Virus record (IMG/VR): IMGVR_UViG_2579779007_000006 | Span: 1-41,819 of that record | DNA length: 41,819 bases | Origin: a virus | Lineage: Duplodnaviria; Heunggongvirae; Uroviricota; Caudoviricetes | Direction: 5' to 3' (one strand) | In this document: positions 1 to 41,819 of the stretch, piece after piece | Position numbering within the stretch: position 1 is the first letter of the stretch | How the letters are laid out: every line of letters starts with the position of its first letter | The notes under the pieces: model-generated | Databases searched by the model: none | What the model saw: only the letters and a program-made list of their open reading frames with translations | Told to the model about the DNA's origin: nothing | Translations under genes and position numbers: made by a program

Positions 1-804
1 TTACTCTTTGTCCTCAACCAACAATGAGTTTTCGAAAGTAAATTCAGGTATGGGAACAACTTTGTCTTGGGAGAAAATAGCTTTTTTAATTACATGTTTA
101 TTTTTACACGTCTTGCAATATAACTCTGCTCCATCCTCCATGTCGCATAATGAGATGTGGTTTTTTTCACCACATATAAAGCAAGCTACTACAGCAGATT
201 GGAGTGATTCATATGTACCATCCGGGGCAAGTCTAATAATAACATAATTATGGCAACCAGCATTTTGGCAATCTATTTTATTATTTTTTTTCACGTAATT
301 TTTAGTAAAAATAATTTCCTTTTTACATTTTTCACATTTTATTTTCTCATAACCTCGATGAAATGTTATGAGCTGATGATCGCACAGTTCAGCTAAATTC
401 GATAATATCGAATTTAGTTTATCTTTATCTACTTGAAATTCTTGCTTTTTTATGGTTGGTTGATGTAAAAAACTCCCAAGGGTATTATACCATTTATTAA
501 GGTCCTTATACTTAATATTTTTATAGTTTGCTGTTATCTCATTAGAGTCATCACAAGTTATAGTTACTTTTAAATCCTGATCTGCTGTTTCCTCAAACAT
601 GCATAAAGATTTTATTGCTTGAGGTGGTTGCCATGTGTTAATTACCGTCTCTGGAATTGTTCCTAGCCCTGCTCTTAATTGAATATATACATGGCACTCA
701 ATTGCAAATCTCAATTCCAATGCACAGTATCTTAAAGAAGCGTTATCCCCAATTTCATAGAGCCTCTTAGCATTGCTAATATGCTCTTTATAATCATACC
801 CCAT
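1..804 (-). CDS. hypothetical Cys-rich protein, 267 aa, several CxxC pairs (zinc-ribbon-like)
   Basis: Complete ORF: stop codon is the reverse complement of bases 1..3, start at 804. Translation has paired cysteines (CEKC, CQNAGC, CFICGEK, CKTCKNK). Strongly AT-rich compared with the phage structural genes. No family recognised. Confidence 0.5.
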   Translation of the reverse strand: MGYDYKEHISNAKRLYEIGDNASLRYCALELRFAIECHVYIQLRAGLGTIPETVINTWQPPQAIKSLCMFEETADQDLKVTITCDDSNEITANYKNIKYKDLNKWYNTLGSFLHQPTIKKQEFQVDKDKLNSILSNLAELCDHQLITFHRGYEKIKCEKCKKEIIFTKNYVKKNNKIDCQNAGCHNYVIIRLAPDGTYESLQSAVVACFICGEKNHISLCDMEDGAELYCKTCKNKHVIKKAIFSQDKVVPIPEFTFENSLLVEDKE

Positions 805-1537
805 ATACTCCCTCCTACATCTCCGGCTAGATTGTAACTTATATAGTGTATCTTAGATCATCTCACTATCTAAGTAAGATATCATGGGGTATCGGAAGTT
901 CAACTCCTCGCATCAGTCAATAATTTAAATAAAAACAGACGGTTATGTCTTTATTTATTGTTTCCTCTAACTTCCTCCCCGTTGATTAACACACGCGCCA
1001 TAGTCAACTAAATCGGTTGCGACCGGGAGAAGCGGTAGCCAAAATTTTGCCACGATACGAGTGCTTGCCATCCCCCCTCAACTTCCGCTTTTGGCACATA
1101 GCAGCCCTAGAGACAGTGGCGTAAAGTCATGGAGGGTCGGTGGCAGGAGATGCAAATCCTCTCATACAAAAATACGTAAAATCAATAACGGCTAGAAATC
1201 ATTCAATACTCGCACTATCTAACATTTACCAGCCAACCGCAGCACGTCTTGCATACGACCTGTCTGCGGTTTCAATCACCTCTCACCACCAGTCCCATCA
1301 ATAATAATTAAACAGCGCCTAAACAAAATAAATAACAACAAGTCAACAACCTCGACAGGATGCCGATGGGATGATGAAGAGATAAGAAAGAATAACTAGT
1401 AAAGCCCTAAAACGTCAGCGTTCAGACGCGTTTTTTACTTAACCGGTAACAAATACGTTGTATCATAGCAACATAAAATGATTGTTCTAAATCAGATTAA
1501 CTCCTCACTTTTGTACAATGTCGCTTACAGGTATACC

Positions 1538-3427
1538 ATGAAATCCGAGACGCTAACTGTCCAACAACTTTTTCAAGACCGCCGACAATACTGCGTTCCA
1601 TTCTATCAACGTGCCTATGTATGGACTCAGCGAAACCAATGGTCAGCTCTACTGGAGGATATCCTAGAGAAAGCACAATCCCGGCTCTCGGGTACAAAAC
1701 CAACTCCCCATTTCCTTGGTGCAGTGGTACTGGAACCTCAACCAAAAAAAGGATTATTAGGTGTAGATTCCATACATATTATTGATGGTCAGCAACGATT
1801 GACCACTCTTCAATATGTTCTGGCATCCATCCGATTAGCATTACGTGCGACAGATCTTTCCAACTTAGAGCCTCTCATTTCGTCTTGCCTGAAAAACTCA
1901 AACGAAGACACAATGCGAAATAAAGAAGTAGAGCGCTTCAAACTGTGGCCAACTTTTCGGGATCAAACTCATTTTATTCAAAGTTTTAATGTTGAAAATA
2001 TTGACGATATCCGGAATGTATTCTCTGATAGTTTCACGCAGCATGGTACGTTGCGTAAGCATTTTAATCACCCGCCATCACTAGAAGCATTATGTTTTTT
2101 TACTGAAGCCTTTATAAAGTGGATTAAAATAGAAAATCACTCACCACGAGAAAATGCTGTAGCATTAATTGAGGCTGTCTTGACGGATCTGAAACTAGTA
2201 AGCATATTTCTCGAGGCTGAAGATGACGCTCAAATAATTTTTGAAACATTAAATGGCAGAGGTGCGGAACTTCATGCCACAGATCTTATTCGCAATTATA
2301 TTTTTATGTGCGCTGAACATGAAAATATTAATGCTGTTGAATTATATGAGAATGAGTGGAAGATCTTTGAAGATACGTACTGGTCAGAAAGACAACGTCG
2401 TGGTCGTATTAATAAACCACGCATGGAGTGGCTAGTGCATGCGACATTGCAATCAGAAAGGCAACGTGAAATCGATCTGTCTCGTCTTTACAATGAGTAT
2501 CGTGATTATGTAAGTAAGGACTTGCCTTCACAACGAGCAGATCTGCAAGTAAAGCGCCTCAAACAATATGCATCACAATATAAAGAATTGGTTGGTGGTT
2601 TTGGCACAACCCCCATCTCACACTTTGGACATCGCATCGCAGCCTATGATGTGACGACACTTTATCCGCTTGCTTTGTTCATTTCGATAGCTAACATCGC
2701 CGATGATGAGAAAGCAGCCATGTATAATGATCTTGTCTCCTACGTAGTACGAAGAGCCGTATGTGGCCTGACGCCAAAGAATTACAACAATGTATTTATG
2801 AATGTATTGCGGCACTTGTCTAAAACGGAAATTTCCAGTGTTGAGTTACGTAATATCCTCAATAGCTTAAATGGCGAAGCCTCACGTTGGCCTGGGGACT
2901 CAGAATTTCTCAACGCTTGCATCAATGCTCCACTTTATCCTGGCAGGCTCGACGCACCGAAAATGCGCTCAATGTTAACGGAACTTGAAAGAGAACTTTG
3001 TCGCCAAGTGAAGACAGAGAAGCCTGATGTTCCAAATCTTTCTAACCTCGATATCGATCATCTTATGCCTCAAAGTTGGTATTCCTGTTGGCCTCTCGAA
3101 AATGGTCATATGGTGACAAATTCAGATGCTACGGTATTGAACCAAATTGTTCTGTCTGGAACCGATCTTACCCCTGAACAGCTACTGGTAAGGAAACGGC
3201 AACAAGCGATAGCTACGTTGGGAAATCTAACTTTGCTTAACCTTAGCGTAAACCGTTCTGTTCAGAATGCTGTATTTCTGAAAAAACGTGATGCTCTCAT
3301 CGTCCACACCAATCTACGACTGAACATTCCACTTATAGTTAAGGATAAATGGGATGAGGATGAAATCCTGGAGCGGGGTAAAAAGTTGGGGGAAATTGCA
3401 TTGAAAGTATGGCCAAAACACGATTAA
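1538..3427 (+). CDS. GmrSD-like type IV restriction endonuclease candidate (DUF262 N-terminal, DUF1524/HNH-like C-terminal)
   Basis: N-terminal FYQRAYVW and IIDGQQRLTT motifs are typical of DUF262; C-terminal DIDHLMPQSW is a His-Me finger-like motif. Start chosen at MKSETLTVQQLF; the longest ORF begins at 1478. Confidence 0.7.
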   Translation: MKSETLTVQQLFQDRRQYCVPFYQRAYVWTQRNQWSALLEDILEKAQSRLSGTKPTPHFLGAVVLEPQPKKGLLGVDSIHIIDGQQRLTTLQYVLASIRLALRATDLSNLEPLISSCLKNSNEDTMRNKEVERFKLWPTFRDQTHFIQSFNVENIDDIRNVFSDSFTQHGTLRKHFNHPPSLEALCFFTEAFIKWIKIENHSPRENAVALIEAVLTDLKLVSIFLEAEDDAQIIFETLNGRGAELHATDLIRNYIFMCAEHENINAVELYENEWKIFEDTYWSERQRRGRINKPRMEWLVHATLQSERQREIDLSRLYNEYRDYVSKDLPSQRADLQVKRLKQYASQYKELVGGFGTTPISHFGHRIAAYDVTTLYPLALFISIANIADDEKAAMYNDLVSYVVRRAVCGLTPKNYNNVFMNVLRHLSKTEISSVELRNILNSLNGEASRWPGDSEFLNACINAPLYPGRLDAPKMRSMLTELERELCRQVKTEKPDVPNLSNLDIDHLMPQSWYSCWPLENGHMVTNSDATVLNQIVLSGTDLTPEQLLVRKRQQAIATLGNLTLLNLSVNRSVQNAVFLKKRDALIVHTNLRLNIPLIVKDKWDEDEILERGKKLGEIALKVWPKHD

Positions 3428-3522
3428 TGCAATTAATAAAATGATTATAGCGGCTTTACATTAGTAAGGCCGCTACTCACTATTAAATCCTTTAATTTGC
3501 AACAAGAACAGCAGTGTCAGCC

Positions 3523-3651
3523 CTAGGTTTCGGACTTTGTACCGCTTATCTTGTCTTCAAAAATCAGCTCGCATCCTGCACAGCTCAACGCATTACGTTG
3601 TAGATCGGTGTTCTGGTCATTTGTTGATACGCGTACATAGCCAATAAGCAT
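3523..3651 (-). pseudogene. truncated Pin/Gin/Cin-family serine DNA invertase (N-terminal 42 codons only)
   Basis: Minus-strand translation MLIGYVRVSTNDQNTDLQRNALSCAGCELIFEDKISGT matches the N-terminus of Pin/Gin invertases, including the catalytic serine context (VRVST), then ends at a stop after 42 codons. The rest of the gene is absent. Confidence 0.75.
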
Positions 3652-3677
3652 GGTAGCTCCCCCTGACAAAAGCAGGA

Positions 3678-4214
3678 ATGATGCCATTTGCTCGTTATTT
3701 CTGCATTTTCATAAACGTTGGTTTGGGAGAAGGTTCGGCATTACCCGTTGGCGTGCCTGTTCCGTGGCCTTCCGCCACTCCGCCAACAGGCTGGCTGAAA
3801 TGCAACGGAGCGGCTTTTTCTGCTGAAGAATACCCGGAACTGGCAAAGGTTTACCCGACCAATAAATTGCCTGATTTACGTGGTGAGTTTATTCGTGGCT
3901 GGGATGATGAACGTGGTGTGGATAGTGGGCGAACTCTGCTTTCAGCGCAAGGAGATGCTATTCGAAACATTACTGGCGGTTTTGGTCAGTTGCGCGTAAA
4001 CAGCGAAATTAATGCAATTGTCGATGTTCAAAGTGTGAGTGGGGCTTTTTACGGAGGTACCTCAGTCAGGAATAACATCAATGTATCTATGACATACGCT
4101 AATGACCGAAAAATCCGACAAGATGTTCACTTCTCGGCGGCAAATGTTGTTCCAACAGCAAATGAAAATCGTCCACGTAACATCGCCTTTAATTATATTG
4201 TGAGGGCCGCATGA
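3678..4214 (+). CDS. alternative tail-fibre C-terminal (variable) segment, silent orientation
   Basis: ORF shares the GLGE junction with the minus-strand tail fibre and lies inside the invertible segment followed by its own tfa. It has no constant N-terminal domain in this orientation. Confidence 0.6.
   Translation: MMPFARYFCIFINVGLGEGSALPVGVPVPWPSATPPTGWLKCNGAAFSAEEYPELAKVYPTNKLPDLRGEFIRGWDDERGVDSGRTLLSAQGDAIRNITGGFGQLRVNSEINAIVDVQSVSGAFYGGTSVRNNINVSMTYANDRKIRQDVHFSAANVVPTANENRPRNIAFNYIVRAA
3706..3731. repeat. invertase crossover site (pix/gix-like), left copy
   Basis: ttttcataaacgttggtttgggagaa; its reverse complement shares a perfect 14-bp core (ttctcccaaaccaa) with 5590..5615. Both copies lie on the codons for LGLGE in the two tail-fibre reading frames. 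Confidence 0.7.
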
Positions 4215-4816
4215 TGAATAAAGCTGTATTGAATAGCGAACTCATTGCCATAAAAGCGGGAGACATTATCATTTATAATTATGATGGTGAAACGCGGGAA
4301 TATATTTCTACATCAACTGAATATCTCGCTGTCGGCGTCGGTATCCCGGCATGTTCCTGTTTGGATGCACCAGGTACACATAAAGCTGGTTATGCAATCT
4401 GTCGCTCTGTAGATTTAAATTCATGGGAATATGTGCCAGACCATCGCGGTGAAGTTGTCTATAGTACCGAAACGGGAGATACCAAAGAAATCGCAGTTCC
4501 GGGTGATTATCCTGAAAATACAACCACTATCGCCCCGTTAACGCCATATGATAAATGGGATGGTGAGAAATGGGTGACGGATACTGAGGCACAGCATAGT
4601 GCCGCAGTAGACGCGGCAGAAGCACAGCGCCAGTCACTGATTGATGCAGCAATGGCTTCCATTAGTCTGATTCAGCTGAAATTACAGGCCGGACGGAAGT
4701 TGACGCAGGCAGAAACAACCCGACTTAACGCCGTGCTGGATTACACTGACGCGGTGACGGCAACAGATACCAGCACCGCGCCGGATGTCATCTGGCCTGA
4801 ACTGCCGGAGGCGTAG
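4211..4816 (+). CDS. tail fibre assembly protein (Tfa), partner of the silent fibre segment
   Basis: Tfa-like C-terminus (APDVIWPELP) mirrors that of the opposite-strand Tfa (APDIEWPTPP); start overlaps the stop of the preceding ORF. Confidence 0.7.
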   Translation: MMNKAVLNSELIAIKAGDIIIYNYDGETREYISTSTEYLAVGVGIPACSCLDAPGTHKAGYAICRSVDLNSWEYVPDHRGEVVYSTETGDTKEIAVPGDYPENTTTIAPLTPYDKWDGEKWVTDTEAQHSAAVDAAEAQRQSLIDAAMASISLIQLKLQAGRKLTQAETTRLNAVLDYTDAVTATDTSTAPDVIWPELPEA

Positions 4817-5228
4817 GCCATTCAATATCTGGCGCACTGGAAGTATCGACCAGTTCCAGTGCGTCCAGATAATCCAGCCACAGATTATATTGCGCCAGAT
4901 CCTCGCCTTTCAGACGACCAATAGCGGCTTTACCGGGCCATTGTTTACTGTTCATGTATTCATTGGCCTGGCTAATTAACTGCTGTTTTTTAGTTTCAGC
5001 AATATCCATAACCATTTTTTTATCTGGCGGAGATATTAATATCCATGCAGGTCTCCCCTGAGAGGTGGCACCTAATATAAAACCATCAGGAGGAATTTGC
5101 GTATATTTATTCCATTCATCATCTGATATTTCGATAGCATCATCTGGCCATCCAATACCGTTGTGATATTCTTCTTTGCGAGTTTCATCATAAAACCACA
5201 ATGTTGATGCACTGAAAAAAATTCTCAT
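4788..5228 (-). CDS. tail fibre assembly protein (Tfa), expressed orientation
   Basis: 146 aa directly downstream of the expressed tail fibre; conserved Tfa C-terminal motif. Confidence 0.75.
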   Translation of the reverse strand: MRIFFSASTLWFYDETRKEEYHNGIGWPDDAIEISDDEWNKYTQIPPDGFILGATSQGRPAWILISPPDKKMVMDIAETKKQQLISQANEYMNSKQWPGKAAIGRLKGEDLAQYNLWLDYLDALELVDTSSAPDIEWPTPPAVQAR

Positions 5229-5229
5229 T

Positions 5230-5892
5230 CTAATATCCTATCGCAAACCACGAGAAAGAAAGTTCTCTGGAATTGGCTGTTGGTGGCTGACCAATGCCCC
5301 CACGATAAAACGCCAGAGTTAATCCTCCTGCTTTGCGTGATGTTGTTTGAGCAAATACATAGTCATTTGTGTTCTCTTCCGCACTTAAAGCTCCTCCGGC
5401 AATACAGTCATTAGGGAATGCTGCAGGGAAATTAATCCAGATACTGGACTGCGTTGTCAGCTTTCCATACCCGGCTTTCAGAATTAATCCTCCTGGTAAC
5501 TCAAAATTAAGAGGATTGTTTTTTGTAAATGGAAAGTTGGAGATATCCGGTATCTGATTTTCCCCTGTCCCCACATCCCGTTTTGCCGCTTCTCCCAAAC
5601 CAAGGTTTTCGAGAGCCGTTTTCACCGTGCCATCCGATTTGATATCACCAAACGGATTCTTGCGGCTTAACAGCAGAGCACGAAGCGCGGTAAGCAACTG
5701 GTCATGCCGCCCCTTCTCCAGGCTGGCACCGGAGGTCTCCACAACGCTGCAAAGCTCCTCCTGCAACATGTCAAAGTAGTCATCATCCAGATCGGTGGCA
5801 GGCGTACCAGTCTGGGGATTACCACGGGTAAAACCGTTCTTACCCGCGCCGAACTTATCCTTCTGCGCGGTTTTCGTGTCTATACGATGCAT
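5230..5892 (-). CDS. side tail fibre protein (e14 StfE/StfP-like constant N-terminus plus variable C-terminus)
   Basis: N-terminus [52 protein letters not shown] recalls the e14 side tail fibre; the crossover site falls at residues 95-101 (ENLGLGE). Confidence 0.8.
5590..5615. repeat. invertase crossover site (pix/gix-like), right copy
   Basis: ttctcccaaaccaaggttttcgagag, in inverted orientation relative to 3706..3731. Confidence 0.7.
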
Positions 5893-5895
5893 GGA

Positions 5896-6480
5896 TTACT
5901 CCGGATATTTAAAAATTACGTAGGTATGCGACGGGCAGAGTTTGTTAAGCACACATTCGACAACGGTGTCGCCCCAGATACGCAGTGCGGAATCACAGGG
6001 ATCGCCACATGTCATCCAGGTGGTGTTGGTGGCGGCTGGCATGTTGACCTGCCAGTAATACCGCCATTCCGGCGCATTCACCGCGTCAGTACAGGAAGAT
6101 GAGCAGGTGAACGTGCTTTTGTCGTATCGCGTGATGGTAGCGTCTGGTCTGCCCAGGGCAGCAAGCTGTGCAAGGTAAAAATCCTCATTGATGCCGCCCG
6201 CCAGGTTAACCTTCGCATCCAGTCGTTGCTGACGCTGGCGAAGGGTCTGTGTCCCTGCGGGAATACATTCATCCGGCAGACCGCACAGACGCTCCCAGCG
6301 GTTTATCAGTTCAGTGGTGGTGCGCGGATCCAGCTCCCGCATCAGGGCATCCGCACGCTGATGAACGCGGGTTAATGACGGTGCCGCACCGGCAATCGCC
6401 GGATCTCTGGCTGACCACGCCGGACCGGGTGGCAACAGTGCCGACAACAGACGGATGTAATCATCGTTTGTCACGTCCAT
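5896..6480 (-). CDS. baseplate/tail protein, Mu gp48 / YmfQ-like
   Basis: 194 aa immediately upstream of the tail fibre, the position occupied by ymfQ in e14-type tail modules. Confidence 0.65.
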
Positions 6481-7529
6481 GAAATCGTCCCCAGTACCGC
6501 CAGTTCATTTTTTGCAATGGAGATATTGTCTGCCGGTGCAAGCAACTGATGGCTGTATTCCCCGTTCGCACCGGAAATCGCTTCACTGATACGTGACACC
6601 TTCAGTTCTCCCTGCGGATAACCATCACGCAGCAGGAACGAACGCAACTCCGCGGTAATGGCAGCCCGTATTTCTGGTGTGTCCGGCGTCACGCGGATAT
6701 GAAAATCCACCGTATGTGCCACCGGCCTGAATACATACAAATCAGAGCCTGCCACCGGGGCCAGTGGCCCGATATGTTGTCTTGCTGCCGTTTCCGTTGA
6801 TTCTTCCGGAATGGGATTAATCAGGTCACTGCTGGCAATCATCACACCGACAGTTCCCGTTCCCATCCAGTGGCGGTATGTCCATGCACGGGTAATGCCT
6901 GGCACTTCTTTAGCCCAGACGACATAGTCCCCGTCAGCCCCGCCCTGAGGCGTCCAGTAATACCGCTCAATGACGCGGGCGCGCCACGTTTCCAGCTCTT
7001 CAGTATCAAATCCGCCTGTCAGGGTGTCAGCCACACCGGAAGACGGCAGACCATTCACCGGCGTGACCAGGATTAATGCCGTACCGTCGTCAGCGTTACC
7101 GACCGCGCCTGTAGTTGAGCAAGTGATCGGCACACGCAGGACACCACCGGAGCTGGTTGCATCGGCAGTTGCCGTGTACTGAACCAGGTCATCGCGCTGA
7201 ATCACGCTCCCGGCAGTCACCTTCAGGCCATCGCTGACACCTTCCCAGCGCATATACCCGCTGGCAGCCGTGGCCCCCTTGCGCGGACACCGTTTCATCG
7301 CAGCATGTCGCGCCAGCCAGGACTCATCGCACAGGTCAGGCAGCATATTCATTGCCAGATAATCGATGTACCCGTAAACCGTATGCAGCGCCGCCGCATA
7401 CACCTTTGCCCGCACGTCTTCATCCATGCGCCGGAGCGTGTCGCTGACGTCCAGCCTGGCGAATAAATCGTTACGGAGCATACTGATATTTTCTGCCAGC
7501 GTCGGGCGCTGAAATTCACTGTCCGCCAT
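6471..7529 (-). CDS. baseplate J-like protein (Mu gp47-like)
   Basis: 352 aa in conserved gene order between the gp46-like and gp48-like genes; overlapping start/stop. Confidence 0.75.
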
Positions 7530-7944
7530 GCGTTATCGCACTCCACAGATCATCAAAAGAAATCATTACCGGTCCGTCACGACGCCAGAGAGTGATACTG
7601 TTACCCAGTTCATTAATCCCGGTGCGGCGGATATCCAGATCAATACGGGACACCACGCCGTCATCAACCATCCATTGCAGGCATTCGCGGATATACCCCC
7701 TTACCGTCTGCACCAGCTGATTGGTCAGTTTGCTGCGCTGAAGCAGCCACAGTCGGGAGCCGTAACGGTCATTCTGTACCGCAGGCCAGGTATCCCCCCA
7801 CCATCCCATCGGGACGTCGGCGTTGTCATCAGGCTCCGCCCGCCGCCAGGTAAACAGGGAAATCACCACGGCGCGGGTCAGCGGATCCAGCGGTGCGCTG
7901 GCGCAGGTGCGTTTACCGTTCACCGTCAGCCACAGTTCCATCAT
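7516..7944 (-). CDS. baseplate protein, Mu gp46-like
   Basis: 142 aa, conserved position in a Mu-type baseplate operon. Confidence 0.65.
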   Translation of the reverse strand: MMELWLTVNGKRTCASAPLDPLTRAVVISLFTWRRAEPDDNADVPMGWWGDTWPAVQNDRYGSRLWLLQRSKLTNQLVQTVRGYIRECLQWMVDDGVVSRIDLDIRRTGINELGNSITLWRRDGPVMISFDDLWSAITHGGQ

Positions 7945-8489
7945 GCCTCCATCGCTTTATCAGGTTTGTCGGTGTTACTGCCCTGACCGTTCTCTCTGTG
8001 ACGATGCCCGTTATAGGCAAGCCGCATCGCTGACATGGTGGTGCCGCCGGAGTCGCACAGGTCTTTCACCTGTCCTGTCACTTCCAGGTCCATTTCAAAA
8101 CGTGCTTCAGGTGCATTGCGAAACGTGATCGTTTTACCTGCACCGTCCACCACGATCCCCTCCCGGGTCAGCGTCACGGACTGCCCCTGATCGTCATAGA
8201 CAGCCACCTCACCCGTCTGCAGCCCTTTCAGGCGGTAGCGCCGGTCCGACACCGTAACAACCACCGCATGAGAACGGTCGCCATCCGGAAACAACACCAC
8301 CGCTTCCGCACCGCTGTTTGCCCTTGCGGTAAAACCGTAGGGTTCAAGATGTTCAACCCCGGCTTTGGGTTCACCGGCAATCAGGGACACATCCACGGTC
8401 TGACATTTCGTGGCGGCACTGATGCTTTTCACCACTGCCCGCCCAATCAGGCCGAGAAGTTGTCGCTGCATGGCTTCAATCGTCCTCAT
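7941..8489 (-). CDS. baseplate spike/assembly protein (Mu gp45 / P2 gpV-like)
   Basis: 182 aa following the P-like gene; translationally coupled. Confidence 0.65.
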   Translation of the reverse strand: MRTIEAMQRQLLGLIGRAVVKSISAATKCQTVDVSLIAGEPKAGVEHLEPYGFTARANSGAEAVVLFPDGDRSHAVVVTVSDRRYRLKGLQTGEVAVYDDQGQSVTLTREGIVVDGAGKTITFRNAPEARFEMDLEVTGQVKDLCDSGGTTMSAMRLAYNGHRHRENGQGSNTDKPDKAMEA

Positions 8490-9568
8490 CAGAACGGGTC
8501 CTCCTGTACTCTGGCTTTTTTCTTTTTCCGCGCACCGGGATCTTCGGGTTCAGGCAGATAAGCATCAGGTGGGCCGACACGGATTTCCGTCAGGGTGCCG
8601 TTCTGGTCCTGAGTAAACGTGACTTCCGAAACAAGCAGTTCGGTATTGTCGAAACCACAGACCGGATCAAAGACAATCACCCGCTGGTTGGGCTGCCACA
8701 GCGTACCGTTACCCTGTCGCCAGCCCTGCACCACATAGGTGGTTTCATCCGTCCGCGCCGCCCGTTGTCGGGCTTCAAAGTCCGCACGGGCAATACAGCC
8801 TGCCCCCGTAGCCTGCCCTGTCTGCCTGATATACATCGGACGGTAACGGGCAATAAATGCGTCCTCTGTGCGGGCCCGCAGCGCGGTGGTGGTGGCCTCA
8901 CCGAAATCATCGTCGTTTCCGGCACGCTGCCCCGCCACCTGGTAAACAGAAAATCGCTCCCGGATACTCTTCTCCGTATCGCAGGAAAGGATGTTTTCCC
9001 CGAGTACCAGCGCAGTATGTGCCCGCGTTGAGCCAATACCGCCAATCACCAGCCTGCCGTGCGGGTCGTCGTAAGCCAGTGCCTGCTGCTGACCGAGTAT
9101 TTTGTTGATTACCTCAATCACCGTTTCACCGTGATCAGGCTGAACATCAGGAATAACACCCGACGGCGCACCGCTGTTCACCACCTCAATGCCGAAAGGC
9201 GCAGCAAGCGCCTGCGCAATCTGCACCAGCGAGCGTCCGTTAAACTGTGTCGGTTCGGCTGCACAGTCAATCAGGTCAGCCGTCAGACTACGTCCGGCAA
9301 TACCGGTGCTGACCGAACGGGCATCGTAACGAACGGGAGTCGCCTCCACCCAGCCGGTGATCACCAGCTCATCACCAATCAGCACTTCCACTTTTGAACC
9401 GTTTTTAATGCGCGGCTGAAGCGTGGTGATACCCTCATCTCCCGGCCACTGGCGAGTGATCTCCACACTGAAATCCCGCGCCAGCCGTTCAATACCGGCA
9501 CCGATGCGCACCGATGTCCAGCCATTCCACTCCCGGCCATTTACCCGTAGCGTGACATTGTCGTTCAT
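8489..9568 (-). CDS. Mu P-like tail/baseplate hub protein
   Basis: 359 aa in conserved order after the DNA circulation protein. Confidence 0.7.
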   Translation of the reverse strand: MNDNVTLRVNGREWNGWTSVRIGAGIERLARDFSVEITRQWPGDEGITTLQPRIKNGSKVEVLIGDELVITGWVEATPVRYDARSVSTGIAGRSLTADLIDCAAEPTQFNGRSLVQIAQALAAPFGIEVVNSGAPSGVIPDVQPDHGETVIEVINKILGQQQALAYDDPHGRLVIGGIGSTRAHTALVLGENILSCDTEKSIRERFSVYQVAGQRAGNDDDFGEATTTALRARTEDAFIARYRPMYIRQTGQATGAGCIARADFEARQRAARTDETTYVVQGWRQGNGTLWQPNQRVIVFDPVCGFDNTELLVSEVTFTQDQNGTLTEIRVGPPDAYLPEPEDPGARKKKKARVQEDPF

Positions 9569-10935
9569 TGCACTGGCACCTTCAGAGGGATCACCGGCAC
9601 AAAGCCGGGATGCGTAATGGCATTACGCCGGATAATGTCCGCGTCACGCGCCGCGTTATCAAACCAGGTCGCCGCCAGCACCAGCGCGGGTAAAACCTCA
9701 TCCGGCGTGCGCTGAATGATCCGTGCAGACTGTTCAAGGCGCGTGTTGATATCCGCATTCAGATCTGCTTTCACCCGGCGCAGCGCCAGAAACAGCGCAT
9801 CACTGGTTGTACGGGACAACTCCTTATCAATTGCCGTATTCAGTGTGTCGCGAATGTCGGTCAGTTCTTCCCACGTTGGCAGGTCAACCGTGTTTTTCAC
9901 CGCCGGTGCATTGTTCAGTGCCGGATGCGTGACAGAAGGCCAGCCGGTGCTCTGCGCGGGTGTTGTTGACTGCCCCACTGTGGCATTCTGCATCACCGCG
10001 GAAGTTGTGGGCGCAGGCAATCGTGTGACGGCATACGCCGCTTCGCTGATTGCGGTCGTACGAAGGGTGCTGGCAACCACGTTACGCTGCTGCGTCGCCG
10101 TGGCGGTGGTTTTACTGTCCGTTTTCCAGACGCCGCGCGGTTGCAGATCGCTGCCGAGGCTGACACCGGAAAGCGTTTTGATCATGGTGACCAGGTCGCT
10201 GGCGTTACCATAAAGGCGTTTCCCGGTACGCCACATTTTCTGCACCTGCTCAACGAAATTTTTGCCTGACGATGGCGGCGGCAGAAGTACCGAGATATCC
10301 CCCTGCAACAGCCTGGCGGCATCCGATACGGCAGAATCCACCACTTTCATCGCATCAGAAACATACCCAAGCATTGTGCTGGCATTACCGACGACGTCGT
10401 TCTGCACAAAATCTGCCACGCCATCGATACTGAAACCACTGAAGCTGTCACTGATGCAGTCATCCAGTGCAGAACAGGATGACATCAGCGTCTGCGCCGT
10501 CGCCGCACCTGAAGTGGGGTAAGAGAGTTCTCCCGCTTCGACAAACTTCAGGTCAAAGCGGACAATACGCCCTTCACTCTTCGATGTGCTGACCCGAACT
10601 TCCCCGTCAACACAGACTTTCAGCTCACCGTAAGTCGGATGGACAAGCGTGCCGGGACCGGGTTTATTCAGCGCGTCAATCAGGCGATCGCGCTGGTCAA
10701 AGCAGTCATCTCCCACCACATAAGCTGTGATGGACGGGCGGAAAGTGATTTTCCCCAGGTCTTCGGTATAGGGTTTGTCGCGGTTCGGGTATTCGTGCGT
10801 TTCCACACGACGACCGGTTCCCGCACTTTCTTCTTCAACCTTAAATGGCACACCGCGAAATGACGCGTCCTGAAGTCTGTCTTTCCACGTCATATAAACT
10901 CCGTACATAAAAAATCCCACCGGAGTGGGACTCAT
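9565..10935 (-). CDS. DNA circulation protein (Mu N-like)
   Basis: 456 aa immediately downstream of the tape measure gene, as in Mu-type tail modules. Confidence 0.7.
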   Translation of the reverse strand: MSPTPVGFFMYGVYMTWKDRLQDASFRGVPFKVEEESAGTGRRVETHEYPNRDKPYTEDLGKITFRPSITAYVVGDDCFDQRDRLIDALNKPGPGTLVHPTYGELKVCVDGEVRVSTSKSEGRIVRFDLKFVEAGELSYPTSGAATAQTLMSSCSALDDCISDSFSGFSIDGVADFVQNDVVGNASTMLGYVSDAMKVVDSAVSDAARLLQGDISVLLPPPSSGKNFVEQVQKMWRTGKRLYGNASDLVTMIKTLSGVSLGSDLQPRGVWKTDSKTTATATQQRNVVASTLRTTAISEAAYAVTRLPAPTTSAVMQNATVGQSTTPAQSTGWPSVTHPALNNAPAVKNTVDLPTWEELTDIRDTLNTAIDKELSRTTSDALFLALRRVKADLNADINTRLEQSARIIQRTPDEVLPALVLAATWFDNAARDADIIRRNAITHPGFVPVIPLKVPVQ

Positions 10936-10953
10936 TAACAGATTAATTTTTCA

Positions 10954-12789
10954 TTACCTGCCAAAGCGCGTATAGCCAACATCATGGCTGACATCAAAAC
11001 CGCTGGATCGCGTTTCCATAACCCGCATACCCGGAGGCGAATTCACAAAAGAGACCTTGATCTCACCATCAACTTTTGGCGCAGAAGCTTTGTTAATCAT
11101 GAAGGGATTCGGGCCTGTGGCATCGGAGGCGTTGTTTGACTGAGCCGGATCCACCGCCTGATAAGGTGTGTATCCCCGTGCCGGTATTCCCGTCCCATAA
11201 GCATCATAAGCACCCGCGCCCCACTGCGCAGAGTTAATGGCATCGACCGTGTCACCGGAACTGTCGGTAAACCACTCAATAATTGGCTTCAGCTTGTCCC
11301 ACATATCCTGAAACCACTTAACAACCGGTCCCCAGTTATTGATTACCATCCCCAGCGGCGACCAGGCAAAAACCTTCTTCAGAAGTTCCCAGCCAGCCTC
11401 AAAATAAGGACCAATGGTTTCCCAGAGCTTCTTGAAATAAGGTCCGACAACATCCCAGTTAGTGATAATTAATCCCGCAGCCAGGGCTATCGCCGTCGCA
11501 ATCATTCCAATCGGCGTCATCGACATGATCCTGCTGACAATACTGATGGCACCGCCAACGCCCATCAATCCCAGTTTCAGAATCGCAAGACCGGCAGCAA
11601 GCCCGACGACGCCGCGAATAACCCGGGGATTTTCATCCGCAAACTTCGTGAATTTTTCCCCTAACTCCCCCAGCCATTGCGTGATATTTTTGGCGTCACC
11701 AGAAAATGCGCCGCCAATAGCCGCAAGGCCGTTAGTTGCGGTCCCCGTCATTGCCTCCCACAGGTTGGACAGCGTACCAAGCTGGGCCTGAACACGTTTA
11801 TTCAGGCTGGCCTGTTTATTCATCTTCTGCTGGATCTGATCGTAGCCATCCTTTCCTTTATCGATTAGTGCATTGACCACCTGAAGGGTTTCGGCATCAT
11901 CACCAAATATTGCCTTAAGTACACCTGTTCGCTTAACGTCGGTCAGTTTTCGCAGCTTTGCCAGTTGCCTGAACATGTTATCAAGACCGCCAAAACTTCC
12001 TTTGCCGTCAGTAAAATCGAGCTGTACCCCGAGTTTCTGGCGGGCCATGACTTTATTGACGTCCCTGATTTTCTTAACGCTTAATCCGGACTGGATAACT
12101 TTTCGCAGGGCATTACCTGCCGACTCCCCGTTCATCCCCATCTGATCCATCATGACGCTGATGGGGGCAAGGCTCTGTGCAGCCTGAAGACCGTCCTTGT
12201 TCACCATCTTCAGAACAGAACTGGTTTTAGTGAAGAAGGACAACATGTTGGTATCGTCAACGCCCAGATAAAACGCCTTCTGGATAGTGTCGAACAGCCC
12301 CATCATGTCTTCTGACGCCGTTCCGGTAGCATCCTGCATCTTTGCAGCAAACTCAGCAGCCGCTTCCGGTGTTTTTTTCAGTTGTACCGCAAGATAAGCT
12401 GTCGCTTTACCTACACCGCCAAGAATGTTTTCTGCCGGGATCCCCTGACGCACCAGCATCTGCATCATGTTCTGGAAATCAGCCGTTGTACCGGGTAGCT
12501 GGTTACCCAGACCAATAGCCAGTTTATTGATGTCCTGAAAGCTCTTTCCGACCTCGCCGTTCGCATCCATCATGGCGACTTTCAGCCCGGTGGCGGCGTT
12601 TTCCTGATCAGCATAAGATTTCAGGGAAAGCGTCAGACCCGCTGCCAGTCCGCCACCAAGCGCCAGCCCACCCTGTGACGCTTCTTCCGCCTGGCGTTTA
12701 AATCCCCGGATTTTCTTTTGCATTTTCGACAGCGCGGGAGAAAGCCTGTCGACACCGGTGATCAACGCCTTAAGCTCAAATTCAGCCAT
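10954..12789 (-). CDS. tail tape measure protein
   Basis: 611 aa, Ala/Gly-rich with a hydrophobic segment, positioned after the tail chaperones. Confidence 0.85.
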   Translation of the reverse strand: MAEFELKALITGVDRLSPALSKMQKKIRGFKRQAEEASQGGLALGGGLAAGLTLSLKSYADQENAATGLKVAMMDANGEVGKSFQDINKLAIGLGNQLPGTTADFQNMMQMLVRQGIPAENILGGVGKATAYLAVQLKKTPEAAAEFAAKMQDATGTASEDMMGLFDTIQKAFYLGVDDTNMLSFFTKTSSVLKMVNKDGLQAAQSLAPISVMMDQMGMNGESAGNALRKVIQSGLSVKKIRDVNKVMARQKLGVQLDFTDGKGSFGGLDNMFRQLAKLRKLTDVKRTGVLKAIFGDDAETLQVVNALIDKGKDGYDQIQQKMNKQASLNKRVQAQLGTLSNLWEAMTGTATNGLAAIGGAFSGDAKNITQWLGELGEKFTKFADENPRVIRGVVGLAAGLAILKLGLMGVGGAISIVSRIMSMTPIGMIATAIALAAGLIITNWDVVGPYFKKLWETIGPYFEAGWELLKKVFAWSPLGMVINNWGPVVKWFQDMWDKLKPIIEWFTDSSGDTVDAINSAQWGAGAYDAYGTGIPARGYTPYQAVDPAQSNNASDATGPNPFMINKASAPKVDGEIKVSFVNSPPGMRVMETRSSGFDVSHDVGYTRFGR

Positions 12790-12964
12790 GTGTGCGTTTC
12801 TCCTGCTCTATCCTGTTTGCCTGACTGACCAGCAAGGGAATTTCACTGATCGGCATATTCAGCAATTCGAAGGGATTAATGCGCCAGTAGCTGGCGCAGT
12901 CAAAGAAGCGATCAGTGAGGTATTCAGCCGTCAGGCCTGGAGGAAAAAACCAGCCACAAGCCAC
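12782..12964 (-). CDS. tail assembly chaperone, frameshift-extension ORF
   Basis: Lies in the -1 frame relative to 12931..13200 and overlaps it by 34 nt; a TTTTTTC-type slippery run on the coding strand sits in the overlap; its end overlaps the tape measure start. Confidence 0.5.
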   Translation of the reverse strand: MACGWFFPPGLTAEYLTDRFFDCASYWRINPFELLNMPISEIPLLVSQANRIEQEKRTHG

Positions 12965-13200
12965 GCCGCTGCATTCAGGTCTGCCGGAGACATCTGGTCG
13001 ACAGAGCTTTGCGGCACTTTCGCCAGCCGCACAATGTATTTCGACACCACATGCGCCAGAAGTCTGACGGACTCATCCTGATTCATCTGGTAGGGATACC
13101 CCAGCTCGCGGACATCCTTCCCGGTGGGTTCATCAAACTCCAGTACGGAGAGTGTCTCACCATGAGCGATAATCGGTTTCTTTAACTCAAGCTCTTTCAT
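12931..13200 (-). CDS. tail assembly chaperone
   Basis: 89 aa between tail tube and tape measure genes. Confidence 0.7.
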   Translation of the reverse strand: MKELELKKPIIAHGETLSVLEFDEPTGKDVRELGYPYQMNQDESVRLLAHVVSKYIVRLAKVPQSSVDQMSPADLNAAAWLVAGFFLQA

Positions 13201-13556
13201 TACTGGTAATCCCCTTCTTCACCGTGGAACTCAAGATCAACCGTGCCTTCTTCGGCATTATGGTTCGCTTCTCCGTGCAGCCAGGCGGACGACAATACAT
13301 AGACCTGACCGTTCGCCAGCTCGGCAGTGATGGTCATCTCATCAGACGAGGTGATTTTGCTCACCGGAAAATTCTTCGGCACCTTGAAGGTCCCTTTGAC
13401 ATAAGGCGCACGGTGAGTTTCCTTGCGGTCCACTGAACCGTCCAGGCCGATGATGTCATCATTGACCGTCCTGTTCATGGGCACCTCAATGCCGCCGGTC
13501 AGCGATAGCTGCTGACCGTCAATTTTGAAATAACAGGTTCCCCCGATACGGGCCAT
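13200..13556 (-). CDS. tail tube protein (contractile tail)
   Basis: 118 aa directly downstream of the sheath gene. Confidence 0.8.
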   Translation of the reverse strand: MARIGGTCYFKIDGQQLSLTGGIEVPMNRTVNDDIIGLDGSVDRKETHRAPYVKGTFKVPKNFPVSKITSSDEMTITAELANGQVYVLSSAWLHGEANHNAEEGTVDLEFHGEEGDYQ

Positions 13557-15052
13557 TATGCAGACTCCTCTGAATACTGAAGACGGAACTGGTTAACCAC
13601 GGCAAAAACACGCAACTGGTTAACATAGTCAGGCGGGAACAGCGTGTTCAGGCGGTTCGGATCGCTGGCATCACGCTCCACAACCAGATACTGCTTAAAC
13701 AGTTCGTAGTTTTCCACGATCCCCGCACGCTCAAGCTGACGGTAGGTTGCCAGCAGTTCCCCTTTGATTACCGCCGGGGTGACAATCGCCTGACCGGGAC
13801 CAAAGCGGGTACCGTCGCTGGCAAGCTTGTGACGCCCGTACTTACTGGTAATGACGGATTTCAGTTTGCGCAGTACATACGCACTGGTATGCAGCGTCTC
13901 GCTGTCGAGGTAGCTGTTATCCGCAACCCCGTAAGCATTTTTCCTGTACGTGGTGACATCACGCTGAATGCGCAGCACCCCGCTTTCGACATACGCCGTT
14001 GCCACGCCATGAGACAGCAGGGTCTGCTGCTCGGTCATCGTGAACCGTTTCCCCTTCGGCGCAGGCAGCATACCCACCAGCTCACCGGTCTGCGTGGGAC
14101 GTGCCGGATCGTTGCGGATAAACACCGCTGCGCGGGCGGTACGGCTTGCCGCCAGCTCGTCGGCAGGCGTCTGGGTGTCTTTTTCGTACCCCGCCAGGGT
14201 AATGTGCTGCTGGTTAAACTGGTCACCTGCGGTCACCAGTTCTGACAGCGTGCCGATCTTTGCCGTATACACATGACCATACAGCTGACGCGCATAGCTC
14301 CAGCGACCGCTGGTATCGTTCATCTCGGTCACCAGCGTGTTAACGGAGGCCGTGTCGTTGAACGGCAGGCCGATATAATCAAACGGCTCATCCGCCATTG
14401 CAGCCACCGCGCCGGTGAGAACAGGAGCGCCCGTTCCGGCGTTCCCCGTCGCCACGGCAATCTGTACGCCCGCTGGCAGCACTTCGCCCCCACCGAAGCC
14501 GTAGTAATTGAGGCTGACAGGAATTTCATTCCCGCAAAGCCCCTTATGACGCGCGGTCAGTGTGACCACGCCAGCCGAAGATGAAGCTGTAAACGGCAGA
14601 GTCGGAACGGCATTGATGGCATCTTTGATACTGCTGGCAATCGTCGTGACGTTATCGCCGTTGGTCACCGGTGCCTGCACGCGGGTACGTCCCACATAAA
14701 CATTCACCGTGCCGGTTTTGGTTGCCGCCCCGGTCACCGTCAGCGTAACTGTTGCCGCCGCGCCCGTGGATTCAGGAACGGCAATCACATACAGCTCACC
14801 AAACGGGTCGGTCTGGCGATAAGCCTCGACCATACGCGCCAGCTGACTTCCCGCACCACAAATCTGGCGTGCATAGTCTGCCGACGGCATCAGCACCAGA
14901 CGGTTGGCAACAATCTCTGCACCGTTATTGGCATGACCAATCAGCAGCGATGCTCCGCTGTCCTGTGCAGTATTCGCAGCCTGGTTATCCATTTCCGCAT
15001 AAAACAGCGGAACCAGCGTATTCGACGGAATGGTGTTAAAGCTTATCGTCAT
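13556..15052 (-). CDS. tail sheath protein (contractile tail)
   Basis: 498 aa in the sheath-tube-chaperone-tape measure order typical of myovirus tails. Confidence 0.85.
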   Translation of the reverse strand: MTISFNTIPSNTLVPLFYAEMDNQAANTAQDSGASLLIGHANNGAEIVANRLVLMPSADYARQICGAGSQLARMVEAYRQTDPFGELYVIAVPESTGAAATVTLTVTGAATKTGTVNVYVGRTRVQAPVTNGDNVTTIASSIKDAINAVPTLPFTASSSAGVVTLTARHKGLCGNEIPVSLNYYGFGGGEVLPAGVQIAVATGNAGTGAPVLTGAVAAMADEPFDYIGLPFNDTASVNTLVTEMNDTSGRWSYARQLYGHVYTAKIGTLSELVTAGDQFNQQHITLAGYEKDTQTPADELAASRTARAAVFIRNDPARPTQTGELVGMLPAPKGKRFTMTEQQTLLSHGVATAYVESGVLRIQRDVTTYRKNAYGVADNSYLDSETLHTSAYVLRKLKSVITSKYGRHKLASDGTRFGPGQAIVTPAVIKGELLATYRQLERAGIVENYELFKQYLVVERDASDPNRLNTLFPPDYVNQLRVFAVVNQFRLQYSEESA

Positions 15053-15206
15053 CGGTGTTCACCTTTTTATTCACGCGCCGGATATCACCCGCTGCTTCAC
15101 GGCGCAGCCAGTAGTTGTTCTCATCAACATTTCGCCCTTCGGCGGGCAAAAGGTCGCCGCGGGCAGGATCAGGAACTGACCGCCCTTTAACAGGTTTCAC
15201 AAACAT
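15036..15206 (-). CDS. small hypothetical phage protein (56 aa)
   Basis: ORF MFVKPVKGRSVPDPARGDLLPAEGRN... with a GAGGA ribosome-binding site; below the 60-aa cut-off of the supplied track; overlaps the sheath start by 17 nt. Confidence 0.4.
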   Translation of the reverse strand: MFVKPVKGRSVPDPARGDLLPAEGRNVDENNYWLRREAAGDIRRVNKKVNTDDDKL

Positions 15207-15214
15207 GATGATCC

Positions 15215-15775
15215 TCAGGAAGGAAGGGGTATTTCGGTGTGATGTTCGATATCGCCGTCAGGCCCGTTACCGGGATCGAGATAATCAACATCAATCGCCA
15301 GCGTTCGCAGTTCATCCAGACTGTTCAGGTCATCCTGCTGGCGGGTATCGTCTTCGGTCAGCTCGCTGATGACCGAAAAATCGAACTGATAAATCAGCTC
15401 ATGACGATTCAGATCCAGCAGCGTGCCGCCGTCATAGGTAATCGGGTTACCACACGCTTCCGGGTTCCAGCCCAGCAGAGCCTTAAAGAGCATCTGCCGG
15501 ACATCGTCCACCACATCATACGAGGCAAACTGACCGCGCTCATCACGCCCGTTACTCAGTATGACAACCACGGAGAAGCCCTCTTTCAGCTCCTGCCAGT
15601 AGTCGGTCTGGCTTTTGTTTTCTCCCGGAGAGTCATCACCCGGTACCACATATGCCGCCGGGAGCTTCAGCTTTCCGACCTCCGGCAGATTTTTGAACTG
15701 GGCCGCGCCTGCCACCCGGTTTTCAAAATACGGACAGCGGGCACGCAGCGCAGCAATAACAGGAGTCAGTTTCAT
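15215..15775 (-). CDS. putative tail completion/neck protein
   Basis: 186 aa between the gp10-like gene and the sheath gene; assignment by position only. Confidence 0.5.
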   Translation of the reverse strand: MKLTPVIAALRARCPYFENRVAGAAQFKNLPEVGKLKLPAAYVVPGDDSPGENKSQTDYWQELKEGFSVVVILSNGRDERGQFASYDVVDDVRQMLFKALLGWNPEACGNPITYDGGTLLDLNRHELIYQFDFSVISELTEDDTRQQDDLNSLDELRTLAIDVDYLDPGNGPDGDIEHHTEIPLPS

Positions 15776-16278
15776 CTGTGTCGTCGCTCCGGCTTCAGTG
15801 ATTTACGCAATTCCCGCGCCAGAAAATAGCGTGTCCAGCTGCGGTTCTTTTCAAGCGTTTCCACCATGAAGTTATTACGTGGAGCCAGTCGCCAGCCGCT
15901 GCCACCGGATGCACCACGATGATGGCTGCGACGACGCTTTGCCCCTCGCCTCACGCCATAGAACAAAAAAGCCGGATAAAAATCACCGGTGATACGACGG
16001 TTTCCCTCTCCATTACGCTGGTTAGGGGCTATACGTGCCATAAAACCAGGGCGATGTTTACTGGCTCTGGGTACCATGTAACCAATCGAATGAGCCAGGC
16101 GTCCGGTCTGATAACCGGGGTTTTCACCCGGTGCCGACCGCGCACGGCGCATCACCAGCCGACGGGCATCACGCATATGACGCTGACCAATCGTGACAAA
16201 CGCCCGCCGGACACGGGCGCGGTTAAAGCGCATCTCCGCAGGCTGCTGAAAATCAACGTGCAAAAAGGAAGTCGTCAT
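15772..16278 (-). CDS. HK97 gp10-family head-tail joining protein
   Basis: 168 aa, very basic, in conserved order. Confidence 0.6.
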   Translation of the reverse strand: MTTSFLHVDFQQPAEMRFNRARVRRAFVTIGQRHMRDARRLVMRRARSAPGENPGYQTGRLAHSIGYMVPRASKHRPGFMARIAPNQRNGEGNRRITGDFYPAFLFYGVRRGAKRRRSHHRGASGGSGWRLAPRNNFMVETLEKNRSWTRYFLARELRKSLKPERRHR

Positions 16279-16663
16279 TGTTGTCTCCGTGACTCTGCCT
16301 ACATTCGCCCAGCTCCGTACACTCCAGCAGCAGAAAGCGCCGCGCCCCGTTCAGATCGCGCTGACGTTTCACCCGGTACACACTGTCACCGCAGACCACC
16401 TCATAATCAGCGGTGATCCCCCGGCGGTAACGAATGGTGATGTAATGGGTGATGGCGTCCCCGGTCTGCGCGGTTTCCTGCCAGGTGGTGGCACTGGTCT
16501 GGATAACCTTCGCCCATGTCCGGAACGTAACCGGGTATTGAGGCTCCACGCCAAAGTTATCCGCGGGCATATCCACCCGCTGGCGGATCAGGACGCGTTT
16601 ATTCAGTTCACCGGGGTCCGGCAGAATGTAGGTTGCGCTGGTCTGCGCCTGACGAATTTTCAT
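16253..16663 (-). CDS. head closure / head-tail adaptor protein
   Basis: 136 aa following the gp6-like connector gene. Confidence 0.6.
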   Translation of the reverse strand: MKIRQAQTSATYILPDPGELNKRVLIRQRVDMPADNFGVEPQYPVTFRTWAKVIQTSATTWQETAQTGDAITHYITIRYRRGITADYEVVCGDSVYRVKRQRDLNGARRFLLLECTELGECRQSHGDNNDDFLFAR

Positions 16664-16983
16664 TGCGGAAAGTACCTGTACGGGCCGACAAGCCAGCCAA
16701 AACTCTGCGGCATGTCGAGTTTCTCCACTTCCGTAACCGACGAGCGGTTTTCGTAAAAATGGCTGATAAGCATCAGCATCCCCAGACGAATATCATCCGG
16801 CAGGTGCAGCCCGTCCGGATCGCTGTCCGGAATGGTTTCATCCGGTGCATAGAGCTTCCGGTTCAGATACGTTTCCGTCCGCTTTTGTGCCGCACAGGCC
16901 AGCAGTTGCAGATGGCGGTCATCAGCATCGAAATCCTCATCCAGCCGGAGTTGGGCTTTAATCTCTTCCATTGTCAGAAGCAT
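16660..16983 (-). CDS. gp6-like head-tail connector protein
   Basis: 107 aa, position after the capsid gene. Confidence 0.65.
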   Translation of the reverse strand: MLLTMEEIKAQLRLDEDFDADDRHLQLLACAAQKRTETYLNRKLYAPDETIPDSDPDGLHLPDDIRLGMLMLISHFYENRSSVTEVEKLDMPQSFGWLVGPYRYFPQ

Positions 16984-16985
16984 AC

Positions 16986-17186
16986 TCAGCCCTCTTTACT
17001 GGTCGTGGCTTTTTTCTCTTTTGTCGCTTTACTGCTTTTTGCACTGGTTCCGCGCTCTGCTAACCCGGCCTGAAGTGCAATCTCCTGCACCCGGGCAGGA
17101 AGCGCCCCGTCGTCATACTCACCGGCCCGAATGACCTCAACACGCATACCGTCCGGTGACCATTTCAGATCTTGTTTCAGGATCAT
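16986..17186 (-). CDS. hypothetical small head-associated protein
   Basis: 66 aa with a Lys/Ser-rich tail, between capsid and connector genes. Confidence 0.4.
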   Translation of the reverse strand: MILKQDLKWSPDGMRVEVIRAGEYDDGALPARVQEIALQAGLAERGTSAKSSKATKEKKATTSKEG

Positions 17187-17234
17187 GATTCTTCACCCGT
17201 CAGAACAGGGGCGCGGTTCCGCGCCCCTGAGTGA

Positions 17235-18440
17235 TTACGCCACTGCAATCTTCAGCAGTTTGATGGCCTGCGAATCGACCAGCATGCCGCCGGTGCGTTT
17301 GGTGGTATAAAAACCGACAAACGGTTTATTGGTGTACGGGTCACGCAGAATGCGGGTGCCGATACGGTCAACGATGGTGTAACCCCGTTTGAAGTTACCA
17401 AATGCAATGGCTTTCGCATCAGCGGCGATATCCGGCATCTGTTCGTTTTCAGCGATACCGTAACCCGCCAGAGAGGACGGCTGCCCCAGCTCCAGCCCCG
17501 GACGCCACAGATAGTTACCCTCGCTGTCTTTCTGCAGACGGATGGCAAACAGGCTGTTGTTGTTCATCATGAACTTCGCGCCTGTGCGGTGTGCCTTACG
17601 CAGCGTGTAAATCAGTTTGATAATGGCGTCTGCGGTCACCGCCGTCGCGTCGCCGGATACAATATGCTGAAGTTTGCCGAACGCCCGGACCTTATCGGTT
17701 TCATCCGTGGATTCATACGCCAGGAACCCTTTCGGCTTCTTGGTACCATCGCCGGTGGTAAAGGCAATTTCTTCCTGTTCGGCAAATTCGGTTGCCAGCT
17801 CGCTGTTGATCCATGCTTCCACGTTGAAAAAGGCATCATCCAGCATTTTCTGGGTGGCCTGCGGGTTACCGTAGATTTCCCCCATGAAAGGTTCAATCAG
17901 GCCCAGTTTTGAGGTGGCAGTCTGGGAGCGCGCGTCAGTCTCGCCAACCCATCCGGAAGCCGTGCCGCCCAGATTCACCAGTTTTTTGTAGTCGGAACCA
18001 CCAACGGTGATCACCGTGGCTTCCTGGCGCATCACCACTTCATCTTTCAGCAGGGTGAGAATGTTGCGATCCAGTGCTTCCGGCACGGCATAGCCGCCGT
18101 CTTCATCGGTGCCCACCTGTAATGCCTTGCGCTCCAGATCGCGCAGACCATCTTCACGGCCTTTACGCAGGAAGCCCACAAACGCTTCTTTATGCTCGGT
18201 GGCCAGTTTATTTTGCGCACCACCTGCCGGACGTTTCAGCTCAAGCAGCTCTTTTTCAAGGTCGCTTTTGAGATTTTCCAGCTCGCTGAGTTTCCCGTTC
18301 AGGGTTTCCACCTGCCCGGCAAGCTTGCCTTTTTCCTGCTCAATCGCATCCACGCGCTTGTCGTTCTTTGCTTTGAAGTCGTCAAACTTCTGCTGCAGCT
18401 CCTGCGCGACCTGTTCGACATCTTTAATATCAACCGCCAT
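17235..18440 (-). CDS. major capsid protein, HK97 fold family
   Basis: 401 aa with an N-terminal coiled-coil delta-like domain, downstream of the prohead protease. Confidence 0.9.
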   Translation of the reverse strand: MAVDIKDVEQVAQELQQKFDDFKAKNDKRVDAIEQEKGKLAGQVETLNGKLSELENLKSDLEKELLELKRPAGGAQNKLATEHKEAFVGFLRKGREDGLRDLERKALQVGTDEDGGYAVPEALDRNILTLLKDEVVMRQEATVITVGGSDYKKLVNLGGTASGWVGETDARSQTATSKLGLIEPFMGEIYGNPQATQKMLDDAFFNVEAWINSELATEFAEQEEIAFTTGDGTKKPKGFLAYESTDETDKVRAFGKLQHIVSGDATAVTADAIIKLIYTLRKAHRTGAKFMMNNNSLFAIRLQKDSEGNYLWRPGLELGQPSSLAGYGIAENEQMPDIAADAKAIAFGNFKRGYTIVDRIGTRILRDPYTNKPFVGFYTTKRTGGMLVDSQAIKLLKIAVA

Positions 18441-18454
18441 CGTATTTCTCCTGA

Positions 18455-19141
18455 TTAGAAGTTCAGATTTTTCAGTGCATTCAGTGCAGAGCCCACATCC
18501 TCAGCGTCGCGCAGGGACAGTGCGCCATAGCCCCCGGCCATGAATGCTTTGGCCTGGGTACGGGAGAGTCCGACATCACGCAGGACTCTTTCGATTTTTT
18601 TCTGTTCGGGGATTTCCCCGCGGGCCAGTGCGTTCTTGACGTCGCTGATCCGCGCCTCGTCGTTAGACGGGAACGTCACCAGGCTGACTTCCCAGAGGTC
18701 GATTTCTTTCAGCAGAAAGGCTTCTTTGCTCCGGTCGTATTCCCAGTCTTTCAGGACGTACCCAATAGAAAGGCCGGTTAACGAACCGGCCTTCATGTGT
18801 GCATGTGCGCGTTTTGCGAGGGGATCATCATCAATAAGCAACCGTCCCCTGACGTAAAGCCCGACATCGTCTTCCTTCATTTCGGTGTAAACACCGATGG
18901 GTTCATCCATGCGGTGCTGCCAGAGCAGCGCAGGTAACGCTTTTCTGTCACTCCACGCCCGCAGGGAAGCAGCAAATGCCCCGGACATCACCACATCATC
19001 GTGGCTGTCCTTTACACCAAAGACGGAGCCATACCCTTCAAACTCACCGGAGTCACTGACAGATTTCAGACTCAGCGGTACATCAAGACGTTGTTTCGTC
19101 TGCATTGGCGTTATCCTTCTGCTTACCGGCTTTACTGCCAT
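18455..19141 (-). CDS. prohead protease (HK97 gp4-like)
   Basis: 228 aa between portal and capsid; true start may be the internal Met at about 19105. Confidence 0.85.
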   Translation of the reverse strand: MAVKPVSRRITPMQTKQRLDVPLSLKSVSDSGEFEGYGSVFGVKDSHDDVVMSGAFAASLRAWSDRKALPALLWQHRMDEPIGVYTEMKEDDVGLYVRGRLLIDDDPLAKRAHAHMKAGSLTGLSIGYVLKDWEYDRSKEAFLLKEIDLWEVSLVTFPSNDEARISDVKNALARGEIPEQKKIERVLRDVGLSRTQAKAFMAGGYGALSLRDAEDVGSALNALKNLNF

Positions 19142-20324
19142 CGGAGGGTTTCGTGGTCATGTTCATCGGTGTGAGATAGACATCACCACCGGGACGCGGA
19201 TTCATATCTTCCAGGTCGCGGCAGTCATTGGGAGAGTAAATTCCCCAGTTAATCCCGGTGGCGTAGGCTTCAAAACGGGACTTCATATCCCCGCGCAGTA
19301 ACGCCCCGGCGTTAAATTTGGCGTAATAAACGCCCTGCTTACTTTTTCGTACCAGTCCGGTGTTGATCCGCTGTTCGATGCGGGTCAGATACGGCACCAG
19401 TGAATAGTTGATAAATCCGAGCCCCAGTTCTTCGATATTGTTGAAGGTGGCGCGATCGGTGTTCTGCACCATGTGCAACGGTACCCGGAACAGACGACAG
19501 ATTTCTTCAAGCTGAAACTTGCGGGTTTCCAGGAACTGGCTGTCCTCGGCGTTCAGCGCCATCGACTTCCAGTCCAGCCCCATCTCAAGGATCATCGGGC
19601 GGTGAGCATTGCCAAGCCCGGTGTGACGCTCCTCAAAATCTTTCTTCAGGCGCTCGTAAGCCTGATCTGACAGCGTCTGCTCTGTACGCAACACACCCGA
19701 CGTCACCGCGCCATTGCTGAACAGTCTGGCCCCGTGCTCTTCGGTCGCTGCCGCCAGCGATATTGCCTCGCGGGCATAGGCGATGGGATTCAGCCCCACC
19801 AGTCCGTCCAGCGTCAGCGTGCGCACATGCCAGATATCCTCCTGGCTCAGTACATCCGTGGAGCCATCCGGGAATGTGACCTGATAGACCGGCTCCCAGC
19901 TACTGTTAAGCTTCGGTACCACACAGCCGGGATCGACGGGCAGCAGTTCAGCCACTTCGCCAAATGCTTTCACTTTGTAGGCATAAAAGTTTCCCCGCAG
20001 GCACAGACAGGTGACCACCAGCTCCCAGAACTCCTGCGGCGTCATATAGCCATTGGGATGCGTGGAGATCAGCTTATGCAGACGTTCGCCAGTGGCTCTC
20101 TGCTTCAGGCTGCCGTTCAGGCGATACAGGTTGCAGGGCAACATCCCGACCGACTCCGCCAGCACCCTGACGCAGGAAAAAACCGCCGTCAGTCGCATGG
20201 CCCTCTGGCTGCTGATCTGCTTTCCGGTATAGGTGTCGTATGACAGCCCGATAGCATCCACCAGCTCTGCTGGCGTGGTCACCGGTGCGTCACTTTTTCG
20301 TTGAAATAATCCCGAAAAGAACAC
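19083..20324 (-). CDS. portal protein (HK97 family)
   Basis: 413 aa following the large terminase. Confidence 0.9.
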   Translation of the reverse strand: MFFSGLFQRKSDAPVTTPAELVDAIGLSYDTYTGKQISSQRAMRLTAVFSCVRVLAESVGMLPCNLYRLNGSLKQRATGERLHKLISTHPNGYMTPQEFWELVVTCLCLRGNFYAYKVKAFGEVAELLPVDPGCVVPKLNSSWEPVYQVTFPDGSTDVLSQEDIWHVRTLTLDGLVGLNPIAYAREAISLAAATEEHGARLFSNGAVTSGVLRTEQTLSDQAYERLKKDFEERHTGLGNAHRPMILEMGLDWKSMALNAEDSQFLETRKFQLEEICRLFRVPLHMVQNTDRATFNNIEELGLGFINYSLVPYLTRIEQRINTGLVRKSKQGVYYAKFNAGALLRGDMKSRFEAYATGINWGIYSPNDCRDLEDMNPRPGGDVYLTPMNMTTKPSDGSKAGKQKDNANADETTS

Positions 20325-20506
20325 TATTTACCTCCACCAACAGACATCTGTGTACGGTCGAGATATCGCGCCACCAGCCACGACCAGAACAGGCACAACG
20401 CCCCGGCAACAACAAACCCCGCCGGGGGATAAATCAGCCAGGCACCATACGCCAGCAAAAGCACCCCCAGCACGCCCACCAGAGGCGCGAGAATCAGCAT
20501 GATCAT
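20324..20506 (-). CDS. small hydrophobic membrane protein, hypothetical
   Basis: 60 aa, two predicted hydrophobic helices, wedged between terminase and portal with stop/start overlap. Confidence 0.4.
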
Positions 20507-20517
20507 AATTACCTCAG

Positions 20518-22251
20518 TTAAAGCGAGCGGATCCCGTAGGACTCAATGTGGTCGGACAGCGTGTCTTCTTTCTCATACAGCATGGCTCTGCCAACCGCCA
20601 TAATCAGCGCAACTGCACCATCGATTTTGTTTTCCGCCTGCTCTTTGACGGGCTTCACCACATCATCGTTACCCGGAATGGTTTTGCCGACCACGTTGCC
20701 GATACACCAGGTCATGATGGGATTGCCATCATGATGAAAGCGCCCCGATTCAATTGCCGCTTCCAGCTCTTTCATCGGGTCGGACATGTTGGTGTAGTTC
20801 TGAATGATGGTGATGGGATTCAGGTCTTCATCAGCAAGGTCATGTGACAGCCCGGTCGCCCCGAAGGGGTCGATGGGTGACTCGCTGACCGGGCTGATTT
20901 TGTTCGCCGCTTTGGCCTCTTCGAGGATGTAGCGATAATCCACCTCTGCACCATCGGTAACGGTCAGGACGCCCATTTCCCCCCATTTCTGAAAGCGTTC
21001 GGCTGTCCGGCGATCTTCATTTTTCTCGACGCTGTACACCGTGTCATACGGTACCCAGAAACGCGGGGCCACACTGTAGTAATGCGTTTTACCGTCAATC
21101 TCGCGGGTATAAAGTCGCGCCATGCTGTTCATATCCAGCTTACGCGCCAGGTCAAAGGCCAGAATGCACGGCTGCCCCTCGAACTGCTCAAGAGTCAGTG
21201 ATTTATCCTCGCAGCTCTGCCAGCTCACCAGGTTGAAATACGCCGAACGCGCCGACACCCAGATATTGAGGTGTTTTGTTTTAAAGACGTTTGCCAGACG
21301 GGCGTTATTTTTCGCACGCTGCTGCTGACTTAACAAAAATTCGCGATAAACCGACACGCCAATATTCGGGTTAGCTTTTTCCAGCACCTGCGGGTCGGTC
21401 CAGTCATCGCCTTCGTCAACGGTATAGATGATCCCGAACAGTTCATCGTTGGGTACCGACCCGTTGAGCATCTCGATAACTTCCCGTCGCTTGTCGTAGC
21501 ACGGCCCCTCAATGTTGTACCCGGCAGTAGTAATGGCCCACATCAGTGGCTGACGTCGCGCCCCCATCCCGGTAAGCATCGTGGTGTAAAGCGCATCGGT
21601 GGCGTGCTCGTGATATTCATCCACCACCGCACAGTGGGGTGATGAACCATCACCGGGGTTACCGATCAGCGGTTCAAACCGCGCGCCATCCTCCGGACGA
21701 TTCATGTTTGAGGCGTTAACCTCAATCCCGAACGCTTCCGTCAGCATGGGAGTGCGTTTACACATCAGTCGCGCCGGGCGAAAGACTTCCCACGCCTGTT
21801 TCTCTGTCGTGGCACCGGAATACACTTCCGCGCCAAACTCGTTATCACAGGCAAAACAATACAGGGCAACACCGGCAGAGATTGCCGATTTGCCGTTCTT
21901 ACGGGGGATTTCGGTATACACCTCCCGGAAGCGGCGCAGCCGGGACCCTTTATTGACCCAGCCAAACGCACAGCAGACCACAAATAGCTGCCACGGCTCC
22001 AGCGTGATGGGCATCCTCTTGAATGCCCACTCACCCTTGGTGTGCGGCAACAGCTGAATAAATTTGGCGGCCCGTTCAGCCAGGTCCTTGTCGAAGCGGT
22101 AACGAAACGACTTACTTTTTTCCGCCATCAGGTCATCAAGATGGCGCTGGCAGGCCTGAATCACAAACTGGCAGGCCACAATCTTTCCGCGCACAACATC
22201 ACGGGCATACTGATTGGCAGCATTTACGTTGGGGTAAGATTTCCGGCTCAT
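20518..22251 (-). CDS. terminase large subunit
   Basis: 577 aa; position and size typical of the ATPase/nuclease large terminase. Confidence 0.9.
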
Positions 22252-22751
22252 GACTCGATGATTTTCAGAAACGGGTTAGTGGCTTTCTTCTGCCCCGCCA
22301 GGCCAATCAGACGCTGGCGGCTGCTGGGGTCGAGTCCGAGCATTGCCCCCGTGCTGCTCATCTCGGACTCCTGTTCTTTTTTGGCGGTCAGCTCCGGATT
22401 TTTGACCCTGCCGCCCATTGCACCGGTGATGGTGTTGCCCTGTATGGCAATATTTTTCACGGCACGTCGCCAGAACTCATAGGCCACGCACCACCGCTCA
22501 AGCACCGCGAGGTCAGTCACGCACAACAGGCCCTGACCGCAGAGTTCTTTGGTTGTCAGTTGCCACATGATCGTGGCGAGAGGGAGATTTTCTTCTGCGA
22601 ACCACTCCGGTGGCTCAACACCTTTGATGGGCGTAAAAACAGGTTCATCTTTATTCAGGGCTCGCTTGCCGGGGTTTCCGGCCAGCGCCTTGCGCGCCGT
22701 TGGCTTGGGGCGACGCCCGGAACGCCCCGCCGTTCCAGCCATATGCGGCAC
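22248..22751 (-). CDS. terminase small subunit
   Basis: 167 aa with a basic N-terminus, translationally coupled to the large subunit. Confidence 0.8.
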
Positions 22752-22867
22752 TCCTGGTTAAATTTCATTTTTCGCGGGTATAAAAAAACGATGGGGCGGG
22801 CAGTCCGGAAGACGTCAGGTCACAGGGATTTGACCCGCCCCTCCCCTCAGACAGTTGAGAATTATTA

Positions 22868-23218
22868 TCACTTTAACCGTTCACGGGTCGTCTTCGCCTT
22901 ATGACACGGCCAGCACAGACTCTGCAGATTACTGTCAGCATCAGTGCCGCCATGCGCTTTAGGGATGATGTGGTCAACAGTTTTCGCCTCACGCACCACA
23001 CCAGCACGCAGACATAACTGACACAGGCCTTTGTCACGCTTCAGGACACGCGCGCGGATACTGTCCCACTTCGAACCGTAGCCGCGCTGATGACGGGATT
23101 GTCCAGGTTTGTATTGCTTCCAGCCTTCGCTTTTGTGGCTTTCGCAATAGCCTGACGGGTCAGTGGTGGTATGGCGGCAGCCGCGAATACGGCAGGCTTT
23201 TGGGGTTCGTGGGGGCAT
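22868..23218 (-). CDS. HNH endonuclease (terminase-associated, HK97 gp74-like)
   Basis: 116 aa with CxxC...H...CxxC His-Me finger, located just upstream of the terminase genes. Confidence 0.85.
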   Translation of the reverse strand: MPPRTPKACRIRGCRHTTTDPSGYCESHKSEGWKQYKPGQSRHQRGYGSKWDSIRARVLKRDKGLCQLCLRAGVVREAKTVDHIIPKAHGGTDADSNLQSLCWPCHKAKTTRERLK

Positions 23219-23272
23219 TTAAATTTCTCCTTCAATCATTACTACTGGTCTACCCATCGTAATGGCAACAAA

Positions 23273-23299
23273 AAACCGCCCGTGGAAAGTGGGCGGTTT
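23273..23299 (-). terminator. rho-independent terminator-like hairpin
   Basis: aaaccgccc / gggcggttt perfect 9-bp stem with a T-run on the minus strand, immediately after the 23314..23634 gene. Confidence 0.55.
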
Positions 23300-23313
23300 A
23301 GGAGAGAATCGAT

Positions 23314-23634
23314 TTAAATCAAATTGCCGATAAATTTCGCCTGTACAGACAGAGTCGCACCAGGAACACCAGCAATTCCACCTTCAAGGTAATAACCATC
23401 CCCAATATCTCTCACAGAGAGATCCATCACATAATCGTTAAGGCCTGCAATAACGTTTTGTGCTGAAGGGTTATGGCGGGATACATGAAGTTTCAATACC
23501 CCATCTTGTACACGCCCCTGATAGGTAAACCCAAAATCACCACCATTAACCGCATTATCCTTCACAACGACCGTGCCATTGCCAACATCATTATGACCGC
23601 TTCTGAACACAACAAAATAAATGCCGTCTTTCAT
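23314..23634 (-). CDS. hypothetical protein (moron between lysis and packaging genes)
   Basis: 106-aa ORF followed by its own terminator hairpin; no family recognised. Confidence 0.5.
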   Translation of the reverse strand: MKDGIYFVVFRSGHNDVGNGTVVVKDNAVNGGDFGFTYQGRVQDGVLKLHVSRHNPSAQNVIAGLNDYVMDLSVRDIGDGYYLEGGIAGVPGATLSVQAKFIGNLI

Positions 23635-23726
23635 GTGTATAGTCCTTCAAAAAAATCACCCAAATCAGGTGCTTTGTATCTATTGGGTCATCACATATCA
23701 AATCAAGGAACAAAATAAAGTGAACA

Positions 23727-23996
23727 TCATTTTTTTTGCATGATGTGACCACGCTCAACTTCAATCCTTCTGATGTCAGCTTTATCGGTATTACACTGCG
23801 CCAATGCAGACAACAAGGCGGCATTCAGATCTAAGCTCGAGCCCCACGTAAAATGATCAGGTAAATCAGGCTGAGGGGTTTCAACCGTCAGGCTGGCTGG
23901 CAGTGGTGCCGTCGGAGTGTTCACGTAAACTGTCCGCGTACTTCCGCAACCGCTCAGCAGCGGCAGCAGGCACAAGACGTGAAGCACAATCATCAT
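23727..23996 (-). CDS. Rz1: o-spanin Rz1 (outer-membrane lipoprotein)
   Basis: Starts MMIVLHVLCLLPLLSGCGS with a lipobox (LSGC); lies in the +1 frame overlapping the 3' end of Rz. Confidence 0.8.
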   Translation of the reverse strand: MMIVLHVLCLLPLLSGCGSTRTVYVNTPTAPLPASLTVETPQPDLPDHFTWGSSLDLNAALLSALAQCNTDKADIRRIEVERGHIMQKK

Positions 23997-24273
23997 CCGC
24001 AACGGCCATTTTGATATCTTCCTGGGCTCTCTGTGACTCCTGTGCGATCTGCTGTTTTGCATGCTGGTTAGCCTCCAGAACTGTATTGACGATTTGCAGT
24101 GATTGCAGGACGTTATTGGTAATGGCCATTGCTGATCCAGCATTTCGTACAGACTCATCAGCACGTTTCTTTTCGTACTGATATTTGCTGTAGTAGTGGT
24201 TGGCTGACCAGATGAAAGAACCAATGACAGTAACGAAGAAAGCAGCGATAACCAGCTTATAGCTCAACTTCAT
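23881..24273 (-). CDS. Rz: i-spanin Rz
   Basis: 130 aa with an N-terminal transmembrane segment and coiled-coil region, directly after the endolysin. Confidence 0.8.
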   Translation of the reverse strand: MKLSYKLVIAAFFVTVIGSFIWSANHYYSKYQYEKKRADESVRNAGSAMAITNNVLQSLQIVNTVLEANQHAKQQIAQESQRAQEDIKMAVADDDCASRLVPAAAAERLRKYADSLREHSDGTTASQPDG

Positions 24274-24733
24274 TTACCCCCCCACCAGCCTCTTCAAACC
24301 GTGCAATCAGGTCACCGATTTTATGTTCATACTGACCGTAACCTGCACCAGGTAATGACGCCCAGATATTGCTGCAACGGTCGATTGCCTGACGAATATT
24401 GCCGCGGTCAATCATCGGTAAAGCGCCACACTCTTTAATCTGCTGCAGAGCTACAGCGTCCTGGCTTTCTGGAGAAAAATCTTTCAGGCCAAGCTGTTTA
24501 CGGTAAGCATCCCACCAGCGTGAAAGAAGCTGGTAACGTCCGGCGGCTGTTGACTTGAGTTTCGGGTTTAGCGTGACAAGTTTGCGAGGGTGATCGGAGT
24601 AATCAGTGAAGAGTTCACCACCAACAATAACGTCATAACCGTGGTTACGTGTCGGTTGTCGTCCGTTATCCGTTCCTTCTGACCAAGCCACCATATCGAG
24701 GAAAGCTTTACGCTGGGAATTTAGTACCTGCAT
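24257..24733 (-). CDS. R: endolysin, lambda R-type lytic transglycosylase
   Basis: Near-identical over most of its length to lambda R as recalled (NQRKAFLDM..AWSEGTDNGRQ.TRNHGYDVIVGGELFTDYSDHP...). Confidence 0.95.
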   Translation of the reverse strand: MQVLNSQRKAFLDMVAWSEGTDNGRQPTRNHGYDVIVGGELFTDYSDHPRKLVTLNPKLKSTAAGRYQLLSRWWDAYRKQLGLKDFSPESQDAVALQQIKECGALPMIDRGNIRQAIDRCSNIWASLPGAGYGQYEHKIGDLIARFEEAGGGVNEVEL

Positions 24734-24736
24734 AAA

Positions 24737-25063
24737 TTACTCCTTAGAGCCACCAAATTTGTTACCGATTACTCGCATTGCAGCCCCACGAATAGCATCG
24801 ACACCGATCAGCCCCACCCCACCACCAATGGCAACAGATAGTGATTTAGGCCATCCGACATACTCAAGAGCGGATGCAAAAGTCAGCGTCAGAGCACCAC
24901 AGAGTAGAATTTCGAGTGTTTTTCGCTTCCAGCCGCCACCACCGCCAAAATAGGCAATACGTAAACCAGCCATAACAATCGACATAATCACTGCGCCCAG
25001 CGGTGTGTCTCCACGCCACCAGCTCTGGACCAACTCCAGCCAGGTATTTGGGTTATGAGGCAT
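24737..25063 (-). CDS. holin
   Basis: 108 aa with hydrophobic helices and a charged C-terminus, immediately upstream of the endolysin. Confidence 0.8.
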   Translation of the reverse strand: MPHNPNTWLELVQSWWRGDTPLGAVIMSIVMAGLRIAYFGGGGGWKRKTLEILLCGALTLTFASALEYVGWPKSLSVAIGGGVGLIGVDAIRGAAMRVIGNKFGGSKE

Positions 25064-25463
25064 TTGTAGTTATCTCTCACCTCGCCAATACAGGAGGTGC
25101 AAATTGAGGGAACATCATGTACCGCAAATCAGAAGCGGAAACGTAAAAGAGGCCGAGCCAATGGATAACTGCGGTATAGACCAGGCTCAACAAATAGCCG
25201 GGTCCAGAAACGACAAACCCGCTCGACGGCGGGTTTAAGCTGTGTGGCGAAGTGACCACTCTTAACACGATACAATAGTTTTTGCGTACGCGTTAGCATT
25301 TTTGATGGAAGTTAATGGTTGTTAATCTTATACTCAGTAAACAAAATTTATGCCGCCTTGAGCATGATGCGACATTAGGCACATGTTTGGATCTTCCTCG
25401 AAGATTCGTGCGGTAGCTATGCTCAAAATCCAATCAGCTCATAAAACATACTATGGGTTTTAA

Positions 25464-26213
25464 ATGCTCATTCCAACATCTCTATCAAAACAACCAGTAA
25501 TCGAAGCTGCTTTCGAAATGCGTTTTTCTAAAGAAACACAAATATCGGAAATAGTTCCAGGGTTTCTTTTTCACGCTCTAGGTTGTACAAAACCAGTAAT
25601 TAGTTTACCACCCAGTCAAATACCTAAAAATGTTCGTGAGGGAGATGAACAATTACATTACGCAGTTGTCAGTCGCCTCGAAATCGAAGGGTACTATATT
25701 GGACTAAGTGACCATGGTGTTGTTGTATCCACCAGCACCAAATATCAAGGGTGGAGTCATTTTAGAGAAAAAATCATTCATGTATTAAATGAGCTTAACA
25801 AATTAAATTTAAATGACAACATCATCCGCTACTCATTAAAGTATGTAGATTTTTTCCCAAAAGAAGACGATTCTAATTTATTTGATAAGCTAAACGTCAG
25901 CTTAAATATGGCTGGCGAGTCTATGTCTAATTATCCGATCAATATCAGAATCGATAAAAATGAAGGCGCATTTCTAAATATAATTCAAATATTATCTCAT
26001 GCTTTAGTCATGTCAGATAATGGAGAATTTAATAAAAAAGGACTAATCCTAGACATAGACAGTATTAGGCAAATCACTAATACTGATGAAATAGATAAGT
26101 TTAAAAACGAACCAAAAAAAATTCTTGATGATCTTCACTCCTGTAATAAATTAGCTTTCTTTAGTTGCCTTAAAGAGTCAACAATTCAAGAACTAGAACC
26201 ATCCTACAAATAG
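25464..26213 (+). CDS. hypothetical protein, possibly TIGR04255-family; cassette gene A
   Basis: 249 aa, AT-rich, opposite strand to all flanking phage genes. The N-terminal PVIEAAFEMRF resembles the start of TIGR04255-family proteins from memory (unverified). Confidence 0.6.
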   Translation: MLIPTSLSKQPVIEAAFEMRFSKETQISEIVPGFLFHALGCTKPVISLPPSQIPKNVREGDEQLHYAVVSRLEIEGYYIGLSDHGVVVSTSTKYQGWSHFREKIIHVLNELNKLNLNDNIIRYSLKYVDFFPKEDDSNLFDKLNVSLNMAGESMSNYPINIRIDKNEGAFLNIIQILSHALVMSDNGEFNKKGLILDIDSIRQITNTDEIDKFKNEPKKILDDLHSCNKLAFFSCLKESTIQELEPSYK

Positions 26214-26228
26214 AAATGGTGGTATGAT

Positions 26229-26573
26229 ATGTATCCGTCTCATCATGTTTATCGAGCTCAACTTCAAGTATTAACTTTGGTTTTATATGGTCTGCATATA
26301 ACAGCATTAACAGACATTGCCCAAAATCAACAGCATGGTCCTCAACAAAGTTTAATCGTCAAAAATCACGCTTTGGAGTATAAGTCTTCAACTACCGATT
26401 CAGTTCATTCCATCACACAAACATATAAAGCAGGGAGCACAATCTCAGTTGATCAAAGACTTGCAGTCTCGATGACAAACTTTTATGAAAAATTATCAAC
26501 AAACCAGGTGTCTTTAGGCAGTGAAATAAATAAAGTCGTTCATGCTTCACTGTGGGATTTATACTTGGATTAA
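26229..26573 (+). CDS. hypothetical protein; cassette gene B
   Basis: 114 aa, 15 nt after gene A, same strand; no family recognised. Confidence 0.45.
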   Translation: MYPSHHVYRAQLQVLTLVLYGLHITALTDIAQNQQHGPQQSLIVKNHALEYKSSTTDSVHSITQTYKAGSTISVDQRLAVSMTNFYEKLSTNQVSLGSEINKVVHASLWDLYLD

Positions 26574-27191
26574 GTGATGAGTAATAACATTTTTGATATC
26601 GAGAAATTCAAAGATCAAATTCCATATTATTTAACAGCTCATCAAAAAGAAGGGCTAATAAATGCACTTAGAGATTTCCCTGAAAACACTAACTACTACC
26701 TTAGCAATTATCATGATGATCTGAAAAATGCTGCACTTCAGGGAGATATATTTAAGGAGCTTACAGTATATTCAATTAAAGGGACTAAAAAAACACGAGG
26801 AATTATATTAAGCAACAGTTGCGATATAGATACAAGTAATAATCGTGATGTGCCAATGCGTGCAGTCTTTGCTCCGTTAGTAAGTTTATCTAAGTTCGAA
26901 GCTATTCTTCTCTCCAACGGAGTTTCTAAGACTTCAATAGATAGCAAAATTGATGCTATAAGGAAGCAGTTAATTACTAATATTTTTTATCTTCCTGAAT
27001 CAGACAACTTAGAAGAATGCATCGTTTTTCTTGATGATGTATACCAATTACCAACGGAAGAATTACAAAAACTCTTGAATGATAAATGCAAAGCCATAAC
27101 TTTAAGTCAAGTTGGTTTCTACATTTTACTATTCAAAATATCTATTCACTTTTGTAGATTCCATGAAAACATACAACGATTCGATCATTAA
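26574..27191 (+). CDS. hypothetical protein; cassette gene C
   Basis: 205 aa; start (GTG 26574 or ATG 26577) abuts the stop of gene B; followed by a terminator. Confidence 0.55.
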   Translation: MMSNNIFDIEKFKDQIPYYLTAHQKEGLINALRDFPENTNYYLSNYHDDLKNAALQGDIFKELTVYSIKGTKKTRGIILSNSCDIDTSNNRDVPMRAVFAPLVSLSKFEAILLSNGVSKTSIDSKIDAIRKQLITNIFYLPESDNLEECIVFLDDVYQLPTEELQKLLNDKCKAITLSQVGFYILLFKISIHFCRFHENIQRFDH

Positions 27192-27218
27192 GGCGGTACT
27201 ACCGCCTTTTATTATTTT
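27192..27218 (+). terminator. rho-independent terminator of the three-gene cassette
   Basis: ggcggt-act-accgcc stem-loop followed by ttttattatttt, directly after the cassette stop codon and abutting the 3' end of Q. Confidence 0.7.
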
Positions 27219-27576
27219 ACACAAGTATACTTACAACCCCCTCTATAAAACCGATTGCGGTTTGCAACTCCTTCCTAATAGTGCCATCAGAGCACCTTCT
27301 CTTTTTGGCAATAGTGCGTAATGAGATACCAATAACAAAGTGGGCTATGATGAGCTCATATTCCTCTGGTTTATACCTTCTCAACCGAGCCACACAACTG
27401 TCTATCATAATGCCTTCGTCATCATCACACTGAATCCGTGACTTTTTGCCATGAGGTAAAAGCCCCTTGAAGCCTGCTGCTACCGACTGCCAGTCCACAC
27501 CACTGTTGTCTGCTGCAGCCCATGCTCCCCAGCGGTCCAATACTTCATACATATCACGCATCAACTTACTCCACAA
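27217..27576 (-). CDS. Q: late-gene antiterminator Q
   Basis: 119 aa with the Q-family motif (LDRWGAWAA...W...AAGFKGLL, CxxC) as in lambdoid prophage Q proteins. Confidence 0.8.
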   Translation of the reverse strand: MWSKLMRDMYEVLDRWGAWAAADNSGVDWQSVAAGFKGLLPHGKKSRIQCDDDEGIMIDSCVARLRRYKPEEYELIIAHFVIGISLRTIAKKRRCSDGTIRKELQTAIGFIEGVVSILV

Positions 27577-27579
27577 AAA

Positions 27580-28575
27580 TCAGGCCAGCACGCCAATTGC
27601 CAGCGCACGATCGATAAAACGAAATATCAGCTCCAGCTGGGAGCCATATCTCTCTTCAAATGCCACGGTATCCGCATGCAGCTCGTCGTGATGCTTTCTG
27701 CACAAAGGCAACACAAAGAGGTCATGCGCTTTTGTACCCATTCCACCCTGACCGTGACCTATCAGGTGGTGGGGATCATCAGCTGGCTTTCCACAACATG
27801 CACACGGCTGTGTCTTAACCCAGCGCGTGTATTTTTCATTAACCCAGCGGCGACGTTTTGGGCGTAACATAAAAGACTCCGGCGACTCCGGATCCACTTT
27901 CAGCGCCAGCACCTTTTTCGCTTTATCCTGGATGATGCTGGTGGCAGGAACCGAAGGCACAAGGTCACTTTCCCGGGCGACAGACGGCACAACAGGCCTC
28001 GGTAATCTCAGTGCCTTACGGGCTGCACTTTCCGGTAAGGCATCCGCCAGGTCATTACGAATCAGCCACCAGCACAGTTCCGGCATTGTCACAACGTGAC
28101 TGTCATCAAAACCGAGATCCCGACGCACAACAGACAACACCCAGCGGGCACAGTTATCCGTTGCCATTGATTCCAGCCGTTCCGTGAACTGATCGCGCAG
28201 CTGGTTATCGCAGTGCCAGCACAGACGGATTGCGCCCGGAGCGTGTCGCATTGTGGTCATGTTCTCGCTGTGCCAGTCGGAATGAGGCCACTGGCAGCCT
28301 TTTTCACGAAGTAACCAGCTTTCAAGACATTCCACGCCACCAGCACGACGGATCACTGCCTCATTGCGGAACACGGCCCGAACGGCAGGATCATCCGCCA
28401 GCGGTTGTGATGCCGCCGGAACGGCACCACTGGCGAAAGATGAGTAACGTTCCGGCTCAGGCTCCAGCAGGACACGCCCCTGCATAAACAGGGGCATCAG
28501 CTCTGAACCTGGCCTGAACAATACGATCCCCATACGCGGGGCAATTTCAGGGGTCAGTAGTGCTCTCACGGTCAC
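27580..28575 (-). CDS. DUF968-family protein (HNH-like C-terminus)
   Basis: 331 aa with C-terminal CACCGKPADDPHHL...H, common in lambdoid nin regions next to rusA. Confidence 0.6.
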   Translation of the reverse strand: MTVRALLTPEIAPRMGIVLFRPGSELMPLFMQGRVLLEPEPERYSSFASGAVPAASQPLADDPAVRAVFRNEAVIRRAGGVECLESWLLREKGCQWPHSDWHSENMTTMRHAPGAIRLCWHCDNQLRDQFTERLESMATDNCARWVLSVVRRDLGFDDSHVVTMPELCWWLIRNDLADALPESAARKALRLPRPVVPSVARESDLVPSVPATSIIQDKAKKVLALKVDPESPESFMLRPKRRRWVNEKYTRWVKTQPCACCGKPADDPHHLIGHGQGGMGTKAHDLFVLPLCRKHHDELHADTVAFEERYGSQLELIFRFIDRALAIGVLA

Positions 28576-28576
28576 C

Positions 28577-29374
28577 TCAATGAACGGTATCGAGCAGCTT
28601 TAACAGCTCAGGGAATCGGGATTCGAAGAAATGCGGCTGCGTCTCGCGCGGATTTGCGGGACTGGTGATGTTCTTGCCGAACATGCAGCCTTTCGCTGTC
28701 AGCGACCAGAATTTTTTGATGTTGTTAATCGCGGTACGACTGTATCGTTCGCGCTGCTCGACGATCCCCAGCTTCACCATCTGGTGATATGCCTGATTAG
28801 CTGTCAGGCGGATACAATACTGCTTCAGCAGTGCACTCAGTGACAGCGTGGGGCGGCTTGAGCCATCAGGCGCGTCAGCAGGAGCATCAATGGCATAGCG
28901 CGGTGCCAGATTCGGTAAGCCAACAGCCTCCTGGAGTTTCTGACAGGCTCCAAGCACTGAAGAGTTAGACAGGTTTAATTCCCGGCGCATAAAGTCCAGC
29001 AGAATCACACCAGCCTGCATCTTGTCAGCAGCCTGTCCGGATAATTTTTCCGGTGCACTGGTTACCATGTCGAAAGTACGGATCACCTTCAGATGGAATG
29101 ACGGGCTGATCCACATTGCATAGGCATACACCAGTTCTTTGCAGACATACGTCCCCTGGTTATTTCCGCCACGAATAACGTTAACTGGTTCTATATTGAC
29201 CGAGTTGCAAATCTGCAACTCGCTTATTAAACGTTCAGTTTGCTCATTGCGGAGCCAGAATGCAGGCTTATGCTTATCCAGAGAACCAGCAGCCCTGTGC
29301 AGATCGTTCAGGCTGTAACGCCCATAAGCATCACGACGAACTTCAATACCATCAATAACCATCAGATTATTCAT
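28577..29374 (-). CDS. KilA-N domain protein (antirepressor-like)
   Basis: 265 aa; N-terminal region (IDGIEVRRDAYGRYSLNDLHRAAG) is KilA-N-like. Confidence 0.6.
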   Translation of the reverse strand: MNNLMVIDGIEVRRDAYGRYSLNDLHRAAGSLDKHKPAFWLRNEQTERLISELQICNSVNIEPVNVIRGGNNQGTYVCKELVYAYAMWISPSFHLKVIRTFDMVTSAPEKLSGQAADKMQAGVILLDFMRRELNLSNSSVLGACQKLQEAVGLPNLAPRYAIDAPADAPDGSSRPTLSLSALLKQYCIRLTANQAYHQMVKLGIVEQRERYSRTAINNIKKFWSLTAKGCMFGKNITSPANPRETQPHFFESRFPELLKLLDTVH

Positions 29375-29393
29375 ACTTCGTTTCTCCTCTTAA

Positions 29394-29783
29394 TCAGGCG
29401 GCTGCACCCGCCGGTTTCTCGTACTTACTGATAGTGATCTCGACCTTCCCTTCCGGGATAACCGGTCCCCACTCCACCAGCATTCTTTTCACCTGACTGT
29501 CGTCTTCCCACACACCCGCGTGGGTCAGGGCGTCAAACAGCGCCTTGTTATAGTTGTCCAGATCGCGGATCCTGTTATCCGGAGGAAACAACACGATCTC
29601 CACTGAAGCAGGTGCCGACGTTGGTTTCGGCAGACGACGTAACTGCTCAACTATTGCTGCGCACGCCGCGCTCTGGAATTTTCGCCCCGCCGCGCTTATC
29701 AGGCTCTTACCAGCAAACGCCCCTTTGTTGGGGTGTCGCCAGTACGTGTTCACGCTGGGTGGAAAAGGCAGGATCAGCTTCAT
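29394..29783 (-). CDS. rusA: RusA Holliday-junction resolvase
   Basis: 129 aa beginning MKLILPFPPSVNTYWR, the characteristic RusA N-terminus, with conserved acidic residues. Confidence 0.85.
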   Translation of the reverse strand: MKLILPFPPSVNTYWRHPNKGAFAGKSLISAAGRKFQSAACAAIVEQLRRLPKPTSAPASVEIVLFPPDNRIRDLDNYNKALFDALTHAGVWEDDSQVKRMLVEWGPVIPEGKVEITISKYEKPAGAAA

Positions 29784-30106
29784 ACTTTCAGGCCCCTCTC
29801 ATGTAACCAGTGGGTTGCACGCAGCCTTGCGTTTTCCTCACCGGCAAGCAGTGAGCGGATAATCCCGACCGCCTCGCTGTCGTCGTCCTTCACCGCGGTA
29901 TGAAGCGTGATGCCCCGGGCCACGCCACGCTTTATCGTGATGACGCCTTTTTTCTCCAGTGCGCGAAGATGCTCCACCGCTGCATTCACTGAACGGTATC
30001 CCAGCATGGTTGCCACCTCCTGATTGGTTGGCGGGAAGCCACGTTCTTTCTGATAAGAAATCAGCATATCCAGCACCTGCTGCTGGCATTGAGTTAACGT
30101 CGTCAT
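29780..30106 (-). CDS. LexA N-terminal-like winged-helix DNA-binding protein
   Basis: 108 aa (QVLDMLISYQKERGFPPTNQEVATMLGYRSVNAAVEHLRALEKKGVI) resembles the LexA DNA-binding domain without a peptidase domain. Confidence 0.6.
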   Translation of the reverse strand: MTTLTQCQQQVLDMLISYQKERGFPPTNQEVATMLGYRSVNAAVEHLRALEKKGVITIKRGVARGITLHTAVKDDDSEAVGIIRSLLAGEENARLRATHWLHERGLKV

Positions 30107-30756
30107 GCCGCCATCTCCCTGACCAGTTTTTCTGCCTGCTGGCGAACCTGCGCCAGAAAGGCCTCACCACATGCCTCAAGTTCATCGCGCCCGATGTAGC
30201 TGATTGCCGGTCCCTTCCAGGTCTTGTCGAAAACAGCAATAGCACCAGCGAAGAAAGCGCCTGTCGGCACCTGCTTCTCATCCTTCGGGATAAACCAGGC
30301 AGGCAGTTCAAAACCAATACGCCCGCGAATAAAAGCAATATGATCTGCATCTTCCGGCCACCACACTTCGCTGGTGGCAGCTTTGATCAGGAAAACATAG
30401 CGCCCGCCTTTATCACGCATGGCACTGGCATGCTTCATGATGTAACGCATGCCGGTAATGTATTGCCCCTCATGCTGACTGGCGCGGCTGTATGGGGGAT
30501 TACCAAAGGCAGCACCTTTAAGCTCCGCAAGGCGTTCTGACCAGTCATGCGCCAGCGCGTTGTCTTCCGCCGTGTAATACGCAGCACATTTGGCGTTATC
30601 ACCGTCAGTGAACAGATCCAGAACAAACGGGCCAAACAGGGTGTTAATTCCCCAGAAAATGTTGTCCGGCGTGCGCCACTGATCGCCCACTTCCTTCAGT
30701 TCATGGGCTGGTTTGTTCCGCAGTTCCGCCAGCGCCTGGCAATATTTATTACTCAT
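30103..30756 (-). CDS. phage N6-adenine DNA methyltransferase (Dam-like)
   Basis: Contains the NPPY catalytic motif (FGNPPYSR); start taken at MSNKYCQ, sharing one base with the stop of the upstream gene (TAATG). Confidence 0.8.
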   Translation of the reverse strand: MSNKYCQALAELRNKPAHELKEVGDQWRTPDNIFWGINTLFGPFVLDLFTDGDNAKCAAYYTAEDNALAHDWSERLAELKGAAFGNPPYSRASQHEGQYITGMRYIMKHASAMRDKGGRYVFLIKAATSEVWWPEDADHIAFIRGRIGFELPAWFIPKDEKQVPTGAFFAGAIAVFDKTWKGPAISYIGRDELEACGEAFLAQVRQQAEKLVREMAA

Positions 30757-31250
30757 TAAGCCCCCACGTAATTCCCTGAGAGATACCACTCTTCACCTGA
30801 TGCAGCCTGCTTACTGCTTTTCCGTAAACACCGTTCACGACGCGCCAGAAAATTGTTTCGTTCTGGCTGGGAGTGGCTTTCACGGAATGCCGCCATCCAC
30901 ACGGTTGCAGCACGACGGTATAAGCCCCTGGACTCCAGTTCTTCAGCCTGGCGGGTCAGGCACAAAATCACCTGGGGATCGTTAGTGCCGACATAGAAAT
31001 TGCGCACAGGTCTGGTTTCTCGAACTGGTTGTGGTTCCGGTTCCTGCGCTCTCTCAGTCAGGCGCGGGAAATGTCTGCGTGTATCTCCTTCACAACGGTG
31101 AGCCACACGCCCACTCTGACGTAACTTGCTTGCTGACTGCAGAACGCGCTGCCGTGAGTAACCTGCAAAAGCATCCGCAATGTCTCCGGAAGTACATCCC
31201 GGATGGGCTTCAATGAATTTCTGAACTTCATTCAAAAGACTCATTATCAC
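30756..31250 (-). CDS. hypothetical protein in the helicase-loader position
   Basis: 164 aa directly downstream of the O-like gene; C-terminal region (RRAATVWMAAFRESH) may resemble PerC/ANR-type regulators (uncertain). Confidence 0.5.
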   Translation of the reverse strand: MIMSLLNEVQKFIEAHPGCTSGDIADAFAGYSRQRVLQSASKLRQSGRVAHRCEGDTRRHFPRLTERAQEPEPQPVRETRPVRNFYVGTNDPQVILCLTRQAEELESRGLYRRAATVWMAAFRESHSQPERNNFLARRERCLRKSSKQAASGEEWYLSGNYVGA

Positions 31251-32188
31251 CCCCTGAATCCTGCCGGGATCTGGCTGTAGTCCACGTTGTCGTAACTGGA
31301 TTTGAAGTACGGGTCTTCGCGTTTTTCGGTGTACGTGCTAACGGACGGTGATAAGCGCAGGGAAAGCTCATCCCATTTTTCCCGCAACTTCGACGGGCTG
31401 AGCACGTTACGGCACCAGAACGGATCGCGGCTGACGCGGCTGTACATCTCGCAGATTTGTTTGTGAGTACGACCATCCTGCACACACATCAGGCGAATTT
31501 CGTTTGCCCAGGCTGTCCAGTTCGGTTCTTTGGGACGAACCACCTCGCCGTCACATTCGGCGGCTTGCTCGTACAGGGCGATGATTTTTTTCCAGAGCCA
31601 CTGTGCGCAGGTCAAATCATCCTGCGTTCCCCACTGGCGCTTTTTAGGGCTGAATACAACCGCATCAGGATGGCGAGTTAAAAAATCCTGTTCATCCGTC
31701 TGCGTGTCCGGTTGCGAAGCGTCCGGACGAGAAGGTTTTTTATCTGACGGATCATGTTTTGATTTTACTGACGGATCCCCGCCAGATTCTGACGGGTGAA
31801 AACCCGCTTTTTTGCCAGATTTCGACGCATCAAATTTTGACGGGTCAGATTTTGATGCGTCAGATTTTGACGGGTCAGAATCTGACAGTTGAGAAAATGC
31901 CGCTGCCTGAAGCTTCGCAACGTTAAGCTGATAAACATTCGACGCATTGCGGTTACCCTGGCGACGCGCCTTACGCGTTAACCAGCCTTCTGCTTCCAGC
32001 CGTGCGATAGCCGTTCTGACGGTACTCATTCCCGCGCCAATCTGGCGGGCAATGGTTTCAATTGATGGCCAGCACACACCTTCGTCATTACTGAAATCAG
32101 CCAGGCGGGCCATAATTGCCACGCTGGATAATTTCATGCCTGATGCAGCGCAACCATCCCATACATAGCCGGTTAATTTAGTGCTCAT
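31247..32188 (-). CDS. replication initiator, lambda O-like (HTH N-terminus, internal repeat linker)
   Basis: 313 aa; N-terminal winged-helix region; central Ser/Asp/Lys-rich repeats encoded by the iterons; position after cro/cII-like genes. Confidence 0.7.
   Translation of the reverse strand: MSTKLTGYVWDGCAASGMKLSSVAIMARLADFSNDEGVCWPSIETIARQIGAGMSTVRTAIARLEAEGWLTRKARRQGNRNASNVYQLNVAKLQAAAFSQLSDSDPSKSDASKSDPSKFDASKSGKKAGFHPSESGGDPSVKSKHDPSDKKPSRPDASQPDTQTDEQDFLTRHPDAVVFSPKKRQWGTQDDLTCAQWLWKKIIALYEQAAECDGEVVRPKEPNWTAWANEIRLMCVQDGRTHKQICEMYSRVSRDPFWCRNVLSPSKLREKWDELSLRLSPSVSTYTEKREDPYFKSSYDNVDYSQIPAGFRG
31740..31890. repeat. tandem iteron-like repeats inside the O-like gene (putative replication origin)
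   Basis: At least seven direct copies of a roughly 15-bp unit (cagattttgacgggt and variants). Confidence 0.6.
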
Positions 32189-32197
32189 GACCGACCT

Positions 32198-32536
32198 CTA
32201 TTTCCCTGAATTTACGACGAAACTGTTCGAGCAGGCTGAAGCACTCATGCTCATAACCTTCGCGGAGGTAGATAACCCGTTGTGTTTCCGGCTCCCAACG
32301 AATGACTCTGACGGGCACTCCGTAGTGATCTTTGAACCAGCGGTTAACTTGTCGCAAAGGACTGTCTCCTTCTGCCGGTTGAAATCACCCACAGCCCACT
32401 CTGCAAAGCTGTGGGTTACAATTTCCCTGTCACCTGGTACATTTACTGCATAGCAATACTCCACCTTCGCTTTTCCACCCGGTACAGGAAGCGCAATCAG
32501 TTGCGAGCGACGGTAGTGTGTTGTTAAACTGTTCAT
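32198..32536 (-). CDS. hypothetical protein
   Basis: 112-aa ORF whose ATG overlaps the stop of the upstream gene (ATGA) and ends 10 nt before the O-like start; a plus-strand ORF (32181..32453) occupies the same DNA and cannot be excluded. Confidence 0.35.
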
Positions 32537-33084
32537 GCGTTAGTTTCTCCACAGTCACGACACGCCACGGCGCCCGGAGCTGCACACTCGCGGGCGTCAT
32601 TACTTTCTGAAATGCAAAAAATTTTGTAGACCAGTGCTGCATGCTCCTGCAGCTTCGAAATTGAGAGGTACAGCTCGTCGTTAATTGCTGTCTTCTCATG
32701 CGGTTCCACTACACCGTCTTCAATTGCTGAACGAATCTGTTTTGAATAACTGCCGATCTGTTCAATGACTTCCAGCAGGCGCTGGTTAATATCGGCGTTG
32801 TCCACATCCTCGACGTCAGGAAGAGACACAAAGACGCCATTTGCAGACTGCGCCACAGCGTCAGCAATGAAGTGAGTTCCACCAGCACGTTGCAAAATCA
32901 TTGCCCATCCCAGCGGGAAAATCTGATCGCCATCGGCACGAAGGCGGTTAAATAATGCGTTCTCTGTTACATCCAGCCAGTCAGCTGCTTCAGCGTAACC
33001 CCCCGGCAACGCTGCGATAGTTTTTCTGACAGCTTTCACGTACCACTTAGGCTGTTTTTCTACTTTCCAGTGATGCTTACCCAC
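32533..33084 (-). CDS. YdaT-like / cII-position regulatory protein
   Basis: Start assigned to the GTG preceded by AAGGAG (the longer ORF to 33189 would overlap cro by 83 nt); lies directly downstream of the Cro/YdaS-like gene. Confidence 0.5.
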
Positions 33085-33106
33085 GGCTATCTCCTTAAAA
33101 CTGTGG

Positions 33107-33355
33107 TTACTTTTCATCTGATGAATCTTTAATCTTTTGAAAAATATCTGGACGTAATTTTTCTTTTGATATGCCAGTGGTCTTTTCAATGAATATCGAG
33201 AGCTTTGCAGGGGGACGCTTTTCTCTGTTCAACCAGTTCCAGACATGTTGTTGCTTTACTAAATGACCGCTGCTGGCTGTGAGCTTCCGAGCCAATTCTG
33301 ATTGACCACCAGCCAGAGCGATTGCCTCCGATAAGGCTAATTGCTCAGGTGTCAT
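33107..33355 (-). CDS. Cro/YdaS-like HTH regulator
   Basis: 82 aa with an HTH (GGQSELARKLTASSGHLVKQ), divergent from the CI gene across an operator region. Confidence 0.75.
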   Translation of the reverse strand: MTPEQLALSEAIALAGGQSELARKLTASSGHLVKQQHVWNWLNREKRPPAKLSIFIEKTTGISKEKLRPDIFQKIKDSSDEK

Positions 33356-33490
33356 AGCTTTCTCCTTTTTAGGTAGTTAAGTTGTTACGAGTTGCAAGAA
33401 TACAACATTAACAACTTTTATCACAACTTTTAGGTGTTGGAAAGCTAAAACATAAAGTTGTAACCTCATCAAAAAAGAGAGGGATATGTT
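33356..33490. promoter_or_regulatory. OR/PR-PRM-like divergent operator-promoter region
   Basis: Intergenic region between divergent repressor genes carrying repeated AAGTTGT/ACAACTT half-sites. Confidence 0.6.
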
Positions 33491-34177
33491 GTGAAAACAC
33501 TGGCAGAACGATTAAAGATAGGTAGAGAGAAAGCTGGCATGAGCCAAGCTCAACTAGCTGAAAAAATTGGACTTTCACAACAATCTGTAGCCAAAATAGA
33601 GAATGGCGAAACTCTACAACCGCGCAAAATTAAAGAAATTGCAAAAGTTTTAGGTGTATCACAAAAGTGGTTACAACTTGGTATTGAAGACAACGCATCC
33701 ATACCTGATCTTGTTGTAAAAGAAGCAGAAAGCACCGCATTAGACCCCGATATTTTCGTAAACATTCCTGTTTTAGATGTCGAGTTATCGGCAGGTAACG
33801 GATGTCTGGCTGAAATAGTTGAATCAGCTATTGACTGGTTTCCGTTAAGAAGAGCAGATTTGAGAAAATCTGGCGTATGTGCATCTAATGCCAAGATCGT
33901 AAAAATATGGGGGAACAGTTTATTACCGGTTCTCAATAATGGAGATCTTGTTGCCGTTGATATTTCTCAAACCGTTCCTATTCGTGATGGCGATCTTTAT
34001 GCCGTACGAGATGGTGTATTGCTAAGGGTTAAAATACTTATCAACTTACCTGACGGTGGCTTGATTCTTAGAAGCTTCAACAAAGATGAGTACCCAGATG
34101 AAATACTCACCTTTGAAGATAGACGAGCCAGAATTCATGTTATAGGTAGGGTATTCTGGTCATCGCGAACTTGGTAA
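33491..34177 (+). CDS. CI-like prophage repressor (HTH plus S24 peptidase domain)
   Basis: N-terminal HTH (MSQAQLAEKIGLSQQSVAKIENGE) and a C-terminal LexA/S24-like domain (SLLPVLNNGDLVAVD...RVFWSSR). Confidence 0.85.
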   Translation: MKTLAERLKIGREKAGMSQAQLAEKIGLSQQSVAKIENGETLQPRKIKEIAKVLGVSQKWLQLGIEDNASIPDLVVKEAESTALDPDIFVNIPVLDVELSAGNGCLAEIVESAIDWFPLRRADLRKSGVCASNAKIVKIWGNSLLPVLNNGDLVAVDISQTVPIRDGDLYAVRDGVLLRVKILINLPDGGLILRSFNKDEYPDEILTFEDRRARIHVIGRVFWSSRTW

Positions 34178-35050
34178 TGCATCGAAAAGCATTTCTTCAG
34201 AAATAATTTTAAGTTTTGCACCATTATCATCCCTATAAGATATAGCCTTTTCGATCTTCCTTCCGTGACTTGAGAATTTCCAATCACGGGAGGAAAGCGT
34301 CCCAATTACTAAAAAATCCAACTTTTGAGTAATTCCACTACTGATGTTCCCACCAGCATTTTTAATCAAATTTTCAACTACGGCTCTCTTTCCTGCAACA
34401 AAAGTGCCTGTAAGACAATAGGTTTTACCCTCTAACTCTATCGAAGCCCCTACATCAATAGGCAGCCTGGTCGCCAAACCATCCACCACCCCACTTTCCA
34501 AGTCACATCCTGTGAAGTCTACTAATGCCTTATGTAGAGTTAAACTCTCATCTTCAGTAATAACACCATCTTTAAGAATTTCCTTTACAAGTGCATAAAG
34601 TTTTTTTCCTGGGTAGTTGTTCTTCAAAGCTCCATTTTGCTCAAGCCACCAATTAAGATATCTTATTTCTTCTTGAGTTAAGTTCCGATCAGCAATTAAT
34701 CCTTTACATAGTCCATTAAGTAAATGGACATCTACATCCTTGGAGTAAAAATCAATTTCAGGGATATCAAGAATTTCCCTCTGTATTTGGAGAAGGCTAT
34801 TTTTAAGGTCATCACGTTCTTCTGATGTGATTATTCCATCCGCAAGAATATCCGACACCCGTGCTGATAGACTTTTTATAACTCCATTATTGATAATCTG
34901 CTTTGCTTCAAGTAACCATGTATCTAAGTAAAGAACCTCCTCTTCACGGACAACTCCATCTGCAATGATTCCATCAATGATGCTAATCAAGTTAGCAAAT
35001 AACTTGTCCCGGTTCTGTGTGTAATTAAAAGCGTAAAGCGCGTCTTCCAT
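34160..35050 (-). CDS. hypothetical protein: four TerB-like DGxxxxEE helical repeats plus C-terminal BRCT-like domain
   Basis: Start placed at MEDALYAF (AGGAGG ribosome-binding site 5 nt upstream). Four roughly 45-aa repeats begin DG[VI][VI]xxEE; the C-terminus (GKTYCLTGTF...AGGNISSGITQKLDFLVIG...GAKLKIISEEMLFDAL) is BRCT-like. Confidence 0.65.
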   Translation of the reverse strand: MEDALYAFNYTQNRDKLFANLISIIDGIIADGVVREEEVLYLDTWLLEAKQIINNGVIKSLSARVSDILADGIITSEERDDLKNSLLQIQREILDIPEIDFYSKDVDVHLLNGLCKGLIADRNLTQEEIRYLNWWLEQNGALKNNYPGKKLYALVKEILKDGVITEDESLTLHKALVDFTGCDLESGVVDGLATRLPIDVGASIELEGKTYCLTGTFVAGKRAVVENLIKNAGGNISSGITQKLDFLVIGTLSSRDWKFSSHGRKIEKAISYRDDNGAKLKIISEEMLFDALPSSR

Positions 35051-35094
35051 ACAACCTCCTTTTTTTGATAATCCTTGCACTCCTTGGCTACTCG

Positions 35095-35160
35095 TTCAAA
35101 CCACATAAAGTTGTTGACAACATTCAAAACCACAACTAAATTACAACTTAAAGGTGTTAA
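35095..35160 (+). promoter_or_regulatory. OL/PL-like operator-promoter
   Basis: TTGACA (35114..35119), 17-bp spacer, TAAATT (35137..35142), embedded in the same AAGTTGT/ACAACTT repeats seen at OR. Confidence 0.55.
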
Positions 35161-35315
35161 AACAATGAGCAGGCAGGACGCCCACGAAGTAGCCGCCTGG
35201 GGCATATGAAGTCCAGGATGATTCGTTAGCAACAAAAAAGCGCCCTACAGGACGCTTAGCTCTTTAACAATCTGGTCCCCATCAACAAGTAACTGATAAC
35301 TTGAGGAGGTGTGAA

Positions 35316-35522
35316 ATGCACAAAACAGAACCAAAAATCGTCGCGCCCGGATACACAAATGAGGAAATTTACGAGTGGATGGCAAAGAAGCTGGCAGCTA
35401 TAAACCAGCTTCGTGAAGTGCTGTCTTATCGACAGGAAACAATAGACTCCTTAAAAAAACTGGATCAGGAAATCACGGTTTTATCACAGGATGTTACTTT
35501 AGATATTGTGCAGACAAATTAG
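35316..35522 (+). CDS. small hypothetical protein, first gene of the early-left operon
   Basis: 69 aa; GGAGG ribosome-binding site 7 nt upstream of ATG; predicted helical/coiled-coil. Confidence 0.55.
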   Translation: MHKTEPKIVAPGYTNEEIYEWMAKKLAAINQLREVLSYRQETIDSLKKLDQEITVLSQDVTLDIVQTN

Positions 35523-35928
35523 GATCCCATTCATTTTCGTCAAAATCATCAAAGTGATGAATTTGTGATCTCCAGTCTCGATAATCTAAAAATTTCTGGG
35601 CGGTTACGCTTATTTTATCAAGCGTGAGTTCATCCTGAATTGAAAGAAGAAGTTCATCAAATTTCATCTCATTAATCTGTTTTGGCATCCAGTGATGCTT
35701 CATCAGAATAAGGTGAACCAGAGCTTTTTTCCCATTCAACTGATTATAGGGAGTGCCGAATTTCTTCCGGTGCTCATGTAAGACAAGGTCCAGAAGAGTA
35801 AGTAATGTTGCCCTTGATTCAACTTTGCTTATTTCGACTGATGACACTACCCCACTGATTTCAATGCCCCGATACTTTCCAACATTTTCACAGTGGGATT
35901 TGTACAGCGTATAGATATTACCGGACAT
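35494..35928 (-). CDS. hypothetical protein
   Basis: 144-aa AT-rich ORF on the strand opposite the early-left operon, converging on the small plus-strand gene; no family recognised. Confidence 0.5.
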   Translation of the reverse strand: MSGNIYTLYKSHCENVGKYRGIEISGVVSSVEISKVESRATLLTLLDLVLHEHRKKFGTPYNQLNGKKALVHLILMKHHWMPKQINEMKFDELLLSIQDELTLDKISVTAQKFLDYRDWRSQIHHFDDFDENEWDPNLSAQYLK

Positions 35929-36214
35929 TTCTTTTCCTTTTGCGTTGTTGGGGATAACCAGATTAACCGAATCCTTGTTGTTGGGGAATAACCAGGTCCA
36001 CCTCGCCTGATGTGGCTAAAAGCAGGCACATAACAGCTAAGTATTTTCAACCAGAGAGAATCCTTAGCGTTGTGGTGAATGCGGCTCAGCGCACGCGGGT
36101 TAAGGTTGAGGCTGACAGTCGACCTTCTGTGGATACCCACCCGTCTGGTGTGCAACCTTCGCCAGGCACCGGGAGGCACCCGGCACCACAACTTTATGCT
36201 GTGTGTAGTCCCGG

Positions 36215-36259
36215 CGGTACCAGTTTGTACCCTTGCTTCCGGCTGGTACCGTCCTTTTT
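36215..36259 (+). terminator. terminator-like hairpin
   Basis: cggtaccag / ctggtaccg 9-bp stem with a 19-nt loop followed by TTTTT. Confidence 0.4.
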
Positions 36260-36348
36260 ACAAAACAGAGAAGAGCATCACCGGACGACGGGCTCATAAC
36301 CCAATCCATCCGGGCGGCTGCCACCGCAGGTGTTCTTCTCTGTTTTGT
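36260..36348. repeat. perfect 15-bp inverted repeat flanking a 59-bp GC-rich spacer
   Basis: acaaaacagagaaga (36260..36274) and tcttctctgttttgt (36334..36348) are exact reverse complements. Confidence 0.6.
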
Positions 36349-36396
36349 GGAGAAACTAATCGGCCTTGCAGGGTCGATATGATGAGGAGCAGCAAA

Positions 36397-36759
36397 ATGG
36401 CTAGCGAACGCAGTACTGATGTGCAGGCATTTATCGGGGAGCTGGACGGCGGCGTATTTGAAACCAAAATCGGCGCAGTTCTCAGTGAAGTCGCTTCCGG
36501 TGTGATGAACACGAAAACCAAAGGTAAGGTCTCACTCAACCTGGAAATCGAACCATTTGATGAGAACCGTGTGAAAATCAAACACAAACTCTCATATGTT
36601 CGCCCGACTAACCGCGGGAAAATTTCCGAAGAAGACACCACCGAAACGCCGATGTATGTCAATCGCGGTGGTCGCCTGACTATTCTGCAGGAAGACCAGG
36701 GACAGTTACTGACTCTTGCCGGTGAACCTGACGGAAAACTCCGCGCAGCAGGTCGTTAA
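36397..36759 (+). CDS. YfdP-like prophage protein
   Basis: Start at MASERSTDV with a GAGGAG ribosome-binding site; the longer upstream extension looks non-coding. Confidence 0.65.
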   Translation: MASERSTDVQAFIGELDGGVFETKIGAVLSEVASGVMNTKTKGKVSLNLEIEPFDENRVKIKHKLSYVRPTNRGKISEEDTTETPMYVNRGGRLTILQEDQGQLLTLAGEPDGKLRAAGR

Positions 36760-36824
36760 TATCGTTTTTAATTAACTGATTATTTATCTCATCACTGAAT
36801 ATCTTTATATAGTGAGGACTTATT

Positions 36825-37649
36825 ATGTCTCAGAACTTAGACGCAACCGCAATTAATCAAATCCATGCCCTTATTTCTGCTCAGGGTGTTAATGAAATTA
36901 TCAGTAAGATTGGTGCCGATGCTGTGGCATTGCCTGAGAATTTCCGCATTCATGATCTGGAAAAATTTAATTTAAATCGCTTCCGTTTCCGTGGTGCGCT
37001 TTCCACTGCCAGCATCGATGACTTTTCCCGTTATTCTAAAGATCTTGCAGATGAAGGCACCCGCTGCTTTATCGATGCTGATAATATGCGTGCCGTCAGT
37101 GTGCTTAACCTGGGTACTATTGATGAACCAGGTCACGCAGATAACACCGCCACACTCAAACTGAAAAAGACAGCACCGTTCTCTGCTCTGTTGTCTGTTA
37201 ACGGCGAGCGTAACTCCCAGAAGTCACTGGCAGAATGGATTGAAGACTGGGCCGACTATCTTGTGGGCTTTGATGCTAATGGTGACGCTATTCAGGCAAC
37301 AAAAGCGGCTGCGGCTGTCCGTAAAATCACGATTGAAGCAAACCAGACCGCTGATTTTGAAGATAATGACTTCAGCGGCAAACGCTCCCTGATGGAGTCT
37401 GTCGAAGCGAAGACCAAAGACATTATGCCAGTGGCATTTGAATTTAAATGCGTTCCGTTTGAAGGTCTGAAAGAACGTCCGTTTAAATTACGCCTCAGTA
37501 TTATCACTGGCGATCGTCCTGTACTGGTTCTGCGCATTATTCAGCTGGAGGCGGTGCAGGAAGAAATGGCTAACGAATTTCGTGATCTGCTTGTTGAGAA
37601 ATTCAAGGACAGCAAAGTAGAAACCTTTATTGGTACTTTCACCGCCTGA
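36825..37649 (+). CDS. YfdQ-like prophage protein
   Basis: 274 aa; resembles the CPS-53 YfdQ family as recalled. Confidence 0.65.
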
Positions 37650-37776
37650 TTTCATTACTGCAAATGCCCCTGCGGGGGCATTTATGGAAACGTAATTTAC
37701 TCAATAATCGCAGGATGGTGAGGGATTCTTTTTACCAGAATTCAGCGCGGTGCAGCGCATATACGTGGAGAACAAA

Positions 37777-38313
37777 ATGTCATTTATTAAAACTTTTTCC
37801 GGGAAGCATTTTTATTATGACAGGATAAATAAAGACGACATCGATATTAACGATATCGCGGTTTCCCTTTCAAATATCTGTCGCTTTGCCGGTCATCTTT
37901 CGCACTTCTACAGCGTCGCCCAACATGCGGTTCTTTGCAGCCAGCTGGTGCCGCAGGAATTTGCTTTTGAAGCGTTAATGCATGATGCAACAGAAGCGTA
38001 TTGCCAGGACATTCCCGCACCACTGAAACGCCTTCTTCCTGACTATAAACAAATGGAAGAAAAAATAGACGCCGTAATCCGTGAGAAATACGGGTTACCC
38101 CCAGTTATGAGTACGCCCGTGAAATATGCCGATCTCATCATGCTGGCAACCGAACGCCGCGATCTCGGGCTTGATGATGGCTCTTTCTGGCCTGTACTGG
38201 AAGGTATCCCGGCAACAGAGATGTTCAACGTGATTCCACTGGCACCGGGCCATGCCTACGGGATGTTTATGGAACGCTTTAACGAGTTATCGGAGTTACG
38301 CAAATGCGCATGA
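37777..38313 (+). CDS. HD-domain phosphohydrolase (YfdR-like)
   Basis: H...HD metal-binding motifs (HFYSVAQHAVL, MHDATEAY); start at MSFIKTF with a GGAG ribosome-binding site. Confidence 0.7.
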   Translation: MSFIKTFSGKHFYYDRINKDDIDINDIAVSLSNICRFAGHLSHFYSVAQHAVLCSQLVPQEFAFEALMHDATEAYCQDIPAPLKRLLPDYKQMEEKIDAVIREKYGLPPVMSTPVKYADLIMLATERRDLGLDDGSFWPVLEGIPATEMFNVIPLAPGHAYGMFMERFNELSELRKCA

Positions 38314-38666
38314 ATGTTTTCGAAATGGAAGGGTTTCTTCGTGGGAGATGTGTACCGCGAGATCTGAAAGTAAATGAAACAGATGCTGAATACCTGGTGC
38401 GTAAATTCGATGCGCTTGAAGCTAAATGTGCAGCACAGGAAAACAAAGTAATACCAGTGTCAACTGAACTGCCACCAGCAAATGAAAGTGTTTTGTTATT
38501 CGATGCTAACGGAGAAGGCTGGCTAATTGGCTGGCGTTCTCTCTGGTACACCTGGGGACAAAAAGAAACCGGAGAATGGCAGTGGACATTTCAGGTCGGG
38601 GACCTTGAAAACGTCAATATCACTCACTGGGCAGTAATGCCAAAAGCACCGGAGGCTGGAGCATAA
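38304..38666 (+). CDS. DUF551-like protein (YfdS-like)
   Basis: 120 aa; C-terminal Trp-rich region (WRSLWYTWGQKETGEWQW...HWAVMP). Confidence 0.55.
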   Translation: MRMNVFEMEGFLRGRCVPRDLKVNETDAEYLVRKFDALEAKCAAQENKVIPVSTELPPANESVLLFDANGEGWLIGWRSLWYTWGQKETGEWQWTFQVGDLENVNITHWAVMPKAPEAGA

Positions 38667-38971
38667 TGACCACTTTTACCGACAAAGAACTGATTAAAGA
38701 AATTAAAGAGCGTATCAGCAGCCTTGACGTGCGAGACGATATTGAGCGCCGTGCTTATGAAATCGCACTCCTATCTCTGGAAGTAGAACCAGATGAACGC
38801 GAAGCTTATGAATTATTCATGGAAAAGCGTTTCGGTGACTTAGTAGATCGTCGGAGAGCAAAAAACGGCGATAACGAATACATGGAATGGGATATGACTC
38901 TCGGTTGGATCGTCTGGCAGCAACGAGCTGGTATCCATTTTTCAACAATGTCACAGCAAGAGGTGAAATAA
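38666..38971 (+). CDS. hypothetical early protein (YfdT/Ea-like)
   Basis: 101 aa, translationally coupled to its neighbours, immediately upstream of xis. Confidence 0.5.
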   Translation: MTTFTDKELIKEIKERISSLDVRDDIERRAYEIALLSLEVEPDEREAYELFMEKRFGDLVDRRRAKNGDNEYMEWDMTLGWIVWQQRAGIHFSTMSQQEVK

Positions 38972-39321
38972 TGGAGCCATACAGCCTCACACTCGATGAG
39001 GCCTGTCATTTTCTCAAGATATCCAGACCGACTGCCATTAACTGGATACGCACAGGGCGTCTTCAGGCAACACGCAAAGATCCCACTAAGAATAAATCTC
39101 CTTACCTCACAACACGACAAGCCTGCATTGCGGCTCTTCAGTCTCCGCTGCATACTGTCCAGGTGAGCGCGGGTGATGGCATAACAGAGGAAAGAAAATG
39201 TCACTCTTCCGCAGAGGTGAAATATGGTACGCCAGTTTCACATTGCCGAACGGTAAAAGATTTAAACAGTCTCTTGGAACAAAGGACAAAAGGCAGGCGA
39301 CAGAACTCCATGACAAGCTAA
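38971..39321 (+). CDS. xis: excisionase
   Basis: 116 aa ([36 protein letters not shown]) closely matching P22 Xis as recalled; 3' end overlaps int. Confidence 0.85.
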
Positions 39322-40361
39322 AGGCTGAAGCATGGCGGGTCAGCAAACTTGGTGAAATACCTGATATAACGTTCGAGGAAGCGTGTGTCAGGTGGCTTGA
39401 AGAGAAAGCACATAAAAAATCACTGGACGATGACAAAAGCCGGATCGGATTCTGGCTTCAACATTTCGCAGGAATGCAACTAAGAGACATTACTGAATCA
39501 AAAATTTATTCAGCAATGCAGAAAATGACGAACCGGCGTCATGAGGAAAACTGGAAACTCAGGGCAGAAGCATGCAGAAAAAAAGGGAAACCTGTTCCAG
39601 AATACACGCCAAAACCAGCGTCCGTTGCAACGAAGGCTACGCATCTTTCATTTATAAAGGCCCTACTAAGAGCCGCAGAGCGTGAATGGAAAATGCTGGA
39701 TAAGGCACCAATTATTAAAGTGCCTCAACCAAAGAATAAACGGATCCGCTGGCTGGAGCCCCATGAAGCACAAAGGCTGATTGATGAATGTCCGGAGCCA
39801 TTAAAGTCTGTTGTTGAATTTGCACTGGCAACAGGCTTAAGACGCTCGAACATCATCAACCTTGAATGGCAACAAATAGATATGCAGCGCCGGGTGGCAT
39901 GGATAAACCCGGAAGAGAGTAAATCAAACCGCGCAATTGGCGTTGCGCTGAATGATACTGCATGTCGCGTATTGAAAAAACAAATCGGGAATCATCACCG
40001 TTGGGTATTTGTGTACAAGGAAAGCTGTACCAAACCAGACGGAACGAAAGCGCCAACAGTAAGGAAGATGCGGTATGACGCAAACACAGCCTGGAAAGCG
40101 GCGCTGAGACGGGCTGGTATTGATGATTTCAGATTTCACGACTTGAGACACACCTGGGCAAGTTGGCTGGTTCAAGCCGGAGTCCCGTTGTCAGTTTTAC
40201 AGGAAATGGGAGGCTGGGAGTCTATCGAAATGGTTCGTCGATATGCTCACCTTGCACCTAATCACCTTACCGAACACGCACGGCAAATAGACTCGATCCT
40301 GAACCCATCGGTCCCAAATTTGTCCCAGTCAAAAAATAAGGAAGGTACTAATGATGTGTAA
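39198..40361 (+). CDS. int: tyrosine integrase, P22 Int-like
   Basis: 387 aa beginning [47 protein letters not shown] with the catalytic R...HDLRHTWAS...Y region, ending 14 nt from the tRNA 3' end. Confidence 0.95.
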
Positions 40362-40375
40362 CTTATTGATTTTAA

Positions 40376-40451
40376 TGGTGCCGATAATAGGAGTCGAACC
40401 TACGACCTTCGCATTACGAATGCGCTGCTCTACCAACTGAGCTATATCGGC
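40376..40451 (-). tRNA. thrW: tRNA-Thr (anticodon CGU)
   Basis: The reverse complement reads GCCGATATAGCTCAGTTGGTAGAGCAGCGCATTCGTAATGCG...GGTTCGACTCCTATTATCGGCACCA, a canonical cloverleaf with a CGT anticodon. Confidence 0.95.
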
Positions 40452-40565
40452 CCTGAAAGGACATGTTCACGAACGTGAATCACGGTGGACAAGGTTAAAA
40501 CTAACCGGGCGATGCGTCAATGGCCTTGTGAATCAAATGGCTACTTTTGCATCACCCGGTTTTAT

Positions 40566-41819
40566 TTACGCACGAATGGTGTAATCACCAATGCCGATCC
40601 ACTTGTAAGTGGTCAGCGCTTCCAGCCCCATTGGGCCACGCGCGTGGAGTTTTTGTGTGCTTACCGCCACTTCCGCGCCCAGTCCAAACTGGCCGCCGTC
40701 GGTAAAACGCGTAGAGGCGTTAACGTAAACAGCGGACGAATCCACTTCGTTAACAAAACGCTGGGCGTTGCGCATATCGCGGGTCAGGATCGCATCGGAG
40801 TGTTGCGTGCCGTGTTCACGAATATGGGCGATGGCATCGTCAAGATCGCTGACGATTTTGACGTTCAAATCTAATGACAGAAACTCATCGTCATACTCTT
40901 CGGCTTTAACCGCCACCACCTTCGCAGGGCCTGTCTGCAACTGCGCCAGCGCAGCTGCATCTGCGTGTAATGTCACGCCGCTTTCCGCCATTTGTTTGCT
41001 TAATGCGGGCAGGAAGCTATCTGCTATGTTTTTATTTACCAGCAACGTTTCAACCGTATTACATGTGCTCGGACGCTGGGTTTTCGCGTTGACGATTACT
41101 TTCAGGGCTTCAGCGATCTCTGCACTTTCATCAACATAAATATGGCATACGCCTATACCACCTGTGATCACCGGGATCGTCGACTGTTCGCGGCACAGTT
41201 TATGCAGGCCAGCGCCACCACGCGGGATCAGCATGTCGATGTATTTATCCATACGCAGCATTTCACTGACCAGCGCACGGTCAGGATTATCAATCGCCTG
41301 CACGGCACCCGCCGGTAAGCCACAGGATTTCAGGGCGTCCTGAATCACCGCCACCGTTGCCGCGTTAGTGCGACAGGTTTCTTTGCCACCACGCAGGATC
41401 ACCGCATTACCGGTTTTCAGGCACAGCGAAGCGACATCAACCGTCACGTTCGGGCGCGCTTCATAAATCACGCCAATAACCCCCAGCGGTACGCGACGAC
41501 GCTCAAGACGCAGGCCGCTGTCCAGTACGCCGCCATCGATTACCTGCCCCACCGGGTCGGCGAGGTTGCACACCTGACGTACATCGTCGGCAATGCCTTT
41601 CAGCCGTGCGGGCGTCAGTGCCAGACGGTCAAGCATCGCTTCGCTAAGGCCATTGGCTCGCGCGTCAGCAACATCCTGGGCGTTAGCGTTGAGGATGATT
41701 TCGCTTTGTGCTTCCAGTTCATCGGCGATTTTTTCCAGCACGCGATTTTTTTCGCGGCTGGAGAGTTGCGCTAATTTATACGAGGCTTGCTTCGCGGCAA
41801 TGCCCATTTGTTCCAGCAT
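40566..41819 (-). CDS. proA: gamma-glutamyl phosphate reductase
   Basis: 417-aa translation matches enterobacterial ProA over its whole length ([30 protein letters not shown]...). Confidence 0.97.

Follow-up and report, generated by a model that had tools for sequence, protein, structure and literature searches.

A conserved tRNA-Pro-like element between a Cys-rich HEPN/zinc-ribbon gene and a GmrSD gene at the left edge of an Escherichia coli prophage

Organization of the left edge

The window analyzed here is a stretch of 41,819 nucleotides from a Caudoviricetes record (IMGVR_UViG_2579779007_000006). RefSeq places the host genes paoD, LysR' and Bflower on the left and the pin', tail-fibre and baseplate genes on the right, and ARAGORN finds a single tRNA gene, tRNA-Thr(cgt) at 40376-40451. 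At the left edge, a Cys-rich gene and a GmrSD gene diverge from a spacer. The features run as follows.

1..804, minus strand: gene for a Cys-rich protein (intact ORF, 267 aa, ATG start)
805..880, minus strand: 5' leader of the Cys-rich gene, with an AGGAGG Shine-Dalgarno sequence at 811-816, six nucleotides before the ATG
881..960, plus strand: decayed 3' half of a tRNA-Pro(GGG) gene (proL) at about 881-919, then a relic of a proL-type terminator at about 920-960 (by alignment)
961..1091, unstranded: filler of the Cys-rich cassette, with matches confined to 3 E. coli genomes
1092..1167, plus strand: decayed full-length tRNA-Pro(GGG)-like pseudogene, the 5' part of the long form of the element (by alignment to proL)
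1176..1278, plus strand: conserved core of the element, a block of about 60 nucleotides (1176-1236) and then a hairpin (by covariance model)
1273..1537, plus strand: leader of the GmrSD cassette, with a promoter-like TTAACC-16-TATCAT at 1439-1466
1538..3427, plus strand: GmrSD-family type IV (modification-dependent) restriction enzyme, 629 aa (Pfam, PADLOC, RefSeq)

The divergent arrangement, the AT-rich composition of the left edge (GC 0.27-0.37 across the Cys-rich gene) and the intact minus-strand ORF bear out the original prediction, a model's reading of the letters made without database searches. Its GmrSD-like neighbor carries both domains of that family (GmrSD_N, 6e-34; GmrSD_C, 4.8e-20; DUF262/DUF1524). 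The start of this gene is most likely 1538 and not 1478: the PADLOC model mREase_IV aligns over residues 1-629 of 629 to the protein read from 1538 (1440.8 bits), and RefSeq, which names the gene a DUF262 domain-containing protein, uses the same start. The spacer is thus 805..1537. It is free of genes, as had been proposed, with no ORF of at least 60 aa and none in RefSeq, but it measures 733 bp rather than about 670 bp. The spacer is a mosaic, composed in order of the leader of the Cys-rich gene, the 881-960 relic, the filler, an element at 1092-1272 and the GmrSD leader.

A scan of 700-1700 for promoters and terminators gave counts no higher than in shuffled sequence and no convincing promoter; the promoter-like site at 1439-1466 has 9 of 12 matches, which does not exceed the shuffle expectation. 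A hairpin and T-run at 1412-1440 had been read as a plus-strand terminator. The run of six T at 1431-1436 is real, but the fold reaches only -4.6 kcal/mol (z = 0.14; 104 of 200 shuffles fold as well, with both strands folded) and the terminator scan calls nothing there, so this signal is noise. The GmrSD leader is nearly invariant across all copies of the GmrSD cassette (95% mean column identity). Rfam searches at E <= 1, which the original prediction had proposed for the spacer, gave no match in 805-1537, and over 1-4000 gave only chance matches inside the GmrSD gene.

The Cys-rich protein and its family

The protein encoded at 1..804 combines two kinds of domain. The N-terminal part (residues 1-145) is a four-helix domain of HEPN fold with an inserted beta-hairpin, its helices following the up-down bundle topology of HEPN proteins, and residues 150-250 form two Cys4 zinc ribbons. 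The Cys pairs are CxxC(157,160), CxxxxC(179,184), CxxC(208,211) and CxxC(230,233). These eight residues, in two sets of four, are invariant or nearly so across the family; the structure model has beta strands at this Cys region, and weak matches to Zn_ribbon_4/5 and the AglX ribbon fall in the same half.

The family is large (873 clusters at 50% identity) and, in keeping with the original prediction, belongs to no recognized group: the protein has no significant match in Pfam, NCBIfam, PADLOC (2023) or PHROGs. Ten remote family members gave only sub-threshold matches to zinc-ribbon Pfam models and one weak PADLOC match (PDC-M02A, 18.9 bits, E 1.9e-4). A PDB sequence search with the family profile retrieved a generic zinc ribbon only, Foldseek against the PDB gave weak matches, and a literature search by protein accession found no paper.

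The canonical HEPN motif, Rx4-6H, is not conserved in the family, which makes nuclease activity uncertain. R32-x5-H38 is found in the window protein and close relatives only, and in a set of 49 diverse members H38 is not retained. The invariant residues of this set are R32, E36 and Y40 on helix 2 and H114 on helix 3, and a non-canonical active site is possible.

Homologues occupy varied positions. A P2-like prophage has one between ogr/portal and gpA, an interval that we take, from the P2 gene order, to be the tin/old position. Another stands at the end of a 186-like prophage, and a third between the tail fibre and integrase genes of a lambdoid contig; further neighbors include AIPR, Mrr_cat with HigBA, and PIN_12/SRAP/HNH genes. 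From its fold and genomic position, we infer that the protein is a stand-alone prophage defense or abortive-infection effector, in which a HEPN nuclease-type domain would be controlled by, or targeted through, the zinc ribbons. A less likely account, to which we nonetheless allow some chance, is that the protein is no defense nuclease and is instead a non-catalytic HEPN/zinc-ribbon factor that binds nucleic acid or protein, as a regulator, an anti-defense protein or a lysogeny-associated protein. Against a non-catalytic role, the R, E, Y and H residues are invariant at about 25% family identity, which suggests an active site, and the genes sit consistently in defense hotspots beside AIPR, Mrr, GmrSD, GIY-YIG and toxin-antitoxin genes.

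Independent assortment of the Cys-rich and GmrSD genes

The two genes are adjacent and divergent in the window and both are plausible defense genes, and the Cys-rich protein had been proposed as a partner or regulator of the nuclease. They could on these grounds be a single two-gene system with the spacer as a shared divergent regulatory region, a reading that the wider comparison makes very improbable. Of 5426 complete E. coli genomes, 3 carry the Cys-rich cassette (1..1091), and these are the only ones with the pair. At the same prophage position, each gene is found with other neighbors. An identical GmrSD cassette (1092..3500) has flxA/ydfV' on its left in at least 17 genomes, these being its usual left neighbors, and a 98%-identical Cys-rich gene adjoins a GIY-YIG gene in place of GmrSD. 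No DUF262 gene lies beside the homologues examined in Klebsiella, Ewingella, Yersinia, Enterobacter, Pantoea and an IMG/VR phage contig (10 contexts), so that the co-occurrence with DUF262 suggested as a check is not conserved across genomes. The spacer itself is made of separately inherited pieces joined at 1091/1092, contrary to what a shared regulatory region would look like.

These comparisons largely refute the two-gene system. The Cys-rich and GmrSD genes appear, by comparative genomics, to be unrelated single-gene cassettes that assort independently; GmrSD probably requires no conserved partner protein, and the Cys-rich gene is apparently no partner of it.

Relics on the Cys-rich side of the spacer

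The ATG-proximal block of the 805..880 leader is common to the upstream regions of homologues. Beyond it, 881-960 aligns to the annotated K-12 proL and to well-preserved copies that occupy the same position upstream of homologues at three loci (L006, L009 and L144). The local alignment of 881-919 with proL scores 27, a value reached by 0 of 1000 shuffles, and ARAGORN calls no tRNA there. In Klebsiella and Enterobacter, the Cys-rich family adjoins the att site of a proL-integrating island. The decayed proL 3' half and its terminator may accordingly be read, from alignment and gene order, as an att relic of such an island that would have carried the Cys-rich family and travelled with the gene.

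The filler (961..1091) gave no homology outside the 3 E. coli genomes. Its last 14 or so nucleotides (1078-1091) resemble the 5' flank of other long-form elements, and blastn matches of the spacer in phages and E. coli begin at about 1072.

Sequence and structure of the element

The whole element (1092-1272) is 181 bp long and consists of the tRNA-Pro pseudogene, the block of about 60 nucleotides and the hairpin. Its first part, 1092-1167, is colinear with K-12 proL from the 5' strand of the acceptor stem to the T arm, with a gapless local alignment of 38 nucleotides (score 41; reached by 0 of 1000 shuffles). Copies in lambda, in phage 21 and at loci L034, L053 and L032 give gapless scores of 34-39 against proL, each likewise unmatched in 1000 shuffles, and the L103 copy is colinear with proL in the multiple alignment. 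ARAGORN never calls the long-form copies as tRNAs, in the window or elsewhere, and Rfam gives no tRNA match at E <= 1 for 1092-1167 or 881-919. Significant homology to proL where no cloverleaf can be called marks both segments as pseudogenes or relics. The degraded att remnant that had been suspected in the spacer is therefore present twice over, as the 881-960 proL 3' half with terminator and as the 1092-1167 pseudogene.

The hairpin pairs CCGCAG with CTGCGG at 1237-1269 and is followed by TTT at 1270-1272. It is stable and G+C-rich: 1235-1272 folds at -17 kcal/mol (z = -4.3), and 0 of 200 shuffles are as stable. The original prediction does not mention this hairpin, which is the significant one in the spacer. 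Covariation is pronounced, with 7 of 10 pairs changed on both sides, values that 0 of 500 shuffles reach and that slid controls fall far below. The hairpin escaped RNAalifold when a plain MAFFT alignment was used, owing to indels in the loop, and was recovered from an alignment built on the covariance model. The run of U that follows varies among copies: the window has TTT only, which the terminator scan does not call, many copies (Qin, dinI-linked) have TTTTT, and lambda has none.

The block lies directly 5' of the hairpin and is 85-90% conserved, a figure inflated by the retrieval of IMG/VR copies through an exact 22-mer inside the block. A possible stem within it pairs GGCTAG (1190-1195) with CCAGCC (1229-1234); this first stem shows almost no covariation, and the window copy has a mismatch in the stem. 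A covariance model of the core (R1) finds a single copy in the window (102 bits, E = 6e-24). With filters off, the search finds no second copy downstream of GmrSD (E = 9.3).

Two other identities were considered for this sequence and rejected. Against a peptide (a 54-aa ORF at 1140-1304; a 41-aa ORF annotated in phage 21), the indels that separate copies have lengths not divisible by three, and the start is missing from lambda; such indels exclude a peptide and are uninformative about an RNA. A Pin/Gin crossover site or enhancer does not fit the position of the hairpin, which is at the 3' end of pin and away from the segment that inverts.

Distribution of the element and its breakpoints

Sequences related to the spacer are widespread. 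With the spacer as query, matches were found in 5394 of 5426 E. coli genomes (about 99%) at a median of 3 places, or roughly 15,000 copies, and among the weaker matches listed nearly all fall on 1176..1278. Among phages, 193 records contain the element. One of these is lambda, which has it at positions 24162-24340, within the b region (about 24.15-24.34 kb), and has a further site at 22,564-22,658. K-12 copies lie in ecpE-ykgJ (MG1655 about 304,227-304,313) and, in Qin, in ydfJ-ynfT. Most prophage copies come after a dinI-like gene, with pin or tail-fibre genes converging on them from the other side. A pattern search for the long form in 185,579 species genomes gave 3 matches, of which only the one in Escherichia ruysiae is credible.

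The element is conserved between completely different flanks. About 100 copies fall into 21 clusters by upstream flank and 36 by downstream flank, in 53 combinations. Upstream neighbors are often an integrase and DinI. The downstream cargo includes EcoRII, GIY-YIG, a DUF4145 protein with zinc ribbon, GGDEF, a methyltransferase, a hydrolase, effectors, sitABC(D) and ydfK. Second copies reduced to the hairpin flank some cargo, for example ea47 of lambda.

Pairwise comparisons place the joints. Against locus L002, homology starts at 1092, which puts the breakpoint at 1091/1092. Against L135, the window differs at 12 positions in 1-1134 (about 99% identity), drops to about 78% identity in 1135-1272 and has no homology past 1272. 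Across locus variants, breakpoints lie either at the 5' edge of the element (1091/1092) or inside it (about 1072-1135), and each right-hand cargo has its own diverged copy of the 3' part. Crossovers at differing positions, together with cargo that brings its own diverged copy, are a signature of homologous exchange.

Literature searches turned up neither a paper containing the element sequence as DNA or RNA nor any account of the element, its derivation from tRNA-Pro or its occurrence in the lambda b region. Papers on ydfK/ynaE/ynfT held nothing relevant judging by titles and abstracts, and those on proL gave no relevant description.

Roles considered for the element

We consider it probable that the left edge is the accessory end of an E. 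coli prophage integrated at thrW, that its two cassettes are independent, that the spacer is a patchwork left by recombination and that the element serves as portable homology. The edge would lie beyond the tail-fibre/pin invertase module, and the 733-bp spacer, instead of being a shared control region, would be a by-product of the recombination that assembled the locus. Homologous or relaxed (Red/RecT-type) recombination within the element would swap the cargo on either side, and the hairpin may act as a plus-strand intrinsic terminator or insulator. The conservation of the block exceeds what a passive patch of homology needs, and the block may have a function of its own, whether as an RNA, as a protein-binding site or as an att arm.

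One such function is a noncoding RNA. The element, or its core at 1176-1272, could be a small RNA or 3'-UTR-derived regulator ending at the hairpin, or a cis-acting leader of the cargo, and this function would explain its conservation in place of recombination. The conserved block directly 5' of the covarying hairpin, often followed by five U, fits such an RNA, as do the stability of a 116-nucleotide fold (z = -3.1), the position of the element directly after dinI-like stop codons, in the manner of a 3' UTR, and its roughly three copies per E. coli genome. We judge this unlikely, given that the element matches no Rfam family, that the long form has no conserved sigma-70 promoter upstream, that the first stem shows hardly any covariation and is mismatched in the window copy, which also has only three U, and that no paper with its sequence was found.

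Site-specific recombination offers a different explanation, in which the element works actively as an attP/attB, or as a secondary att site within prophages, tyrosine integrases insert cargo or phages there and the tRNA-Pro pseudogene is the att identity block. The depositors of HK633 annotate as attP the element that fills the int-stf gap of this phage, and they describe it as resembling the ykgJ-yagV intergenic region; the core is 85% identical to the K-12 copy in ecpE-ykgJ. An integrase gene is often found just upstream, some cargo is bounded by direct repeats of the hairpin alone, and a tRNA origin is typical of att sites. In lambda, phage 21 and phi80, however, the element is far from the known attP, and the prophage studied here is at thrW with no integrase near the element. 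The scattered crossovers and the diverged copies carried by the cargo also speak against site-specific recombination, and no genome joins an intact proL to the core (0 matches among 185,579 species genomes). On balance, we give this explanation little credence.

A bolder proposal, which we regard as improbable, joins both halves of the locus: the 181-bp unit would be a dedicated cassette-exchange site of lambdoid and e14-like prophages, either an internal integrase att site or a structured RNA or DNA that insulates cargo and targets recombination, and the HEPN/zinc-ribbon proteins would constitute a new anti-phage system encoded by a single gene.

Implications

The analysis removes a false lead, since the Cys-rich gene appears to be no partner of GmrSD and the terminator at 1412-1440 is noise. 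It brings forward a large family (named in no database) that sits in classic phage defense hotspots and makes a candidate for a cheap anti-phage screen. It also describes a previously unannotated element, a tRNA-Pro pseudogene with a block and a covarying hairpin, found in the b region of lambda and in about 99% of complete E. coli genomes, which gives a testable handle on the recombination that swaps defense genes in lambdoid prophages. If the element were a cassette-exchange site, it would provide a mechanistic account of how defense and virulence cargo is swapped at the "b-region" hotspot of nearly all E. coli.

Comparison with known systems

Type IV restriction enzymes of the GmrSD kind are matched fully by the neighbor gene, which aligns with PADLOC mREase_IV and both Pfam GmrSD domains; this gene stands apart from the Cys-rich gene and is not a component of the same system.

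The K-12 tRNA pseudogenes ptwF, pawZ and ttcC are tRNA-fragment att relics at prophage ends. Such relics are partial copies left by integrase-mediated insertion, and the 881-919 relic fits them exactly. The 1092-1167 copy differs in covering the whole length of the tRNA, in being carried by phages whose integration sites are elsewhere and in its linkage to a conserved block and hairpin downstream.

Lambdoid phages offer a second parallel, in the morons and module-boundary ("linker") sequences reportedly described by Juhala et al. in 2000 and Clark et al. in 2001. The window shares with them a short conserved noncoding sequence between unrelated genes, cargo that brings a terminator along, and mosaic joints that fall on the conserved patch. 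Defective prophages have been described as partners in relaxed homologous recombination (De Paepe et al. 2014, PMC3945230).

Stand-alone HEPN abortive-infection proteins are known from prophages. HepS of Salmonella Gifsy-1 has a canonical R100-x4-H105 and no extra domain (PMC13043305), and Tha is encoded by S. aureus prophages (PMC11087260). The Cys-rich family has no sequence similarity to either; unlike HepS, it is without the canonical motif and has two Cys4 zinc ribbons in addition, and its function is a prediction. Proteins of the DUF4145 type (PF13643) have the same combination of HEPN and zinc ribbon and are cargo in the same kind of prophage hotspot; one of 231 aa lies downstream of the same element at locus L019. 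Their domain order is the reverse of that in the Cys-rich protein, which has no Pfam match, and hhalign of the family profile against the DUF4145 protein gives a probability of 0.6%, no link at the level of sequence.

Defense hotspots of P2 and P4 have been described (Rousset et al. 2022, PMC9122126; NAR 2026, PMC13586616), and the latter study leaves the recombination mechanism of defense swapping open, as one that "still needs to be elucidated" (PMC13586616). These hotspots and the window locus have in common a rapid swapping of unrelated defense genes between conserved flanks. They differ in the host element, here a thrW prophage with a Mu/e14-like tail module, and in the conserved flank, which in the window is a noncoding, tRNA-derived element and not phage core genes.

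Two cassettes in a prophage accessory region

The Cys-rich gene stands divergent from a GmrSD-family type IV restriction enzyme (Pfam GmrSD_N and GmrSD_C). The PADLOC model mREase_IV aligns with residues 1-629 of 629 (1440.8 bits) from a protein start at 1538, identical to the RefSeq start. The spacer thus spans 805..1537; it is gene-free, as originally described, but measures 733 bp rather than about 670 bp.

Features of the locus and its prophage (window coordinates)
1..804, minus: Cys-rich ORF, 267 aa, ATG start; the first window base is the edge of the stop codon
805-880: leader of the Cys-rich gene
about 881-919: relic of the 3' half of proL, tRNA-Pro(GGG), aligned to K-12 proL
920-960: relic of a proL-type terminator, from alignment
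961-1091: filler, belonging to the Cys-rich cassette
1273-1537: GmrSD leader, nearly invariant among cassette copies
3523-3687, minus: pin/Gin-type invertase fragment, N-terminal part only (RefSeq "recombinase family protein, missing C-terminus"), abutting the GmrSD cassette
40376-40451: tRNA-Thr(cgt); prophage integration at thrW

In a 100%-identical E. coli chromosome (NZ_CP062811), host paoD, LysR', and a 'beta-flower' protein lie left of the Cys-rich gene, and a truncated pin invertase, an invertible tail-fibre segment, and Mu-like baseplate genes lie right of GmrSD. This order places the locus in the accessory region from the tail-fibre module to the distal prophage end; as a prophage accessory hotspot it is ordinary, though instructive. 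Beside the pin fragment, tail-fibre and tail-fibre-assembly ORFs occupy both strands of 3678-5228, which looks like an invertible segment no longer able to invert; in the sister variant L136, the 208-aa resolvase is intact. A match to the archaeal C/D box snoRNA sR41 within the GmrSD coding sequence (Rfam; 2699-2773, plus strand; E = 0.003, 26 bits, gathering score 54) is almost certainly chance.

The Cys-rich protein had been proposed as a partner or regulator of the nuclease. This pairing is refuted: the gene is rare, each gene has other neighbors, and the homologues inspected in other genera never stand beside DUF262. Positions 1..1091 are present in just 3 of 5426 complete E. coli genomes. 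In one of them, NZ_CM129854.1, the match comes in two pieces with an annotated IS3-family transposase between, and a search with 1-1091 finds similarity only from window position 75 on; the insertion thus seems to sit within the gene's 3' end. Many genomes have the GmrSD cassette, identical from 1092 on, with flxA plus a truncated ydfV to its left; 7024-8000 of this flxA variant (L002) is replaced by L001 7898-9091 (window -103..1091). At the same prophage position, a 98%-identical Cys-rich gene neighbors a 257-aa LEM-3-like GIY-YIG gene, not GmrSD. Homologues also occur in a Yersinia P2-like prophage between ogr/portal and gpA (the tin/old position on the P2 map); 186-like prophages have one at their end, following cI, and an IMG/VR lambdoid contig has one separating the tail fibre from the integrase; other neighbors are AIPR, Mrr_cat with HigBA, and PIN_12/SRAP/HNH genes. 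Among the contexts inspected in other genera, none has DUF262 beside the homologue.

A decaying att relic

The suggestion that the spacer holds a degraded att remnant is borne out by the proL 3' half and terminator aligned at about 881-960. A well-preserved proL 3' half (anticodon stem to CCA) with its terminator occupies the same position upstream of homologues in Klebsiella (L006), Enterobacter (L009), and L144; no full tRNA is present. A tRNA 3' half followed by a terminator is what a tRNA-integrating island usually leaves at its distal att site. The gene family thus rides on the margins of proL islands, and its E. coli cassette brought a decaying att relic along. The tRNA-Pro fragment upstream of the Enterobacter homologue is separated by a few hundred bp from a tmRNA (ssrA) 3'-end fragment (L009 7654-7700, minus; Rfam E = 0.0011); together they point to stacked att relics of different islands.

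The filler (961-1091) has no homologue outside the Cys-rich cassette in the E. coli genomes and phage records searched. The GmrSD leader contains a promoter-like TTAACC-16-TATCAT at 1439-1466. The plus-strand terminator proposed at 1412-1440 does not hold up: the hairpin and T-run fold at -4.6 kcal/mol (z = 0.14), no better than chance, and the terminator scan left them uncalled.

A tRNA-Pro-derived boundary element

What is new in the spacer is an unannotated tRNA-Pro-derived boundary element (1092-1272), found in almost all E. coli and also in lambda. By blastn, the spacer matches 5394 of 5426 E. coli genomes, at a median of 3 places, and 193 phage records, including lambda, 21, phi80, HK phages, and Stx phages; among the matches listed, window 1171-1272 takes nearly all the weaker ones. 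Rfam has no family for the element, and a literature search by its sequence found no paper containing it.

Copies of the element elsewhere
lambda 24162-24340, minus: element between ea31 and ea47
lambda J02459, L003 2585-2688 and 4183-4277 (lambda about 24153-24256 and 22564-22658): full element and hairpin-only copy, respectively
Qin: upstream of ynfT-ydfK-pinQ
phage 21: upstream of sitABC(D)
K-12 ecpE-ykgJ spacer, L134 8209-8311 (MG1655 about 304208-304310), minus: core copy

The core (1176-1278) comprises a conserved ~60-nt block and, after it, a hairpin, CCGCAG...CTGCGG (1237-1269). The window has a single copy by a covariance model that was made from nine copies (102 bits). Across 80 distinct copies, 7 of 10 hairpin pairs change on both sides; none of 500 shuffles gives values as high, and slid controls fall far below them. 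A putative stem upstream is barely supported. An RNA function for the conserved block, such as the small RNA first suggested for the spacer, seems unlikely. After the hairpin stem stands TTTTT in many copies and TTT in the window. A plus-strand intrinsic terminator would be consistent with the hairpin's orientation and its U-runs; it would end dinI-type or read-through transcripts and may in this manner insulate downstream cargo.

The long form, seen in the window as well as in lambda, phage 21, and others, extends the core by about 85 nt on its 5' side; in multiple alignment, the extension is colinear with a complete tRNA-Pro(GGG), acceptor 5' strand to T arm. Aligned locally to tRNA-Pro without gaps, it scores 34-41, which 0 of 1000 shuffles reach; the copies are too decayed for a tRNA call in any of them. 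This 5' part suggests that the unit arose from a tRNA-Pro att segment, or from a phage tRNA unit that had a terminator of its own. In lambda, an unannotated tRNA-Pro pseudogene occupies about 24261-24340. Further matches to the long-form pattern, in a Eubacteriales and a Planctomycetota MAG (L147, L148), are probably chance or contamination.

Probable cargo exchange within the element

In most prophages, a DinI-family gene, frequently with an integrase ahead of it, has its stop codon ~10 nt before the core; the core in turn faces either convergent genes (pin, tfa, or tail-fibre) or variable cargo. Some cargo (for example lambda ea47 and the GIY-YIG gene) is flanked by the element and a hairpin-only second copy; for ea47, the full element lies upstream and the second copy downstream, at the convergent tfa (orf-194) junction. 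About 100 core copies link 21 different upstream flanks with 36 different downstream ones, making 53 combinations in all. The junction with the flxA variant falls at 1091/1092, the first base of the pseudo-tRNA. Identity to the GIY-YIG variant is ~99% up to 1134, ~78% in 1135-1272, and absent after 1272; right-hand cargoes thus each carry their own diverged element copy, with the crossover inside it.

The element might alternatively serve as an att site for some integrases. The HK633 record labels it attP, and several IMG/VR prophage ends, where int-dinI-core is joined directly to ykgJ, are consistent with this annotation. The crossover positions vary within the element, and the locus swaps do not point to a fixed-site recombinase; we regard the att-site reading as improbable. 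The K-12 ecpE-ykgJ core follows an apparent degenerate dinI C-terminus and ends ~30 nt short of the ykgJ start. Most likely, cargo is exchanged by homologous or relaxed recombination within the shared element, since crossovers fall at variable positions in slightly diverged homology, as between lambda and defective prophages (PMC3945230).

An unnamed HEPN/zinc-ribbon family

The original description of an AT-rich, Cys-rich minus-strand ORF was accurate: its GC is 0.27-0.37, and four Cys pairs lie in the C-terminal half of the protein. A strong Shine-Dalgarno sequence (AGGAGG, 811-816) precedes it. Pfam, NCBIfam, PHROGs, and PADLOC give no significant match, in keeping with the absence of a recognizable family. 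This unnamed HEPN/zinc-ribbon family is new and worth testing as a candidate defence gene. In 186-like prophages (L007 6798-7583, L139 6812-7594), a co-oriented 260-aa gene with no Pfam family precedes the homologue and may act as a partner specific to that lineage. Several prophages (L019/L041/L052/L105, +323..+1018 from the core) carry, immediately downstream of the element, a 231-aa cargo protein whose zinc ribbon is N-terminal and whose DUF4145 (HEPN) domain is C-terminal, the mirror image of the Cys-rich protein in domain architecture.

Follow-up and report, generated by a model that had tools for sequence, protein, structure and literature searches.

A GmrSD allele beside a truncated pin gene in the mcrA slot of an SfV/SfII/e14-type prophage

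Which enzyme occupies the end of a prophage at the position where its relative e14 carries mcrA, and how did that gene come to adjoin what is left of a DNA invertase gene? Both questions are raised by a 41,819-nt Caudoviricetes sequence (IMG/VR record IMGVR_UViG_2579779007_000006, positions 1-41,819), referred to below as the window. The initial annotation, made from the sequence alone, had proposed a 630-650-aa protein at 1478-3427, and an intact ORF of 649 aa is indeed present there on the plus strand, with an upstream ATG at 1478 in frame with a second ATG at 1538; the proposed size range covers both starts (649 and 629 aa). Judging from sequence comparisons, ATG 1538 is almost certainly the biological start, because RefSeq gives 629 aa at identical and related loci, the PADLOC model mREase_IV PDLC03655 (629 positions; 1440.7 bits) spans residues 21-649 of the 649-aa ORF end to end, a 79%-identical homologue from Enterobacteriaceae bacterium B14 is a 629-aa ORF that begins MKSETLT, and published GmrSD enzymes begin with the same residues.

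Domain searches recovered the proposed N-terminal DUF262 and C-terminal DUF1524/His-Me finger domains as GmrSD_N (PF03235; residues 28-276, E = 6.9e-34, profile 1-199 fully covered) and GmrSD_C (PF07510; residues 471-639, E = 5.1e-20), both scoring far above the Pfam gathering cut-offs. The DUF262 motif IIDGQQRLTTL (residue 81 in the 629-aa numbering) matches the near-invariant (I/V)(I/V)DGQQRLTT pattern, the DUF1524 His-Me finger, for which the family pattern is (E/D)H...N...N, contains IDHLMPQ at 506 with an intact D-H...N motif, and the W...W family motif is found at residue 605 (motif definitions from PMC4619093). Two further patterns, LGNLxLL...N and NxxFxxKK, were off by one spacing residue, at places where the window sequence is identical to the CT596 prototype. 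The ORF cannot be a chance reading frame.

Assignment to a GmrSD-type enzyme understated the case, as alignments indicate that the product is an allele of GmrSD itself. Against reference sequences taken from Suppl. Fig. [quoted passage not shown] Its two-domain, single-chain architecture is collinear with that of the prototype, and residues D505, D507, H508, C517, N522, N528, N535, E271, E273, and E278 are kept, with D507, H508, N522, N528, and N535 the same as in Eco94GmrSD. The Eco94/CT596 enzyme is the biochemically characterised prototype and is encoded on the same prophage type, in the same place downstream of tail-fibre genes; it has all of the catalytic residues in common with the window protein, but 36 substitutions separate Eco94GmrSD from the window allele. 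UTI89 GmrSD, also 629 aa, collinear, and carried on an SfII-like prophage, differs by 22 substitutions, including K280T, R32Q/N33D, and H524R. Much more distant in sequence is BrxU (BREX island, E. fergusonii pEFER/ECOR21), which has the DUF262 and DUF1524 family domains and, as for the GmrSD family, NTP-stimulated cleavage of modified-cytosine DNA. BrxU differs in its plasmid or BREX setting, in accepting 5mC DNA as a substrate too, and in having Ip2, not Ip1, as its inhibitor. An NCBIfam search with GmrSD gave no match, while phmmer against PDB chains returned a single weak DUF262 match (9jfl, 1.4e-07) and did not detect BrxU.

Position 280 bears on whether the allele is likely to be active. 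In the acidic cluster of Eco94GmrSD, E271 and E273 are essential and an E278/K280 double mutant has low activity (PMC4437046). The lysine is T in the window allele and in one other allele (L004), and S in the B14 homologue; since position 280 is T, S, or K among intact homologues, a lysine there is probably dispensable. Drift to inactivity, leaving the gene a decaying prophage passenger that gives no protection, could be argued from K280T, from the 96.5%-identical UTI89 enzyme, which showed no in vitro activity under any of the conditions used and whose phenotype is known through what strain UTI89 itself restricts (PMC4437046), from copies in other genomes that are interrupted by IS2 or IS3 or frameshifted, and from the neighbouring invertase, already a pseudogene. 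We consider such decay improbable, given that the reading frame of 629 codons is unbroken and retains all the catalytic residues defined by mutagenesis, that position 280 varies naturally in intact homologues, that dN/dS against other E. coli gmrSD alleles is 0.11-0.14, that the exact protein occurs on 523 contigs (within a 90% cluster of 1185 members), and that restriction of T-even phages, T4 excepted, has been reported for strain UTI89. In approximately 300 of 5426 complete E. coli genomes gmrSD is present, chromosomal every time, and the disrupted copies in several genomes suggest that gmrSD is open to loss or may carry a cost.

Differences among alleles are unevenly distributed. Of the 36 substitutions relative to Eco94GmrSD, 27 fall in residues 1-160, and synonymous divergence is ~0.7 in that region against ~0.15 elsewhere in the gene, a split that reads as a mosaic, recombinant pattern. 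The N-terminal 160 codons of the window allele are nearly of the UTI89-type haplotype, with a dS of 0.065 relative to the L002 allele (99.2% UT-like); the allele of a further locus, L005, is 99.8% identical to Eco94GmrSD. Gene-wide positive selection was rejected, with dN/dS of 0.06-0.34 in all regions and pairs, and the N-terminal clustering of differences is better explained by recombination. A contig scan for gmrSD relatives returned four loci, with B14 the nearest at 79% identity; the B14 locus has a non-prophage context and no pin, and was dropped as junction evidence.

By its gene content the window is an SfV/SfII/e14-type prophage integrated at thrW and adjoining a probable proA (Table 1). 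Its tail and baseplate genes share 96-98% identity with those of SfI, SfII, SfIV, and SfV. Identification of the right-end 417-aa gene as icd, the e14 site, was considered and rejected, as the gene matches only the aldehyde dehydrogenase family, in line with proA, and lies beside tRNA-Thr. No second att copy was found inside the window; in strain Res13, which carries an identical locus, a second copy of the 3' 32 nt of thrW lies ~1 kb to the left of the equivalent of the window start. The gmrSD gene is placed between the att site and the tail-fibre invertible segment with its pin remnant, in keeping with the report of He et al. 2015 (PMC4437046) that GmrSD genes lie on SfII-like prophages just downstream of tail-fibre genes. 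The locus type of the UT-like L002 allele is found at ssrA, and differs from the window copy at thrW in its outer cargo as well. The invertible segment encodes a pair of alternative tail-fibre C-termini along with two genes for tail-fibre assembly (Pfam Collar, Caudo_TAP x2, Gp53-like_C). In Res13 this segment has the opposite orientation at 99.4% identity, despite the truncated pin.

Table 1 Features of the gmrSD locus and the prophage ends (window coordinates).
Feature	Position	Strand	Description
Outer cargo gene, 267-aa orphan	1..804	-	Low G+C (0.29-0.33); HEPN-like helical domain at the N-terminus, four CxxC pairs towards the C-terminus
Minimal GmrSD cassette	1432..3527	+	Upstream region, gene, and 3' hairpin; common to all E. 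coli alleles
Sigma-70-like promoter candidate	1439..1466	+	TTAACC-16-TATCAT; weak match, 9/12 hexamer positions
gmrSD CDS	1538..3427	+	629 aa; single-chain Type IV modification-dependent restriction endonuclease (predicted)
G+C-rich hairpin, 12-bp	3448..3475	.	Between gmrSD stop and pin remnant
pin' remnant	3529..3651	-	First 41 codons of a Pin/Gin-type serine DNA invertase (MLIGYVRVSTNDQ...)
Invertible tail-fibre (P/G-type) segment	3713..5608	.	20-nt inverted repeats at 3713-3732 and 5589-5608
Prophage tyrosine integrase	39198..40361	+	Pfam Phage_integrase 3.2e-48; far end of the prophage from gmrSD
tRNA-Thr(CGT), thrW, attachment site	40376..40451	-	Adjoins a 417-aa aldehyde-dehydrogenase-family gene taken as proA

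What remains of the invertase gene matches Pfam Resolvase (9e-09), and its homology to e14 pinE (~94% identical) covers the first 124 nt and ends at window position 3528. Because 124 nt remain of the 555-nt pinE, ~78% of pin is gone, and no sequence homology between e14 and the window was found past pin nt 124. Full-length members of the Din family (Pin/Gin/Cin/Hin) have ~184 residues, in which an entire catalytic domain is followed by a C-terminal helix-turn-helix DNA-binding domain; pin' breaks off within the catalytic domain, has no DNA-binding domain, and runs into unrelated sequence and then a stop codon, and from its sequence it is a remnant and no functional family member. RefSeq likewise labels it a "recombinase family protein, missing C-terminus". 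Partial pin matches covering nt 124-264, considered as the missing complement of the deletion, belong to an unrelated remnant near ypjA and were rejected.

At the breakpoint, …AAGTCCGAAA is followed directly by CCTAGGGCTGACA…, and the same junction is found in the window, L002, L004, and L005 alleles, at three att sites (thrW, ssrA, and icd). Since none of the alleles examined departs from this junction, a single ancestral joining event is indicated, in which the cassette would have been fused to pin codon ~41 with removal of the remainder of the gene, and the resulting cassette-plus-pin' module would then have passed between related prophages at these three sites. The earlier claim that acquisition of the nuclease gene removed most of the invertase therefore stands as to the truncation; acquisition may have been the cause, and the shared junction points to one event without ordering insertion and deletion. 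We regard it as rather unlikely that pin truncation and GmrSD acquisition were separate events, in either order, with acquisition playing no part in removing the invertase. In favour of separate events, the shared junction does not order the two steps, ~20 nt beyond the end of clear homology are still patchily pin-like, which blurs the exact breakpoint, and a 573-nt stretch of unassigned origin between icdC' and the cassette in L005 shows that the slot was rebuilt more than once. Set against this are the constancy of the junction across all the GmrSD alleles examined, from thrW, ssrA, and icd (92-100% identical DNA), the location at gmrSD loci of the sampled pin matches cut at nt 122-124, where checked or opened, and the finding that, among the loci examined, none combined GmrSD with a full-length pin or carried the remnant without GmrSD.

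Comparison with NC_000913 confirmed the e14-like order of tail-fibre invertible segment, pin, Type IV enzyme, and prophage end, and thus the proposed equivalence of the gmrSD position to that of mcrA. Strain SW4848 (L005) provides a direct replacement, in that its e14-type prophage is integrated at icd and the gmrSD cassette takes the place of the 3' part of pin and mcrA, bounded by the chromosomal flank of e14 (icdC', iraM). Homology of L005 with K-12 extends up to the right boundary of e14 (position 17406 of the K-12 locus, L003) and resumes within pin at L003 15821, 12 nt beyond the clear pin junction; the 1.6 kb of e14 that contain the pin 3' part and mcrA are replaced in L005 by 2.8 kb with gmrSD. 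McrA resembles the window GmrSD in being a modification-dependent nuclease of Type IV, in having a catalytic domain of the HNH/His-Me kind, and in occupying the equivalent slot of a related prophage, but is an unrelated protein of other architecture, encoded by an 834-nt gene (about 277 aa), and its target is given in a review as m5C (C5mCGG).

Relatives that retain an intact pin carry other defence systems in the slot: McrA in e14, PD-T4-3 in Sakai Sp1 (2e-140), Ppl in OkiPb01716 (2.3e-157), Septu (PtuA 9.6e-171, PtuB 7.6e-33) together with PDC-S15 in 81EVA, and PDC-M66A/B in GE3. For this reason the suggestion of defence-gene turnover at a prophage-end hotspot holds, and gmrSD sits, on comparative grounds, in a variable defence slot where e14 has mcrA. 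Among GmrSD-bearing relatives the extra outer gene also varies, being a Type IIG/ISP R-M enzyme in S3, an AbiTii-like protein in MIN6, and a 267-aa orphan in the window. Altogether, we are highly confident that window positions 1538-3427 are a GmrSD allele carried as prophage cargo, with a single-event junction history in the e14 mcrA slot.

The left homology edge of the cassette depends on context (window 1080, 1195, 1327, or 1432), while on the right the homology ends at the pin junction in every case. The promoter candidate lies ~70 nt upstream of ATG 1538, just within the conserved cassette; a promoter scan of the region gave 9 promoter-like sites against 7.3 expected from shuffles, with no enrichment over shuffled sequence. 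The hairpin downstream of gmrSD (MFE -22 kcal/mol, z = -4.5), conserved in all alleles examined and with a T-rich tail on the minus strand, is probably a terminator.

The orphan gene at the outer edge encodes a predicted four-helix HEPN fold. Its invariant R32 and near-invariant H38 form an Rx5H motif (RFAIECH), but in predicted helix 2, and a later helix has an invariant Y106-N107...H114 in place of Rx4-6H; the usual position of the HEPN catalytic motif is the last helix. NCBIfam and PHROGs searches with the protein gave no match. Homologues are found at a prophage end in Pantoea and, in Enterobacter, on an island that is bounded by an integrase and also contains toxin-antitoxin, Mrr-like, and FRG-domain genes. 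The gene is a candidate defence gene that is not linked to gmrSD, and may be a single-gene anti-phage effector with its HEPN-like domain and four CxxC pairs. A two-gene system joining GmrSD to this divergent HEPN-like/zinc-ribbon protein is very improbable: the genes adjoin in one cargo region, 733 nt apart on opposite strands, and ECOR17 has a two-gene GmrS1/GmrSD2 system, but the orphan occurs in 3 of 5426 genomes against ~300 for gmrSD, other strains have a Type IIG/ISP enzyme, an AbiTii-like gene, or chromosomal flank next to gmrSD, the Enterobacter and Pantoea homologues occur without GmrSD, and Eco94GmrSD and CT596 GmrSD act alone.

Published work on the near-identical proteins suggests how the window enzyme would function. 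Eco94GmrSD cleaves glc-5hmC and 5hmC DNA with stimulation by ATP, is inactivated by D507A, H508A, or N522A, and restricts T4 delta-ip1 ~10^6-fold (PMC4437046). For the UT enzyme, insensitivity to IPI* has been reported, together with restriction of T2 and T6 but not of T4. By analogy, the gene would act as lysogenic-conversion cargo at the tail-fibre end of the prophage at thrW: the N-terminal DUF262 domain (ParB/Srx-like, DGQQR) would bind NTP, which would stimulate cleavage of DNA containing 5-hydroxymethylcytosine or glucosyl-5hmC by the C-terminal His-Me finger (D507-H508-N522), and the lysogen would restrict T-even phages unless a matching internal-protein inhibitor is co-injected (T4 IPI*/Ip1 for the CT596 type). 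Given its UTI89-type N-terminal 160 residues, we infer that the window allele would behave more like the UT enzyme; residues 1-160 may govern IPI* sensitivity and phage range. With these UT-like residues on a different backbone and K280T, the allele may represent a third GmrSD type, which may diverge from both the CT596/Eco94 and UTI89 enzymes in the phages it restricts or in how it evades injected Ip inhibitors. This reading and that of the 267-aa gene as a new anti-phage effector are both put forward tentatively.

Both the enzyme and its prophage location next to tail-fibre genes were already known (PMC4437046); the GmrSD family was founded on this enzyme, whose biology is established. The significance of the window is mainly one of calibration, in that a reading of raw sequence recognised a Type IV gene, its truncated neighbour, and the logic of the hotspot. 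Added here are that the gmrSD-pin' junction is a single one, common to prophages at thrW, ssrA, and icd, that the module literally replaces the 3' part of pin and mcrA at the e14 site, and that seven or more further defence systems, known or candidate, occupy the slot in other prophages. These results are of use for annotating the cargo of E. coli prophages and for picking natural GmrSD alleles to test against the Ip inhibitors of T-even phages.

Positions 1478-3427 (+) form an unbroken ORF of 649 aa in the six-frame ORF list. Matches to GmrSD_N (PF03235, formerly DUF262; residues 28-276, E 6.9e-34) and GmrSD_C (PF07510, DUF1524; residues 471-639, E 5.1e-20) are both well over the curated Pfam cut-offs, and the PADLOC Type IV model PDLC03655 (629 positions) matches residues 21-649 end to end (1440.7 bits). 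The gmrSD product is 629 aa in RefSeq in identical and related loci, and the GmrSD proteins of CT596, Eco94, and UTI89 start with MKSETLT, which corresponds to the window ATG at 1538 (PMC4437046). Together these place the gene at 1538-3427; the 20 codons upstream of this ATG are most likely untranslated.

The three studied enzymes, as printed by He et al. 2015 in Supplementary Fig. S1 (PMC4437046) and transcribed here, match the window protein in length (629 aa), and the four sequences form a gap-free alignment. The window protein shares 593/629 residues (94.3%) with both Eco94GmrSD and CT596 GmrSD and 607/629 (96.5%) with UTI89 GmrSD, from which the window allele differs at 22 residues overall. 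The protein contains the DGQQR motif at residue 83, the family motifs of Machnicka et al. 2015 (PMC4619093), and residues D505, D507, H508, C517, N522, N528, and N535 along with E271, E273, and E278; the D507A, H508A, and N522A mutants of Eco94GmrSD are inactive (PMC4437046). The only mutagenised residue to change is K280 (T); the S3 allele likewise has T here, and a homologue from Enterobacteriaceae bacterium B14 (79% identical) has S, so the position is naturally variable. Gap-free identity, retained catalytic residues, and family motifs indicate that, by sequence, the protein is an allele of GmrSD itself and not merely "GmrSD-like", as the initial annotation had described this DUF262/DUF1524 enzyme. 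That finding was accurate, and the interpretation placed on it is supported.

The window is a complete prophage encoding sheath, capsid, portal, terminase, tape-measure, repressor, and integrase, with tail and baseplate genes 96-98% identical to those of Shigella phages SfI, SfII, SfIV, and SfV. At its right end, an integrase is followed by tRNA-Thr(CGT) and a 417-aa aldehyde-dehydrogenase-family gene, an arrangement that we interpret as thrW-proA, the attachment site of SfV-type phages. The locus of strain Res13 (L001), identical to window 1-3732, carries the tRNA 3′ end again ~1 kb to the left of the point matching the window start. A further unexplained cargo gene, annotated as a "4-fold beta flower protein" and with no PHROG match, separates this att copy from the 267-aa gene, at ~230-660 nt to the left of the same point. 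He et al. already placed Eco94GmrSD and UTI89 GmrSD on SfII-like prophages, directly downstream of tail-fibre genes (PMC4437046). GmrSD is an enzyme that has already been characterised, and neither its identity nor its prophage placement is new. Their text nowhere mentions invertase, recombinase, or e14; McrA appears in it just as a further Type IV enzyme and within a strain genotype (PMC4437046).

Features of the prophage end and its relatives. Coordinates are those of the window unless a locus is named.
Feature	Position	Remarks
"4-fold beta flower" protein	L001 7341-7772	cargo, outermost; beyond window
267-aa gene	1-804 (-)	cargo, second; outer gene of window
Promoter-like match	1439-1466	just inside conserved cassette; frequency no higher than in shuffled sequence
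gmrSD	1538-3427 (+)	cargo, third
Hairpin, 12 bp	3448-3475	after gmrSD stop codon; z = -4.5
pin remnant		cargo, innermost
Invertible tail-fibre segment, 1.9 kb	3713-5608	20-nt inverted repeats 3713-3732 and 5589-5608
McrA		e14 slot
PD-T4-3	L010 5613-6386	Sakai Sp1 slot; PADLOC 2e-140
Ppl	L011 6995-9748	OkiPb01716 slot; PADLOC 2.3e-157
PDC-M66A/B with DinI and UmuDC	L012 5730-7285	GE3 slot; PADLOC
Septu PtuA/PtuB and PDC-S15	L013 5890-9523	81EVA slot; PADLOC
Type IIG/ISP R-M enzyme	L004 2322-5498	outer gene of S3 (gmrSD prophage)
AbiTii-like protein	L002 6531-7451	outer gene of MIN6 (gmrSD prophage)

In BLAST comparisons with K-12 e14, ~94% identity continues into pinE for its first 124 nt and ends at window 3528; pin is reduced to 41 codons in both the window and Res13. 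A junction alignment of the window (thrW), MIN6 (L002, ssrA), S3 (L004, thrW), and SW4848 (L005, icd) alleles against e14 pinE revealed the same gmrSD-pin breakpoint and downstream sequence in all four, save a 1-nt indel, and the hairpin after gmrSD is kept in each. A breakpoint common to alleles at thrW, ssrA, and icd indicates that a single event made the junction and that the module spread afterwards. The SW4848 prophage shares the chromosomal flank of e14 (icdC', iraM, ycgX, bluR); its homology to K-12 reaches the e14 right boundary and resumes inside pin (L003 15821), 12 nt past the clear junction, so that 1.6 kb of e14 (the pin 3′ part and mcrA) is exchanged for 2.8 kb with gmrSD. Because this allele is 99.8% identical to Eco94GmrSD, the proposed location at the mcrA position of e14 is literal for the prototype; for the window it holds by synteny. 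Acquisition was also proposed to have removed most of the invertase: pin is indeed truncated at one shared junction, and the insertion itself may have caused the deletion. Among the E. coli gmrSD and pin matches examined, no cassette was seen beside a full-length pin, and no truncated remnant without the cassette. Upstream of gmrSD, the non-coding stretch 805-1432 is patchily common to other contexts, with homology beginning at 1080, 1092, 1195, 1260, 1327, or 1432 depending on strain and some matches overlapping annotated "ydfV"; it looks like a recombination-prone junction region.

The tail-fibre segment lies the opposite way round in Res13 (L001 11713-13608; 99.4% identical), while its left flank is 99.97% identical. 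Alleles with the same pin truncation diverge 8-10% in DNA, so the truncation predates this flip. Another genomic invertase of the Pin/Gin type must therefore have turned the segment in trans. PinQ of prophage Qin was recently reported to invert cryptic-prophage DNA (PMC12529663).

Related prophages that share these baseplate and tail-fibre genes and have pin intact contain different genes in the slot, including defence systems called by PADLOC, and GmrSD-bearing prophages have an extra variable gene on the outer side. The predicted turnover of defence genes at this prophage end is therefore well supported by comparative sequence. Similar hotspots beside tail-fibre genes and invertases were already described in P2-like phages, so the principle is not new. 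The 267-aa outer gene has no match in Pfam, PADLOC, NCBIfam, or PHROGs, occurs in 3 of 5426 complete E. coli genomes, and has only 19 homologues, exclusively in Enterobacterales; its product contains four conserved CxxC pairs in the C-terminal half. In Pantoea ananatis, homologues follow the tail-fibre genes at the end of a prophage; in Enterobacter hormaechei, they lie on an island bounded by an integrase, along with HigB, Mrr-like, and FRG-domain genes. The 267-aa gene can reasonably be considered a candidate new defence gene, but is not co-inherited with gmrSD.

The exact window protein is found on 523 contigs (1185 members in its 90% cluster), and gmrSD in ~300 of the 5426 E. coli genomes, chromosomal in every case. 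A few copies are broken by IS2 or IS3 or frameshifted (e.g., L017 5225-7113), which suggests recurrent inactivation and fits the trouble reported in cloning the CT596 gene on plasmids of higher copy number (PMC4437046).

Eco94GmrSD cleaves glc-5hmC and 5hmC DNA, stimulated by ATP, and GmrSD restricts T4 without ip1 ~10^6-fold but wild-type T4 only weakly, owing to inhibition by the injected IPI* protein (PMC4437046); in a 2025 study, T4 Ip1, Ip2, and Ip3 differed in target, each inhibiting its own GmrSD variant. E. coli alleles vary at 59 positions, 35 of them within the first 200 residues. Over codons 1-160 (window 1538-2017), comparison with the MIN6, S3, and SW4848 alleles resolves two deep haplotypes, CT/Eco94 and UT, whose synonymous divergence is ~0.7 there and ~0.10-0.15 in the remainder of the gene. 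Gene-wide positive selection was rejected, as dN/dS is 0.06-0.34 throughout (0.13-0.14 between the two N-terminal types); the pattern fits a recombinant mosaic carrying an old N-terminal haplotype. The window allele has the UT type (dS 0.065 to the UT-like MIN6 allele), and its phage range may resemble that of strain UTI89, reported to be IPI*-insensitive and to restrict T2 and T6 and not T4 (PMC4437046), although this is uncertain because the purified UT enzyme is inactive in vitro (PMC4437046). The N-terminal mosaic may relate to IPI*/Ip inhibitor specificity.

Follow-up and report, generated by a model that had tools for sequence, protein, structure and literature searches.

A 42-codon invertase remnant beside a tail-fibre segment found in both orientations among Escherichia coli prophages

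When the DNA invertase gene beside an invertible tail-fibre segment has been reduced to a stub, is the host-range switch locked in its present orientation? The question is raised by the left end of an E. coli prophage contained within the window (i.e. the whole stretch of 41,819 nucleotides that was analyzed), in which the minus strand encodes a Pin/Gin/Cin-family serine invertase for 42 codons before reaching a stop. A preliminary description of this DNA considered the switch to be likely frozen, unless a trans-acting invertase is supplied from elsewhere. The comparisons described here suggest otherwise. A dead invertase beside an invertible segment does not imply a locked switch, because only the crossover sites and the enhancer are needed in cis, while the enzymes are interchangeable. 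Overall, the stub is an unremarkable pseudogene, and what it adds on the mechanistic side is modest: the putative cis enhancer falls within the remnant, and differences between assembled genomes demonstrate that the orphan switch is still being flipped in nature.

The identity of the remnant is evident from several comparisons. Its minus-strand translation reads MLIGYVRVSTNDQNTDLQRNALSCAGCELIFEDKISGTKSET before a TAG stop, PinE-like, Gin, and Cin proteins match its first 41 residues at 90-100% identity, and the catalytic serine motif (YxRVSTxxQ) is kept as MLIGYVRVSTNDQ. The Pfam Resolvase N-terminal domain is matched (E=4e-9) over profile positions 2-48 of 145 only, and the complete resolvase-type catalytic domain (~145 profile positions) is absent from the stub. 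When a full-length PinE-like protein was used as the tblastn query against the 41.8-kb window, residues 1-44 were the sole match, with neither a C-terminal helix-turn-helix DNA-binding domain nor a second invertase found anywhere within it. About three quarters of the invertase is missing, with the DNA-binding domain lost entirely and the catalytic domain lost for the most part, and the enzyme encoded in cis is, by these comparisons, dead; the stub belongs to the invertase family by descent only. It is also already known as a common, annotated E. coli pseudogene, which RefSeq labels in carrier genomes as ‘recombinase family protein, incomplete, missing C-terminus’. At the DNA level, blastn against the full-length 184-aa pinE-like gene of ACN002, which occupies the equivalent prophage position, yields 97% identity from window position 3720 down to 3528 and unrelated sequence thereafter. 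The spacer separating the left crossover site from the invertase start codon is 97-100% conserved relative to full-length loci. A sigma-70 scan of 3380-3780 returned no promoter-like site, and a terminator scan of the same interval returned one weak terminator-like match, located inside the stub.

The DNA upon which such an enzyme would act is in place (Table 1). The two 26-bp crossover sites, TTCTCCCAAACC AA CGTTTATGAAAA on the left (read on the minus strand) and TTCTCCCAAACC AA GGTTTTCGAGAG on the right, are inverted relative to one another and agree in both the inner half-site and the central dinucleotide (AA/TT). The sequence TTCTCCCAAACCAA occurs in exactly two copies in the window, namely these two sites, and none of 100 shuffles reached that count. 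The left site contains TTGGTTTGGGAGAAGG (3718-3733), which is identical to the repeat of the e14 P segment (PMC12529663). As currently assembled, the fibre gene fuses a constant N-terminal part (5609-5892) lying outside of the segment to a gp53-like C-terminal variable part (5230-5608). The alternative variable part would join the constant part upon inversion, and it is fused in precisely this manner in Res13-Sevr-PER07-33 (hereafter Res13) as a 261-aa ‘phage tail protein’. Both alternative C-termini reside within the segment on opposite strands together with their cognate chaperones, and a feature of such fibre switches that is absent here is an intact adjacent invertase gene. The preliminary description had reported a 42-codon invertase N-terminus starting at 3651 on the minus strand with the remainder missing, as well as an intact invertible segment with both of its crossover sites. 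The former is borne out by translation, Pfam, blastn, and tblastn, and the latter by the site sequences and the ORF/Pfam layout. An in-frame ATG at 3678, situated in the spacer outside of the segment, gives the silent alternative part a 178-aa ORF, and RefSeq lists this orphan C-terminal ORF as a ‘phage tail protein’ in other genomes.

Table 1. Coordinates of the features at the prophage ends, numbered from the first letter of the window.
Feature	Position	Strand	Basis or remark
GmrSD-family type IV (modification-dependent) restriction enzyme gene	1538..3427	+	Pfam, PADLOC
Truncation junction (invertase homology ends, cargo DNA starts)	3508..3528	.	blastn end point 3528
Invertase remnant (42 codons + stop), Pin/Gin/Cin-family serine invertase pseudogene	3523..3651	-	translation, Pfam, blastn, RefSeq
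Region homologous to the Fis-dependent recombinational enhancer	~3567-3630	-	two G-N13-C 15-mers, 3616-3630 and 3567-3581
Spacer, left crossover site to invertase start codon	3652..3705	-	RBS GGGGGAG; presumed pin promoter region
Alternative variable part (tail collar domain), now unfused	3678..4214	+	Pfam Collar 1.6e-15
Left 26-bp crossover site	3706..3731	-	
Invertible segment, between central dinucleotides	3719..5602	.	exactly inverted in Res13
Assembly chaperone of the alternative variable part	4211..4816	+	Pfam Caudo_TAP 3e-31
Tail-fibre assembly chaperone of the currently expressed variable part	4788..5228	-	Pfam Caudo_TAP 4.1e-30
Tail-fibre gene as now assembled	5230..5892	-	ORF; Pfam Gp53-like_C 5.4e-12
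Right 26-bp crossover site, within the tail-fibre gene	5590..5615	+	
Integrase	39198-40361		right end of window
tRNA-Thr(CGT)	40376-40451		right end of window; proA-like gene also at right end

Immediately to the left of the stub and convergent with it lies the GmrSD-family gene, whose product combines GmrSD_N (6.9e-34) and GmrSD_C (5.1e-20) Pfam matches in one polypeptide; both the N-terminal DUF262 and the C-terminal DUF1524 domains of this family are therefore present in the same ORF. PADLOC assigns it to mREase_IV with 1440.7 bits over the full 629-position profile, starting from ORF residue 21. To the right of this gene, a 201-nt junction probe (window 3400-3600) is matched by full-length pinE genes only from probe nt 129, which corresponds to window position 3528, with weak, degenerate invertase similarity possibly extending past this point for ~20 nt, to ~3508. 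Among the carriers, the junction also exhibits a 1-nt indel polymorphism (window 3523-3530), and the position of the stop varies. In ET201 and GPEC1405, an extra G extends the frame to ~60 codons, the added part being unrelated sequence, and their stubs measure 183 nt in RefSeq versus 123 nt elsewhere. As read from these alignments, the invertase is cut by replacement with the GmrSD cargo, rather than by a nonsense mutation or a read error. This end of the prophage, with its GmrSD gene, looks like a variable defence-gene hotspot.

The window as a whole represents a prophage of ~41 kb at thrW, with the fibre, stub, and cargo at its left end. Between the integrase and the fibre are head genes as well as Mu-type tail and baseplate genes, and we infer a complete structural module from ORF sizes that match those of the annotated Res13 prophage. 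A 64-nt copy of the thrW 3' region (window 40358-40421 versus 18942-19005 of the Res13 sequence L007, 95% identity) is found in Res13 ~1 kb past the position of the window's left end. This copy probably marks the other att site, which would place both the stub and the defence cargo inside the prophage boundaries. With a carrier defined by at least 80% coverage of the junction probe, 303 of the 5426 complete E. coli genomes carry the junction, and the prophages bearing it are located at thrW (the window and Res13) and near ssrA in others. An identical junction in divergent strains and at two chromosomal sites points to a single ancestral truncation event that was subsequently spread with the prophage. 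In the phage collection, no record shares the junction; the matching records either begin no earlier than the break point or encode complete invertases.

What remains of the invertase gene includes the region homologous to the Fis-dependent recombinational enhancer, whose position was derived from the P1 GenBank annotation, PMC3798978, and our own alignment. In the P1 record, the Cin enhancer is assigned to cin nt 19-90, which a gap-free alignment equates with window 3562-3633, and this interval is fully retained. The stub likewise aligns gap-free to cin, gin, and hin with both conserved blocks kept. Mu gin has its two 15-mers at precisely the same distances from the site centre as the stub (95.5 and 144.5 nt), and in hin of Salmonella diarizonae, the corresponding 15-mers begin at 98 nt from the centre of hixL and together cover 64-65 nt; the published geometry of the Hin enhancer is a 99-bp spacing and a 65-bp length (PMC3798978). 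The truncation ends ~40 nt past the enhancer region, and consequently, the enzyme is lost while the putative cis element for an enzyme supplied in trans is kept. Presumably, given its homology and geometry, this region would still be functional in cis. By calculation, ~84% of random breakpoints in a 555-nt gene would retain nt 1-90. Since retention by chance is likely, it provides no evidence of selection on the enhancer. Similarly, when ~9 carriers were aligned, no excess conservation of the stub over the adjacent non-coding DNA was found (~8 variable sites of 126 versus ~9 of 100 in the neighbouring intergenic DNA). A more ambitious proposal would be that the remnant is a stand-alone cis enhancer module, with its first ~125 nt under selection, through which this prophage family outsources host-range switching to the invertases of co-resident or superinfecting elements. 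We regard this as a doubtful extension. If it were true, the fibre orientation would be determined only in the presence of a further phage or plasmid that carries an invertase.

When compared with known systems, the locus operates on the same plan as the Mu G, P1 C, and e14 P switches, apart from the intact adjacent invertase that those possess. Close parallels are shared with the P segment and PinE of e14 in K-12 (where PinQ and PinR of Qin and Rac are also found), which similarly consists of a split tail-fibre gene and two tfa chaperones and has the TTGGTTTGGGAGAAGG crossover repeat in common with the window; the stub DNA is 97% identical to pinE-like genes, and trans action by the invertases of other prophages is documented for e14 (PMC12529663). 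Unlike e14, the adjacent invertase here ends after 42 codons and is followed by the GmrSD gene, and the element harbouring the locus is a full-length Mu-tail-type prophage at thrW. In the Mu G segment with its invertase Gin, the distance from the site centre to the start codon is likewise 67 nt, and baseplate genes of the gp47/gp48 type likewise precede the fibre. According to the title of Kahmann et al. 1985, as cited in PMC3798978, the Mu enhancer resides inside the invertase gene. However, Mu encodes an intact gin followed by com/mom, whereas here a restriction gene stands in for the 3' part of the invertase gene, and the fibre has a short constant part (94 aa). For the P1 C segment, the cin enhancer and the stub share the blocks CGCGTATCAACAAATGA and GCAGGATGxGAGCTxATT, but it is the 3' rather than the 5' end of cin that faces the segment, which places the enhancer ~500 bp from cixL. 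The Hin/hix system of Salmonella also employs 26-bp sites with a central AA, and its 65-bp Fis enhancer starts 99 bp from hixL within the 5' coding region of hin. In contrast, hin is intact, and its switch controls a promoter instead of a tail-fibre C-terminus. Lastly, pinH (b2648) of K-12 is, like the stub, a chromosomal fragment of a Pin-family invertase, but it is a middle fragment (~residues 40-95 plus an unrelated tail) and is not located beside an invertible segment. It was rejected as the same pseudogene, since it derives from a different part of the gene and does not match the stub region in DNA. The MG1655 pinH gene (7066-7305 of L013) begins roughly where the stub ends, which may be a coincidence.

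Whether the segment still inverts was assessed by a comparison of assemblies, i.e. between genomes. Res13 is 99.97% identical to the window over 1-3732, and 3713-5608 is inverted at 99.4% identity. It is the only complete genome having the window's own allele pair behind the stub, and its orientation is the opposite one. Nine of the 11 mismatches between the window and the inverted Res13 segment lie within the initial 140 nt at the collar-type end (window 3734-3850), and this clustering suggests a small allele-exchange patch in addition to the inversion. A second allele pair is exemplified by APEC O1 and IHE3034 versus APEC E16002 and W224N. In this comparison, the flanks are 99.94-99.98% identical, and a 1939-nt segment encoding the same protein accessions is exactly reversed. 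Across this segment, APEC O1 and E16002 differ by only 2 mismatches, both at the outer half-site base beside the central TT and both staying with the flanks, and this confinement to the outer half-site bases implicates the central dinucleotide as the point of exchange. Among the ST95-type carriers of that allele pair, junction-specific probes split the genomes 24 to 79 between the two orientations, each of which is represented by matches at 100% identity. Both orientations are found within O1:K1:H7 strains and also within O18 strains, which suggests more than one flip. Since both orientations occur behind the identical junction, this between-genome comparison shows that the segment has inverted since the truncation. 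Inferring a frozen switch is therefore, at best, strain-dependent. Regarding the preliminary description, its premise of a dead cis invertase holds, and the window contains no other, while its verdict of a likely frozen switch is at odds with the two orientations behind the same junction. It had itself pointed to the detection of both orientations in reads from a clonal culture as the contrary observation, which was approximated here by genome comparison, and its proviso concerning a trans-acting invertase was the right one.

A source of invertase in trans is plausible for many of the carriers. Pin-family invertases are widespread in E. coli, and their cross-action upon this site sequence is known. 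In K-12, the e14 P segment can be inverted by any of PinE, PinQ, and PinR, yet it is locked in the Keio pinE deletion strain, which still has pinQ and pinR (PMC12529663); this could mean either that the native trans activity is weak or that the enhancer was deleted together with the gene. Matches to invertase C-termini are present in ~5050 of the 5426 E. coli genomes at a median of 3 places each, which is an upper bound, as the queries use sequence that is absent from the stub but also carry marker sequences. Counting matches beyond the marker, Res13 has 3 candidate places. A single additional candidate place was recovered in each of APEC O1, IHE3034, APEC E16002, and UTI89, in these four with two queries that have nothing but invertase C-termini in common. 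In 26 of 60 ST95-type carrier chromosomes, including W224N, PMV-1, and ATCC 11775, blastn detected no other C-terminus of the pinE, gin, P2-like, or pinQ type. In those 26, a trans supply would have to come from plasmids, more distant invertases, or elements that have since been lost, and in carriers having no other chromosomal invertase the fibre may be locked at present, barring a plasmid, a distant recombinase, or an incoming phage. Invertible regions with no nearby recombinase have been noted previously (PMC9881135). Furthermore, DETEC-E601 encodes a cassette that is 99.3% identical to window 3706-5608 within an unrelated P2-like prophage (5001-6903 of L008), where it adjoins an intact 188-aa invertase (6966-7532), which indicates that whole cassettes are exchanged between prophage types.

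Based upon these features, the account that we consider probable is as follows. In a single ancestral event, everything after codon 42 (up to ~codon 50) would have been exchanged for defence cargo headed by the GmrSD gene, thereby killing the enzyme, while the two 26-bp sites would have been left in place along with the first ~125 nt of the gene and the putative Fis-dependent enhancer recognized there by homology and geometry. The segment would then constitute an orphan switch that is unable to flip alone, with the requirements met in cis or by the host being the sites, the enhancer, and Fis. A Pin/Gin/Cin-type invertase from another prophage, a plasmid, or a superinfecting phage would presumably flip it together with host Fis, and in a cell having no such invertase, the fibre would keep whatever orientation is present. 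The principal competing view is that the truncated cis invertase has locked the fibre in its present orientation both in this strain and in its lineage. Such a view is understandable, given a stub devoid of the DNA-binding domain and most of the catalytic domain, a window with no other invertase, the 26 of 60 related carrier chromosomes with no other detectable invertase C-terminus, and the locked P segment of the K-12 pinE deletion (PMC12529663). It nonetheless appears unlikely, as either orientation is found behind the identical junction in many genomes with clean site-specific break points, and Res13, the sole complete genome sharing the window's allele pair behind its stub, has the opposite orientation.

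The orientation differences themselves might conceivably have arisen via homologous recombination or gene conversion with a cassette in another prophage, instead of site-specific inversion. The DETEC-E601 cassette attests that cassettes move, and the clustered mismatches between the window and Res13 would also fit such an exchange. However, APEC O1 and E16002 are identical inside the segment, their outer half-site bases stay with the flanks, and the common repeat is only ~15-17 nt, which is short for RecA-dependent exchange. We consider this explanation very improbable. Less credible still is a function for the 42-residue peptide itself, for instance in regulation or through dominant-negative pairing with other invertases. 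All of the carriers examined preserve the start codon, the ribosome-binding site, and the reading frame, but the peptide covers just the beginning of the catalytic-domain profile (positions 2-48 of 145), its stop position shifts between carriers via the 1-nt indel, and its variation is no lower than that of the neighbouring non-coding DNA. As for a stop resulting from a sequencing or assembly error within an intact invertase gene, the probability is negligible. The preliminary description had allowed for an error whose correction restores the full frame, but tblastn detects no invertase coding in the window beyond residue 44. A nonsense mutation, a frameshift, and a sequencing error are ruled out alike, as no downstream invertase-coding DNA exists in any frame and the identical junction recurs in 303 independent complete genomes. 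Replacement by the GmrSD cargo, followed by inversion with an enzyme supplied in trans, remains the account that we favour.

Several consequences follow for the reading of such loci. In the ~5% of E. coli genomes carrying this prophage end, neither the fibre orientation, nor the predicted host range, nor fibre-dependent phenotypes can be taken as fixed from one assembly. The locus also provides an example in which the insertion of a defence gene disables a phage function yet leaves its DNA-level machinery. To the left of the GmrSD gene, other carriers encode a type ISP R-M enzyme, a GIY-YIG protein, a YkfI toxin, or IS3/IS5. In the window, positions 1-804 of the minus strand contain a 267-aa cysteine-rich ORF, which has several CxxC pairs and no Pfam or PADLOC match, and the region spanning 1-1091 is present in only 3 complete E. 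coli genomes.

Follow-up and report, generated by a model that had tools for sequence, protein, structure and literature searches.

Among the switches of the Din family (Hin/Gin/Cin/Pin), phage Mu with its G segment and Gin, and likewise P1 with its C segment and Cin, carry alternative fibre tips and their chaperones on an invertible segment next to a fibre gene with a constant N-terminus. In Mu, 26-bp sites lie over the coding junction, and the invertase gene is found just outside one of them. The P-region of the E. coli K-12 cryptic prophage e14 (stfP-tfaP / tfaE-stfE, pinE) has the gene order ymfQ, fibre, tfa, then a second tfa and tip on the opposite strand, then pin. Both PinE and, acting in trans, PinQ of prophage Qin invert its P segment, and K-12 pinE deletion mutants are reported to be locked despite the presence of pinQ (Kirigo et al. 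2025, PMC12529663). The locked mutants could mean that inversion in trans is inefficient, or that the enhancer was removed together with pinE. A further described case is prophage Phi4 of strain EC958, in which a tail-fibre segment inverts despite the truncation of its own invertase, and for which the authors credit an invertase acting in trans (Forde et al. 2014, PMC4134206).

The DNA analysed here is a stretch of 41,819 nucleotides, referred to below as the window. Close to one end it contains what is very probably an invertible segment of the e14 P-region type, a Din-family switch that has been orphaned by the destruction of its own invertase. What remains of the window looks like a complete myovirus prophage running from terminase to integrase, with genes for terminase, portal, capsid, sheath, tape measure, baseplate J, a CI-like repressor, and a tyrosine integrase. 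The prophage ends at a tRNA-Thr(CGU) adjoining a gene of the aldehyde dehydrogenase family (417 aa), which we take to be proA. The K-12 e14 element, in contrast, is a 15-kb remnant at icd. Integration in icd as for K-12 e14 was considered for the window and rejected, since the flank is the aldehyde-dehydrogenase-family gene beside tRNA-Thr. The segment and the two sites that bound it are as follows.

3706-3731, minus strand: invertase-proximal 26-bp crossover site (pix), TTCTCCCAAACCAACGTTTATGAAAA, made up of TTCTCCCAAACC-AA-CGTTTATGAAAA; 26/26 identical to the pinE-side site of K-12 e14 (L005 5606-5631)
5590-5615, plus strand: fibre-side 26-bp crossover site (pix), TTCTCCCAAACCAAGGTTTTCGAGAG, made up of TTCTCCCAAACC-AA-GGTTTTCGAGAG; 26/26 identical to the stfP-side site of K-12 e14
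3719-5602, no strand: invertible segment, 1,884 bp between the central dinucleotides (1,797 bp in K-12 e14); natural flipped isomers end inside the 20-bp repeats

The two sites stand in inverted orientation and match at 21 of 26 positions. Both have the dinucleotide AA at their center (positions 13-14) and contain the exact 14-mer TTCTCCCAAACCAA, and each is an imperfect dyad, with self-dyad matches of 16/26 and 18/26. The fibre-side site falls in frame on the codons ALENLGLGE of the 220-aa fibre ORF, and the invertase-proximal site falls in frame on the INVGLGE codons of the plus-strand ORF at 3678-4214. The first-pass annotation had described two inverted 26-bp sites with a perfect 14-bp core, placed on LGLGE codons where the constant and variable parts of the fibre join. 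Its coordinates and 14-mer are borne out, and the codons covered are N-L/V-G-L-G-E in frame. The alignment that it proposed with the e14 pix and Mu gix sites gives full identity to the two P-segment sites of e14 and, by manual count, 18/26 to Mu gix (TTCCTGTAAACCGAGGTTTTGGATAA). Mu gix shares the half-site motif AAACC..GGTTT with the window sites but has GA as its central dinucleotide. Mu differs in addition by its segment of about 3 kb, its intact Gin, and the much longer constant part of its fibre (S = 504 aa).

Within the 41.8-kb window the exact 14-mer occurs at these two sites only. Allowing up to 2 mismatches gives 3 hits versus 0.40 expected, a count reached in 0/100 shuffles of the window; the third hit (2 mismatches, 62-75) falls in an unrelated ORF. 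A shufflon or multiple-inversion system, of the Rci tyrosine recombinase or p15B Min type, was rejected because the core is present at two sites only. A repeat search recovers the site pair as a 20-nt inverted repeat with 95% identity at 3713-3732 / 5589-5608. This is not longer than chance repeats of the same list, for example I1 (23 nt, 87%), which lies in the same 5 kb. What makes the repeat significant is where it lies and that it is identical to known sites, not its length.

The genes on the segment and immediately beside it are these.

5896-6480, minus strand: YmfQ / Mu gp48-like baseplate gene (PF10076, E=7e-27), directly upstream of the fibre gene, in an operon context
5230-5892, minus strand: assembled tail-fibre gene, 220 aa, with a Gp53-like_C tip (PF21882, E=5.4e-12)
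4788-5228, minus strand: chaperone of the assembled tip, Caudo_TAP (PF02413, E=4e-30), 45% identical to K-12 TfaP
4211-4816, plus strand: TfaE-like chaperone of the alternative tip (PF02413, E=3e-31), 91% identical to K-12 TfaE
3678-4214, plus strand: StfE-like ORF, 178 aa, with a Collar domain (PF07484, E=1.6e-15), 62% identical to K-12 StfE

The fibre gene starts 3 nt past the stop of the ymfQ-like gene. Its constant N-terminal part comprises about codons 1-97 (5603-5892) and is nearly identical to K-12 StfP, while the tip has diverged. The locus shares with K-12 e14 both 26-bp sites, the constant fibre N-terminus, the order of genes, and the 29-bp tail-to-tail overlap of the two chaperone genes seen there in tfaP/tfaE. 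The tip alleles are different, with identities over the whole protein of 56% to StfP and the 62% to StfE given above, mostly contributed by the shared N-terminal part. On the plus strand, ORF 3678-4214 begins with an 18-aa leader that has its own ATG outside the segment and continues into the Collar tip exon (about 3720-4214). StfE2 of K-12, in which the corresponding leader is joined to the other tip, has been reported to have a function (PMC12529663).

The segment as a whole is also found elsewhere. A P2-like prophage has a copy of this 1.9-kb cassette with 99.3% identity. The fibre to which it is joined there has 514 aa, its neighbour is an intact invertase with 87% identity to PinE, and homology between the two prophages stops at the crossover sites. 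Modular exchange of fibre cassettes has already been described (Sandmeier 1994, as cited in PMC4134206). A search of the phage collection with the segment returned only partial matches, covering no more than 60% of it at about 88-92% identity among the records listed, and the exact tip pair was found in no sequenced phage among those records.

To examine the consequences of inversion, the segment 3719-5602 was inverted in silico at the central dinucleotide. This produces a 261-aa fibre in frame and without a stop, followed directly by the TfaE-like gene. Both orientations consequently have an uninterrupted fibre gene, of 220 aa or 261 aa, with a Caudo_TAP gene directly after it. The predicted 261-aa product is identical at 259/261 positions to WP_000554687.1 from E. 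coli Res13-Sevr-PER07-33, and the predicted left junction of the inverted arrangement is identical at 701/701 positions to the sequence of that strain. The first-pass annotation had named a frameshifted or interrupted fibre gene upon inversion as the outcome that would count against it, and the fusion is free of interruption. Its comparison with the Mu G segment and the e14 P-region was apt, the locus being the e14 P-region itself with different tip alleles. Its division into an expressed tip with Tfa on the minus strand and a silent tip with Tfa on the plus strand agrees with the Pfam domains as far as layout is concerned, but the word "silent" was an assumption, and the plus-strand tip has a leader with its own ATG. 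A promoter scan of 3380-6000 found no sigma-70-like promoter upstream of the StfE-like ORF and gave fewer hits in total than shuffles did; it speaks neither for nor against expression of this tip.

Natural isomers of both orientations exist. We compared the window with 44 kb around the prophage of Res13-Sevr-PER07-33 (L007). Positions 1-3732 are collinear at 99.97%, positions 3713-5608 are inverted relative to L007 6170-4275 at 99.42%, and positions 5589-16770 are collinear again at 97.4%. The Res13 prophage is closely related but mosaic, with identity elsewhere down to about 92%. A tighter comparison is provided by APEC O1 and APEC E16002, both O1:K1:H7, in which a segment of 1,939 bp is inverted at 99.9% identity between flanks that are 99.98% and 99.94% identical. 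In these two independent pairs the natural breakpoints lie inside the crossover sites. The segment thus inverts in relatives, the breaks falling at the sites, and it may do so in the source strain, which is represented here by one assembled sequence. Between-strain comparison of this kind differs from the evidence for EC958 Phi4, where inversion was seen in reads of a single culture. Phi4 is also a different prophage, with sites of TTATCGAATACCTCGGTTTACAGGAA type and a 3.1-kb segment.

The intact pin gene that stands beside the P segment in K-12 e14 is reduced here to 41 codons, and a different restriction gene takes the place of mcrA.

3528-3651, minus strand: truncated invertase gene (delta-pin), 124 nt, 41 codons; Resolvase N-terminal domain, profile positions 2-48 of 145
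1478-3427, plus strand: GmrSD-type type IV restriction gene, 649 aa; Pfam GmrSD_N and GmrSD_C; PADLOC mREase_IV, 1440 bits, full length

The part homologous to pinE begins with the ATG at 3651 and breaks off at 3528, after ...AAGTCCGAAA; a stop codon follows two codons on. The retained 124 nt have 4 mismatches to K-12 pinE. In Din-family systems the segment adjoins a gene for a small serine invertase that combines a catalytic domain with a C-terminal HTH. Here a remnant is left from which the DNA-binding domain is missing entirely and the catalytic domain for the most part, and RefSeq labels the same stub in relatives "incomplete; missing C-terminus." Searches by tblastn with PinE and Gin found no other invertase in the 41.8-kb window. 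The breakpoint is adjoined by a hairpin and the 3' end of the GmrSD gene, which replaces the 3' part of pin together with mcrA relative to K-12 e14, where pinE is followed by mcrA. This pattern indicates that one defence gene was exchanged for another at this end of the prophage, which cost the element most of pin, and with the invertase cut to 41 codons the switch cannot drive itself. We note that mcrA is likewise a type IV restriction gene. The truncation of pin was absent from the first-pass annotation.

Of 5,426 complete E. coli genomes, 304 (about 5.6%) have this truncation junction, which marks it as one inherited event. Beside the stub, the Collar tip is found in 67 records and a gp53-like or hypothetical tip in at least 39 of the records listed. 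The two APEC genomes both carry the stub, and since they are near-identical and have the segment in opposite orientations, at least one inversion must have taken place after the truncation. A site-specific enzyme supplied in trans was presumably responsible; with a repeat of only 20 bp, no other cause is nearly as likely.

Sequences that could supply such an enzyme were sought with a composite query consisting of a tag and the 3' part of pinE. It has matches in 4,773 of the 5,426 genomes, at a median of 2 places in each, and most complete E. coli genomes accordingly contain sequences like the 3' part of pinE. Many stub-carrying genomes of ST95 type nonetheless have no second pinE-like chromosomal sequence, in either orientation class, which suggests that many copies of the segment are probably locked at present. 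By the composite query, orientation was unrelated to whether the chromosome has a second pinE-like gene; this result applies to pinE-like genes, as the query is blind to enzymes of the PinQ/PinR type that are only 38% identical at the protein level.

Taken together with the gene order, these features suggest how the element would work. On the minus strand, a late operon leads through the baseplate genes to a short fibre gene whose first ~97 codons are fixed, and whichever segment end faces the fibre gene would supply the C-terminal receptor-binding tip and the chaperone downstream of it. In the present orientation this is the Gp53-like tip of the 220-aa fibre. Staggered cleavage at the central AA of both sites would be expected to yield the 261-aa fibre with the Collar tip and the TfaE-like chaperone. 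We expect that flipping is now possible only through a related invertase provided in trans by another prophage, a plasmid, or an infecting phage, and that the segment would otherwise be locked in its present orientation. An element of this kind is already known from a textbook family; its orphaned state is the sole twist, and that too has a precedent.

The alternative that survives best holds that the locus is a relic, formerly an invertible region, that in this host stopped inverting with the loss of pin, the two orientations of the population having been fixed by rare past events. The window without an invertase, the many stub genomes without a second pinE-like chromosomal sequence, and the locked phenotype reported for K-12 pinE mutants (PMC12529663) would all be consistent with this. 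The near-clonal APEC pair is difficult to reconcile with it, as these two genomes differ by an inversion while both carry the stub. A putative enhancer region and both sites have also remained intact, the sites being identical to functional ones in K-12, and inversion in trans is documented for the Din family (PMC12529663, PMC4134206). We consider such a relic a serious possibility, if the lesser one. It differs from a switch that still responds in trans only in its present-day rate and not in the nature of the element.

A second alternative dispenses with site-specific inversion altogether and attributes the two orientations to RecA-dependent recombination between short inverted repeats, or to import of a segment that was already inverted. 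Recombinational exchange does occur in these prophages, as the cassette shared with the P2-like prophage attests, and the mosaic identity to L007, from 92% to 99.97% along the window, would allow for import. The repeat shared by the two sites, however, is only 20 bp with one mismatch, a length at or below the minimum for an efficient RecA substrate. In the APEC pair, moreover, identity is at least 99.9% in flanks and segment alike, with breakpoints exactly within the crossover sites. We regard this explanation as quite improbable. That the sites are a chance inverted repeat and the plus-strand ORFs unrelated leftovers, for which the presence of similar-length inverted repeats such as I1 in the same 5 kb might be adduced, has next to no probability and is refuted by the in-frame 261-aa fusion, the natural protein that matches it at 259/261 positions, and the natural isomers of both orientations, and is at odds also with the 26/26 identity to both e14 sites and the 0/100 shuffles that reach the observed count.

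One further feature lies in the retained 5' stub of the invertase gene, which covers the region in which sites of a Fis enhancer would be expected.

3567-3630, no strand: putative recombinational (Fis) enhancer inside the pin stub, recognized by homology; two G-N13-C 15-mers

The 15-mer GTATCAACAAATGAC at 3616-3630 is identical in Mu gin, and the 15-mer GTGCAGGATGCGAGC at 3567-3581 is near-identical there. Their centers lie about 95 and 145 bp from the center of the crossover site. The enhancer of hin measures 65 bp and lies about 100 bp from hixL, and its two Fis sites are spaced by 47 bp (PMC3798978), to be compared with the 49 bp between the two putative cores in the stub. The rule used to scan for Fis sites is crude, G-N13-C plus a few preferred positions, and its hits are supportive only. 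These similarities suggest that the stub may still contain a cis-acting Fis enhancer. It is conceivable, though in our view rather doubtful, that the stub has been kept for the sake of this enhancer, which would make the P-region an orphan switch responsive to invertases from other prophages, plasmids, and infecting phages.

A classic phage host-range switch was in this case correctly recognized from the sequence alone. What the comparison with other genomes adds is that a widespread e14-type lineage lost its invertase to the replacement of a restriction gene and yet has flipped since. Loci with an "incomplete recombinase" should therefore not be assumed to be locked, which matters for their annotation and for long-read assemblies. 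The lineage also offers a natural test case for whether a 5' invertase stub is kept for its enhancer. If it is, the GmrSD swap would have changed a host-range switch under the prophage's own control into one that answers to co-resident or incoming elements, and StfE2-like receptor-masking chimeras might arise from the leader of the ORF at 3678.

The GmrSD restriction gene, the leader of the 'silent' Collar-domain tip, an isolated plus-strand module and the immunity and integration regions of the e14-type prophage comprise the following features, by window coordinates:

1-804, minus strand: ORF of 267 aa whose C-terminal half carries Cys-rich motifs
1478-3427, plus strand: GmrSD-type type IV restriction enzyme (PADLOC mREase_IV, 1440 bits, full-length)
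3678-3731, plus strand: 18-aa leader (MMPFARYFCIFINVGLGE) of the 'silent' tip, with its own ATG, outside the invertible segment
25464-27191, plus strand: three successive ORFs (249, 114 and 205 aa) in a late/lysis region otherwise on the minus strand
33491-34177: CI-like repressor gene
34160-35080, minus strand: 306-aa protein bearing a BRCT domain at its C-terminus, adjoining the repressor gene
39198-40361: tyrosine integrase
40376-40451, minus strand: tRNA-Thr(CGU)

The integrase and tRNA are followed by a 417-aa aldehyde-dehydrogenase-family gene (39198-41819 in all), which we take to be proA, and this order indicates that the present e14-like prophage is integrated at a tRNA-Thr site, whereas e14 of K-12 is integrated in icd. 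A BRCT domain is unusual in a prophage immunity region.

K-12 e14 also differs in carrying mcrA at the position taken here by the GmrSD gene, whose insertion removed the 3' three-quarters of the invertase gene pin. This end of the prophage appears to be a hotspot for defence gene exchange. The neighboring 267-aa ORF, which had no match in Pfam or PADLOC, is kept beside GmrSD in the related prophage of E. coli Res13 (WP_021574463.1, hypothetical) and may either be the restriction gene's partner or represent independent cargo. A 23-nt inverted repeat (87%) between the GmrSD gene (2612-2634) and the Collar tip (4022-4044) is probably a chance match.

The three plus-strand ORFs likewise gave no Pfam or PADLOC matches, and in the prophage comparison 25027-27584 was absent from the otherwise similar Res13 prophage; this stretch resembles a moron or a cargo module.

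Since the leader and its ATG lie outside the invertible segment, a short leader-tip ORF is possible with either tip, and promoter prediction found none upstream of the ORF at 3678. The equivalent chimera in K-12, StfE2, has been reported to block T2 adsorption (PMC12529663).

The two-tip cassette is also found, at 99.3% identity, in a P2-like prophage of E. coli DETEC-E601 (locus L003, 3001-4910), where it forms a fusion with a P2-H-like fibre of 514 aa, next to an intact invertase. Homology between L003 and the window stops at the crossover sites, which indicates that the cassette is transferred between tail modules unrelated to one another.

Follow-up and report, generated by a model that had tools for sequence, protein, structure and literature searches.

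A three-gene cassette beside the antiterminator gene Q of a lambdoid phage as a candidate toxin-antitoxin-type phage-defence module

In the phage genome analysed here (41,819 nucleotides, the whole of which is referred to as the window), three genes oriented against the flanking phage genes occupy the space between the gene for antiterminator Q and that for the holin. An earlier note, made from the letters of the sequence, pointed to this insert as a possible accessory or anti-phage system. What is this cassette, where exactly does it begin and end, and what could its three proteins do? On the results described below it is a good candidate for a new phage-defence module of the toxin-antitoxin type. 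The three genes and their products are designated P1, P2 and P3 in the order of the operon, and the features of the locus are listed in Table 1.

Table 1. Coordinates of the cassette and of its flanking features in the window
Feature	Position	Strand	Evidence or remarks
Lambda-family holin S	24737-25063	-	TIGR01594 E=1.8e-35, PF05106 E=5.7e-25; left landmark of the slot, outside the cassette
Late-promoter-proximal region (pR'/6S-like leader), conserved	25064-25304	-	Similarity to related phages
Cassette leader, putative promoter region	25305-25463	+	Alignment of six diverged cassettes
P1	25464-26213	+	249 aa, TIGR04255 family
P2	26229-26573	+	114 aa, phrog_5728
P3	26574-27191	+	205 aa from GTG; RefSeq start ATG 26577 = 204 aa
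Intrinsic terminator	27190-27218	+	AAGGCGGTACTACCGCCTT then T-rich tail; terminator scan, sequence, junction alignment
Antiterminator Q	27217-27576	-	PF06530 E=1.2e-44; right landmark of the slot, outside the cassette

Boundaries of the cargo slot and layout of the operon

The Q and holin genes were found at the positions given in the earlier note, as identified by the matches to PF06530 and TIGR01594, and the gap between them, estimated there at about 2.1 kb, is 2153 nt long. The holin gene S represents the start of the lysis and late genes. The start of the cassette given there, 25270, is still within the conserved late-promoter-proximal region; homology to related prophages stops at about 25303, and cargo-specific DNA begins at about 25304. 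This places the cassette between Q and the promoter-proximal region, and outside the interval from the late promoter to S. The description of an antisense insert in the gap next to Q holds, but its left neighbour is the promoter-proximal region instead of the holin gene.

The late-promoter-proximal region is about 90% identical to its counterparts in SfII, SfIV and E. coli 2011C-4315, and part of it is 76-89% identical to lambda/434-like phages. It includes a terminator-like hairpin (25237-25214) and the invariant block TGCGTACGCGTTAGC (25283-25297). The region is common to prophages carrying other cargo, and its end forms the left cargo boundary. Among 5,426 E. coli genomes the promoter-proximal region was detected in 2,225, the cassette in only 92. 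The AT-richness noticed earlier was confirmed: the cargo has a GC content of 0.337 and the remaining DNA of the window one of 0.506, and no other 1.9-kb stretch of the window is as low in GC as the cargo.

On the right side the boundary is formed by the terminator, which overlaps the stop codon of P3 and abuts that of Q. It had been read as 27192 to 27218 against the 3' end of Q, in agreement with the stem mapped here at 27190-27208 and followed by TTTTATTATTTT to about 27218. In all E. coli-type copies Q is situated 29 nt after P3. In related prophages the two boundaries enclose other antisense cargo, such as PDC-M53, a candidate system of PADLOC, in phage SfII and an NA37-like gene pair in E. 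coli 2011C-4315. The slot between the stop codon of Q and the late-promoter-proximal block is thus variable in its cargo, in support of the proposal that the Q-S gap is a cargo hotspot. The traits of a lambdoid moron found in the cassette are its own terminator, its deviant GC content and the swap of cargo between sister phages; on the promoter side there is only one conserved block with the hexamer TATACT.

The three plus-strand open reading frames, of 249, 114 and 205 aa, were confirmed at 25464-27191 as a tightly packed group. They are co-oriented and tightly spaced or overlapping (P1 and P2 are separated by 15 nt, P2 and P3 by 0-3 nt), and share one terminator. Since each belongs to a separate PHROG family (E 1e-59 to 1e-132) and the trio has been kept in a large number of loci (see below), these are not chance open reading frames. 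Within the leader, the block GTTAAnCTTATACT (25321-25334) is conserved and contains TATACT as a possible plus-strand -10 element, while a -35-like TTAACA lies on its opposite strand. Further downstream, a 7-bp hairpin or palindrome (25389-25407), followed by the invariant block TCGTGCGGTAGC, is kept in all six cassettes with one compensatory pair (RNAalifold). A promoter scan detected no plus-strand consensus promoter in the leader, and because the sole consensus match was on the minus strand, a plus-strand promoter is not regarded as established.

Conservation, decay and genomic context of the trio

The trio is a mobile and conserved unit, present in more than 100 loci. P1 is located directly upstream of P3 in 77 of the 80 species-level loci, the three exceptions being two contig edges and one divergent copy with open reading frames of 247, 115 and 213 aa. 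Between P1 and P3, an open reading frame of 90-130 aa exists in 86 of 86 loci, and a jackhmmer search identified 80 of the 81 unique ones as P2 homologs. The loci are distributed among Pseudomonadota, Desulfobacterota, Bacteroidota, Ignavibacteriota, Verrucomicrobiota, Campylobacterota and Chlorobiota, and the trio was found intact both inside and outside prophages. The earlier note had named two outcomes that would speak against its proposal, the lack of a conserved trio in other genomes and confident homology of all three proteins to something described; neither was encountered in the searches reported here.

Degraded copies show one pattern: P3 is broken and P2 is intact in all cases (5/5), and no copy was seen with an intact P3 and a broken P1 or P2. 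For this comparison the state of P2 was read by hand, since the P2 HMM leaves the variable N-terminus uncovered. Cassettes that are 63-68% identical abut Q genes that are 71-82% identical; these identities suggest that the cassette has resided in the phage lineage for a long time and is not a fresh insertion.

The trio occupies two lambdoid slots, the one next to Q and the nin region of a Klebsiella prophage. Some copies adjoin MazEF and RecC, and others are found among genes for group II intron reverse transcriptases, ParE, BrnT and Wadjet. Integrases are the commonest nearest neighbours, followed by helicases and methylases of restriction-modification systems. The 144 nearest-neighbour open reading frames include 7 integrases, about 8 restriction-modification parts and many housekeeping genes, all as raw counts. 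In these counts the enrichment of defence genes among the nearest neighbours is modest, and it is given no weight below; the association with defence islands is moderate.

Properties of the three proteins

P1 had been assigned with reservation to the TIGR04255 family. The assignment is now firm, with a score of 96.2 bits against the family HMM (curated cutoff 30; E=2.6e-27) over residues 7-244 of 249, and RefSeq gives P1 the name 'TIGR04255 family protein', P2 and P3 being listed as hypothetical proteins. Among the entries listed in the DefensePredictor tables, this family name occurs only in the SHAP-value table S3. TIGR04255 proteins form about 3,500 clusters at 50% identity, and are always stand-alone proteins of about 250 aa. 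P1 is likewise a stand-alone alpha/beta domain. At its core is a large antiparallel (TBP-like) sheet, one face of which carries the conserved charged residues. The sheet bears a weak resemblance to TBP-like folds and to the catalytic sheets found in guanidino kinases and in glutamate-cysteine ligase; no resemblance to SecB chaperones or HTH regulators was detected. P1 homologs (E ~1e-70) are also present in the classical hotspot of phage P2, between gene A and the portal gene, where they are followed by two coherent, unrelated protein families.

P2 begins with a segment of moderate hydrophobicity, followed by a low-complexity linker that is variable and by an acidic and aromatic C-terminal region that is conserved and ends in LWDLY. 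The median pI of the family is 4.5, and over the last 45 aa the net charge averages -6. With regard to a possible membrane protein, hydropathy over 19 residues has a median of 1.48, and only 23 of 81 sequences attain the threshold of 1.6. No recognizable DNA-binding antitoxin domain was detected with Pfam. A simple antitoxin model leaves the hydrophobic N-terminus unexplained.

The earlier note recognized nothing in P2 and P3. At the level of sequence this stands: Pfam, NCBIfam, PADLOC, and phmmer and profile searches of PDB sequences gave nothing usable for either protein. The predicted structure of P3, however, is an SH3-like barrel with a C-terminal helix, of the MazF/Kid/CcdB toxin type. 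The protein is extended by about 55 aa at the N-terminus, and its conserved helix at the C-terminus includes HFCRFHE. P3 gave no match in Pfam at E up to 1, PF02452 PemK_toxin included, and its profile retrieved neither MazF nor CcdB from PDB sequences. Because the P3 profile also failed to align with the bona fide PemK toxin encoded beside the Allochromatium copy (hhalign probability 0.1%), the link to MazF is one of predicted structure only. The invariant residues (Q55-G-D57, N80, C82, D83, N88, R90, H191, C193 and R194) form a constellation different from that of MazF. In the sequence pattern, a basic residue (R74, consensus K) precedes the GIILSN strand as R25/R29 do in MazF, while the canonical catalytic Thr/Ser of MazF is not evident, no Thr/Ser being conserved after the FAP strand. 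The median pI of the P3 family is 6.3, not basic, unlike most RNase toxins.

Proposed function and comparison with known systems

The reading that we place first is a mobile moron expressed in the lysogen, most likely a tripartite toxin-antitoxin-like conflict module directed against other phages; we give this reading an even chance of being correct. Based on the predicted fold, P3 is proposed to be the toxic effector, diverged from the other members of the MazF/Kid/CcdB toxin fold, and would have an RNA-cleaving or other growth-arresting activity. P2, the small acidic product of a gene present in all 86 loci and located in this cassette 0-3 nt before that of P3, is proposed to be the antitoxin or an adaptor. 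Encoded directly before P3, it would keep P3 from acting by means of its conserved acidic and aromatic C-terminus, as MazE, Kis and CcdA do for their toxins. P1 is proposed to be the sensor or regulator core, which would sense the trigger or control the release of P3, because proteins of its family are paired with unrelated partners in the hotspots of P2-like phages. Infection by another phage would then lead to the release of P3 and a stop of growth (abortive infection), and the resulting anti-phage phenotype would protect the lysogen population together with its prophage. In favour of this reading are the predicted fold of P3, the operon layout with a small acidic protein encoded before it, the strict co-conservation of the trio, its mobility and conflict context, the decay pattern, the modular use of P1, the cargo hotspot and the precedent of GajC (see below). 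Against it count the missing sequence link of P3 to MazF, the different invariant residues and non-basic pI of P3, the many copies beside housekeeping genes, the negative scan for a plus-strand consensus promoter and the hydrophobic N-terminus of P2.

A more general scheme, which we put forward tentatively and hold to be somewhat doubtful, is that TIGR04255 proteins are the shared sensor or controller of a so far unrecognized, modular family of three-gene immune systems: type A, to which the present cassette would belong, in which the core is coupled via a small acidic tether to a new branch of MazF/CcdB-fold toxins, and type B, in P2-like hotspots, in which it is coupled to two unrelated proteins. 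In view of the charged residues on the sheet face and the weak fold resemblances, P1 may in this scheme bind a nucleotide or nucleic-acid ligand, or may modify the effector enzymatically as in the type VII toxin-antitoxin system.

The evidence of toxin fold, operon structure and decay pattern is shared by the reading as a pure addiction or stabilisation module, that is, a tripartite toxin-antitoxin system keeping the prophage or a small island by post-segregational killing and with no exclusion of phages. The long residence of the cassette in one phage lineage points in the same direction, as do the many copies in small islands beside housekeeping genes and integrases, not in recognizable defence islands. 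The small size of 1.9 kb, the spread over about seven phyla and the repeated location in accessory hotspots of phages, including the phage P2 hotspot for the relatives of P1, however, fit defence cargo, and we regard pure addiction as unlikely. Since both roles are served by many toxin-antitoxin modules, it does not exclude the defence reading.

Less probable again is a P3 that is not a toxin. Its barrel would then bind nucleic acid or protein in a non-lethal role, such as superinfection exclusion through binding to a component of the incoming phage, or regulation of host or prophage RNA, with P1 and P2 as partners in a complex. The missing MazF signature and canonical catalytic residues and the near-neutral charge of P3 are in agreement with such a role. 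The additional conserved parts of P3 (the first 55 aa and the HFCRFHE helix) may provide another site, perhaps one in which Cys and His bind a metal, and the hydrophobic N-terminal segment of P2 could put the complex at the membrane.

About equally improbable is that the cassette is a defence system already described and named outside the libraries searched. PADLOC-DB v2.0.0, which dates from 2023, leaves room for such a case; against its families (including the PD-T4/T7/Lambda, HEC and PDC sets), P1, P2 and P3 gave no match at E up to 1. No paper was found by full-text search for TIGR04255, for the RefSeq accessions of the three proteins or for their PHROG and InterPro ids, and the RefSeq labels are still a family name and two hypothetical proteins. 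The systems of the P2/P4 hotspots (Rousset 2022), including a domainless three-gene anti-P1 (phage) system, were compared by motif search, not by alignment, using FE[MLC]RF and KYVD variants for P1, LWDLY for P2, and HFCRF and SNSCD for P3; none of these motifs is present in the supplementary sequence tables searched. Among the entries listed in the DefensePredictor tables, both the three accessions and the invariant motifs are absent. The suggestion that the system is undescribed thus agrees with the absence of a described-system match in PADLOC v2, Pfam, NCBIfam, the Rousset 2022 systems and the DefensePredictor supplements.

A role for the phage itself, in lytic growth or in the control of lysogeny, for example as an RNase for host takeover or in regulating the late transcription that depends on Q, is suggested by the location directly between Q and the late-promoter region and by the overlap of the leader with a conserved promoter-like sequence on the opposite strand, but is very improbable in view of the orientation antisense to all flanking phage genes with its own terminator, the unrelated cargo at the same place in sister prophages, the identical trio outside prophages in distant phyla, and the rarity of the cassette (92 of 5,426 E. 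coli genomes, against 2,225 with the promoter-proximal region).

If the cassette is a defence or toxin-antitoxin module, a function would be provided for the TIGR04255 family, with its thousands of members and no literature found. A branch unrecognizable by sequence would be added to the MazF/CcdB toxin fold, and a design of one core with swappable partners would be common to the hotspots of lambdoid and P2-like phages. The precise cargo slot in SfII/e14-like prophages of E. coli and Shigella could then be mined for accessory systems.

Among known systems, type III toxin-antitoxin systems (ToxIN, AbiQ, CptIN) were considered and rejected. In these the toxin gene has to be preceded by a tandem-repeat RNA that acts as the antitoxin, and no such locus was found in the cassette: Tandem Repeats Finder gave only a trivial 25-nt array inside P2, and there were no Rfam matches.

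In tripartite modules such as TAC, MqsRAC and PaaR-PaaA-ParE of E. coli prophages, a third protein controls the toxin/antitoxin pair; some are prophage-borne, and MqsRAC has been reported to be anti-phage. The cassette resembles them as a three-gene operon, but none of them is known to use a TIGR04255 protein or to have as its toxin a MazF-fold protein of the P3 family. Compared with MazEF, Kis-Kid and CcdAB, it has three obligatory genes instead of two, always including that for the TIGR04255 protein of 249 aa, and its P2 carries a hydrophobic N-terminus instead of a DNA-binding antitoxin domain. P3 is twice as large as MazF, from which it differs by the N-terminal extension and the conserved Cys/His-rich C-terminal helix, and it shares no sequence similarity with PemK/MazF.

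A precedent for a MazF-like protein without sequence signature is GajC of type II Gabija (Liu-DS1), the required effector of a validated E. coli abortive-infection system, in which a split MazF-like domain is paired with the UvrD-type helicase GajB (PMC13069673). In contrast to type II Gabija, the cassette includes no helicase or ATPase.

The cargo matches none of the named moron and hotspot systems, and differs from stx in its slot, which lies between Q and the late-promoter-proximal region and not downstream of the late promoter. Like morons and hotspot cargo in general (Stx, bor, lom; the P2/P4 systems of Rousset 2022; PDC-M53), it is AT-rich, autonomously terminated and oppositely oriented between conserved phage genes, and, as is the case for the cargo of temperate-phage hotspots, it is exchangeable between sister prophages at fixed junctions.

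Organization of the cassette and its slot

Three tightly packed plus-strand open reading frames, P1, P2 and P3, lie between antiterminator Q and the holin, 2153 nt apart, and run antisense to both. P1 and P2 are separated by a 15-nt spacer containing a GGTGG ribosome-binding site, and P3 starts immediately after the P2 stop codon. The cargo has a GC content of 33.7% against 50.6% in the rest of the window, and is the lowest-GC 1.9-kb stretch of the entire 41.8 kb. The antisense arrangement, the AT-richness and the separate terminator against the 3' end of Q, all claimed in the earlier note, were thus found in place, the terminator overlapping the P3 stop codon and extending to that of Q.

Features of the cassette, its slot and the surrounding prophage
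Feature	Positions	Strand	Remarks
GmrSD-type type IV methyl-directed restriction enzyme, 649 aa	1478-3427	plus	PF03235, PF07510; PADLOC mREase_IV E=0, 1440 bits; GC 0.41
Second low-GC patch	23200-23830	minus	GC 0.40-0.44
ORF in second patch, 106 aa	23314-23634		PF16518, 24.1 bits, below cutoff of 26.8
Lambda-family holin	24737-25063	minus	TIGR01594 E=1.8e-35
Terminator-like hairpin	25237-25214	phage
Invariant element	25283-25297		TGCGTACGCGTTAGC
AAAAAT (-10)	25303-25298	phage
TTAACA (-35)	25325-25320	phage
TATACT	25329-25334	opposite	conserved
Leader inverted repeat, 7 bp	25389-25407	plus	GGATCTTC-CTC-GAAGATTC
Invariant leader element	25406-25421		TCGTGCGGTAGC
P1, 249 aa	25464-26213	plus
P2, 114 aa	26229-26573	plus
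P3, 205 aa	26574-27191	plus	from GTG; 204 aa from ATG at 26577 (RefSeq start)
Intrinsic terminator	27190-27208 (stem)		followed by TTTTATTATTTT
Antiterminator Q	27217-27576	minus	PF06530 E=1.2e-44
BRCT-domain protein, 306 aa	34160-35080	minus	PF00533 E=1.4e-6; weak PADLOC PDC-S48 match, E=2.7e-7
Tyrosine integrase	39198-40361	plus
tRNA-Thr(CGT)	40376-40451	minus
Host aldehyde dehydrogenase gene	40566-41819

The cargo does not include the 240 nt adjoining the holin, from 25064 to about 25304. Identity here to the Shigella phages SfII and SfIV and to many E. coli prophages is about 90%, and even lambda/434-like phages share a portion of the sequence. This stretch, which includes the terminator-like hairpin and the invariant element at 25283-25297, would correspond to the late-promoter-proximal (pR'/6S-like) region. 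Alignment of the window with SfII and E. coli 2011C-4315 places the limits of homology at about 25303 and, at the opposite end, at the Q stop codon. Between the same junctions, SfII (L011, 2786-4400) carries SfII_50 and SfII_49, matching the PADLOC candidate PDC-M53A/B (E=2.1e-32 and 2.8e-54), and E. coli 2011C-4315 (L010, 2792-5184) carries an NA37-like 'nucleoid-associated protein' and a 404-aa hypothetical protein that gave no family match, both cargos being antisense to the phage genes. Since three genomes hold different cargo between shared junctions, the gap is a genuine exchangeable cargo slot, in agreement with the hotspot proposed earlier, with Q on one side and the late-promoter region on the other, and not downstream of the late promoter.

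Among 5,426 complete E. coli genomes, 92 hold the cassette at 99% or higher identity; no copy at this level was found among isolated-phage records. In each of 21 IMG/VR contigs with the cassette, it occupies the same slot. Orthologous cassettes of only 63-68% identity still adjoin Q genes of 71-82% identity, and for this reason the comparison indicates that the cassette is a long-term resident of this phage lineage and not a newcomer.

A promoter scan of the cassette gave no defined plus-strand promoter. The sole consensus match near 25298-25334, TTAACA/AAAAAT, lies across the cargo junction on the phage strand, and TATACT on the opposite strand could be the cassette -10 element; together they may form a pair of back-to-back promoters. 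The element at 25283-25297 is invariant in all prophages with this slot, regardless of cargo. The inverted repeat in the leader is present in all six diverged cassettes compared, one of its pairs being compensatory, and the second invariant element follows it; the repeat could serve either as a hairpin in the RNA or as an operator in the DNA.

Elsewhere in the same prophage, the GmrSD-type enzyme at the left end, beyond the tail-fibre genes, is a second, known defence gene on this element. The BRCT-domain protein is beside the immunity region; such domains are uncommon among phages. Downstream of the lysis genes, the second low-GC patch may represent a further small moron, its 106-aa ORF resembling the T3SS regulator GrlR below threshold. 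The integrase is directly followed by tRNA-Thr(CGT), probably marking the attachment site, presumably of the thrW type as in SfII-like phages, and then by host sequence.

Conservation of the trio and exchange of P1 partners

The P1-P2-P3 trio is a strikingly conserved unit. A P3 profile scan of 100,044 species-representative genomes gave matches in 113 species, and the 80 loci retrieved belong to Alpha-, Beta- and Gammaproteobacteria, Desulfobacterota, Bacteroidota, Ignavibacteriota, Verrucomicrobiota, Campylobacterota and Chlorobiota. P1 is immediately upstream in 77 of these, the exceptions being two contig edges and one divergent copy still with ORFs of 247, 115 and 213 aa. The P1-P3 gap is occupied by a 90-130-aa ORF in every one of 86 loci, and an iterative search identified 80 of the 81 unique gap ORFs as P2 homologs. 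In four distant settings with independent gene calls, the proteins are of 249-251, 114-118 and 203-220 aa, in the same order and with 8-nt P1/P2 overlaps. In Allochromatium palmeri the trio adjoins MazEF and recC; in Candidatus Symbiobacter mobilis it lies among group II intron RTs and ParE, BrnT and Wadjet genes; a third setting is a Magnetomoraceae MAG; and in Klebsiella prophages it runs antisense within the nin region. The co-occurrence outside prophages that the earlier note had proposed to check is thus seen in distant species such as A. palmeri.

The genes closest to the trio are a mixed set. Integrases are the most frequent family, with 7 of 144 ORFs, followed by restriction-modification parts (helicase, methylase and HsdR) and resolvases, together with plainly housekeeping genes. 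Such a mixture is the hallmark of a small mobile island, and the association with defence islands is no more than moderate, as judged from raw neighbour counts.

The RefSeq name of P1 agrees with its proposed membership in TIGR04255, a family of 3,495 representatives at 50% identity (994 at E <= 1e-30), nearly all stand-alone proteins of 245-260 aa. Its structural resemblances are to large antiparallel-sheet, TBP-like architectures. Along its strands, charged positions that are conserved alternate (E18/R20, R122/S124/K126, R162, D197/D199), which suggests a ligand-binding face. In ten P2-like phage contigs (L114, 7989-9707; L125, 7989-9880; also L122-L124 and L126-L130), the classical hotspot flanked by replication gene A and the portal gene holds a three-gene module, here termed type B: a clear P1 homolog (E ~1e-70) and, behind it, two other proteins of 174-230 and 150-208 aa. 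These partners form two coherent families of their own, for which no profile similarity to P3 was detected, the middle protein weakly matching PADLOC PDC-M32A (E=2e-7). Yet another partner set, of 120 and 223 aa, accompanies the P1 homolog of contig L121. Given these unrelated partner pairs behind P1 homologs, P1 is a common core whose partners are swapped, an arrangement typical of immune systems. In the SHAP-value table of DefensePredictor (Table S3; PMC13092281, supplement file 11), 'TIGR04255 family protein' occurs twice, its summed values being positive both times (14.6 for 9 proteins, 5.9 for 8), and TIGR04255 neighbours may push that predictor towards a 'defensive' call.

Proposed role and relation to known systems

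In the five degraded loci (L033, L069, L076, L081 and L106), P3 is broken and P2 intact in all five, and no locus with intact P3 and broken P1 or P2 was found away from contig edges. P3 makes up 36% of the coding length, and five such breaks by chance have a probability of about 0.006 under a single-hit model, for a small sample in which MAG assembly errors are possible. This pattern of decay is the expected outcome if unguarded P3 is harmful.

We propose that the cassette is a lysogen-expressed, tripartite toxin-antitoxin (TA)-like conflict module, in which P3 would be the growth-arresting effector, P2 a neutralising tether and P1 the trigger-sensing or controlling core. P3 could act by RNA cleavage, the commonest activity of the MazF/CcdB-type fold, or alternatively by CcdB-like protein poisoning. 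Its homology to toxins is structural only, through the predicted fold; P3 is not basic, a weak point for the toxin reading, and the hydrophobic N-terminus of P2 is left unexplained by this mechanism. Abortive-infection defence of the lysogen is the most likely role; addiction to the prophage or island is the main rival, and is compatible with defence.

That the trio is an already named system is improbable. RefSeq gives 'TIGR04255 family protein' and two hypothetical proteins, the three PHROGs are function-unknown families, PADLOC v2 contains no model matching P1, P2 or P3, full-text searches on TIGR04255, the trio accessions and the PHROG ids found no paper, and the invariant motifs of the trio are absent from the Rousset 2022 and DefensePredictor sequence tables. 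The type III TA reading was excluded because RNA repeats are absent. The earlier suggestion of an undescribed system therefore holds as to PADLOC v2, RefSeq function and literature, but is qualified by the MazF-like predicted fold of P3. On present evidence, the trio is an undescribed three-gene architecture among prophage-borne TA-like or abortive-infection modules. The case is solid on the bioinformatic side, the function as a TA-like or anti-phage module being a proposal, and the module is cheap to test.

P2 is a small acidic protein, the median pI of its family being 4.5. Its N-terminal segment is moderately hydrophobic and is joined by a variable low-complexity linker to a conserved C-terminal region, which spans about 45 residues and has a mean net charge of -6 and an aromatic end (...NLWDLY). 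The acidic, Trp-containing C-termini of the antitoxins MazE, Kis and CcdA occupy the toxin groove, and by this likeness P2 looks antitoxin-like. For P3, a precedent is GajC of type II Gabija, a MazF-like effector likewise unrecognisable by sequence, in a defence system validated in E. coli (PMC13069673).

Follow-up and report, generated by a model that had tools for sequence, protein, structure and literature searches.

The window analysed here, the whole 41,819-nt stretch, is an SfII/SfIV-like lambdoid prophage, ~98% identical to both phages in nucleotide sequence. As in SfII and SfIV, the initiator gene is followed by the PerC-like gene, Dam, a LexA-like gene and RusA (Table 1). Because these isolated, infective phages carry the same module, the reading as a defective prophage was rejected. 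The prophage family is very common in enterobacteria: clustering at 90% identity gives 2,377 protein clusters, of which several contain thousands of members. The initiator protein is identical (100%) to a protein of phage vB_EcoM-689R6 and 98.7% identical to that of SfIV, and is listed as a hypothetical protein in the SfII genome announcement. A Dam-type methyltransferase is located after the replication genes in most relatives, and the DUF4222 gene occupies the equivalent place in eight loci (L013, L014, L099, L101, L102, L103, L105, L108). Scanning 30500-33600 for promoters and terminators gave none exceeding the shuffled background.

Table 1. Genes and sequence features of the initiator region, in window coordinates.
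Feature	Coordinates	Strand	Evidence or remarks
Dam-type N6-adenine methyltransferase gene	30103..30756	-	Pfam Dam 9.8e-46; next in operon after PerC-like gene
PerC-like gene, 162 aa, YfdN-like	30756..31244	-	N-terminal winged helix and PerC domain; Pfam, PHROG
Replication initiator gene, 313 aa	31247..32188	-	ORF; Pfam HTH_36 4.3e-11; PHROG 391 'replication initiation O-like' 1e-135
Disordered C-terminal tail, aa 281-313	31250..31348	-	pLDDT below 66; last nine residues SQIPAGFRG at 31250..31276
Initiator tail peptide			EDPYFKSSYDNVDYSQIPAGFRG
Lambda-O-type C-terminal domain, aa 171-280	31349..31678	-	tblastn to lambda O
Probable origin extent, codons 100-170	31679..31891		nucleotide-level constraint within gene
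Two GATCCGTCAG half-sites	31777..31768 and 31753..31744		flank AT-rich 18-mer GTAAAATCAAAACATGAT
Sixth iteron CCGTCAGAATCTGGC	31781..31795		18-bp gap from tandem block
Five tandem in-frame 15-bp iterons	31814..31888 (read on minus strand 31888..31814)		CTGTCAGATTCTGAC, CCGTCAAAATCTGAC, GCATCAAAATCTGAC, CCGTCAAAATTTGAT, GCGTCGAAATCTGGC
N-terminal winged-helix DNA-binding domain, aa 1-95	31904..32188	-	HTH_36, GntR, weak DnaD_N and RP-C matches at aa 21-89 (Pfam)
Small DUF4222 gene	32178..32357	-	Pfam DUF4222 3.6e-17; directly upstream of initiator

From N- to C-terminus, the initiator consists of a winged-helix domain, an iteron-encoding linker, a lambda-O-type C-domain and a DnaT-like tail. 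It is a hybrid, in which an HTH_36 N-domain is combined with a lambda-O-type C-domain and a disordered tail. The gene had originally been described as O-like, which holds for the C-domain (residues 166-277 share 39% identity with that of lambda O; tblastn, lambda nt 39196-39495, E 9e-18) but not for the HTH_36 N-domain, since the tblastn alignment is restricted to residues 166-277 and the N-terminal half of lambda O finds no match in the initiator. By tblastn the C-domain could further be aligned with phi80 gene 15 and with Bacillus replisome organizers, and PHROGs 277 and 9773, both 'O-like', match the C-terminal region. The family of this domain counts 2,667 representatives. Pfam assigned no family at E ≤1 to the isolated C-terminal half, and a sequence search of the PDB with the initiator returned weak MarR-type matches to the winged helix and none to the C-domain. 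In an AlphaFold2 model of residues 166-313 as a single chain, the C-domain folds into a β-hairpin and five helices (pLDDT about 80-94), for which a Foldseek search of the PDB gave no match below E 1.9. Foldseek gives no support for equating the whole of this domain with a DnaD-like fold or with the C-terminal domain found in DnaT, and hhalign aligns the tail only. The N-terminal winged helix is presumed to be the iteron reader.

The iterons are positioned between the initiator's DNA-binding and C-terminal domains. Six full 15-mers are found between 31781 and 31888 (codons 101-136 of 313), accompanied by degenerate copies; the original prediction of at least seven direct repeats of ~15 bp inside the gene is reached only when the latter are counted. 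The iteron core is TCAAAATCTGA, and each unit contains a GTCA-N5-TGAC dyad. Tandem Repeats Finder reports a period of 15 with 4.3 copies (81% matches, score 86), and a second repeat detection recovered a five-copy family with 15-bp spacing and dyad symmetry inside the units; the inverted-repeat pairs are 13 nt long and 92% complementary. With up to two mismatches, the 11-nt core has seven matches in the initiator gene. Allowing three mismatches at most, the 14-mer CCGTCAAAATCTGA is found 10 times in the 41.8-kb window, where 3.9 occurrences are expected, and 8 of the 10 are within 31779-31888. As predicted, the repeats encode a Ser/Asp/Lys-rich linker, with the peptide SDSDPSKSDASKSDPSKFDASKSG.

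Next to the iterons, two GATC sites at 31750 and 31774 are 24 bp apart, compared to a window average of 3.7 per kb, an enrichment that is suggestive only. The region 31735-31780 (46 bp) is 61% A+T, with a maximum of 75% over 20 bp, and constitutes a weak AT-rich element. The segment 31744..31777 is a candidate for the unwinding or Dam-sensitive part of the origin. No DnaA boxes were found near the iterons, and a DnaA-assisted, plasmid-like origin is therefore unlikely.

The iteron core is kept in phase in relatives from six genera. The five-iteron block is in phase in the Klebsiella, Citrobacter, Yersinia, Pantoea and phiP27 relatives, and the TCAGAATCTGG copy (the sixth iteron) occurs at the matching offset in most relatives. 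In P0104 and P0114, relatives whose N-domain has diverged, the window core is replaced by TCAAATTTTGA or TCAAATATTGA, and the half-site/GATC segment is kept even in relatives with the other iteron type. Compared with nine relatives, the iteron and GATC segments (codons 100-152) show a synonymous-codon identity of 0.68-0.97, with 0.75-0.93 in the half-site/GATC segment. This identity becomes more variable over codons 153-170 (0.2-1.0, few codons) and outside the origin amounts to 0.37-0.52 in the N-domain and, for relatives sharing the C-domain, 0.41-0.51 there. Amino-acid identity in the iteron/GATC segments is no higher than in the flanking domains. Absence of the repeats from functional relatives had been named beforehand as contrary evidence; they are present in the viable phages SfII, SfIV and phiNP.

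These data bear on whether the repeats could simply encode a slippage-prone, low-complexity linker with no role in cis, the origin being located elsewhere. The repeats are in frame, a flexible Ser/Asp/Lys linker is plausible, and iteron copy number differs by 5-codon steps among close relatives, as slippage would produce. However, conservation of synonymous sites is much stronger within the repeats than in the flanks, a difference that the amino acids do not show. Each unit invariably uses TCA and TCT for its two Ser codons, every unit is a dyad and the core switches together with the DNA-binding domain. Moreover, the search of the window revealed no second cluster comparable to this one. A purely coding role is thus very improbable. 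Because of the in-phase conservation, the covariation with the N-domain and the constraint at the DNA level, the interpretation of 31679-31891 as the origin of the SfII-type lambdoid prophage, inside the linker-coding part of the initiator gene, is well supported. The clustering of the repeats, well in excess of chance, and the 5-codon steps in copy number among close relatives point the same way. The predicted resemblance to lambda is borne out: the site occupies the place equivalent to that in gene O, its nucleotides are conserved beyond the needs of the protein and they covary with the N-domain. As an origin, the feature is an ordinary lambda-style origin inside an initiator gene.

The gene downstream of the initiator had been described as encoding a 164-aa unknown. 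The open reading frame is present but probably begins with the ATG at 31244, as in the SfII annotation, rather than with the GTG at 31250, giving 162 aa, and the product belongs to the PerC family. The PerC domain covers residues 98-149 (Pfam 4.4e-9; score 36.9 bits, cutoff 22.6), and further matches include a weak MarR-like winged helix and weak ANR and BilQ hits. PHROG 1324 (4e-78) and PHROG 2608 are both annotated 'transcriptional activator', and the protein is probably a transcription regulator rather than a helicase loader. The prediction that no helicase loader is recognisable here stands: searches of the 162-aa protein against Pfam, NCBIfam and PHROG gave no match to lambda P, DnaC, DnaB or a Walker ATPase, and neither the window nor complete SfII yielded homologues of lambda P (PF06992), DnaC or DnaB. 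The same three were found within 4 kb of the initiator in none of 80 close IMG/VR relatives, a set collected by C-domain search at ≥97% identity throughout and not a diverse census. The module is initiator-only ('solo'): its origin is internal to the initiator gene, and neither the module nor the rest of the phage has a gene for a helicase or loader.

Helicase loading could nevertheless depend on an unrecognised, non-homologous loader nearby, such as the PerC-like protein, the DUF4222 protein or another early gene. Non-homologous loaders beside lambda-O-like genes are known in Vibrio phages (PMC11087808), several early ORFs of the window have no known function, and the PerC-like gene sits in the lambda P position, tied to the initiator tail by a common mosaic block. 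But this gene is missing after the 72%-identical Klebsiella initiators, where Dam is directly next, and unrelated genes follow other GFR-tailed initiators. In addition, DUF4222 is found equally in modules possessing lambda P, and the PerC match exceeds the Pfam threshold. A hidden loader is accordingly improbable.

The way in which the host helicase is recruited was called unclear in the original prediction. The lack of a loader stands, but a clue is present in the DnaT-type C-terminal tail of the initiator. Its end, SQIPAGFRG, is identical at 8 of 9 positions to SQIPPGFRG of E. coli DnaT (BLASTP), both at the extreme C-terminus, the common motif being D-x-SQIP-x-GFRG. Alignment of the initiator family with DnaT by hhalign covers the last 34 columns (E 6e-6), and neither hhalign nor Foldseek linked the initiator C-domain to DnaT beyond the tail. 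The DnaT DNA-binding domain (PF17948), which DnaT itself matches at 3.7e-21, has no match in the initiator. The DnaT tail is near-invariant in >100 Enterobacteriaceae clusters, and dnaT is directly upstream of dnaC in E. coli. The GFR motif is common to E. coli DnaT and phage initiators of at least five C-terminal domain types. In the window, DNA homology to SfV/mEp460/Stx2c phages begins at ~31322, within the tail.

The class of tail was compared with the neighbouring loader gene in 26 replication modules, 8 Trp-rich-tailed and 18 GFR-tailed, counted without correction for phylogeny. A PF06992 lambda-P gene comes next after all eight Trp-rich-tailed initiators (lambda O, Erwinia 59, P0042, P0066, Hafnia Meifeng, P0065, P0100 and P0114) and after none of the 18 GFR-tailed ones. 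Of the GFR-tailed initiators, six have a DnaC-like gene after them (P0104, Rac YdaU, Gifsy-1, POCJ13, 666R9 and SPN3UB) and the other 12 are solo, with no adjoining loader gene. The DnaC-like protein of P0104 shares 47% identity with E. coli DnaC over its full length. Against a reading of the tail as partner determinant, phiP27 L17 has DnaC-like and DnaB-like genes downstream, yet no GFR tail. The co-occurrence of tail and next gene could also partly reflect linkage, as both are physically adjacent.

The tail might instead mimic the contact of DnaT with PriA or PriB, so that, at the same origin, DnaB would be loaded via the full PriA-PriB restart primosome. Besides the tail common to the initiator and DnaT, this possibility can draw on the known direct partners of DnaT, namely PriA via the C-terminal domain and PriB via the linker, and on DnaT residues 154-179, which have no defined function in the structures examined. 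Yet the published contacts with PriA and PriB use the DnaT C-terminal domain core and linker, both missing from the initiator, and tail class tracks the type of adjoining loader (lambda P or DnaC-like), pointing to the loader as partner. Recruitment through PriA or PriB appears unlikely on balance. A structural paper of 2026 (PMC13377028) states that it is not known how the DnaT preprimosome recruits DnaB/DnaC, and suggests the DnaT N-domain, not the tail, as a possible recruiter.

The reading preferred here combines an origin at 31679-31891 with tail-mediated recruitment of host DnaB-DnaC in a phage that encodes no loader, and is given a probability of about 0.6. The initiator, a product of the early-right operon, would bind the six 15-bp-spaced GTCA-N5-TGAC iterons as dimers via its winged-helix N-domain, and the adjoining GATC-containing, mildly AT-rich stretch would then open. 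No loader is encoded by the phage. The lambda-O-type C-domain bears a tail, predicted to be disordered, that ends in the motif of the host restart protein DnaT; this tail would dock host DnaB-DnaC at the origin, replacing the lambda O-P handshake. The downstream PerC-like gene would be a regulator outside the replication machinery. We infer the binding of the initiator to the iterons, the melting site and, above all, DnaC or DnaB-DnaC as the partner of the tail.

A broader proposal, tentative and put at slightly below even odds, is that D-x-x-(I/V)P-x-GFR(G/S/T) may be a portable docking motif for a DnaC-type loader or for DnaB-DnaC. The last 15-30 residues of the initiator would then act as a partner code (Trp-rich for lambda P, GFR for DnaC), solo initiators would present a DnaT-like tail to the host loader, and the motif would also supply the missing link between the DnaT preprimosome and DnaB-DnaC in replication restart. 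The comparison suggests that the last few residues of the initiator, also found on host DnaT, determine how loaderless phages obtain the host helicase. If the tail is indeed the DnaC contact, tail class would serve as a quick predictor of the loader on which a phage replicon depends, with a bearing on both helicase capture by solo phages and recruitment of DnaB-DnaC by DnaT. The origin and the solo-initiator layout are of an already known kind, whereas the tail-to-loader correlation may be new. Since no description of the iterons or the initiator tail was found in the SfII and SfIV papers examined, annotation of the origin is useful in itself; nor was a replication assay for an SfII-type module found in the literature examined.

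In lambda, dyad iterons also occur in the initiator gene between the DNA-binding and C-terminal domains, the C-domain is homologous, and in both cases the initiator gene comes after the cro and cII analogues in the early-right operon. However, the N-domain in the window is of HTH_36 type and not that of lambda O, six 15-bp iterons at a 15-bp phase replace four annotated 18-bp iterons, and the AT-rich flank is far less pronounced. The window lacks a P gene, and the tail ends in SQIPAGFRG where lambda O ends in LDLTNTDWIYGVDL.

Iteron plasmids (pSC101 RepA, R6K π, RK2 TrfA) use one element-encoded initiator, tandem iterons and host DnaB and DnaC, and the pSC101, R6K and RK2 origins also use DnaA boxes. 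The window resembles them in its single initiator, which would act on tandem iterons, and in its proposed reliance on host DnaB/DnaC. It differs in having no DnaA boxes near the origin, an unrelated initiator fold and an origin inside the initiator coding sequence.

Like the initiator of the window, those of the Rac YdaU-YdaV, Gifsy-1 O-DnaC and POCJ13 gp16-gp17 modules end in a DnaT-like tail. These modules, however, have their own DnaC-like loader directly downstream, absent in the window, and the N- and C-domains of their initiators belong to different types. The E. coli DnaT-DnaC pair shares the extreme C-terminal motif as well as the gene arrangement, dnaT preceding dnaC as GFR-tailed initiators precede DnaC-like genes, and DnaT is an adaptor that marks the site of DnaB loading, as proposed for the initiator. 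In contrast to DnaT, the window initiator has neither the DnaT N-domain nor the Pfam DnaT DNA-binding domain, so that the tail alone aligns, and it would be targeted by sequence-specific iteron binding, whereas DnaT is targeted by PriA and PriB. SfV/SfII/SfIV-type modules were reportedly called initiator-solo by Weigel and Seitz in FEMS Microbiol Rev in 2006. The window is one such initiator-only module, with no substantive difference from the others.

The region shares 97.7-98.7% nucleotide identity with the Shigella phages SfII and SfIV and with several induced E. coli phages, and its gene order is that of complete SfII: cI, a cro-like gene, a cII-like gene (Phage_CP76), small ORFs and the initiator, followed by a 162-aa gene, Dam, a LexA-like gene, RusA, KilA-N, DUF968/HNH and Q. 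The integrase adjoins a host gene of the aldehyde-dehydrogenase family, and the window therefore holds an SfII-like lambdoid prophage. Its sequence is in essence a known phage sequence; the initiator of vB_EcoM-689R6 is 100% identical to that of the window. In most relatives, regardless of loader type, the gene directly upstream of the initiator encodes a DUF4222 protein; here the DUF4222 ORF overlaps SfII_40 (named as in the SfII annotation) out of frame. Each of the two ORFs has a family match (Pfam DUF4222; PHROGs 1343 and 1170); either one of them is possibly a spurious annotation, or they may be linked by a frameshift. A GmrSD-type restriction endonuclease near one window end and a BRCT-domain protein beside the cI repressor are candidate defence or moron functions carried by the prophage.

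Coordinates of the replication module and of other features of the window
Feature	Position	Strand	Details
Initiator ORF	31247..32188	-	313 aa; holds in its middle the repeats originally placed at 31740-31890
Five contiguous in-frame 15-mers	31888..31814	coding strand	codons 101-125; CTGTCAGATTCTGAC, CCGTCAAAATCTGAC, GCATCAAAATCTGAC, CCGTCAAAATTTGAT, GCGTCGAAATCTGGC
Sixth iteron copy	31795..31781	coding strand	CCGTCAGAATCTGGC; 18-bp gap separates it from the five-unit block
Two GATCCGTCAG half-sites flanking an AT-rich 18-mer	31744..31777		3' of the sixth iteron on the coding strand
Nucleotide-constrained stretch of initiator gene	~31679-31891
Mosaic joint inside initiator gene	~31322
162-aa gene	30756..31244	-	likely start ATG at 31244, as in SfII
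Dam-type methyltransferase gene	30103..30756	-
DUF4222 ORF	32178..32357	-	59 aa
SfII_40 ORF	32198..32536	-	112 aa
BRCT-domain protein	34160..35080	-	306 aa
Integrase	39198..40361
GmrSD-type endonuclease	1478..3427	+

The initiator is a hybrid protein. Pfam assigns residues 21-89 to HTH_36 and gives weaker matches to GntR, DnaD_N and RP-C; no match to the N-terminal half of lambda O was found. Residues 166-277 share 39% identity with the lambda O C-terminal domain (lambda nt 39196-39495, E 9e-18), and phi80 gene 15 and Bacillus replisome organizers are further matches of this segment. AlphaFold2 models residues 166-313 as a beta-hairpin and five helices (pLDDT ~80-94) followed by a low-confidence tail. 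Neither sequence search nor, for this model, fold search returned a solved relative. The family comprises 2,377 clusters at 90% identity, a single E. coli cluster holding 5,414 sequences.

The original prediction of an iteron array inside this gene is borne out by the tandem 15-mers, by repeat searches and by 14-mer clustering. Tandem Repeats Finder gives a period of 15 and 4.3 copies, a repeat search recovers the 15-bp family, every unit of which is a dyad GTCA-N5-TGAC, and a 14-mer consensus (≤3 mismatches) matches 10 times in the 41.8-kb window against 3.9 expected, with 8 of the 10 inside the 110 bp of the array. The AT-rich segment flanking the iterons reaches only 61% A+T over 46 bp, so the melting site is placed at 31744-31777 tentatively. 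No DnaA box was found near the origin. The conserved half-sites contain two GATC sites at a distance of 24 bp, and in this prophage and most of its relatives the replication genes are followed by a Dam-type gene, which hints that origin methylation may be relevant; GATC enrichment at the origin is weak (3.7 GATC per kb across the window).

An 11-nt core, TCAAAATCTGA, recurs with 15-bp phasing at the equivalent position in relatives from Klebsiella, Citrobacter (phiNP), Yersinia (YeP3), Pantoea and metagenomic contigs and in phage phiP27, independently of the C-terminal domain type of the carrier protein. Two relatives' initiators with a clearly diverged N-domain, P0104 and P0114, have the same architecture with different cores (CCCTCAAATTTTGAC and GGATCAAATATTGAT); such covariation is what a binding site and the domain that reads it should show. 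Synonymous constraint was scored by aligning the codons of the window gene with those of nine relatives and taking, at conserved residues, the share of codons that are identical. This share reaches 0.68-0.97 across the iteron and GATC segments, compared with 0.37-0.52 for the N-domain and 0.41-0.51 for the C-domain (relatives sharing it). In the same alignments, amino-acid identity of the linker is not above that of its flanks. High codon identity without higher amino-acid identity means that selection acts on nucleotides. The repeats encode the peptide SDSDPSKSDASKSDPSKFDASKSG; a purely protein-level role for them is unlikely. Iteron copy number changes by five-codon steps (303, 313, 318 and 323 aa in proteins otherwise ≥90% identical), and deletion derivatives have 282-287 aa. 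In lambda, the annotated iterons sit at the equivalent position in gene O. From this conservation, covariation, synonymous constraint, stepwise copy number and lambda-like position we conclude, on sequence grounds, that the array region is the phage replication origin. Five otherwise near-identical initiators (P0015, P0016, P0018, P0020, P0034; 274-288 aa) lack most or all iterons because of in-frame inter-repeat deletions and possibly belong to origin-defective cryptic prophages.

The downstream protein had been predicted to be neither lambda P nor DnaC-like, and this holds: profile search places Pfam PerC above threshold at residues 98-149 (4.4e-9), gives weak MarR/BilQ-type winged-helix matches in the N-terminal 70 residues, and finds nothing resembling lambda P, DnaC or DnaB. 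PHROGs labels the family transcriptional activator, and the K-12 homologue is annotated YfdN. The gene is dispensable for the initiator family: 72%-identical Klebsiella initiators have a Dam gene directly next, the phiNP initiator is followed by methyltransferases, and a ParB-like gene, a KAP NTPase or unknown small ORFs come after others. Pfam and PHROG scans find no loader or helicase among the other early ORFs of the window (integrase, excisionase-like HTH, DUF2303, BRCT, KilA-N, DUF968, Q and unknowns), complete SfII has no gene annotated as either, and a lambda P, DnaC or DnaB homologue occurs within 4 kb in 0 of 80 close IMG/VR relatives. The claim that no loader is recognisable is thus correct, and an unrecognised one encoded by the phage, perhaps among these unknowns, is a less likely explanation. 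The layout is an initiator-only arrangement, for which the name 'initiator-solo' reportedly comes from Weigel and Seitz (2006).

The initiator ends in ...DNVDYSQIPAGFRG and E. coli DnaT (MG1655) in ...SEPDSQIPPGFRG, with 8 of 9 residues identical at the extreme C-terminus of both. More than 100 enterobacterial DnaT clusters show hardly any variation in the DnaT tail, (R/K)RD-x-N-x-x-SEPD-x-x-IP-x-GFRG. When the profile of the initiator family is compared with that of DnaT, the alignment covers the last 34 columns exactly (E 6e-6, probability 85%) and no others. Some family members are nearer to DnaT (VNHISEPDTEIPPGFRG vs VNTVSEPDSQIPPGFRG in DnaT). The core C-domain terminates in a conserved LSPxKLR(E/D)KW helix, beyond which the tails diverge into GFR(G/S/T), two Trp-rich classes, HWNSxEGWxxVL and D(L/F)xNTDWxxG (the latter being lambda O's own ending), and many other endings. 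C-domains of at least five types carry the GFR tail: lambda-O, SfV/POCJ13, Phg_2220_C (phiNP), YdaU/Gifsy and a complete DnaT C-terminal domain (SPN1S). At the mosaic joint, homology to SfV/mEp460/Stx2c phages starts ~24 codons before the stop and extends into the PerC-like and Dam genes; Stx2c-converting phages and mEp460 have a different initiator. The tail therefore moves as a module, exchanged with downstream DNA. The 271-aa replication protein of Salmonella phage SPN1S (L111:1787-2602) joins a YdaU-like N-terminal part to a complete DnaT C-terminal domain and tail (FTKRAALWGV...HHDQWQQKLARS...EPDSEIPPGFRG), with no loader gene after it; the DnaT C-terminal half thus circulates as a phage initiator module. 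Databases annotate some GFR-tailed phage proteins as 'primosomal protein I', and a DnaT C-terminal motif is described in a domesticated O-like protein (Brezellec et al., PMC5509034).

Across 26 modules in which the gene next to the initiator was scored, tail class follows loader type. All 8 Trp-rich tails (lambda, Erwinia 59, P0042, P0066, Hafnia Meifeng, P0065, P0100, P0114) have a lambda-P gene (PF06992) next, with no DnaC-like or loader-less case, whereas none of the 18 GFR tails does. Six of these have a DnaC-like gene (P0104, Rac YdaU-YdaV, Gifsy-1, POCJ13, vB_EcoS-666R9, SPN3UB), the P0104 neighbour showing 47% full-length identity to E. coli DnaC, and 12 have no loader next (the window with SfII and SfIV, SfV-type mEp460 and WGPS2, Klebsiella, phiNP, P0081, P0091, P0098, P0093, SPN1S, Kp ST11phi3.2, HannyBb, Tritos). 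A naive Fisher test (8/8 vs 0/18) gives ~6e-7, but since the cases are phylogenetically dependent and tail and next gene are physically linked, the correlation is an indication and not proof. It is consistent with the position of dnaT directly upstream of dnaC in MG1655, with the spread of the GFR tail over different C-domain types and with locus L106 (P0093), which has the gene order of L015 (initiator, then DUF1627 etc.) minus the DnaC-like gene; the phage DnaC copy looks dispensable in the L106/L015/L016 lineage. phiP27 L17 has DnaC-like and DnaB-like genes and no GFR tail, so not all DnaC-like systems need this tail. In Vibrio phage K73 (L010:3500-3931), a lambda-O-like gene with a different, acidic tail (...DDSEGDPQFRF) is followed by an overlapping 143-aa ORF that has no Pfam match and possibly belongs to the Vibrio phage loaders reported recently (VdhL; PMC11087808).

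The analysis shows the anatomy and constraint of the origin, the lack of a loader encoded by the phage, a tail of DnaT type and its correlation with loader type. In the proposed mechanism, initiator dimers would bind the dyad iterons, the segment beside them would open, and the disordered tail would capture the host DnaB-DnaC complex, replacing the lambda O-P contact. The tail-DnaC link is ranked as a hypothesis because DnaB/DnaC recruitment by the DnaT preprimosome is stated to be unknown, with the DnaT N-domain tentatively indicated (PMC13377028), and because DnaT residues 154-179 were unmodelled in crystal work (PMC4132743); no stated function of the DnaT tail was found in the literature. 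A DnaT-type tail might instead contact PriA or PriB and bring the whole restart primosome, the main rival to capture of DnaB-DnaC, to which the pairing of tail class with loader type points.

No description of an origin in the initiator was found in the SfII and SfIV papers, nor a statement of the tail-class-to-loader-type correlation in the literature. An origin inside the initiator gene and a module lacking a loader are both of known kinds; the element that may be new is the link between tail class and loader type, together with a function for the DnaT tail.

Follow-up and report, generated by a model that had tools for sequence, protein, structure and literature searches.

Positions 33090 to 35159 of the window, by which we mean the whole 41,819-nt stretch of DNA analysed here, very probably constitute a self-contained lambdoid immunity cassette in which the CI repressor would act through 15-bp dyads at OR and OL (Table 1). 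The switch is ordinary in kind, and its specificity was uncharacterised until now: no cI more than 45% identical occurs among sequenced phage isolates, and a literature search on the SfIV/SfV immunity region and on BRCT genes beside prophage repressors or operators found nothing specific to the cassette. Its limits emerge from comparison with phage SfIV. Identity to SfIV is 98.4% across 31000-33089 and 99.2% across 35160-37000, and similarity is lost altogether in between, where SfIV, on the shared backbone, carries another cI and a GTACC-type repeat, placed at OR and again at a TTGACA promoter of its own. The lambdoid traits present include divergent cI and cro, a repressor with HTH and autopeptidase domains, a motif shared by OR and OL, and operators that travel with the repressor. 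The cassette is found in 48 of 5,426 complete E. coli genomes (~1%) and also in prophages of Serratia, Citrobacter, Proteus and Providencia.

Table 1. Coordinates of the cassette and the adjoining PL leader. Operators and promoters are predictions; conservation values refer to the related loci.
Feature	Position	Strand	Remarks
Exchangeable immunity cassette (cro, OR, cI, BRCT gene, OL/PL)	33090..35159		From SfIV comparison
cro-like gene, 82 aa, YdaS/Cro family, WP_000187185.1	33107..33355	-	Pfam YdaS_toxin E 7.8e-15; PGAP 'transcriptional regulator'
Orphan half-site AAGTTGT	33379..33385	+	Half-site kept in all relatives, neighbours not conserved; partner half-site absent
Predicted PR -10	33397..33402	-	TATTCT in the window, TATAAT in most relatives
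Two more ACAAC half-sites in the PR core	33402..33417 (33402-06, 33411-15)	+	Conserved block ATACAAC..AACAACTTTT
Predicted PR -35, TTGTGA	33421..33426	-	Overlapped by O-a
Predicted operator O-a	33423..33437		ACAACTTTTAGGTGT; perfect 15-bp dyad; conservation 0.96
Predicted PRM -35, TTGGAA	33437..33442	+	Abuts O-a; invariant GTGTTGGA block; putative promoter
Predicted operator O-b	33447..33461		AAAACATAAAGTTGT; one weak half, one dyad mismatch; conservation 0.97
Predicted PRM -10, TAACCT	33461..33466	+	18-nt spacer; putative promoter
cI repressor, 228 aa, WP_000853319.1	33491..34177	+	HTH_3 E 1.4e-15; Peptidase_S24 E 6e-15
BRCT-domain gene, 296 aa	34160..35050	-	Pfam BRCT E 1.3e-6; PGAP start 35050
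Predicted extended -10 of BRCT-gene promoter, TGcAAGGAT	35071..35079	-	Putative promoter
Predicted -35 of BRCT-gene promoter, TTGAAC	35094..35099	-	TTGATT in relatives; abuts O-d
Predicted operator O-d	35100..35114		ACCACATAAAGTTGT; one dyad mismatch; conservation 0.95
PL, TTGACA-17 nt-TAAATT	35114..35142	+	10/12 consensus
Predicted operator O-c	35143..35157		ACAACTTAAAGGTGT; perfect dyad over PL start site; conservation 0.87
Conserved structured leader of PL transcript	35166..35227	+	Outside the cassette; common to other immunity types
boxA-like GCTCTTTAACAA in PL leader	35259..35270	+	Sole exact copy in the window

A sequence-only reading of this DNA had drawn attention to AAGTTGT/ACAACTT heptamers on both sides of cI, and their recurrence as half-sites is real: four copies are found between cro and cI (33379, 33411, 33423 and 33455) and two just past the BRCT gene (35108 and 35143). 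The entire 41.8-kb window holds 14 exact copies against 5.8 expected, and the two intergenic regions, 245 bp in total, hold six against 0.25 expected from dinucleotide shuffling (Poisson P ~3e-7); in 20,000 such shuffles of both regions the maximum was three copies and six never occurred. The heptamer did not stand as a complete site and is rather the strong half, plus two spacer bases, of a 15-bp dyad with the consensus ACA(A/C)C-N5-G(G/T)TGT (ACAMC-N5-GKTGT) and an A/T-rich N5. Perfect matches in the 41.8-kb window are confined to O-a and O-c, and seven sites match with one mismatch, O-b and O-d among them. At this threshold (one mismatch or fewer) two full dyads fall at OR (33423-37 and 33447-61) and two at OL (35100-14 and 35143-57), with no third in either region; the additional conserved elements are single half-sites lacking a dyad partner (33379, 33402, 33411 and 35132), and a further half-site copy at 35117 is not conserved among relatives. 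Other registers were rejected, since a 14-bp (434-like) and a 16-bp register (CAAC-N8-GTTG) each fit fewer sites than the 15-bp one and no ACAA-N6-TTGT register fits. Two other heptamers are chance copies, that at 33673 inside cI because it is missing from relatives with cI 93% identical or less and so absent beyond near-identical loci, and that at 36188 because it lies outside the cassette in sequence common to SfIV, within an STnc100-like match.

Across a set of >100 related loci, drawn from genomes in IMG/VR and GTDB, with cI 57-100% identical and hosts comprising E. coli, Serratia, Proteus, Providencia and one Pseudomonas lundensis assembly, the heptamers stand at the same offsets from cI and the dyads at fixed positions. 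Dyad conservation is 0.87-0.97, against 0.45 at cI third codon positions and 0.35 in the PL spacer. Sites and promoter-like elements keep a near-constant geometry in the distinct OL (50) and OR (44) sequences, with 1-nt spacer differences in the most remote relatives, and where the BRCT gene is missing the distal sites shift along with cI, to +875/+910.

Within OR, cro and cI diverge across 135 bp. The position of the predicted PR -10 is constant in all 44 distinct OR sequences, and the relative L050 has TTGTGA-18-TATAAT (10/12) at the equivalent place. The orphan half-site nearest cro keeps a constant 11 nt past this -10, approximately +5 to +12 of the predicted transcript. A CI dimer would bind the dyads of the form given above; since O-a both overlaps the PR -35 and abuts the PRM -35, bound CI should shut PR and may stimulate PRM. 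The PRM -10 retains its T, A and final T in all relatives and reads TAAAAT in distant ones. Transcripts are predicted to begin near 33390 (-) from PR and near 33473 (+) from PRM. O-b, whose centre is 24 bp from that of O-a, would be a weaker conserved site over the PRM core, resembling lambda OR3.

At OL the earlier reading had proposed a rightward sigma-70 promoter directed toward yfdP...int, and a consensus scan recovers it as PL, the best promoter-like site within 33000-36500 (10/12), in agreement with the gene calls. Its hexamers are conserved around the variable spacer, and it is also present in L050 and L003, two of the relatives. O-c lies over the predicted PL start site (near 35149), where bound CI should repress this early promoter for yfdP...xis-int. 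In 15 distinct relatives ACAACTTAAAGGTGT is replaced by ACACCTTAAAGTTGT, with the half-sites swapped in place, an inversion that shows dyad symmetry. O-d is 43 bp upstream of O-c, about four helical turns, and is a perfect palindrome in distant relatives (ACAACATAAAGTTGT); CI at O-d may assist O-c in repressing PL. One orphan half-site (35132) sits just upstream of the PL -10. Beyond the cassette, the PL leader forms a hairpin that covaries, with compensatory changes at three pairs, and occurs in SfIV, SfV, SfII, ST64B, mEp237 and others. An Rfam search admitting E values up to 1 assigned it to no family. As a candidate HK022 put antiterminator RNA it was rejected, a covariance model giving no match in HK022 22000-35000, and the same model finds no second copy in the window, where a put-like RNA would need one downstream of PR. 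The boxA-like GCTCTTTAACAA is identical with the rrn boxA consensus.

The repressor itself points to a relationship with phage 434. The autopeptidase residues are present (Ala101-Gly102, Ser143 and Lys181), and the best PDB match of the N-terminal domain is 434 repressor (1PER/2OR1; E 4e-13, 29/65 identical, 45%). Gln30-Gln31-Ser32 aligns with Gln28-Gln29-Ser30 at the start of the 434 recognition helix, and Arg45 corresponds to 434 Arg43. The outer bases of the 434 operator are ACAA. As in 434, the half-sites here begin ACA(A), the site centres are A/T-rich, one motif serves OR and OL, and cI and cro diverge. The 434 operators are 14 bp long; their outer bases are conserved and their centre is not contacted (PMC1636474). 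The sites described here differ in being 15 bp (ACAA-N7-TTGT) and in having C at position 5, and the repressor in carrying Lys35 where 434 has Gln33; with a dyad one bp longer, docking based on the 434 complex is not simply transferable. Each region here has two full dyads, whereas 434 (OR1-3, OL1-3) and lambda have three, and unlike 434 there is an extra gene between cI and OL and a Cro of the YdaS/lambda-Cro type. CI binding is what we infer from the motif and the helix together. The assignment of the two regions as OR and OL, made in the earlier reading, is borne out by fixed motif positions in more than 100 loci, conservation above that of neighbouring sequence, joint exchange with the repressor and the fit of the 434-like helix.

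The accessory gene noted previously as embedded in this region indeed lies between cI and O-d, at 34160-35050. It is convergent with cI on the opposite strand, with an 18-bp overlap, and syntenic with cI in relatives; natural deletion variants retain OL, and so the gene is dispensable. Its product has N-terminal helical repeats and a C-terminal BRCT domain, and is covered over residues 2-295, its full length, by the profile phrog_3989 (E 1.5e-128). Foldseek matches are to the BRCT domains of RFC1, LigA and XRCC1, PDB and BFVD matches of the AlphaFold model (pLDDT 75) are confined to BRCT domains, and an NCBIfam search returned BRCT-type matches only; for the N-terminal 190 aa a Pfam search gave no match, with E values as high as 10 allowed. 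PADLOC gave a weak partial match to the candidate PDC-S48, which no paper in the literature mentions. No LexA box with one mismatch or fewer occurs in 32900-35600, the stretch that includes the gene and the operators. Vibrio phage K139, an unrelated phage, also has a member of this BRCT family adjoining its cI. There, orf2, directly beside cI and part of the mapped lysogenic operon cI-orf2-glo-int, encodes a full-length homologue (33% identity over 95% of the length). K139 differs from the window in being P2/HP1-like, in that orf2 shares the strand and the transcript of cI, and in its repressor, which is unrelated in detail.

The earlier proposal of a BRCT gene transcribed out of OL and controlled by the repressor is plausible. 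The ATCCTTrCA block is conserved amid a variable stretch at the same position in the 50 distinct OL sequences, and in 46 of the 50 a 17-nt spacer of variable sequence separates the predicted -35 from AAGGAT. In the BRCT-deleted variants, which supply four distinct sequences, these elements have decayed, and this decay counts as a single evolutionary event. Like those of PRM, the elements score 7-8/12 against consensus, below the scan threshold. O-d is flanked by the back-to-back -35 hexamers of PL and of this leftward promoter, and each of the two predicted start sites, of which the leftward one is near 35064, is ~42-43 bp away. The arrangement suggests that in lysogens CI at O-d would switch on the BRCT gene, as lambda CI stimulates PRM from OR2. 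Since O-d is equidistant from PL, which must be repressed, geometry alone leaves the sign of control unfixed. The chance that the promoter is instead repressed by CI or independent of it, making the BRCT gene an early lytic gene or a constitutive moron beside OL, falls only a little short of even. O-d touches the leftward -35 and could occlude it, O-d together with O-c could build a repressive complex across 35094-35157, and with a TG extension and a -35 matching at 5/6 positions in the window the promoter might do without an activator. However, O-d ends exactly where the -35 begins and does not overlap it; its centre near -43 matches lambda OR2/PRM, where an operator centred near -43 is the classical activating geometry. 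The -10 and the predicted start site are free of any operator, the K139 homologue is co-transcribed with cI in a lysogenic operon, and the gene occupies the place of lambda rexAB, which the lysogen expresses. We favour activation by CI over repression. The fuller proposal, that the BRCT gene is a third co-evolving part of the immunity module, switched on by CI at O-d and acting in the lysogen as a DNA-end/DNA-damage-sensing modulator of induction or as an anti-phage defence, is tentative and as a whole somewhat doubtful.

A different concern is which protein reads the repeats. The main reader might be Cro or some other product of the cassette and not CI, or CI might take the full dyads and Cro the orphan half-sites, alternatives that we consider improbable. 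Across relatives cro does diverge in step with cI and the sites, and the orphan half-sites, which misfit the CI dyad, cluster over PR (33379, 33402 and 33411) and upstream of the PL -10 (35132). Against this, the half-site starts with ACA like the operators of 434 repressor, and CI keeps the Gln-Gln-Ser recognition helix. CI and Cro of known lambdoid switches bind the same operators, so any binding by Cro would be an addition to the CI reading and not an exclusive alternative. The Cro encoded here was rejected as 434-Cro-like, the PDB search giving no 434 Cro match and Pfam placing it in the YdaS family; its only PDB match, to Xfaso-1 Cro, is weak (E 0.08) and permits no prediction of what Cro would bind. 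It is scarcely credible that the conservation reflects only promoter elements and A/T-rich composition with the heptamer recurrence as a by-product: the regions are A/T-rich and several heptamers touch promoter hexamers (GTTGT-TGACA and GGTGT-TGGAA, for example), but shuffled sequences never reach six copies, four dyads carry the motif in both orientations, the exchange of half-sites at O-c preserves the dyad yet alters the transcribed-strand sequence, and SfIV has the same flanks and a TTGACA promoter yet a different repeat.

In its overall logic the cassette resembles lambda. Both have a CI whose S24 domain mediates autocleavage, an operator abutting the maintenance-promoter -35, two OR sites 24 bp apart, a distal OL controlling an early-left operon that ends in xis-int, and an accessory gene within the OR-OL interval (~1.7 kb here, 0.9 kb in the natural deletion variants). 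Unlike lambda rexAB, the BRCT gene is on the opposite strand to cI, and so cannot be read from PRM, and has its own predicted promoter divergent from PL; it has no RexA or RexB homology, and no N homologue was seen here. With the serotype-converting Shigella/E. coli phages SfIV, SfII and SfV (thrW/proA prophages) the window shares a cassette-flanking backbone that is 95-99% identical and a gene order comprising a ymfL/cII-like gene, replication genes, yfdP-yfdT, xis and int. These phages differ in their cro, cI and operators, lack the BRCT gene and have a terminator after cI.

These results define a previously uncharacterised immunity specificity by its repressor, the sequence of its operators and the layout of its promoters. 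The cassette presents a natural variant of 434 recognition in which the same Gln-Gln-Ser helix is paired with one extra bp between the half-sites and with Lys in place of Gln33, a variant useful for studying the evolution of operator spacing and indirect readout. A conserved BRCT-domain protein is also seen to accompany prophage repressors in two phage groups unrelated to each other, and there is a concrete, testable prediction for its regulation, namely CI at O-d. If the prediction is true, one repressor dimer would repress one promoter, together with O-c, and activate its divergent neighbour.

The region under study (33356-35160) lies in an SfIV/SfII/SfV-like prophage that ends with xis-int adjoining proA, and PGAP annotates the same genes on an identical E. 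coli chromosome. The sequence-only reading had noted repeated AAGTTGT/ACAACTT heptamers on both sides of cI, in support of OR and OL assignments, and the counts confirm the repeats. Within 245 bp lie six heptamers, four of them at 33379-33461 and the other two at 35108-35149, whereas 20,000 dinucleotide shuffles of these regions gave an expectation of 0.25 and never more than three (Poisson P ~3e-7); the whole window holds 14 against 5.8 expected. IMG/VR and GTDB genomes supplied more than 100 loci with cI 57-100% identical (E. coli, Serratia, Proteus, Providencia and one assembly labelled Pseudomonas lundensis), and on alignment near-invariant islands appear in DNA that has otherwise diverged. 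In all relatives except the most distant the heptamers keep nearly constant offsets from cI: four lie upstream, at -112, -80, -68 and -36, and two downstream, at +1617 and +1652 (or +1659). Where cI is 71-84% identical, relatives have an extra exact AAGTTGT, a lone half-site, over the cI GTG start codon (AAGTTGTG, versus ATGTTGTG at 33488-33493 in the window).

The repeat unit itself is larger than the heptamer. The predicted operator O-c reads ACAACTTAAAGGTGT in the window and ACACCTTAAAGTTGT in 15 distinct relatives, indicating that its halves are swapped in place, and O-d reads ACCACATAAAGTTGT in the window and is a perfect palindrome, ACAACATAAAGTTGT, in distant relatives. Together these define a 15-bp dyad, ACA(A/C)C-N5-G(G/T)TGT with an A/T-only centre, of which the heptamer is the strong half plus two spacer bases. 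Only O-a and O-c match the dyad perfectly in the whole window; seven sites match with one mismatch, including O-b and O-d, and the remaining five equal the number predicted by shuffles. Each region has two full predicted operators, not three. The dyad model leaves four conserved single half-sites unpaired; these may be used by Cro (YdaS/lambda-Cro-type) or aid cooperative CI binding. In one IMG/VR contig, sampled in opposite orientations (L023/L128), a frameshifted BRCT gene accompanies a point change in O-c (ACAACTTAAAGGCGT).

Features of the immunity region and early left operon, with conservation among relatives
Feature	Position	Strand	Conservation	Remark
cro-like gene	33107-33355	-		YdaS family
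Single half-site	33379-85			conserved; about +5 to +12 of PR
Single half-sites	33402-06 and 33411-15			conserved; PR core
PR-like element	33426->33397	-		equivalent position in window
O-a (OR)	33423-37		0.96	predicted operator
Predicted PRM -35	33437-42	+		TTGGAA
O-b (OR)	33447-61		0.97	predicted operator
Predicted PRM -10	33461-66	+		TAACCT
cI	33491-34177	+		HTH_3 plus Peptidase_S24
cI third codon positions			0.45	
cI/BRCT gene overlap	34160-34177			18 bp, convergent 3' ends
BRCT-domain gene	34160-35050	-		convergent with cI
Intergenic region				110 bp, between BRCT gene and early-left genes
O-d (OL)	35100-14		0.95	predicted operator
PL	35114-35142	+		TTGACA-17-TAAATT, 10/12
PL spacer			0.35	
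Single half-site	35132-36			conserved; just upstream of PL -10
O-c (OL)	35143-57		0.87	predicted operator
PL leader	35166-35227	+		~62 nt
Terminator-like hairpin	35257-35238	-		
boxA-like element	within 35238-35270			after hairpin
First PL gene	35316-35522			68 aa
ECs1072-family gene	35494-35928	-		144 aa
STnc100-like match	36039-36262	+		

Several lines of evidence link these sites to the repressor. The outer bases of 434 operators are ACAA, and the window half-site likewise starts ACA(A). Among solved structures the phage 434 repressor is the best match to the cI N-terminal domain (E 4e-13, 29 of 65 residues identical), with Gln30-Gln31-Ser32 aligned to 434 Gln28-Gln29-Ser30 and Lys35 replacing 434 Gln33. 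In the 14-bp dyads of the 434 operators, the repressor contacts the conserved outer bases and reads the centre indirectly (PMC1636474). Phage SfIV matches the window at 98.4% identity as far as 33089 and at 99.2% onward from 35160 but shows no similarity between these points, where it has another cI and its own GTACC-type repeat (TGTACC/GGTACA) at OR (SfIV locus 3300-3430) and, in the equivalent place, around its own PL, TTGACA-17-CATAAT (4110-4170). The backbone is constant while the operators change together with the repressor. In deletion variants with cI 93% identical the distal sites track cI, lying at +875/+910. The region is thus a lambdoid immunity cassette whose repressor is of 434 type; it differs from 434 in its operator length (15 rather than 14 bp), in the Lys noted above, in a Cro of different type, and in the embedded, oppositely oriented gene between cI and OL. 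Among sequenced phage isolates, none has a cI more than 45% identical, and we found no paper on the cassette, which is carried by 48 of 5,426 complete E. coli genomes.

The promoter geometry is partly shown and partly inferred. The rightward promoter named by the sequence-only reading holds up as the best match in 33000-36500, and among 50 distinct OL sequences its hexamers and 17-nt spacing are almost invariant and its spacer sequence variable; O-c spans about -6 to +9 of this predicted PL. A relative has a PR-like TTGTGA-18-TATAAT (10/12) at the equivalent position, the -10 being TATTCT in the window, and O-a overlaps the -35 of predicted PR. The putative PRM has its -35 abutting O-a and its -10 18 nt downstream, placing O-b over its core. 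The stretch from the BRCT start codon to O-d retains just three conserved blocks: the Shine-Dalgarno sequence with the start codon, ATCCTTrCA (minus strand TGyAAGGAT, which resembles an extended -10), and TTGAnn abutting O-d, with a constant 17 nt between the last two. O-d is therefore flanked by two back-to-back -35 hexamers and lies ~42-43 bp from each predicted start site. O-a and O-b are separated by 24 bp, O-d and O-c by 43 bp, and OR and OL by ~1.7 kb.

The BRCT protein belongs to phrog_3989, and its recognisable part is a C-terminal BRCT domain only (Pfam, and a fold search of an AlphaFold model, pLDDT 75); no family was found for the N-terminal 190 residues, which form helical repeats. 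Its divergence parallels that of cI (55-100% identity), and all IMG/VR homologues at least 73% identical lie beside the window's cI family. The gene behaves as part of the module yet is dispensable for it. The 93% variants (L035-L049 and L071; for example L035 3715-3903) retain OL and an in-frame BRCT remnant of 34 codons (MDDALLITQGTLSFRDWKLSNHGRKIEKAGNNGN), and carry changes in the leftward promoter-like elements (TG to GG, AAGGAT to AAGGGT, -35 shifted). In Vibrio phage K139 (L132, 2280-5308) a full-length homologue, orf2 (33% identical), immediately follows cI and precedes glo within the mapped and annotated lysogenic operon cI-orf2-glo-int. Shorter homologues adjoin int in Pseudomonas phages such as Lodos.

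In the mechanism we propose, CI dimers would occupy the perfect sites O-a and O-c, and O-b and O-d cooperatively. PR would be blocked at its -35 and PL at its start site, occupancy of O-a would stimulate PRM and that of O-b would limit it, and the BRCT gene would be stimulated from O-d in the lysogen, until RecA-stimulated cleavage of CI at Ala101-Gly102 lifted repression. Stimulation of the BRCT gene is the least secure step. It is favoured by the activator-like geometry of O-d, by a BRCT promoter core free of operators, by decay of the TG, -10 and -35 elements in the BRCT-less lineage (a single event), and by the position of K139 orf2; however, O-d is placed identically with respect to PL, a promoter that has to be repressed. 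cI and the BRCT gene converge and overlap with no convincing terminator on either strand, in contrast to the strong terminator after cI in SfIV, so that transcription from PRM and the BRCT promoter may collide or yield antisense RNA.

A conserved structured leader starts seven bases to the right of the cassette junction; it is common to prophages of different immunity types (SfIV, SfV, SfII, ST64B, mEp237, ZF40) and present in ~1,500 E. coli genomes. Covariation is seen in its inner hairpin (CCUGG/CCAGG, CCGGU/ACCGG, CCCCA/UGGGG), and the leader has no Rfam family. Because its covariance model found neither a match in HK022 nor a second copy in the window, it is not demonstrably a put-like RNA. 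The next hairpin is scored as a minus-strand intrinsic terminator, and with the boxA-like GCTCTTTAACAA, which resembles rrn-type boxA and has its only exact window copy here, could form a nutL-like site; no N homologue was seen. Leader and boxA-like element downstream of PL fit an early operon, as expected. Within this presumed operon the ECs1072-family gene lies on the opposite strand, overlapping the 3' end of the first PL gene, and the hairpin would stop its transcript. Between the ECs1072-family gene and yfdP is a sub-threshold match to the Rfam sRNA STnc100 (41.6 bits versus a gathering score of 47; E 7e-7) that includes a chance heptamer at 36188.

The SfIV immunity region offers a handy contrast case for co-variation of operator and repressor, and the most promising threads are the regulation and role of the BRCT gene.
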